A stretch of DNA of 36,945 nucleotides, from positions 1 to 36,945 of the forward strand of contig NIVC01004726.1 of the NCBI GenBank assembly GCA_002269645.1, given 5' to 3'. A model generated the notes under the pieces. It made no database searches. It was not told the DNA's origin and saw only the letters and a list, made by a program, of their open reading frames with translations. A program made the translations under genes and the position numbers. The DNA is from Macrostomum lignano (lineage: Eukaryota). Positions 1 to 36,945 of this stretch are shown here, piece by piece. Position 1 is the first letter of the stretch. Each line of letters opens with the position of its first letter.

Positions 1-199
1 TCTCTGATTGGCTATCGGGTTTGTAGCTTGAAATTCTCTGATTGCTAAGGTTTATGCCTGCTATTCTAAGAAATTATTAACAGAAAGCTACAAGAAGATT
101 TTACATAAAGTCTTAGCAGTATTTACTAGTATTTATCATTACCTAAGACAAAGTGAAAATATTATATCCCAATGTTTACTCCCCCTCTCACTTTCCCAG

Positions 200-893
200 C
201 ACCACAACGGACCCCTACAATTCGGACGAGATGCTAATCGAGTTCACGCAATGCTTCCCCCAAATGCCGCTAACAGTTGGCCAAAGATTGTCTTCAAATT
301 CAAAGACAAAAAGCACCTTCTGCTTCGCGTGAAAGAAATGGAAACTCTGCAGCCGCGTGGCGACGTTGTTGCCGCCAGTTTGGCGTCATCTCCGGCAACA
401 CGATCGCTACGTTCGAGAAGCTGCCGGACTCCCCGCTGGTCCTCACCGGCAAGGCCAAGGCCAAGCAGCCCTATCAGTCCATTATTAATCCCGACTGGAA
501 CTTCAGCATTATGGGCATCGGCGGCCTAGACAGAGAGTTTAGCGACATTTTTCGACGCACGTTCGCTTCTAGGATATTCCCGCCCGATCTTGTCGAACAG
601 CTGGGCATGTGCCACGTGCGCGCCTGCTGCTGTACGGGCCGCCGGGCACCGGCAAGACCCTCATGGCCCGCCAGATCGGCAAGATGCTGAACGCTCGCGA
701 GCCAAAAATTGTCAACGGACCGTCCATTCTGGACAAGTACGTTGGCGAGAGCGAAGCGAAAATCCGGCAGCTGTTCGCCGATGCGGAGGAGGAGTTCAAG
801 CGGGTCGGCAACAACTCCGCTTTGCATATCATCATCTTTGACGAGATTGACGCGATTTGCAAAGCTAGAGGGTCTGTTGGCGGCGGGACTCAG
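200..893 (+). CDS. NSF: NSF (N-ethylmaleimide-sensitive factor, vesicle-fusing ATPase) internal exon: end of N domain and D1 Walker A/B; contains three apparent 1-bp deletions
   Basis: Acceptor TTTCCCAG ends at 199; donor CAG|GTAAGA at 893/894. Joined translation [13 protein letters not shown]...[11 protein letters not shown]...[14 protein letters not shown]...[83 protein letters not shown]...[16 protein letters not shown] closely matches the recalled NSF sequence. The reading frame shifts near 284, 345-380 and 622. Upstream exons lie outside the window. Confidence 0.95.
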
Positions 894-920
894 GTAAGAA
901 TTAAGTTTGCTAAAATGAAT

Positions 921-1333
921 TAGGTGTCCCTGACACTGAATTTGGGTGTGCCTGACACTGAATTGGGTGTCCCTAACAAACGAAGTAGGTGTCCCTGACA
1001 CTGAATTTAGCCGTCCCTGACACTGAATTAGGTGTCCCTGACACTGAATTAGGTGTCCCTGACACTGAATTAGGTGTCCCTGACACTGAATTAGGTGTCC
1101 CTGACACTGAATTAGGTGTCCCTGACACTGAATTAGGTGTCCCTGACACTGAATTAGGTGTCCCTGACACTGAATTAGGTGTCCCTGACACTGAATTAGG
1201 TGTCCCTGACACTGAATTAGTGTCCCTGACACTGAATTTAGCCGTCCCTGACACTGAATTTAGCCGTCCCTGACACTGAATTAGGTGTCCCTGACACTGA
1301 ATTTAGCCGTCTCTGGCACTGAATTTGGTGTCC
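921..1333. repeat. 21-bp minisatellite (TAGGTGTCCCTGACACTGAAT)n, about 19 copies, in an NSF intron
   Basis: Direct tandem repetition; explains the 7-aa periodic ORFs (LIQCQGH, VSGTPNS, LGVPDTE). Confidence 0.97.
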
Positions 1334-1794
1334 TATGCACCCGTTGCTCCCTCAGTCTCGAGTGGACACAGTTTAGCCGGCTTAACAGCGGCTCCATTTC
1401 TCTGCTTCCGTCTCCATACTTGCCTGTCCCAGATTGAGCACATATTTGCTGAAGCTCATGAATTCTCAGCTGTCTCCGTATTCCAGCCTCATCATTCTCT
1501 TTTAAAAGCACTAACTGCACTGTATAGTAGGGATAGGGATGGACTGAAAGGTTCTCCGTGGGATAATGATGTCTATCAGTTCCTAACTGCAGATTGGGAT
1601 CTCTTGGGAAAATGAGAAAATCTGAATAATTTACTATAGGCTGGGGTATTTTTTGCCCATGTAGGAATTTGGGATTGGCTAGCATCTAATGCACAAATTC
1701 GATGCACTGTCTGAATTCAGCCAGTTCTGAATTGTAGATTAGCCACTATGCTCGTAGTGTAGAGACGCTTTCACGGTTAATTCAGACTCTTGCC

Positions 1795-1850
1795 AGTCAG
1801 TCAGCCTGCCTGTCTGTCTGTCTGTCTGTGTCTGTCTGTCTGTCTGTCTT

Positions 1851-1889
<39 letters not shown>

Positions 1890-1892
1890 GCC

Positions 1893-1932
<40 letters not shown>

Positions 1933-2065
1933 AGTCAGTCAGTCAGTCAGTCAGTCAGTCAGTCAGTCAGTCAGTCAGTCAGTCAGTCAGTCAGTCAGTC
2001 AGTCAGTCAGTCAGTCAGTCAGTCAGTCAGTCAGTCAGTCAGTCAGTCAGTCAGTCAGTCAGTCA

Positions 2066-2117
<52 letters not shown>

Positions 2118-2118
2118 T
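1795..2118. repeat. Compound tetranucleotide microsatellite (TCTG)n-(TCAG)~34-(TCTG)n
   Basis: TCTG about 1808-1930, TCAG 1931-2066, TCTG about 2067-2118. Confidence 0.97.
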
Positions 2119-2764
2119 TCTGTGGTTTCGAAAAAAAACGATAGCCAATTTTTTTAGTAAGAAATAGTATAACAGTACAGAATATTTTTGTTGAAAGAAA
2201 CTGGCTAGATTTTATGGGATTTTTTATCCCAGAATTTCTCTTCCTCTCGGCCTCCCAAACCTCCGGTTCCCGTCTCTCATATTAATTCTCTAAATTGTGT
2301 TTGCCAAAGGCTGCTGGTGGGGTTGGCCATGGGGTTGACGTCTCAACGTTGGCTTTCAATTAAAGGCTTATGGCTATTGGTTAATTTTATTATGAGGTGA
2401 TATTTCCTGGAAAATGGGAATGCGATCGAGAAGAGAAATAGGAGAAGACTATAAATTGTAGTTAAGGCAGCTCTCCGCCTCGGACCCATGGCTTAATTCG
2501 ACAAAAGTTCTTCTTCCTCTTCCCCACCGTCCACCGACTCTTCAGCGGCCTCCTCTCCCGTCGATCAATAAATGCGCGAATTGGCTAGTAGAATCTATAT
2601 CAAATTTCAGCTACTTTAATTTAGAATGCTACTTTCGGTTTATCCTACTGATAAGGAGACAAGTAGGCTAAATTGAACTTTGCTACTTTAATGTTTTGGG
2701 AAGCATAAAATTTCATAATGTTAGATATTTAGCTGCGTTTAAATTTGATTTTTTATTCAGGTTA

Positions 2765-4215
2765 GATTGATGGGACGCTAGATCGATGTGATGATAGATG
2801 GGATAATAGATCGATGGGACAGTAGATTTATGGGATAATAAATCGATGGGATAATAGATCGATGAGATAATAGATCGATAGGATAATAGATCGATGGGAT
2901 AATAATAGATCGATGGGATAATTGATTGATGGGATAGTAGCTCGATGGGATAATAGATCGATGGGATAATAGATCGATGGATAATAGATCGATGTGATGA
3001 TAGATGGGATAATAGATCGATGGGACAGTAGATTGATGGGATAATAGATCGATGGGACAGTAGATTGATGGGATAATAGATCGATGGGATAATAGATCGA
3101 TGAGATAATAGATCGATAGGATAATAGATCGATGGGATAATAATAGATCGATGGGATAATTGATTGATGGGATAATAGATCGATGGGATAATAGATCGAT
3201 GGGATAATAGATCGATGTGATGATAGATGGGATAATAGATCGATGGGACAGTAGATTTATGGGATAATAGATCGATGGGATAATAGATCGATGGGATAAT
3301 AGATCGATGGATAATACATCGATGGGATAATAATAGATCGATGGGATAATAATAGATCGATGGTATAATAATAGATGGATAGGATAATAGATCGATGGGA
3401 TAATAGATCGATGGGATAATAATAGATCGATGGGATAATTGATCGATGGGATAATAGATCGATGGGATAATAGATCGATGGGATAATAGATCGATGGGAT
3501 AATAGATCGATGGGATAATAATTGATCGATGGGACAGTAGATCGATGGGATAATATATCGATGGGATAATAATTGATCGATGGGACAGTAGATCGATGGG
3601 ATAATATATCGATGGGATAATAATTGATCGATGGGACAGTAGATCGATGGGATAATAATAGATCGATAGGATAATGGATCGATTGGATAATAGATCGATG
3701 GGATAATAATTAATAGATCGATGGGATAATAATTAATAGATCGATGGGATAATACATCGATGGGATAATAGATCGATGGGATAATACATCGATGGATAAT
3801 AGATCGATGGAATAATAATAGATCGATGGGATAATAATAGATCGATGGGATAATAATAGATCGATGGGATAATAATAGATCGATGGGATAATAATAGATC
3901 GATAGGATAATAGATCGATGGGATAATAGATCTATGGGATAATAATAGATCGATGGGATAATAATAGATCGATGGGATAATAATAGATCGATGGGATAAT
4001 AATAGATCGATGGATAATAGATCGATGGGATAATAGATCGATGGGATAATAGATCGATGGGATAATAGATCGATGGGATAATAGATCGATGGGATAATAG
4101 ATCGATGGGATAATAGATCGATGGGATAATAGATCGATGGGATAATAGATCGATGGGATAATAGATCGATGGGATAATAGATCGATGGGATAATAGATCG
4201 ATGGGATAATAGATG
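2765..4215. repeat. 16-bp minisatellite (GATAATAGATCGATGG)n with 15- and 19-bp variants, about 85 copies, in an NSF intron
   Basis: Tandem repetition; most homogeneous at about 4020-4205 and more variable towards the left. Confidence 0.96.
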
Positions 4216-4534
4216 GAATGGCCTTGGGAAAATAGCCTACAAAACGGTTTGTTGTTGCCCCTCCCAGGGCTGATCCGCGGGTAGCCCCCGGCTTCCCACC
4301 CCCGTTTAACAAAACGGTTTATAGACATTCGAGGCCTCCGGGAAGTTTGGAATTATATAACAAAAGAGGGTTATTTTTCTCATTTCTCATATTCTTATAC
4401 AGCAATAAAATGGTAAGCATCGACTTAAATGAATATCTAGTTCAGCATCAACCCCGATGCATCTTCGAGACCTTCAAAGAGTGGCAATTACTTTACACAG
4501 TTTTAACTGCAATCGGAATTCAAACCACTCGCAG

Positions 4535-4891
4535 GTGCACGACACTGTAGTCAACCAGCTACTGTCGAAAATCGATGGCGTTGAAACGCTGAACAACATC
4601 CTAGTCATCGGCATGACCAATCGCAAGGACATGATCGACGAGGCCCTGCTCCGTCCGGGCCGCTTCGAGGTGCAAATGGAGATCAGCCTGCCAGACGAGC
4701 ACGGCCGGCACCAGATTCTGAGCATTCACACCAGCAAGATTCGCGACAATGGCAAATTATCGCCAGACGTTGACGTGCGCGAATTGGCAGCCAAGACTAA
4801 GAACTTTTCCGGAGCTGAACTGGCCGGGTTGGTGCGCGCGGCTACCGTGACGGCTATGAATCGTTTGGTGCAGGCGTCTGAGAAGGTTCAG
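4535..4891 (+). CDS. NSF: NSF exon: D1 second region of homology and lid
   Basis: Acceptor GCAG|GTG at 4534/4535; donor CAG|GTGAGA at 4891/4892; 357 nt, phase 0. Translation [58 protein letters not shown]...[16 protein letters not shown] continues in frame from the previous exon. Confidence 0.97.
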
Positions 4892-5090
4892 GTGAGACTA
4901 TAGGCTTCCGTTTCTTCAAGTATAGTGCCGGAACCAGTATGGATAGGAATTGAAACGGCTTTGTATAAAACGCGTTAACGTGGGACTTTAAGGATTGGAT
5001 TGAAAATCACGAAGGACCAGAGTTTGATTCTCATAGTTCCGTTGTATCGTTAATGAGTCTCAATATGCTGGAAGTTGTCCATGGGATGTC

Positions 5091-6329
5091 TCGGTATGGG
5101 AGTCTCTTAGTGGGTCGGCATGAGAGTCTCTTAGTGGGTCGGCATGAGAGTCTCTTAGTGGGTCGGCACGAGAGTCTCTTAGTGGGTCGGTATGAGAGTC
5201 TCTTAGTGGGTCGGTATGAGAGTCTCTTAGTGGGTCGGTTTGAGAGTCTCTTAGTGGGTCGGCATGAGAGTCTCTTAGTGGGTCGGTTTGAGAGTCTCTT
5301 AGTGGGTCGGTTTGAGAGTCTCTTAGTGGGTCGGTATGAGAGTCTTAGTGGGTCGGTTTGAGAGTCTCTTAGTGGGTCGGTTTGAGAGTCTCTTAGTGGG
5401 TCGGTTTGAGAGTCTCTTAGTGGGTCGGTTTGAGAGTCTCTTAGTGGGTCGGTATGAGAGTCTCTTAGTGGGTCGGTTTAAGAGTCTCTTAGTGGGTCGG
5501 TATGAGAGTCTCTTAGTGGGTCGGTATGAGAGTCTCTTAGTGGGTCGGTTTGAGAGTCTCTTAGTGGGTCGGTATGAGAGTCTCTTAGTGGGTCGGTTTG
5601 AGAGTCTCTTAGTGGGTCGGTTTGAGAGTCTCTTAGTGGGTCGGCATGAGAGTCTCTTAGTGGGTCGGCATGAGAGTCTCTTAGTGGGTCGGCATGAGAG
5701 TCTCTTAGTGGGTCGGTTTGAGAGTCTCTTAGTGGGTCGGTATGAGAGTCTCTTAGTGGGTCGGTTTGAGAGTCTCTTAGTGGGTCGGTATGAGAGTCTC
5801 TTAGTGGGTCGGTTTGAGAGTCTCTTAGTGGGTCGGTTTGAGAGTCTCTTAGTGGGTCGGTATGAGAGTCTCTTAGTGGGTCGGTTTAAGAGCCGCTTGA
5901 TGGGTCGGTTTGAGAGTCTCTTAGTGGGTCGGTTTAAGAGCCGCTTGGTGGGTCGGTTTGAGAGTCTCTTAGTGGGTCGGTATGAGAGTCTCTTAGTGGG
6001 TCGGTATGAGAGTCTCTTAGTGGGTCGGTATGAGAGTCTCTTAGTGGGTCGGTTTAAGAGCCGCTTGATGGGTCGGTTTGAGAGTCTCTTAGTGGGTCGG
6101 TTTAAGAGCCGCTTGGTGGGTCGGTTTGAGAGTCTCTTAGTGGGTCGGTATGAGAGTCTCTTAGTGGGTCGGTATGAGAGTCTCTTAGTGGGTCGGTATG
6201 AGAGTCTCTTAGTGGGTCGGTATGAGAGTCTCTTGGTGGGTCGGCATGAGAGTCTCTTAGTGGGTCGGCATGAGAGTCTCTTAGTGGGTCGGCATGAGAG
6301 TCTCTTAGTGGGTCGGTATGAGAGTCTCT
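5091..6329. repeat. 24-bp minisatellite (GAGAGTCTCTTAGTGGGTCGG-TAT/TTT/CAT)n, about 51 copies, in an NSF intron
   Basis: Tandem repetition; 8-aa periodic ORFs VGRYESLL and RPTKRLSY. Confidence 0.97.
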
Positions 6330-6438
6330 TCATACCGATCAGTCGGTATAACTCTTATAATCTGGAGATGTCTGGATGAGAAACCAGTAGCTCACATGTG
6401 TATTTTGATTCAAATATCAAACGCTTCTGGATCTTTAG

Positions 6439-6933
6439 GTGGACCCGGACGCAATCGAAAAACTTTGCGTCACTCGTCACGACTTCTTGCACGCCCTCGA
6501 ATACGACATACGGCCGTCTTTTGGTGCCCAAGAAGAGGAGCTGGATCGTTACGTCACAGGCGGTCTGGTCCAATGGGGCAACCCCGTAAATCACGTGATC
6601 GAGCACGGCCTGCTGGCGACGAGAGCCGCCCGAGCCGAAGCCGAAGCTGGCGCAGATTCCGGCCGACCGGTGGCTCTGCTTCTAGAAGGACCGCGCAACA
6701 GCGGTAAAACGGCGCTGGCCGTGCACATCGCCCGACAAGCCGGATTCTCCTACGTCCGCCTGGCAACTAGCAAAAACATGGTCGGCTTCAACGAAGTGGC
6801 GAAATGCATGGCCGTTAAAAAGTTTTTCGACGACGCGCACAAAGCCAAGCAGGCCGTTGTTATTCTGGATGGACTCGAGGGACTCATAGATTACAGCCCG
6901 GTAGGGCCGAGGTACTCAAACTATGTACTGCAG
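6439..6933 (+). CDS. NSF: NSF exon: D1-D2 linker and D2 Walker A/B
   Basis: Acceptor TTTAG|GTG at 6438/6439; donor CAG|GTGAGA at 6933/6934; 495 nt, phase 0. Contains VTRHDFLHALEYDIRPSFG, LLEGPRNSGKTALA, MVGFNEVAKCMAVKKFFDDA and VVILDGLEGLIDYSPVGPRYSNYVLQ. Confidence 0.96.
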
Positions 6934-7020
6934 GTGAGACGCTGCTGGGTTACATGCCAATGGTGTAGATTTGCAACATTCTTTTGCTTTCGTTTGCCAA
7001 GAGCCTTGAGTCTTGAATCG

Positions 7021-7432
7021 CCTGGAGTCTCAGTGTCTTCCTGGAGTTTCAATGTCGTCCTGGTGTCTCTCGGAGTCCCACTGTCTCCCTGGTGTCTCTC
7101 GGAGTCTCGCTGTCTCCCTGGTGTCTCTCGGAGTCTCACTGTCTCCCTGGTGTCTCTCGGAGTCCCACTGTCTCCCTGGTGTCTCTCGGAGTCTCGCTGT
7201 CTCCCTGGTGTCTCTCGGAGTCTCACTGTCTCCCTGGTGTCTCTCGGAGTCCCACTGTCTCCCTGGTGTCTCTCGGAGTCTCACTGTCTCCCTGGTGTCT
7301 CTCGGAGTCCCACTGTCTCCCTAGTGTCTCTCGGAGTCCCACTGTCTCCCTGGTGTCTCTCGGAGTCTCACTGTCTCCCTGGTGTCTCTCGGAGTCTCAC
7401 TGTCTCCCTGGTGTCTCTCGGACTCCTAGTGT
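7021..7432. repeat. 29-bp minisatellite (GTCTCCCTGGTGTCTCTCGGAGTCYCRCT)n, about 14 copies, in an NSF intron
   Basis: Tandem repetition visible directly. Confidence 0.95.
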
Positions 7433-7442
7433 CTCTAAAGTC

Positions 7443-7635
7443 TAGATAAATAAAGGTAAATATCAACATGAAGTATTATTTGAGTTGCCGATGCATTTCG
7501 TCCATTTGCATTAGGACATCGTCAGGGTCTTTTCGTCCATTTGCAAAAGACCCTGACGATGTCCTAATGCAAATGGACGAAATGCATCGGCAACTCAAAT
7601 AATACTTCATGTTGATATTTACCTTTATTTATCTA
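7443..7635. repeat. Perfect inverted repeat: 91-bp arms (7443-7533 and 7545-7635) with an 11-nt loop
   Basis: Left arm TAGATAAATAAAGG...GTCAGGGTCTTTT is the exact reverse complement of the right arm AAAAGACCCTGAC...CCTTTATTTATCTA; loop CGTCCATTTGC. Confidence 0.95.
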
Positions 7636-7958
7636 CTCTTCATCAAGCGAGCCACTTTACCTGATCTCTAAAGTCTCTCAGAATGTCTTTGAATATCTCA
7701 TGACCGGAGGTATATACCTATGTATAATCATTTATACTTTTTTATATTAAATTCTAGCCAAATCTCAGTCTCCCTGACCCCCAGGGAGACCTTATACATA
7801 TATACCGGTTTATAAATAGTATAAATCTTCGCGTAGTCTTTCAGCATTGTATTGTCTTCCCAGTGTCTTAAACACAATTCTTTTTAAGACTACCATGGAT
7901 CAATCTTAGCCTCTCGAATTTATGAGCTGCTTTATTCCAACCAACTCAATAAAACCAG

Positions 7959-8321
7959 GCTCTTCGCGACCTCATCACGGCCCCGCTGCCGCGCAACAAG
8001 TGCCTGCTGCTGCTCGGCACCACCAGCTGCCGCGACGCCCTGGAAGAACTCGGCCTAGTTCAGTGCTTCACTGCCGGCAAGATCCACGTCAGTAATTTGA
8101 CTCAACCGGAGCACCTGGTCACCGCGCTAAACCAGTTGGACGCGGCTAAATTTACTGAGAAAGAGGTGCGTCAGATTTACAAGTCCGTGTCCGGCTGCCG
8201 GCTGAACATCGGCATCAAGGAGCTGCTGGACGTGGCCCGCATGACCAACCGGGTGGAGGAGGGCGACAGGGTTCGCTACTTTCTCGACCGGCTGAATGAG
8301 GACGGCAGGCTGACCGAGTAG
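7959..8321 (+). CDS. NSF: NSF terminal coding exon (D2 C-terminus)
   Basis: Acceptor ACCAG|GCT at 7958/7959, in frame with ORF 8097-8321. Translation ALRDLITAPLPRNKCLLLLGTTSCRDALEELGLVQCF...IGIKELLDVARM...RVRYFLDRLNEDGRLTE* aligns with the NSF C-terminus (LLIIGTTS, IGIKKLL). Confidence 0.93.
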   Translation, partial: ALRDLITAPLPRNKCLLLLGTTSCRDALEELGLVQCFTAGKIHVSNLTQPEHLVTALNQLDAAKFTEKEVRQIYKSVSGCRLNIGIKELLDVARMTNRVEEGDRVRYFLDRLNEDGRLTE

Positions 8322-8326
8322 AGCTT

Positions 8327-8332
8327 AATAAA
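8327..8332 (+). terminator. Candidate polyadenylation signal (AATAAA) of NSF; a second AATAAA lies near 8457
   Basis: AATAAA 6 nt after the TAG stop; T-rich DNA downstream. Confidence 0.4.
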
Positions 8333-8359
8333 TATGTGGATGTTTAATAACATTATCAA

Positions 8360-8454
8360 TGACGTCACTTGCTAATGTCACATAAATATCCTTAGTAGCA
8401 AAAAACTACGTCACTAGCCCAATGACGTCACTAGAATAGTCTATGATGACGTCA
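8360..8454. promoter_or_regulatory. Cluster of three perfect TGACGTCA (CRE/ATF-type) palindromes plus one near-match
   Basis: TGACGTCA at 8360-8367, 8423-8430 and 8447-8454; TACGTCA near 8407. Function is unproven. Confidence 0.3.
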
Positions 8455-9340
8455 CCAATAAATAGTTCCTAAAACCAATTGCGCTAATTGATGTAATGAC
8501 AATATTTTTCTTTTCTTTTGCTTAGATTACTTTTAGTCGGTTTGATGAGTCTGAGTATCATTTTTTTTTCAATTTTCCATTTGTGAATGTTTTATATGGT
8601 TGGCAATACTGATAAAATAATAACTGATTTTTACAGGTCTCTAGCTATCGTTACTAAAGCGTAGGTTGAATTGACAGACCGCCAATTCATCAGACAATAG
8701 CATGTACAGTTTTTACAAACTATAACAAAGCATAATACTAGATGTTGTTACTATAAATATATATATTTATATTTATACATTTCTTCTTTATGGTCTGGTA
8801 CGGAAAAAAGCAATCAATGTTTTATCGTTCAAGTGAATTATTTTTGTCGTCGTTTTGCAATTTGTTATTTCACTCAGCTATAATTGGATTTCAACGGCAT
8901 TTTTGTTGTGATCTTTGCGCTTTTATAGACGAAGATATAAGATTATCTCGTCAGAAATGTTTTCGTTTTTTGGGTGTTTTTCCGTGTTTTTTAAAGGCTT
9001 ATTAGACTCTACACAGTATGCTATGCTGAATTTAGCTAATTCCAGGCAATATTTATTCCACATGTATAACTTATCATAGCAACGAAATAGTTTTTAGATA
9101 CAGTTGGTTTTCTATGCCCAAGTTAAAATACCTCTACGATATAGAAATCTTTTTAGTTTCTTGCTTTTTCTGTTGTTTGTATGTTCTTTTTTAGGTAACC
9201 TCGCTGTCAGTCAGTCAGTTAATCGCAAATATACACACCTTAGTTTAGAAACTTTATATATAGCGATTTAATAAAGCACTAATTAATTATATGCCTTCCT
9301 TCAGAGAATTTATTTATTTTTTAATACTGTACTTACGAAA

Positions 9341-9536
9341 AGTGGCGGATCTAGCGGGGGGGGTCAAGGGGTTTGGCTGACCCCCACCAGAGAAAATTAG
9401 GGGGGTCAAGGTGGTTGGCTGACCCCCACTGGAGAAAATGTAAGGGGGGTCAAGGGGGTTGACGGACCCACCAGAAAAAAATTGGGAGGGGGCAAGGGGG
9501 GTCATGACCTCCGGGAAAAATCCAGGATTCGCCACT
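9341..9536. mobile_element. Candidate G-rich MITE / non-autonomous DNA element with short TIRs and internal ~40-bp repeats
   Basis: Left end AGTGGCGGATC and the reverse complement of the right end AGTGGCGAATC match at 10/11. Three internal units of about GGGGGGTCAAGGGG(T)TTGGCTGACCCCCAC(C/T)RGAGAAAAT. No clear TSD. Confidence 0.55.
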
Positions 9537-10911
9537 GCTTCCGAGTGGCGAATTGAATTTCCGACAGATGATAGCTCATTTTGATCCACAGTATTGGGAA
9601 AATACTTATTACATTACGTGTATTTATTTGCTATGTTGCACTATAAATAAATTTACCCTTTTTATCAGTTGCCATGCGAAAATTCAGGTGCCAAAAACGG
9701 ACGCTTAAAGCGGCGACAAAATTTCATTTTTGAGGCGGCATCGATTTTTGCGTGTACGCATTGCTTAGGAGTAAGTCAGGCGGATTTACAAACGCAAAAT
9801 TAATATACAAAAATGCGGAAATACACTCGACCGCACGTCCCCCGCGCAATCAATATCGATACGCCTGTTTCAGATCTTCTGAGTTTCTTACTGGGGGGGT
9901 GTAGGAAATTTCCACCACCCACACCAACTTCAATCCCGAAAGAGAAGCGGTCGACTAATAATAAAAAAACACGTGACAAATTCTTCAACTTAAACAATTC
10001 TGCGTTGCCCATGGGCCATGACTAACTTAAAATAAGCAGATCTAAGCACGAGAAATATATATTTAAAAATAAAACTCATGCAAAAAGGAAAATTGCGCCA
10101 TTTAGTGGTTTTCTCTGAGTCTCAATCGTTAGAATTCCGAGCTGCCTGAAAAAGTGGAATTGATATAATAGCTTTGGCAAAATCTAGAACCCAGTCAACT
10201 AAGAGGCCAACTAATTACTAAAGGAGAGAGGGGCGGGCTTTTAAAAGGCCATTATACAATCGTTATCGTCAGTCATATAATGCATTAAGCCGTTTCATTC
10301 TGATGCCTAGACTACGCTACGGACAAGGAACTATTTCCAGCCAAAAGGGTGAAATAAGTTCACGGCAAGTCCAAAAAGGCATTTTCCGTCTTCTCTCTAC
10401 CCCGCGATATTTTCTCTCTCCACCGTGTGGCCTCCGCCAATTCCTGAAATTAGATGTACACTGCGCTTCAAGGTCCTCCCAGCTGCGCTTCTCTCCCCCT
10501 CCAGTCCCGCCACCCCATTTCCGCGGCGGCAGTGTACACTCTTCACAAGCTTAATGTACATTCCTCCCCTGCCATTACCCCAGCCTTCAGGAGAGAGAAT
10601 GAAAGAGAAGCCTCTACCGGCCCTACTCCCTTCGATAAACAGGCCAGTAAACACAGACAGGGGTTTCTCTCCCTCGCCCCCTATCTTATATTAAAACTCG
10701 TTCCACTGCCCCCCCACTCCGCTCAGCTGACTGAAATTAATAAAAGTCCAAAAACACCCAACGAATACTGAGAGAAACGACAGCTCGTGAGTCGTTAGTA
10801 GCTCAGTTATAATTATAAATTAGTCATTAAGATTATTGTTTATTAAAGTCTATCCGATAGTTTGACGAGAGTTGAGAATTTGGCAGGAAATTATAAAGAA
10901 TATATTAAATC

Positions 10912-11181
10912 ATGTCAACTAGTGACAATCAATCAGTAAAAACGGCTACGGCTTTTGTAATTACGGACGTTACTGACACTACCAATTGTAACGGTAATGA
11001 CACAGAAGACGCTCAGATGCACGACGCAACCACGACGCAAGTTGTCGAGGCTGAGACTGTCGGGACCGCCACCACCGCCTTGCCCGATCGACTGCGTAAA
11101 CGCCTGCTTAGCGAGCGCAAGTGTCGACCAACTAACGAGCAGCTTGACCAGAAGCTGGCCAGAGCCGAGCAAAGACGCCAG
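10912..11181 (+). CDS. Exon 1 of a tandem stathmin-like-domain protein (about 432 aa in total)
   Basis: ATG at 10912; donor CAG|GTTAGT at 11181/11182; 90 codons ending LPDRLRKRLLSERKCRPTNEQLDQKLARAEQRRQ. Confidence 0.75.
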
Positions 11182-11584
11182 GTTAGTTTAAGGGAACTTT
11201 CACCGCGACAACGCCCATTGACCTGGTATTTAGCACACGCGAAAATGCCTTTTGCGCGGTTCACATTCGTTCTCATTTGCTCAAGCTCTCATTTTGATGA
11301 ATCAAGCATTTAGTTTCGCTATTTAATTATGGGTGTTTGACTAATGCCCTGTCTGGGTTTGCGTGCCGCTTTGTGAATAATTTCTTTTTGTCCACCTGGA
11401 ATGAAGTAAGGCAAGGCTGGTCAGGTAACTCATTTGCATGAAAGAATTACTTGATCAAGTAATAAAGAAACTTTATTTGCATATCTCTAGTACACTACTG
11501 ATGCTAACTAACCAGTAGCATGCAGGGAATGAGCATGTTGTAAATACAGCTAAAGGTAAAAAGTTTCAACAAACTCGATTTCAG

Positions 11585-12130
11585 AAACAATTCGCAAAGC
11601 GCGCTGCCAGCGCTCGCGAAGCCGAAGCTCGATGCCGCCGAGTCGCCGAGGCGATGGAGACCCTCCATGCCCGACGCCCGCAGTCTCGAGCCGAAGTTGT
11701 CCAGCGCTACGTTCGACTACGCCACGACCTACAGGAAGTTCTGGGCCGTTTCAACAGCGAGGTGGAGCGAACCAACTGCGCCCTGTTCGCTGGCCCGCCG
11801 CTACTGGCTTTCGGCGGCGGCTTGGGCTACTCGCCGTCGACATCGTCTAGGACGTCGACATCGACAACTGCTGCAACTGCGTCAGCACCGACTGCTACTA
11901 CATCGACATCAAGTTCGTGGCAGCATCGACCAGCGACAGCCTTCGTTGTTGGCCAAACCAACGGGAACGATGCGCCCGCTGCAGCTGCCAGCGCAGCCGA
12001 CGCGTCGATCTCCGTGGAGATGCCGGCCCGGCTGAGACAGCGGCTGGCCGCCTACCCGAGGCGCCGGGGGCGGCACGAGCTGAAGATGGCGCTGGAGAAG
12101 AAACTGGCTGACGCCCAGCGGAGGAAAGAG
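11585..12130 (+). CDS. Exon 2 of the tandem stathmin-like-domain protein
   Basis: Acceptor TTTCAG|AAA at 11584/11585; donor GAG|GTTCGC at 12130/12131 (weak); 182 codons, in frame with ORF 11654-12196. Begins KQFAKRAASAREAEARCRRVAEAME and ends MPARLRQRLAAYPRRRGRHELKMALEKKLADAQRRKE. Confidence 0.75.
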
Positions 12131-12231
12131 GTTCGCGAGTTTCATTGGTTTTTATTTATTATTTATAGGGGATCAAATTTTGAGGGGGTCAAATGACATC
12201 CTCTCCTACTTCCACTCCCAATGGCAAGCCT

Positions 12232-12645
12232 TAGGTCAGATGACCCCCTGTCCATTACCTAGCTTACACTGGCTAGCTTTGGGGTCAGATGGTCCCCTGT
12301 CATTACCTAGCTTACACTGGCTAGCTTTGGGGTCAGATGACCCCCTGTCCTTACCTAGCTTACACTGGCTAGCTTTGGGGTCAGATGACCCCCTGTCCTT
12401 ACCTAGCTTACACTGGCTAGCTTTGGGGTCAGATGACCCCCTGTACATTACCTAGCTTACACTGGCTAGCTTTGGGGTCAGATGACCCCCTGTCCCTTAC
12501 CTAGCTTACACTGGCTAGCTTTGGGGTCAGATGACCCCCTGTCCATTACCTAGCTTACACTGGCTAGCTTTGGGGTCAGATGACCCCCTGTCCATTACCT
12601 AGCTTACACTGGCTAGCTTTGGGGTCAGATGACCTCCTGTCAACT
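12232..12645. repeat. 48-bp minisatellite (TTACCTAGCTTACACTGGCTAGCTTTGGGGTCAGATGACCCCCTGTCCA-like), about 8-9 copies, intronic
   Basis: Period 48 (16-aa periodic ORF LPSLHWLALGSDDPLS); each unit contains the inverted repeat GGGGTCA-GA-TGACCCC. Confidence 0.95.
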
Positions 12646-12792
12646 TCCTAGCCTACCCTACGAGTATATTGAACTCTTAATCTGTCAATTAGATGATGCT
12701 ACTTCTATTATTTAACATGCACTACAGCTGATTCAGCCGCTTACAAGTGGTGTAGATAAAGCGGGTATATTGAATTTTTATTCCCCCCCCAG

Positions 12793-13275
12793 CGCTACGA
12801 ACAGCGACGCGCGGAGTCGATCAAAGAGACAGAGGAGCGCTGTCGCCGAATCTCGGAGACCATGGAGGAGATCAGCCTGCAGGCGCCCGGACCCGAAAAT
12901 CAGTCGGAGCCGCAGCAGCCGCAGGAGCAGCCGCAGGAGCAGCGACCGGAGCAGCAGCAAACTGGGAACGGTGAAGTCTGCAGCAGCGCTGGTTCGCGCG
13001 TGTTTTACCGACGCGTGGCTAAACTGCAAGTTGATCTCGACTGCCTGTTCACCAAGTTCAACCGGGAGATTGTGACGGTTCGGGGTAGACCAGTGGACCT
13101 GCTGGAAACGCTTGAATGGCCCCCAAAGCCGCCGCCGCCGCAGCAGCAGCAACCTGAAGTTGAACAGCAAAAGCAGCAGCAGCAGCAGAAGCAGCAAAAT
13201 AGGATTGCTTGTCAGACAGATGATCAGATTTGCAACAACTGCGGCCAAGATCCCAATGCTTCTCGTATGGCTTGA
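12793..13275 (+). CDS. Exon 3 (terminal) of the tandem stathmin-like-domain protein, Gln/Pro-rich
   Basis: Acceptor TTCCCCCCCCAG|CGC at 12792/12793; in frame with ORF 12862-13275. Begins RYEQRRAESIKETEERCRRISETMEE; ends with TGA. Confidence 0.75.
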   Translation, partial: RYEQRRAESIKETEERCRRISETMEEISLQAPGPENQSEPQQPQEQPQEQRPEQQQTGNGEVCSSAGSRVFYRRVAKLQVDLDCLFTKFNREIVTVRGRPVDLLETLEWPPKPPPPQQQQPEVEQQKQQQQQKQQNRIACQTDDQICNNCGQDPNASRMA

Positions 13276-14299
13276 GAAGGTTTATTGAATTACTCGTATT
13301 TTTATGAACGATTTTTTCGTGAATTAAGTTTTTTTCCAGTTTAATAGCGAGTCATTAAGAGGCACGTTTAATTTATTAAATGCACATCGAGGTTTGAGTC
13401 GTTCTAATTTTAGAAAGAAGCGGCACCCAGTCACATTATTGAATGTACATTCGAGTGTAAATGTTCTAAGGCTTGTGCTCGTGTTTTCTTGTTGTGCTCA
13501 CTAATTCCCGTTCAAAATGTTAGCGTGACCGGAATCGCTAGAGTCATTGCAAGCACCTCACTAGCAACTCTGGGATGCTTCTTGGCCTAGGTACCGTTTT
13601 CATCGGCAATGATGTGTATTAAAGTTTCGTTTAATTATTTCCTATGTTTCTATTATTAGCAACGTTTTAATTACAGTGGCAATTTTATAGCGATATAGAA
13701 CTGCAATACAAGTTTGCAAGCTTGGCCAATATTAACAACCAATACATTCTTAACACTAGCTGACTGACTGGAAGAATATACATAACGTTATGAGTTTTAT
13801 GATCAGTTCAGGCCCAATATTTTTGACTAACCCTCATTTTATTGTACAGGATATTTGTCTAACTTCGAACTTGTAAACTGTAATGAACATAAATCTTATC
13901 TTCGTGTAAATTAATATTGTCTCGTCATTTGTTAATACCCTGCAATCATCCTACCAGATTAATTCAAGTAATATAATAAAATCCAGATTATTTAAATGCT
14001 TTTTACTCTTAATAATTCCTTTCTGTAGATACTTGTCTGCACTCGGCATGAACCTTGTAAACACATTGTAAACACTTTAGACAGCTTGTTATTCAGTTCA
14101 TAGTACTTTCAGTGTGATGTAGATTTACAGATTTCTTTCATTAATGCTACGTCATTTACATTGACCAGCTGTTTAATGTTTTGGTTTCTTTTCAGTTTAA
14201 AATTTTATCTTTAAATACAACAATTTTCAATTGTAACTTTACTATTAAAAACCGAAATTCAACATGCTTTTACATTTTTTTGCTGGCACTAGACATGCG

Positions 14300-16262
14300 A
14301 TGACATTCTATAGATCATATGAGACGAGACTGTATGGACTAAAGACGAAATTTTATAAATTAAATGAAATGAGATTTTATAGATCCGATGAGGTGAGATT
14401 TTATATATCAGATAAGACACGATTGTATAGATCAGATGAAACGAGATTCTATAGATGAGATGAGATAAGATTTTACAGATCCGGCGAGACAAGATTCTAT
14501 AGATGAGATGAGATAATTAGATTCAATAATTGAGATTAGATACGGTTTTATAGATCAGATGAGACGAGATTTAATAGATCCGATGAGACAAGACTCTATA
14601 GATAAGATGAGACAAGACTCTATAGATCAGATGAGACAAGACTCTATAGATCAGATGAGACAAGACTCTATAGATCCGATGAGACGAGACTCTATAGATA
14701 AGATAAGACAAGACTCTATAGATCCGATGAGACGAGACTCTATAGATAAGATAAGACAAGACTCTATAGATCAGATGAGACAAGACTCTATAGATCAGAT
14801 GAGACAAGACTCTATAGATCAGATGAGACGAGACTCTATAGATCAGATGAGACAAGACTCTATAGATCAGATGAGACAAGACTCTATAGATCAGATGAGA
14901 CAAGACTCTATAGATAAGATGAGACAAGACTCTATAGATCAGATGAGACAAGACTCTATAGATCCGATGAGACGAGACTCTATAGATAAGATAAGACAAG
15001 ACTCTATAGATCAGATGAGACAAGACTCTATAGATCAGATGAGACAAGACTCTATAGATCAGATGAGACAAGACTCTATAGATCAGATGAGACAAGACTC
15101 TATAGATCAGATGAGACAAGACTCTATAGATCAGATGAGACAAGACTCTATAGATCAGATGAGACAAGACTCTATAGATCCGATGAGACGAGACTCTATA
15201 GATCAGATGAGACAAGACTCTATATATCAGATGAGACGAGACTCTATAGATCAGATGAGACAAGACTCTATAGATCAGATGAGACGAGACTCTATAGATC
15301 AGATGAGACAAGACTCTATAGATCAGATGAGACAAGACTCTATAGGTTAGATGAGACGAGACTCTATAGATCAGATGAGACAAGACTCTATAGATCAGAT
15401 GAGACAAGACTCTATAGATCAGATGAGACGAGACTCTATAGATCAGATGAGACAAGACTCTATAGATCAGATGAGACAAGACTCTATAGGTTAGATGAGA
15501 CGAGACTCTATAGATCAGATGAGACAAGACTCTATAGATCAGATGAGACAAGACTCTATAGATCAGATGAGACAAGACTCTATAGATCAGATGAGACAAG
15601 ACTCTATAGATCAGATGAGACGAGACTCTATAGATCAGATGAGACAAGACTCTATAGATCAGATGAGACAAGACTCTATAGATCAGATGAGACGAGACTC
15701 TATAGATCAGATGAGACAAGACTCTATAGATCAGATGAGACAAGACTCTATAGATCAGATGAGACGAGACTCTATAGATCAGATGAGACAAGACTCTATA
15801 GATCAGATGAGACAAGACTCTATAGATCAGATGAGACAAGACTCTATAGATCAGATGAGACAAGACTCTATAGATCAGATGAGACAAGACTCTATAGATC
15901 AGATGAGACAAGACTCTATAGATAAGATGAGACAAGACTCTATAGATCAGATGAGACAAGACTCTATAGATCAGATGAGACAAGACTCTATAGATCAGAT
16001 GAGACAAGACTCTATAGATCAGATGAGACAAGACTCTATAGATCAGATGAGACAAGACTCTATAGATCAGATGAGACAAGACTCTATAGATCAGATGAGA
16101 CGAGACTCTATAGATCAGATGAGACAAGACTCTATAGATCAGATGAGACAAGACTCTATAGATCAGATGAGACAAGACTCTATAGATCAGATGAGACGAG
16201 ACTCTATAGATCAGATGAGACGAGACTCTATAGATCAGATGAGACAAGACTCTATAGGTTAG
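14300..16262. repeat. 24-bp minisatellite (AGATCAGATGAGACRAGACTCTAT)n, about 70 near-identical plus about 10 degenerate copies
   Basis: Tandem repetition; 8-aa periodic ORFs DSIDQMRQ and LSHLIYRV; degenerate copies at about 14300-14560. Confidence 0.97.
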
Positions 16263-16950
16263 ATAGCACGGAAACATGTGGAATTCCACTGTTCACCACA
16301 CCGAAAGCTGTCGCCTTATTCCCGACAAACATTCTATATTTTCTCCGTCAAGCAACTTATCACTCTCCATTCCAATCAGGCTATAGCTAAAGGCACGAAT
16401 TAGAACGTGACCGCTGGCATGTCAAATCAGGCACGATATGAAGCAATTTTTCTGTCCCAAAATCTTTTATGCACTAAAGTTAGTAAGAGTCTGACACGCT
16501 GAAGGCATGATAGCCATACCGGGTATAGCAAAAAGGAAGATATTTGACACCATCACGCAACATATTGGGCGTGATCAAGGCGGAGATTTGATATAGGAGG
16601 CCTATTTAAGAAGAAATAATCGCTTGCATGATTTGAAGACTCGGAGATATGATTTCAGCAGGATTTTATGCTTACAATTCTGTAATAAATATTCTTCAAG
16701 TGTCGCTATCTTAATGGCTTAAAGAGAACTAAAATTAGAACAACAGTATAAATCGTCCCTTACATTTGAGTACATTGAAAAATATTCCCTGACGTCATCA
16801 GAACATTTGAGAGACTATCTCGTTTACAACTATCAATGGAGTGGGGGCTAATGACTTCAATGGACAATTTCCTAATAACCCGAGCGTTGCTCAAAAATCA
16901 TTTCCTACTGTTTAGCATCGCGAATTTTACCGATTACACAACCGCCAACC

Positions 16951-17635
16951 CGAGAGAGCCAGCCCGAATCTTCCACAGAACCGCAGCCATAGCATTTCAG
17001 AGAGAGCCAGCCCGAATCTTCCACAGAACCGCAGCCATAGCATTTCAGAGAGAGCCAGCCCGAATCTTCCACAGAACCGCAGCCATAGCATTTCAGAGAG
17101 AGCCAGCCCGAATCTTCCACAGAACCGCAGCCATAGCATTTCAGAGAGAGCCAGCCCGAATCTTCCACAGAACCGCAGCCATAGCATTTCAGAGAGAGCC
17201 AGCCCGAATCTTCCACAGAACCGCAGCCATAGCATTTCAGAGAGAGCCAGCCCGAATCTTCCACAGAACCGCAGCCATAGCATTTCAGAGAGAGCCAGCC
17301 CGAATCTTCCACAGAACCGCAGCCATAGCATTTCAGAGAGAGCCAGCCCGAATCTTCCACAGAACCGCAGCCATAGCATTTCAGAGAGAGCCAGCCCGAA
17401 TCTTCCACAGAACCGCAGCCTAGCATTTCAGAGAGCCAGCCCGAATCTTCCACAGAACCGCAGCCATGGCATTTCAGAGAGAGCCAGCCCGAATCTTCCA
17501 CAGAACCGCAGCCTAGCATTTCAGAGAGAGCCAGCCCGAATCTTCCACAGAACCGCAGCCTAGCATTTCAGAGAGAGCCAGCCCGAATCTTCCACAGAAC
17601 CGCAGCCGAGCATTTCAGAGAGAGCCAGCAGCCCG
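16951..17635. repeat. 48-bp minisatellite (AGAGAGAGCCAGCCCGAATCTTCCACAGAACCGCAGCCATAGCATTTC)n, about 14 copies
   Basis: Tandem repetition; 16-aa periodic ORF REPARIFHRTAAIAFQ; small deletions in the rightmost copies. Confidence 0.97.
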
Positions 17636-18404
17636 AACCGTATATGGTTTAAGGTTTTATAGGGTTGCTCATGACCTTTCATAGAATATTTCCTAGCATC
17701 CTCCTGAGCATTACAGAGGAAACACTGCTTCTTATCAATACATACTCCCTGATTGTAAAATCGATACAACAAAGGTATCTGAAAGTTGTCTATCAAACGA
17801 CAGTAAAATGAAAGCTTACATCAATTATCGTAGATAATACGCGGTATACGATTTAGATATTGTTAGATTGAACTAATGTAAATAATAGAGTACGAGCGTA
17901 AGGGCTAGTTTTATTGCGCCTTTTTTAGTCAGTTCAACAAAGACAATTTACTTGAAAAAACATGTGATCAATATGGTTTAGCAATCAATGTTGCGAAACA
18001 AATCAATGTTATGCATGGCACGCACAGGAAACCCGAACAAAGCAAGCGAAAAAGAAAGAATTCACAGAAAAATATTAAGCGACGCAAGACATAAAAAGCA
18101 CCTGCAAACTTTGGCAAAACAAAAAGCGCAGCAGCATGTTTATACAGCAGCAAGCACAAACAACACTAATAATATTCTATACAATGAAAGCAGTCTGTTG
18201 CATTGTGAAAAAGCAGACACGACTTCAGTAAGTAGTACTAATAAATGGAATTAAATCGCTCATTGATAGAGCTAGCAAGAACATCTATAGAATATCCGTT
18301 GCTACTTACCGGTATAGTGAAAAAAATCATCGTCATGGCGAAAATTTGAAATAATATTTGAGCGATTTACCAGTATAGCCAACAAAAGTAATCTCGCGTT
18401 TGCT

Positions 18405-19015
18405 TAAGACCTAAATGAACATACTTTAGTCCAATCTTAGGACCTAAAACAGGCCGATTTCAGCCCAATCTTATGACATAAAACGGGCCTATTTTAGCCC
18501 AATCTTAGGATCTAAATAATCTTAGGTTATGACCTAAATAAACATACTTTAGCCCAATCTTATGACCTAAATAAACATACTTTAGCCCAATCTTAGGACC
18601 TAAATAAACATACTTTAGCCCAATCTTATGACCTAAATAAACATACTTTAGCCCAATCTTAGGACCTAAATAAACATACTTTAGCCCAATCTTATGACCT
18701 AAATAAACATACTTTAGCCCAATCTTATGACCTAAATAAACATACTTTAGCCCAATCTTAGGACCTAAATGAACATACTTTAGCCCAATCTTATGACCTA
18801 AATGAACATACTTTAGCCTAATCTTATGACCTAAATAAACATACTTTAGCCCAATCTTATGACCTAAATGAACATACTTTAGCCCAATCTTATGACCTAA
18901 ATGAACATACTTTAGCCTAATCTTAGGACATAAAACGGGCCTATTTTAGCCTAATCTTAGGACCTAAAAGGGGCCTATTTTAGCCTAATCTTAGGACCTA
19001 AACAGGTTTATTTTA
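18405..19015. repeat. 33-bp minisatellite (TTTAGCCCAATCTTAKGACCTAAATRAACATAC)n, about 18 copies including degenerate ends
   Basis: Period 33 measured (AACATAC at 18541 and 18574); both edges are diverged. Confidence 0.93.
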
Positions 19016-19291
19016 GCCCCACCTTATGGCCTTTTTATCGGTGTCATATAATCTAAACATCTACATCTAATCATTTTCTCTAAAACGACTGAAACAAATC
19101 CATTTTTCATCAGCCATTTTTCGAAAGTTGTTAGTCTGTTATTTCGTAGAAAAATAGCCAAAATTTAGTTTGATCTTATTGACGTAAAACTGATCTTCTT
19201 AACTTCTTTGGGATTGGTATTCCCCAATAAAGCAATCCAACTTGCTATCTGATCTACAAATCAGAAATAGAAAAAAAAACTATAGATTCAG

Positions 19292-19741
19292 TCACGAGCC
19301 GTGTCTCAACCGCATATGCTCCCTGAGTCCAGTAACCCCAACGCAGATCAATCGACACCGATGGCACCTGTACTTCGGCTTACTGCCAGTCCCAGTAAAA
19401 TCATGCCGTCGAGCTCTGTGCTCAGCCAGCTTGGCCGCGCTGGCCTGAAACTGGCCGCACACCGGACAACCGTAAGAGTCAGCTGGCGCAGTGGATGGCC
19501 GCAGGGCCAGAGTGGCGAACAAGTCAGGATCGACAATGCACACCTGCCGATGACTGGGCATGTCTACTGCCGGCAGTTTCAAATTGCAACGATCGCAAGC
19601 AATTAGAGGAGCTGAAGCTAGCAATTCAGCGGCTGCAATCGCCTCGGCGGAGGCGAGAGAAGAGACAGCAAAAATGGTTATTTGCTGTTTCTGCATCTGC
19701 TGCCACTGAGGAGCCTGCTCCATGTTCTGTCCTCCCAACAC
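19292..19741 (-). CDS. Zinc-finger protein (two C2H2 fingers and one C2HC-like finger); single-exon gene or terminal exon
   Basis: CDRCNLKLPAVDMPSHRQVC, YGCPVCGQFQASAAKLAEHRARRH and YRCHRCRLICVGVTGLREHMRLRH. A pyrimidine tract followed by AG near 19635-19690 on the - strand could be a splice acceptor, so the true start is uncertain. Confidence 0.75.
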   Translation of the reverse strand: MLGGQNMEQAPQWQQMQKQQITIFAVSSLASAEAIAAAELLASAPLIACDRCNLKLPAVDMPSHRQVCIVDPDLFATLALRPSTAPADSYGCPVCGQFQASAAKLAEHRARRHDFTGTGSKPKYRCHRCRLICVGVTGLREHMRLRHGS

Positions 19742-19960
19742 TTGCTGTCACTGAAGATTTAAGATGACATTTCGGAATTTTAACCAGTGAAAAAGGACAA
19801 ATATTTATTAGATACATGTAATATTGTGCTAGTGTTACAGAGTTATCCATGTATGCAAGCTAAGCAGCATTGGGGCCGGGATTCCTACGCAGCTTAATAA
19901 GGCTGTTTGCGTCATCGTCAACACGCGGCGAATTAGGCTGAGCTGCAGTTCACCCTGTTG

Positions 19961-20279
19961 TAATAATAATAATGATAATAATAATTGATTACACCTGCCC
20001 CAATAGGCAGATGTGCAACCGACAGCTCAGCCGCAGCTATTGAGCGGCGCATCTGAAGGCTGCGTACGGCTGTTCAGTCCAAGGACTGGGGGTCGCCACA
20101 CACACCCTCAATTACCCCAGCTAATGCTGGCACCCATTTTACAGCTGGGTGAACTGAAGCAATGCAGATTTGTGTCTTGCTCAAGGACACAAATTGTTCA
20201 GAGTGCCGGAATGGGTCAAGAATCGAACCCCGACCTTTCAGTCGTGAGTCGGACACTCTAACCACTAGGCTACAACCCC
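19961..20279 (-). mobile_element. Full-length tRNA-derived SINE with a CORE/Meta-like central domain and (TTA)n tail
   Basis: The - strand reads GGGGTTGTAGCCTAGTGGTTAG (A box, 20262-20272)...GGTTCGATTC (B box, 20220-20229)...TGTGTCCTTGAGCAAGACAC...CAGTTCACCCAGCTGTAAAATGGG (central domain, 20133-20191)...TTATTATTATCATTATTATTATTA tail (about 19961-19985). Confidence 0.85.
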
Positions 20280-23200
20280 CACTGTGAGACTGTGATAGGG
20301 TAGCAGTCTGAGCTGCAGCAGACATATACATGTACAGGGTGTGGAGTCACGACCCCCCGCAGTGCCAGCACTATGCACAGGCTGTGCGCAGCCCTCAGAT
20401 GCGCTGCGCAATTGCACAACACCAGACGGGGCGCATTTTTACATTAAAAATAATAAATTTCTAGTCAAAGGTGTGGCTAGAATCGGAATTTCAAAACACG
20501 TGTAATCTTTTACAGTTGAAAATCTTTTATAACCATACAGCTAGTGGCCGGCATCCTATGCATGCAGCCCTGGAAATTCTGTAGCAAATTATAAAAGTTC
20601 ATTATAAATTATAAACCTTGCTGTCAATAGCTGATGTATGCCGCTTGCCCCACGTCATGTTTCGAAATCGAGAGTTGATATTCAACAAATATTAACAGTA
20701 CACTTGTAGCAAGCTCTGGAGTGCTAAGGTGAAAAAATATAGAGTGAATGTAGTTCCAATTGCAACGCAATAGTGGAAAAACGTCAATACAGGATCAGGC
20801 GGCGACAATTTCCCATCGATAGATACTGATATATTGTGATTACGCAAATCACAGCTAAAGCTGTGCTACATAAATCAAGATAATCAACACCTAGTGAAAG
20901 CAAGTCTCACTTAATGAGCAAACGTCTCCACCAAATAGACAGACTCAAGTCCAGTGTACCGAAAACCTTGTGTGCGGGAGTTATCTACAAATTCTCGTGC
21001 GTTGCTGAGCAATGCGGGTTTTACATAGGTAAAAATGAAAGTTGTCTATTCCTGAGGCGTTGTACATTAAACAGCTAAAGCCCGCCATGAACATCCGACT
21101 TGGTGGTAGAGGGGCGAGTGTCCTGACCTATGCCCTTGCCTCTCAATCAGTGCCTTCTAACTTTGCTACCCATACCTGCTTATTTGCATCATATTGGCTT
21201 ACTAGGCTTAAAAAATTACCTTCTTTCTGGTATAATTGCCTGAAGATGCCGATTGTTTGATTCCTTAAAAGTGTCACGGGATTTAGTGTTTGTCATAGGT
21301 TTCAAATGTAATTCCCGAGTGGTGACTAAGCCACCCAGTCATCAAGGCGAATTGAGAATTAAAAAACGCTGCACCGCATGAACTTTTCGTCCTAGTTCAC
21401 TGTCTGTCCTGGCTTGTTTCCCAGCGCTCTAAAGACGAAATTAAGGAAGTCATTTCTTCTCATTATAGGAACGTCTCAAAATACTTTTCTTCCCCCAACA
21501 TGCAGTGAGCACAAAGAGGAAATAGGGGAAATACAAAAAAAATCGAGAGACCCGCTACCCTCATGCATGTGAGAACTGGAAACTGGACACTGTCGCAGCG
21601 ACCGCCAAGTCAAGAGGGAAACTTCTAGGCTTCTAGAAGGGGCTTCTAGGCTTGCAGTTGAGAATTGTCTAAAACCGAATTACCTACCCCACCTCAGCCT
21701 CCCCTATTGGCAACTGAAACGCATAGGAAAAATCGACAATTTCAGGAGAGGATCTCTCGCCAAAACCCATGTAGCCCCCACCCATACGCGGACCATGCAG
21801 GATGCGCGGACAGGCAGTTTATCCGCGGAACGGGGGGAAATTTAAGGAAGAAGAGGATGAAGGGAGGAGAAAATCGAGCAGGCAAAAATTTCCCACTCCC
21901 CTATTTCCCGAATCCTCACCTCGCAGCACGCGAGGGGCAGAGGCATCGGACTAAGGCTGCTACGGACCCGGTGCAGAGATATATGGAAAACAGGACAGAA
22001 CGCGGGATTGCAAGTTGACGCCGCACCCATCGTTGCCGAGAGTCCGTGCAGCCAAATTAGATTGACCAAAACTCCCCGCACCCGCAAAGGGAAAATCGCT
22101 AGTCCCAATTTCTACTCCAGGAACTACTCCCGCATCTAAGGGGAAAATTGCTAGCAAGCGAACCAGTACGGATCAAACTAATACAAATTTAATGAGATTA
22201 GGCGTCGCCCGCATCAATCGATACTTCATTGTGGCGATAGTAACTTATTTGAACAGAAAGTAATTCAACAACCAACTTGCCGGAAAATCTATATGCTCGT
22301 ATAATGGTGGAAATCATTTTAAGATTAGGCAATTTTTTTCTATTTTAAGTCTTTAATTTGTACTATTGAGCACTTGAGTTCGTATCGACTAAGTTTTAAT
22401 TTTTTCTGATTAACGGCGGTATTAAATTTGAGCGCAAATTCAAGCATCCAAACAAAGTTTCCAAGAAATGTAAAGCAGAATAGGAAAATAAACAAGCTAC
22501 AAATAAAATATACGCGATCGCTAATCGCACGCGGCCGACTAAATTCTTTAATCAGAGCGAATCCCATAGTGAGATAAATACGCTCGTAGTATATGCTGAA
22601 AATAAGAACTCGATAAAGCTGATAGCAAAGAGAACTTGTTGCCCAGAGAAGGAAAGAAATCGGAGAATAGGGAATTAGAGAGAGAGAGAGGGTAATACTA
22701 GTAGGCAAAAAGGGAGCCAGCATGCAAGCATTGGCATGGAAATCTGATTGGATTACAAAGCCTATATAGAGAAGCCCAATGCGGATTGAACCCCCAAGTA
22801 CGGTAAACTGCAAGAGAAACTTCTGCAAAATATTTCAGAGGCCTTTAAAGTCAGCCCCTCACCACAGATTCTCGATCTCTTTAAAAAAAGCTTCCTGTTT
22901 CAGACATATTCGAATAAAACCGGGCATTAGGCAAAAGTATAGGCCTAATGGATAATAGGCTCCGAAAAATTCAAGAGGAAATTAAAAATAAAAGTAACAA
23001 AGTGTCTCAGCAACGGACAAAAGTGCAAATTGAAGCCCAACTAAGACACGGCTGGTTGGTCAGCCATGGGAGGTTCCTTTAACTCAAAATATGATTTTTA
23101 AGCCTCTCAAGTGATTAATTGCAAGATTCTGCTTGAATAAATTTTAGCTTTGCAACTTGCTGAAACATTGCTGATACAAGTCTTCTCTTAAAATCACTGG

Positions 23201-24294
23201 AGCACGACTCAAGGGCTAAACGAAGCCCTACTAGAAAATTGAAAACAACAGACATGGAAATCGACTATAATTATTGAATTAAAGGGCTGCTCTGAGACAC
23301 CGAAATGCTAATCAGTCTAGCCTCAATCGTACTACATGTTATATCTAGCCTTGAGCAGACACACGTGCACATGGGAGCAGCTTGAAAATCAATGGGCCTT
23401 AGACATCGATTAGCAGTGTAATCTTCTTTGCTTACTGTCCTTACCAAGACAAATTACCTCCCGCAGAGTTAGAAATCGATTAGTATTCTGAGACGATTCG
23501 ATTGAACATAATCTCAGTGCACTAACTGTATCGAAAGGACATAATCGATCCAGTATTTAATCTCTTCATTGGAGAGATCCGGCACCTACTTGACAGCAGA
23601 CAGAAACAGCTGCGGTGATAAGACATCGTCTAAATCCAATTTAAAATATTCCTTTTTCATTCTCTCTTTTAGCTGGCAATGTCCTCTCTATAATAATTTC
23701 CTCTCTAAAATAGAGCTAGAATCTTTGTACCGCCTCCAGCACTAAGTATCATCTCGCTAGCGCGAGTCTTCAGATCGACAGACACTTAGGCTTAACCTCT
23801 CGACAAGCCAGTCTCGTTTCCACAGCCCCCCCCTCGGGCAAAATAAGAAGTGCACGAAGAAAGGTGAAACTATAAAACAACCTGCTTGTACTCGTCAGAG
23901 GCTGGGAGGGAAGCGATAAATGGGCCCTTTAGAATCAAGGATGTGTCAAAAAGAGCTAGACTGAGGCGGAAGGCCTTTTTGTTTCAATAGATGGAATGGC
24001 AGCGAAGAGTTTGTGCTGCTTTGCGCGTGTATTTATATGAGATTTACAAACAACGCCAGATTGAGGGGCCAAGGGAGGTGCGAAAAGGTGGCATGGCGTG
24101 ATTGGCTACGCCAACCCCCCCGGCTTAGCGAGCCGGCTAGCTTGGCGCGTACCCACCCCACCTCAGCTAGACAGAGGCGGGGGGGGGGTTTCCAGTGCGG
24201 CTGCACTGGTGCTGCCGGTCGCGTAGTCTGGCCGCCACACAGCTCCCCCCAGCACCGAGCTAGGCCCCGAACGTCGGGTGGTAGCCGAGGCAGC

Positions 24295-24832
24295 GAGAGC
24301 GCCGAGGAGCGGGCGCCGAAGGCGGCGGGGGCGCGAGGCGGGCGCCGAAGGCAGCAGAGCGCCGATGGCAGCAGGTCGCCGAGCGGGCGCCGATGGCAGC
24401 AGGTCGCCGAGCGGGCGCCGATGGCAGCAGGTCGCCGAGCGGTCGCCGGGCGGGCGCCGAAAGCAGCAGGGCGCCAGGCGGGCGCCGGGCGGGCGCCGAA
24501 GGCAGCAGGGCGCCAGGCGGGCGCCGAAGGCAGCAGGGCGCCAGGCGGGCGCCGAAGGCAGCAGCAGGGCGCCAGGCGGGCGCCGAAGGCAGCAGCAGGG
24601 CGCCAGGCGGGCGCCGAAGGCGGCAGGGGCGCGAGGCGGGCGCCGAAGGCAGCAGGGGCGCGAGGCGGGCGCCGAAGGCAGCAGGGCGCCAGGCGGGCGC
24701 CGAAGGCAGCAGAACGCCAGGCGGGCGCCGAAGACAGCAGGGCGCCAGGCGGGCACCGATAGCAGCAGGGCGCCAGGCGGGCGCCGATGGCAGCAGGGCG
24801 CCAGGTGGGCGCCGAAGGCAGCAGGGGCGCGC
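24295..24832. repeat. Very GC-rich ~21-27-bp minisatellite (GGCGGGCGCCGAAGGCAGCAGGGCGCCA-like) inside the LTR element
   Basis: About 20 variant units; responsible for the overlapping Ala/Arg/Gly/Pro-rich ORFs on both strands. Confidence 0.9.
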
Positions 24833-25207
24833 GGCCGTACCACACCAGAGGCAATCGACAGTCAGTTGCCGCCGTGAGCCGGATCGATGCTCCTGCACAG
24901 AGGCTGGGGACGTTAGGCTAGCAGCAGCGGTGCTAACCTAGAAGTAGCTGCAGCGTGTGGCGCTGGTTGGTCCAACGCGGGGGCCGAAAGGCGAGACCCC
25001 AGGAGCTACCGGGGGGCGGGCTGACTGGGCCGATTCGTGCTGCTGGGCTGCGGTGCTGCTGGGCTGCGGTGCTGCTGTGCTGCGGTGCTGCGGTGCTGCG
25101 GTGCTGCGGTGCTGCCTGTTGCAGTCGGCCAAGGCGGTTGGCTGCCAGGACCGCACAGGGCCGACCAGGTAGGCCCAGCGTTCCGCGCTGGGTGTCGGGC
25201 TCACCAA

Positions 25208-25485
25208 TGAGGCGGAAGGCCTTTTTGTTTCAATAGATGGAATGGCAGCGAAGAGTTTGTGCTGCTTTGCGCGTGTATTTATATGAGATTTACAAACAAC
25301 GCCAGATTGAGGGGCCAAGGGAGGTGCGAAAAGGTGGCATGGCGTGATTGGCTACGCCAACCCCCCCGGCTTAGCGAGCCGGCTAGCTTGGCGCGTACCC
25401 ACCCCACCTCAGCTAGACAGAGGCGGGGGGGGGGTTTCCAGTGCGGCTGCACTGGTGCTGCCGGTCGCGTAGTCTGGCCGCCACA
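25208..25485 (-). promoter_or_regulatory. 5' LTR with CCAAT box (25347-25351) and TATA box TATAAATA (25276-25283) on the - strand
   Basis: The - strand reads AGCCAATCA...~65 nt...CATATAAATACA; the same motifs occur in the 3' LTR at 24101-24105 and 24030-24037. Confidence 0.7.
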
Positions 25486-26671
25486 AAACTGTATTTATTT
25501 TGTGATTACAGCGTCAGCGTCACGCTGGAAGCTTTAGCCCGTCTCGACTCAATCCGATCACAAGGCATAAAGGCAAAACAGCTAAAATACAACCACATCG
25601 ATTCAGTCTTTGTAAATAAAACAAAACTGTCCAGTCTAAAAGTGCAAAACATTCGCTATAAATTTGATCTTAATATCCCATTCCTTAGATTTTAGAAATA
25701 TGCACTTTATAAGCCTTTACTTTATATTATTAATAATGCCTGACTCGAGATGGAAATCGGTCGTTAGTCAACACAGATGGAAAGCCCATTCGACTGTACC
25801 ACCAGGAATGTTTAATAATGGGATCCAGATCCAGTCCTTAAGTGCAATCTAGGAGTGGCCCACAAGAGGGAAGTAAAAGGCTTGGTTGCGGATGGGAGGA
25901 CCATGAAAAACTTTTTTTGATGCTCGAACGCAAGCCTAACTCCTATCGAAATGCTTTGTGTAATTCAGATGCTTCCCACACATAATACACCTACTAAACT
26001 ACGCACAAAAACATACTTTGCAAAGCAATTCGTGCGGCCACGCCGGGGACACTTTGCCAGAATCAGCAAAACAGAAGAAAGTTAGTGCCAGGAAACACAC
26101 ACACACACACACGAATACAATACATAAATGTTTCCAGAATCTACGTCAAAAAAGATTTATTACCTCATTCGTTCGACCCCGTATATCCGTCCTCTCATAG
26201 CGTCGGAACAAAAAAACAATTTGCTGCTATCTACCAAAGCTATAATACCGTCTGACTGACTGACTGAATGTCGTGATAAAGCAAAACTAAGAAACATAAT
26301 CCAAATGAAAAAATGAGATTTCGGATGCAAATTCAATCCAGTACCACGAACTTACACGACAGGAATTCAGACAAAGCGACGGAACGTTCAAACGTGACAC
26401 CCAGAGAGAATTGGGAGACAGAAAGAACAACGATAACATTTTAACTGCAGTGCTGCAAAGTATGGGTGTCTGCCATTAAATTAACCTTTGCTTGTCACTA
26501 CATGCATTCCGTCACAAGCGTCACAACCAAATTACAAACCATATATTGAATCACTGAAGAGAGGGATACTGTAGACTACAGAAGAAGCAAAGGGAAAGTT
26601 GCCTACCCGAAGATCCAAGAACTAGTGGTAGAAGTAGCCTACCGAACTACCAGGGTGGTGCAGTAACCTTA

Positions 26672-26810
26672 GGGTCCGTTCACATTACCGCTCGTAGCTC
26701 TGTGGATCCAAGATTGATTGAATCAATTTGCAGTTGGTTCACGCCCATGTTAAATTTGATTTGAGAAATCTTAGACCCGTGGAGCTTACTGTGGTAATGT
26801 GAACCCGCCT
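26672..26810. mobile_element. Candidate PIF/Harbinger-type (Tourist-like) MITE, about 139 bp
   Basis: Perfect 12-bp inverted core GTTCACATTACC (26678-26689) / GGTAATGTGAAC (26793-26804); G-rich start and C-rich end; TTA on both flanks (26669-26671 and 26811-26813). Confidence 0.55.
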
Positions 26811-29602
26811 TTACTGAAGGACCGGGAGTAGCAGCGAGATACCAAAAACCACAAGGGTTGGACTAGAGAGGGCTAGTAAAAACACTGGTAAATTCCGGGT
26901 AGACATACGAGCAAAGTCATGTGTGGTCTACCAAAAACTAGAATGGTAAGCTAGCAGCGGCCTTCATAAAGATTAGTTAGAAAGGAGCGCCGACCCAAAA
27001 AGGGATGAAGCACACATTAAATTAAATTTAGACAGAGCTAAGCCAGACACCAGCATAAATAAAAAACTCAGCCAATGTTTGTAGATAAGTTGCACAAGTG
27101 CACGCGAACTAGAGGCGAATCTGATTGATTAATATACTCGCTCGTTTCGTTAAAAACTTAAAGCTCCAAGTCGCAGGAAAACCAATGCTAATCTGTGCTA
27201 ATATCTATACGAAATCCTCTGATACATTTACTGTGGATAAAAAATGCATACAGTGCGGTATTGCAGCAAAATATTCATAAAACATAGCGATAGTCCCTGC
27301 AGCGACTCAAGTGTTTACACAAAACCCCAGACATCGGACTATACAAAGGGGGCCGAAGTTCGGCTACACAGCTTTGTTTACCCAACACACACGCATATGG
27401 GGGAATTTACAAGATTACCTTTCGCATGTCTTTGAGCGATATGGGAGCGTAAGATAAAGGCAACTAAATAAATAAACTAATTAGATTCGTCTAGCTACAT
27501 TCGCATAATAAAGGTAGATAAACTTTCACATCGTCGCAGATCAATTGATCAAATGTGGCGAAACGGAAACAGAAAAATAAAACCATAAATCAATACTTTG
27601 TAACGCAGCTCTACAAAGCAGGAATCAAAATATTGTTAAGACACGCAACTAGTCGGTCCGGAAAAATAACAGAAAAAGCAACTGTCTTCGTTAAAGAAGG
27701 ATGTAAAGTTAATTTGAACTATTGTAGAAAACATACTAGATATCTGGATTTTTATCCTTGAAGAAAAAGTCATATTTTGTACACTCTTCAATAGCATTAA
27801 AAATTTATTAAATTTTCTATATAGCTGGGGTGGATCTCGTGAAGCCACTTGCCAGACAAATTACAAGTGACAAGTGACATTCCGCCAACTAATGCGTTCC
27901 ATGAGAAGTTGTGACAAATCTACAAGTTACAAGTGACAATTAGTCAAGCGCTATCCTGACAAGTGAAAAAACTTGTCAAGCGTTTCGTTTAACAAAACAT
28001 CCGGCATTTAAATGATTTGGAGTGTTTTGTTTCGTATCCCTATACAAAAAATAAACTAACATCTGCTACTCATTCGCTTTGACTCATATTAATTATAATG
28101 CCTTCGAATTGCAAGGGGAATAAGAGCTAACATATCTCGAAGCACGCTCAGTCAGTCATTTCCCAAGACAGAATCTAATGCATCTTTACACAATCTATCA
28201 GTCAAAGAAAGCTTACTTGCTCACCGGTGCCGAAAATATATGGTCGGTGAAATAAAAAAAATCGATTTTAACACCCGTCACCATTCTTAAGCGACATGAA
28301 AGGATACTAGCCTCTGAGTGACAGAGATTTCGCATAGATATTTTTGCAACTCAGCCTTATATGACATGCAGCCATGAAGACTTACAAAGAAATAAAATTA
28401 TAATTAAACCCCATCGACAAAGTCGATATCGTTCTATCGTTCGATATCGACAAAGCCATAAAAAAGTTAAAAACGATAGGACTTTTTGAAATAATTAAGC
28501 CAATGCTGAGCAGTGCTATTAGCTAGGATACGCTCGTAACATTTCCATGACTACAATATATTTTTACTTACAGTAAGCTAGTTGATCTAACTCCGTTATA
28601 TTGGGCTCTATATATGCGTGGCCACACTATTATGAACTCATTCCATTTTTTAGATACTAAGTGCAAAAACTAAATATCGATGAAAATTTCTATATGATAA
28701 ATACGCAACTATGGGCACTGAAAATTTAATAATACGAGCTAAAAGAAGTCTCTCAGACCGGAAGCTGGAATGCTCTGAGGGCTATTGTTAAAGCCGCTGC
28801 CTTAACTTCTCGAATGCAAGGCTTGCGTGACCCGATGAAAGACAGACAGGCAGGGAGCAGAGCTGATAGCGCAGGAGCCAGAATTACAGTGTAACAGTGA
28901 CAAGTCTGTCAGAAATCATCAAATATTGTGAATATCCACACTGGGTCTGGGAACTTCGAGGGACACTGGCTAGATTCGTTAGTGTGCCACATAAAGTTGT
29001 CTTTACGCAAGCAAAGTAAGAATTTTTGTCACGAAGCTCTGCATGCTATCAGCCGCCAATGTGGGAAAATAAAAAAATTACCCGAGGTTTTGACATGCAA
29101 CACACTTATTGCATCTAGCTTAGAATTCCTGATGACAGCTAGAAATATAGCTCGTAGAAGACCATAAGAAATCTCCCGGGAGCTGGCTTTCTTATCCATT
29201 TACTCGTCAGAAAACCCACAAAATCAAAAGGACATTTACGAGAGCACAACAAAAAGATGGGAATAGGAAAAGCATAGAAAAACTGGCGAAAGCCAATCAG
29301 ACCTAACCACGAGCGGGAGACGGCGAGAGGCCAGAAATATAAGGTTAAAAACGAAGAGTGGGAAAAAGCTCGGCTACATCAAAATCCCTGGCCTGAGGCA
29401 CTTGCTCTCTAACTCCAAATTCCAGCCAGAAAAGCACGCTCCAAAGGCAGCGACTATCAGACAGTGTTTGAAGGCCATGACCAAACAAAAGGCTTTGTTG
29501 CCAACTAATTTCCTAACACAATAGCCTACAATTGTTTCCACTTTGCCCAGGAACATTACTAATACGACAGCGACCGACGCTTGAAGCGCATTCAACGACA
29601 GA

Positions 29603-30968
29603 ATGCCAGACAACCAAACAACTAAGATAAACTACAGCAAAAGCGATATGGCATTAGACATGGCCCTGCTAATAGCTCTCTCAGTTATCGGCGTTTTTGG
29701 CAACAGTCTCATCATAATCTGCGTGATAGTACACAAGAAGATGAAAAATGTCACTTCGCTCTTTGTAGCGAACCTCGCTGCAGCCGACCTGTTCTTGGCC
29801 GGTTTAGTCGCCCCGGGTTCAATTCGAATGCTATGGCACCAACCCGGCATGCCAAATAGCCCCTGGTGCAAATTGTTCGGTATTGCACTGTTCTTTAGCT
29901 GCGCCGCTACTGTCAACTTTAGCGCTTTGATAGCACTCACTCGCTACATTGTTATCTGTAAGTCTCACCTGGTCGTGCAACTGTTCAGACACAAGCGAAG
30001 CGCACTTTGGTGCATCGGACTGTGGACATATAGTGTGATACAAGTGGCACTGCCATCAGGCACTCAGCTATTCCAATACAACTACAATCAGGTGATCGAC
30101 GTCTGCCACTTAAACTACACTAAACACCCAATTGCAATTGCCGTGTACATCAATGTCCTGTGCTTTTGCCTTGTGTGGTAGTCTGCATCGCCTGCTACGC
30201 ATTGATTTTTTCCGTACTCAGGCGCACAAGACGAAACTTGCAACAGCACATGGGAGCCGCCAATGCCGCTTTTCTGGCCAGAAAACTGAGCCGCGAAAGA
30301 CGTGCAACGCTGCCGCTCTTTATATCATAGTGTCATTCTTTCTTCACTGGCTACCGGTAATGATTTTATTCGGCGTTGATCCAAGCTTTCAATACAATCC
30401 TCAGATTCATCGCTACCTTGGCATATTTAGCATATCAAGCGCCTGTGACAACTGGATTATTTACGGCATACTAAACAGAAACTTTGCCGATGGATACCGT
30501 TTAGTTCTGTGCTACTGGCGACGGATTTGGGGAGCTCAACCAGCTGGCAGCGTCGATCAGAAACTGGCCCGGCGTGCTAGCAAGGCCAACCATTCGCACC
30601 CGCCGTCAGAACTGCGACAAGCCAATCATCCCATGGCCATTCCTCTAGTCAGCGAAGAGGATTTCAACGATCTAAGCGCCAACAATTGCAGATCCCGAGA
30701 GGCGGAGCAGATCGCCGAAGATCACGATTATAACGATGGTTCATCATCGAATTCTGAATCGGATTCGGATGCTGGGGCTGAGGACGAGTTTCAGCGCATC
30801 AACAGCCGATGCTGCAGTTATCCTAAAAACACGGGACAGCAGCAACAGCTGCATCTGCAAGTGCAAAGAGACGGAAGTAGCAACACGCAGAGCTTTGAGC
30901 TAACACCCGTGCATCAACTGTTAGCAGCTCCTGCGTCTATTGATGATGAAAATGAGGACAAGGAATAA
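29603..30968 (+). CDS. Intronless class A (rhodopsin-like) GPCR with melatonin/moody-receptor-like motifs; two apparent 1-bp deletions; about 455 aa if repaired
   Basis: TM1 GVFGNSLII, TM2 FVANLAAADL, TM3 CKLFG...IALTRYIVIC, TM4 W, and ECL2 Cys. A bridging third frame 30175-30330 reads VVVCIACYALIFSVLRRTRRNLQQHMGAANAAFLARKLSRERRA. TM6 IIVSFFLHWLP, TM7/H8 CDNWIIYGILNRNFADGYRLVL, then a Ser/acidic tail. Confidence 0.88.
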
Positions 30969-32099
30969 GTTATGCCGATAGATCGTACTTTTGAATAACC
31001 GTTAATACATTTATACTCAGCTAATGGATACTAAATTGACGATGAGTTGCTTTAAGCGTAAGCGTAAATACCAATTCTCGTCACAACTTTACTAAAAACG
31101 TTGCTTTGCATGTTACTACTTTGTATATGCATTATAAAGTAAAAATATCTCGGAAGTTGCAACAGCTTTGTACTATATCCAGAAATCCAAATACTTTCGC
31201 GTGGTATAATGCCCTGATTCAAATTACAGACTGCAGAATATAAAGCAGATTGACAAATGCCTAAAGAATGACGACAGTGTCAACGATAACCGTTTGCATG
31301 ACAAATCAAGAGCAAATTCGTGTTCTAGCATTTTTTTAGACATTTGCATGCCTAAACTATAGCAGAACGTTTCACAAATCAAGCTATTGAATGAAAGTAA
31401 TAACAAGTAACTATAAGCCAATAATAGGCTGCAGTAAGCGGCTGAGAAACAATAGTCACGTGAGATGCCAATGCCATCAGCAAGTCAAAAATCCACCTAT
31501 CTAAATGAGATAATAGATAAAAAACTACAAGCTGGAAATACGATGAGGGCTAGAACAAACAAAAGCGAACTCAATGCGAAATTGCAGAGTAGCATATAGC
31601 TGAGCGAGTAAATTCGCATGAAATTTGAGTTAGCTACAGCTCCGGGTTAAATAAAGCCTCCTCCAAGTGATCCTAAACGACGTCAAAATGTAAGCCAGAA
31701 TGATTCGATCAGTCAAAGAGTCAGGATAAAAGACGAAAAATTGAAAGATGCAGAAAAGTCAACAGTTAATCCAGCCACTAGAAAAGGGCAAAAAGCGTTC
31801 TCTAGCTAGTTCAAGTCCAAGAGCCAATGCACAATATATGGACCTGTGGCAATGGGGTGGAAATTGTATATGAGCACTTAAAGCACTTATATGAGCAGAA
31901 CAGGGGCAGTTCAGGTACAGTATCTACATAATATCCCAGTGGAGCACTGGCGCCCGCGGTCCAACATATGGCGCTGGGCGCCAGAACATCGAACCTCGAC
32001 GCCGAGTTTTTCAGAATTTTTACTGTACTACTTATTATCAAAAGGGCGGATAGTGGAGTACACTGTGTTTAAAAGCACGTTTTTTTATTATTTAAGGTG

Positions 32100-35000
32100 T
32101 CTATTATTAATAATTTCCTGTTCTTTTGTCTAAATTTTTATCTGCCGAACAATTTTTAGGACTCAAACATCTTTTGTGTCTAAAAAAACATATTATCGAA
32201 AAAAATTCTCGACCAATAATGTTTCTAAAAATGCTACTGACAGTAGGCGATTGACATTAAGAAGATTGCTAAAACAATTTCCTGTTTTGTCAAATTTCTG
32301 GTTTATGATTATGTCTTAAAGTTCTGAAAGAATTCTAGAAAAATATGAGTACATGTAGGACAGAGGAAATCAGGAAAAAATCTAGATTTCCCAAGCTGTA
32401 TCAGTACACTGAGACTTGATTTTCAACAAATAGTTATATTTGGCTAGTCAGTGTCTAGCACAAAAAGAATCATATCTCTATCTCATTCAAGCATTTGCTA
32501 TATGCACGCTTAAATTTTATCCAAAACTGGAAAAGTCAACAATATACAGAGTGAATTGTCATCCAGAAAATACTTAACACTCTACTGTAAGTAGCAAGCA
32601 GTTACGTGTAAAGTTTACATATAATTTTTCATGAAATTAAACAACTTTTTCCTTATTGATTGTTTTTTTATAAAGTAATCAGCTTCATTTGCCAAAGTAA
32701 AAAAAGTAACAAAATACTATTGAATAGCCCTATAAATCTTCAAAATGGTAAAATCTTAAGTCTTAGTTACAAGGGCTTAAAGGTAAGAAAATATAAGCAT
32801 TGCATTTTAATAGAAATAAAATAGAGTTCTACCATAGTTACAAATATGGTCATGGGAATTTATGGACATAAGGGTTTTTAGATAAAATATACATATATAG
32901 TTATAGGAATACATATTTCCCATATATAGTTCCTAAAATATCTAGTAATATGAGCTATTTAGGACCTGAAAAGACTTAAAAGATCATTGGAGACCCTTGA
33001 TTAATGGTTAGAAAGGTGTAGAATAATAAAAAATGAATATTAGTTTTAATGCTTTTAAAGGGGGAACTCTTAATAAGTCCTAAGAATAGACCTAGGGACT
33101 CAAGCAATATAGAATTTTTATTCCTTATGCACATTAAGTTATTAGGGTCGTATAAGAAATAAAGTCAAGATTTATATTTTTATTTCCCATGCAAAGGGCC
33201 TAGATAAACTACAAATATAACTAAAAAAACAAAATAAGTAAAAAACCAAATCTAAAACTATATAAAAATAAATCTTGTCTTATTAATACTGAATAAGTTT
33301 TTTTTCATCAGGGCCCATATATATTATTGATGAATTTTGTGTTTTTATCAGTGAAGTCAAGTCAATAGTCATAATTTTGATTAGATATAAATTATCACTT
33401 AGACTAAAACCTTTTAAGGGTTTATTAAAGCGATACAATAAACAGTAATATTCAGCCATGTAAATTAAGTATACACAGAATTTCTAGTTCTGGTATTTTT
33501 CTTAGTATAAAGAATAATGACTAGGGCCTAAAGACATGTGTATATGCATTTTGAGCCTAACTAAATACCACATGATCTTTGAACTATAGATAGCAACAAT
33601 AAATACATTAAAAAATTAAAGCTAGCATACATATACAACAAACAGAACTTCAAAAGTAATATTTTACCCAAATGCAAAGGCAACTATCTAGTTGTTAATA
33701 ACCATAGGATAATTTCAAAAAAATCTTTATAAAAAGGGTTTTGGATTTTTTAGATTTCTTAGTTTTTGCTTCTGTAACTATAACCTGAGTTTTACCTAAC
33801 TAGTATGATGTAGTTTTCTATGAAAATACAATGTCATACATGTATCTAGAGAGCCTTTTTAGAACATAGCTATGCTTTACATAAAATTTGAATATTTTCC
33901 CTCTTTGGCTTAAGCTATTTATTGCTAATCTTATCTTTATATTTATGTTTTTCAATCACTTAGGTAAGTTTTCTTTTTTCTATATTTTTTGTCTTATAAA
34001 CTTAAGTTTTTGACTTGTCCCTTAATAGTTTAAGTGCCTTTTTGACCAGTTTTGTTATATACCTATTGGCTATTGGCTACTTTATCTACTAGTCATATTG
34101 GCTAGGTCAGCTAGGTATTGCCCATACTTTCAAAAATAATAATTTCATGATGATGCATAAAAATGTCAATGCAATACTGCCAATAGGACCTGGGCTAGAG
34201 TATCCTTACACTGAATACATTATATATATAGTATATTTAGATAATAGTAAAACATACCATTTTTATTGATGACAATTCAAAGTAATTAAAAGCACTTAAA
34301 TTAATTAGTCCATTGAAAACAAAAGCAATTAATTAAATAGGCCCTATATCAGGATAGTGGTGCAGGTGCAACTGTACAAGCAAATTGCAAGAGTGAACTA
34401 AGAGATTTTTTAAATACAGGTCCAGAGTTTTAGGCTATAAATCTAGTGAAAAGCACCCAGTTTGTGACATAAAATGAAACCAACTGTTGCCTGTTGTTTT
34501 GAAAGTTTTTATAAATGAAATCACATCACAGTCACACCAATCCAATGCAAACCTAAATGTGATAATATTGAAAAGCAATATAATATATGGTTGTAAACTA
34601 ATTCATTCGAATCGAAAGACACTAAAGTTAAAGACTAGCTATTTAATCATGATTACAGTTACTTACAAAAGATTATACAGACATGTAAGTTATATTCTAT
34701 TCTATTAGGGCATTTCCGTCAATTAGGCACTATCGGAAAATTACACTTCAACAAACAGAAAATGATGAATTGTAGCTTAAGCCAGCTAATTGAAGTCAAA
34801 CAAGGACTTAAACTGAAAAATACAACCACTTTTGCTCAATTTAAAGCTATTAAAGATTGTTAATCGGCAAAACTAATGTTGAATAAACCATTTTAAACTT
34901 ACGTAGACGCCACTTTTTTGGATGTCCAAACACACAATTTTTAACTTCAACATTAAATAAAAGAGCGAAAAAAACATTTTTTATAGTAATTCTCTTTGTT

Positions 35001-36400
35001 TCATGAAAAAAACACATTAAACTTTGTTAAAATCATTCCTTTTCGTTACAACACCTGCAAGAAGTCATTGATTTTTGTCAGTTTTCTTGCTATACCAAAA
35101 ATTATAAACAGTAAGTTTTTGTATCATTTGTACTCATGTTGTACCCTCTCATTTACTCATAAGGCTTTCAATCTACACGTTTTTTAGCTTAAATGAAGGA
35201 AAACATCTTTGCGATAATGTATCAGTATATTTTTTAGCAATGAATTTGCTTAATACATTTTTCTAAGACATTAATTTTTTTTCGATGTGACATCTTAACC
35301 ACAAGATTGTACTCATGTTGTACCCAATAATTTTTTTTAGTGCTTTTTATTAGCTGAAAACGATATATTTATGGATTGCTGACATACAGAGCTTCACAAA
35401 AAGTGGTCTGCTGAACCTTAATCTGTCAAAATACCTTAAATATTAACATTTAAATGTAGTAAGCACACTACTTACACGAGATGTATTTTCATGTTGTACC
35501 CTTTATTTTATTTTTCGCTAGTTTTTTTTCTCAAAATCAGTCTTACAAGACTATCATTAAGTATAAAAGCTGGAAAATAAAACAGTTTCACATTAATTTC
35601 TTGTTTATTTATCAATAAAAATGTAATTTATATTTTGCACTATAGTATGTAGATAGTAATTTACATAGTATTAAATCAATTTTCCCCACATTTACTTGTA
35701 ATATTGCTTCAGAAAAACTTTCTCTAGATTGTGGAAGCATATGCATTTCTTGCTGCTTGCAAAGTTGCACTGGAACTTCTGAATAATTACGGTGATCGGC
35801 TAGTTACTGAAAAGTAAAATTAGAGATTTACGTTCGGTATATCGCGCAGAAAAATTTTTTTGACAAAGTTAAAAAATATCGTATGAACTTATGCGCAAAA
35901 ATAACAAAATCTGAATTGAAAAGTTGATTAAAAGCATTAAGAAACAGTTAAAAAATTATTGACTGAAAGAAAGTTAATTATAAGCAAGCAATTATGTCTC
36001 AATATAAAATTTTATTCTCCTACGGTATTAATCGTCTTCTTAGATCAGTATAACTTTTATCGGCAACTTTTATTGTTACCAGAAAATTTCTTGTGCTTCT
36101 ACAAGATAAAAAAAGAAATTTAATAACAAATTCTAGTTAGATTTCCTGTTTTCAACATTTTTCGTCTTCTTTGCACACTCGGACACAATTTGTGTCCCTA
36201 TTTGGCGGAAATGCCCATTAGTGTAGTTTGCACGAAAACTATTCTTTCACGCGTTTAAATTGTAAATGCGCGCTTTTTAACAGTGAAACAAAAACTAAAA
36301 ATTTAATTCAGTATTATACGGCAAAAGTTTATATACGAACAATAAATTATTGTCAGTGAGTTTTCAACTTGACTTTTTTCGCTGTTGGTGTTTATTCTTT
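32100..36400. other. AT-rich non-coding tract with no credible ORF and no large tandem array
   Basis: Visibly very low GC; only short, low-complexity ORFs in the track. Confidence 0.7.
35128..35502 (+). repeat. Three copies of a (TGTAC)TCATGTTGTACCC motif spaced 179 and 176 bp apart
   Basis: CATGTTGTACC starts at 35135, 35314 and 35490; the spacers show little obvious similarity. Confidence 0.5.
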
Positions 36401-36945
36401 ATCGTAAAAGAGTTCTGTTCTGTTCCGTTCTGTTATGTTCATTTTCTGCTCTATTCTCGTGGGCTGAGAGAGACTAGGCTAGTGCTTCTTTCAGCAGAAA
36501 TAGAAAAATAGACTAGACTGATTTAATTGCCCTCATATGCCTAAATAAAATTCCACCCCCGCCCTAAAAAATTGTACTAATACCATGTGTCGCGTTCTGT
36601 ATAAAATTAAAGGCGCTTGATCAGAAAGTCCGGGAATGTTCAATACTTTATGGCTACACATATACGACCATTGACACTCAATACTAGGATTGAGATACAT
36701 GTATTCTTTCACTGGTACACTGATCCTAAAAATGGCTCTGCCTGTTTTGGAGTGCGCATCTAATTTATCAGACGAATTGTCTCGCACACCAAGCAAAAAA
36801 AAATTAGCATTTGAAGTCATTGCCATTCGCACAGGAACTCTATTGAGCTTGTGGAGCTATGTGTAAAGATCGTCAAGGGTAGAAAAAATACGCTCCATAA
36901 TTCTTTGTTTTCAGAGAACTACATGTATGCTGATTTAATGCTGAG

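Follow-up and report, generated by a model that had tools for sequence, protein, structure and literature searches.

Macrostomum lignano is a model for regeneration and transgenesis, and about 21% of its genome is LTR retrotransposon sequence. The DNA analysed here is a stretch of 36,945 nucleotides from this flatworm, which we call the window. It holds two identical repeats with only 968 bp between them. This raises the question of whether the repeats are the LTRs of a retrotransposon, and how an element of that size could have moved. It could belong to a family that relies on the proteins of another element, it could be what remains of an autonomous one, it could be a recombinant, or it could be no element at all. 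We argue that the locus very probably holds a member of a non-autonomous family of LTR retrotransposons in M. lignano, either TRIM-like or a small LARD, that was moved in trans.

Structure of the element

The two repeats lie at 23962-24239 and 25208-25485 and are 278 bp each. There are 0 mismatches between them, and the identity breaks off sharply at both ends. In a self-BLAST of the window they are the sole long dispersed direct repeat outside the tandem arrays. A 33-mer derived from the repeat has 0.00 chance matches in shuffled sequence. The termini are TGTGG...CCTCA, i.e. TG...CA. The whole element (LTR pair, PBS and PPT) spans 23962-25485, or 1524 bp, and is oriented on the minus strand. 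A plus-strand reading was considered and rejected, as the left repeat is then not followed by TGG and the right one is not preceded by a purine tract.

On the minus strand the 5' LTR is the repeat at 25208-25485, which reads TGTGGCGG...CCGCCTCA in the sense direction. The sense LTR has a CCAAT motif at position 135 and a TATAAA motif at position 203. These fall at 25351-25347 and 25283-25278 in the 5' LTR, and at 24105-24101 and 24037-24032 in the 3' LTR (23962-24239, also minus strand). A motif scan of the LTR found no AATAAA or ATTAAA, so the TATAAA hexamer could equally be a poly(A) signal. It cannot easily be both this and a TATA box, and the assignment of U3, R and U5 is therefore only putative. 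No heat-shock element was found in the LTR.

A single T (25207) separates the 5' LTR from the primer binding site, TGGTGAGCCCGAC at 25206-25194, which thus begins 1 nt past the LTR. Next is a non-coding leader (24836-25193). It contains about 10 copies of an 8-bp repeat, GTGCTGCG on the plus strand, which a tandem-repeat search placed at 25037-25115. The largest part of the interior is a GC-rich 28-bp minisatellite at 24284-24835 with the consensus GCGCCGAAGGCAGCAGGGCGCCAGGCGG, present in 16.6 copies over 24359-24826. About 30 bp then lead to a short polypurine tract, GGGGGGAG at 24250-24243, whose role in priming is putative. Three bases, CTG (24242-24240), stand between it and the 3' LTR downstream. 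With a leader of roughly 360-370 bp this accounts for the interior, which is 75% GC compared to 42.5% for the whole window.

The element lacks coding capacity. Pfam gave no match at E<=0.01 for the ten longest ORFs that overlap it, counting both strands, and no remnant of gag or pol was found in any frame tested among them. Both the CHCC-motif Gag and Pol are absent. Exact-product look-ups for three window ORFs (the N-terminal one of a GPCR, one in the LTR and one internal) returned no record. When the LTR sense frame was run through an exhaustive representative search, the only hits were horse NBPF repeat proteins. These are spurious, as the weak 44% matches are summed over 13 tandem repeats. 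The RNA formed by R, U5, PBS and leader is no more stable when folded than shuffled sequence (z = -0.43). A hairpin, CCCAGCG-CGGAA-CGCTGGG, directly follows the PBS; it is not significant.

This agrees in most respects with the original prediction. It had described two identical 278-bp LTRs with TG...CA ends, a PBS starting with TGG one base past the 5' LTR, a G6AG polypurine tract ahead of the 3' LTR, and a lack of coding capacity. Each of these is correct, as are all its coordinates and the other signals it listed; the minus strand was implied there and is stated here. Its CCAAT and TATA boxes hold as motifs, with the reservation about TATAAA given above.

Two loci and two assembled versions

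The window ORFs retrieved only two M. lignano proteins in protein searches, and each of them points to another contig. An autonomous element with the same LTR ends or PBS did not come up in these searches. Among its many minisatellites the window contains an ORF for a rhodopsin-type GPCR and one AAA-ATPase exon. The GPCR ORF matches BOX15_Mlig009868g1, whose gene is on the Mlig_3_7 contig NIVC01001279.1. We had considered this homologue's locus as a homeologous empty site, but it turned out to be the same locus as the window. Over 17.35 kb it is collinear with 19592-36945 of the window and 99.67% identical; the differences are 4 substitutions and 53 indel columns. On this sequence comparison we take it to be the same M. 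lignano locus, from Mlig_3_7 as an independent assembly. The element is found there at 4374-5886 with 0 substitutions relative to the window and with short indels, mostly in homopolymer runs. The two LTRs there, of 275 bp each, are distinguished from one another by two 2-nt indels and no substitutions. The run of A in the flank at 25486-25489 is one base shorter. Both assembled versions have indel errors and homopolymer lengths are uncertain. This means that "identical LTRs" really stands for LTRs with no substitutions.

The second protein leads to a different locus. The ORF that spans the 5' LTR, PBS and leader has one protein match, BOX15_Mlig030798g1, a "hypothetical protein" of M. lignano with 90% identity. 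Its gene is on the Mlig_3_7 contig NIVC01001164.1, where a copy of the element, about 98% identical, occupies 9509-10881. The flanks of this copy are unrelated to those of the window. Over the LTR, PBS and leader there are 6 substitutions in 631 aligned bases, and the pieces of its LTRs are 96-100% identical to the window LTR, with 98-99% for pieces set against the 5' LTR. It begins TGTGG... and ends ...CCGCCTCA. It has a perfect 4-bp TSD, GGGT, reading ccctataGGGT before the element and GGGTataaaa after it. The PBS is conserved both here and in NIVC01001279.1, and the single T ahead of it is present in the second copy too.

The LTRs of the second copy are composite. The 5' LTR is 639 bp and joins LTR positions 1-268, 7-136 and 38-278. 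The 3' LTR joins 185-268, 7-136, 38-164 and the last 12 or so nucleotides. The junctions fall at short microhomologies (268 to 7 at GGCC, 136 to 38 at AGCC), and both junctions are found in both LTRs. Reverse transcription regenerates a variant LTR at both ends, so we infer from the arrangement of these pieces that the composite LTR is older than the insertion. Between the LTRs the PBS and leader are those of the window copy, and some 22 nt from the start of the minisatellite follow, after which a deletion joins LTR position 185. The element is thus dispersed at two unrelated loci on different Mlig_3_7 contigs, these being the two independent loci examined. Because the two loci have the same interior architecture without coding sequence, a non-autonomous family that propagates is a better explanation than two independent deletions in situ.

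The window copy has no perfect TSD. The 4-mers next to it are AGAC at its 3' end (23958-23961; sense GTCT) and AAAC at its 5' end (25486-25489; sense GTTT), both read on the plus strand. At the TSD length of the family, which is taken from the second copy, this is an imperfect duplication with 3 of 4 positions matching. Two random 4-mers match this well with a chance of about 5%. With 0 differences in 278 bp the divergence between the LTRs is below about 1% (95%), which only bounds the age of the insertion. The original prediction called the insertion very recent. The lack of substitutions stands, but on this bound the insertion can be called recent and not very recent.

There are 3 other ways to explain the locus. 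The least credible is that an LTR pair is mimicked by a local duplication, tandem or segmental, or by an error of assembly. The region is extremely repeat-rich and there are many indel errors in both assembled versions, so the idea is not without some basis. However, the same structure is present in NIVC01001279.1, which we read as an independent assembly, and this excludes a misassembly. The copy on the other contig has its own perfect TSD. The TG...CA ends are exact, and the PBS and PPT are in the right place and orientation. It is hardly conceivable that an artefact would produce all of this. The original prediction itself had raised a tandem duplication or misassembly as the alternative should the repeat be confined to one locus and the PBS match no tRNA. 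Instead there is a second locus with its GGGT duplication, and the PBS matches the published tRNA-Trp consensus. One can also imagine that the element is the corpse of a single autonomous element, in which gag-pol disappeared in situ after insertion and an expanding minisatellite took its place, and that there is no propagating family. The interior is mostly tandem repeat and could expand locally. Two loci were seen in all, and the second copy is heavily rearranged by microhomology-mediated deletions and duplications. The difficulty is that the 370-bp leader and the junction from leader to minisatellite are common to two unrelated loci. Independent deletions would not repeat both. The frames tested also hold no remnant of gag or pol, and LTRs free of substitutions leave little time for about 4 kb to be fully replaced in situ. 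We consider this quite improbable.

The remaining alternative is somewhat less improbable than the corpse, though still unlikely. Unequal recombination between family members could have produced the window copy, or gene conversion could have homogenised its LTRs. In either case LTR identity would not date the insertion, and a recombinant would have flanks from two different insertions. Inter-element recombination is expected to give elements without matching TSDs. An imperfect TSD beside substitution-free LTRs is what makes this worth considering. A point mutation that hit the 8 flanking bases and spared all 556 LTR bases would be unlucky. Redundancy in the genome is also high, and a large fraction of it is duplicated (PMC5730564). 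Against this, a 3 of 4 match at the family TSD length is better than random expectation and could be a true TSD with a single point mutation. There is also no second copy of the family inside the 37-kb window. Even if recombination or conversion did occur it would alter only the dating and not the identity of the element. A copy of a propagating non-autonomous family is still the reading we prefer.

Relatives and the likely helper

The first 12 nt of the PBS agree at 12/12 positions with TGGTGA(G/C)CCCG(T/A), the tRNA-Trp PBS consensus of the CsRn1 clade, which pairs with the 3' end of tRNA-Trp (consensus from PMC2582038). Within the window the 11-mer TGGTGASCCCG is found a single time, exactly at the PBS site, against 0.00 expected. 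The complement of bovine tRNA-Trp used in the same paper (PMC2582038) differs from the PBS of the element at 1 position. The tRNA itself was not found close by. No tRNA genes were detected by tRNA scans of the window, of the two Mlig_3_7 contigs or of two metagenome contigs, and an Rfam scan of the window gave no match. The two metagenome contigs came from a scan with a 21-mer made of the PBS and 9 nt. We rejected both: they are bacterial coding sequences homologous to each other, and all they have in common with the element is a 22-mer, a chance match that counts as one independent event. Exact scans of metagenome and viral contigs with a 26-mer across the junction of LTR and PBS gave no match. 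A full-text literature search with the PBS string found no relevant paper.

Members of the CsRn1 clade share a tRNA-Trp PBS, 4-bp TSDs and LTRs starting with TGT (Bae et al. 2008, PMC2582038). The element has the PBS consensus, the TGT start and, in the second copy, the 4-bp TSD in common with the clade (CsRn1, PwRn1, AgCR-1 to AgCR-14, and Mlig-id36 and Mlig-id55). Elements of the clade are about 5 kb and autonomous, with a CHCC Gag and a Pol, whereas this one encodes nothing. Its LTR ends in ...TCA and theirs in ...ACA. Since there is no gag or pol, membership of the CsRn1 clade by protein criteria is excluded. At most the element derives from the clade as a non-autonomous form or is a parasite on it. 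A family of the CsRn1 clade is nonetheless the likely helper, because of the 12/12 PBS, the 4-bp TSDs of the clade and the nine CsRN1 families of M. lignano. These nine are among 137 curated LTR retrotransposon families of this species (Ustyantsev et al. 2025, PMC12801592). Some of the CsRN1 families are strongly transcribed and two are strongly heat-induced (PMC12801592).

We propose the following route of movement. RNA polymerase II would transcribe the element from the 5' LTR, and the RNA would be packaged by Gag-Pol that an autonomous element of the Ty3/Mdg4 group, most likely a CsRn1-clade one, supplies in trans. A host tRNA, probably tRNA-Trp, would prime the minus strand by pairing with TGGTGAGCCCGA(C) one base past the LTR. 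The 3' end of this primer, tRNA-Trp-CCA, is predicted to read ...CGGGCUCACCA. The G6AG polypurine tract would prime the plus strand. The integrase of the helper would then insert the cDNA via its TG...CA ends and leave a 4-bp target duplication. The family may be active at the present day.

The closest known system in flatworms is ta-TRIM of the taeniid cestodes, a coding-free LTR element whose TSDs are mostly 4 bp and whose mobilisation in trans by a Ty3-type element is presumed (Koziol et al. 2015, PMC4558846). Like it, the M. lignano element is a non-autonomous, coding-free flatworm element with LTRs, a PBS, a PPT and a 4-bp TSD. The two are set apart by their descriptions. The PBS of ta-TRIM is 8 bases of a tRNA-Leu type and its proposed helper is lennie, which is Saci2-like, while the PBS here is of the tRNA-Trp type in the style of CsRn1. 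The host here is a free-living macrostomorph, and the large internal minisatellite is another point of difference. It must be noted that the original prediction held miniature LTR elements to be much less catalogued in invertebrates than in plants. That argument from rarity is weakened by the prior description of ta-TRIM in flatworms. In our literature search we came upon no TRIM reported from Macrostomum.

TRIMs are defined as shorter than 4 kb and are typically 0.5-1 kb, while LARDs are longer than 4 kb (the Wicker-type definition in PMC4558846). At 1524 bp the element is under the TRIM limit and over the typical range. Classical TRIMs from plants (Witte et al. 2001) and an ant (Zhou and Cahan 2012) measure about 0.5-1 kb, of which the internal domain takes up 100-300 bp (per PMC4558846). 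The element resembles them in its terminal direct repeats, PBS, PPT, lack of an ORF and dependence on a helper. Its interior is instead 968 bp, inflated by tandem repeats. LARDs, too, are non-autonomous LTR elements whose non-coding interior is conserved, but the element is far smaller than they are. By the Wicker-type definition it is a TRIM at the large end of the range, swollen by internal tandem repeats.

Place in the M. lignano genome

The kind of element is well known. Non-autonomous LTR elements are established, in flatworms as elsewhere, and no general concept is changed by one more. The family itself is probably absent from the published catalogues. The 137 curated families were mined starting from the reverse transcriptase (PMC12801592). 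The earlier annotation of Mlig_3_7 relied on LTRharvest, set to TSDs of at least 5 bp, and dropped unclassified elements (PMC5730564). For these reasons both approaches would miss an element that is coding-free and makes a 4-bp TSD.

The gene set points the same way. An annotated gene model derived from a transcript sits on the second copy. The M. lignano genes in GenBank were filtered against repeat annotations (PMC5730564), and BOX15_Mlig030798g1 survived that filter. This suggests that the second copy is transcribed and that the family is missing from the repeat library. Tandem repeats make up 15% of the M. lignano assembly (PMC5730564). One could go further and propose that the family is an active TRIM with expandable GC-rich arrays, that its LTRs evolve by modular duplication of promoter segments, with the 639-bp composite LTR of the second copy as an example, and that its retrotransposition seeds minisatellites and so adds to the tandem-repeat load, which is unusually high in this species. 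We regard this larger scenario as doubtful.

The more modest consequences are practical. The annotation treats at least one copy as a gene, BOX15_Mlig030798g1, for a "hypothetical protein", and recognising the family would clean up the gene set in this respect. The family would also serve as an insertion-polymorphism marker between laboratory lines. If the link to CsRn1 is true it would be a natural reporter of the Gag-Pol activity of the CsRn1 clade, some families of which are heat-inducible in this worm.

Assembly agreement and the GPCR gene

The same locus is present in an independent M. lignano assembly as L002 (Mlig_3_7 contig NIVC01001279.1). Window 19592-36945 differs from L002 1-17347 by 4 substitutions and 53 indel columns, of which 30 are extra bases in the window and 23 are extra bases in Mlig_3_7. 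Homopolymer run lengths should not be trusted anywhere in the window, and this includes the LTRs. A rhodopsin-family GPCR is encoded by a single exon on the plus strand (29603-30968), and its reading frame looks frameshifted. The shift lies between two 1-nt deletions relative to Mlig_3_7, at about 30164 and about 30328. The Mlig_3_7 ORF is intact at 455 aa (BOX15_Mlig009868g1). The frameshift in the window almost certainly reflects an indel error in the assembly rather than a pseudogene.

The second family copy and the PBS hairpin

The copy at 9509-10881 of L001 (Mlig_3_7 contig NIVC01001164.1) has composite LTRs. Numbered along the sense strand of the 278-bp LTR of the window element, their segments run in the order 1-268, 7-136, 38-278, with joints at GGCC and AGCC microhomologies. 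The 268|7 joint looks like a tandem LTR-LTR junction with a 16-bp deletion. The duplicated segment 38-136 is upstream of the TATAAA motif. GenBank lists a 'hypothetical protein' here, BOX15_Mlig030798g1, whose ORF (L001 10001-10339) spans the LTR, PBS and leader of the retrotransposon. This entry is a mis-annotation and is TE-derived.

Directly 3' of the PBS on the minus strand of the window (25162-25187) is a hairpin with a 7-bp stem, CCCAGCG-CGGAA-CGCTGGG. It is kept in L001, and the two copies are too alike for covariation to be informative. The overall predicted fold of the leader RNA had no significance.

Neighboring coding traces, repeats and tandem arrays

Two minus-strand ORFs (22340-22828 and 19292-19741) have weak, sub-threshold Pfam matches, to secretin-type 7TM (E=0.0037) and to several zinc-finger-like families. 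Each could be an exon belonging to a neighboring gene, at a distance of about 1.1-4.7 kb from the element. Window 20008-20168 and L001 15106-15260, at otherwise unrelated loci, have a 160-bp segment in common (89% identity), which probably represents a further dispersed repeat family.

The C-terminal part of an AAA+ ATPase (Pfam AAA and AAA_lid_3) is found as an ORF or exon on the plus strand at 4457-4903, with a tandem array on either side. Minisatellite arrays are exceptionally dense across 916-19002: 21-bp (916-1333), CTGT (1806-2123), 16-bp (2763-4214), 24-bp (5091-6330), 29-bp (7043-7422), 49-bp (12234-12656), 24-bp x78 (14378-16264), 48-bp (16952-17629) and 33-bp (18527-19002). Immediately adjoining the 29-bp array is a near-perfect palindrome (7438-7640) with 96-nt arms that are 98% complementary and an 11-nt spacer. 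Such an array density is in line with the published figure for the species, 15% simple and tandem repeats.
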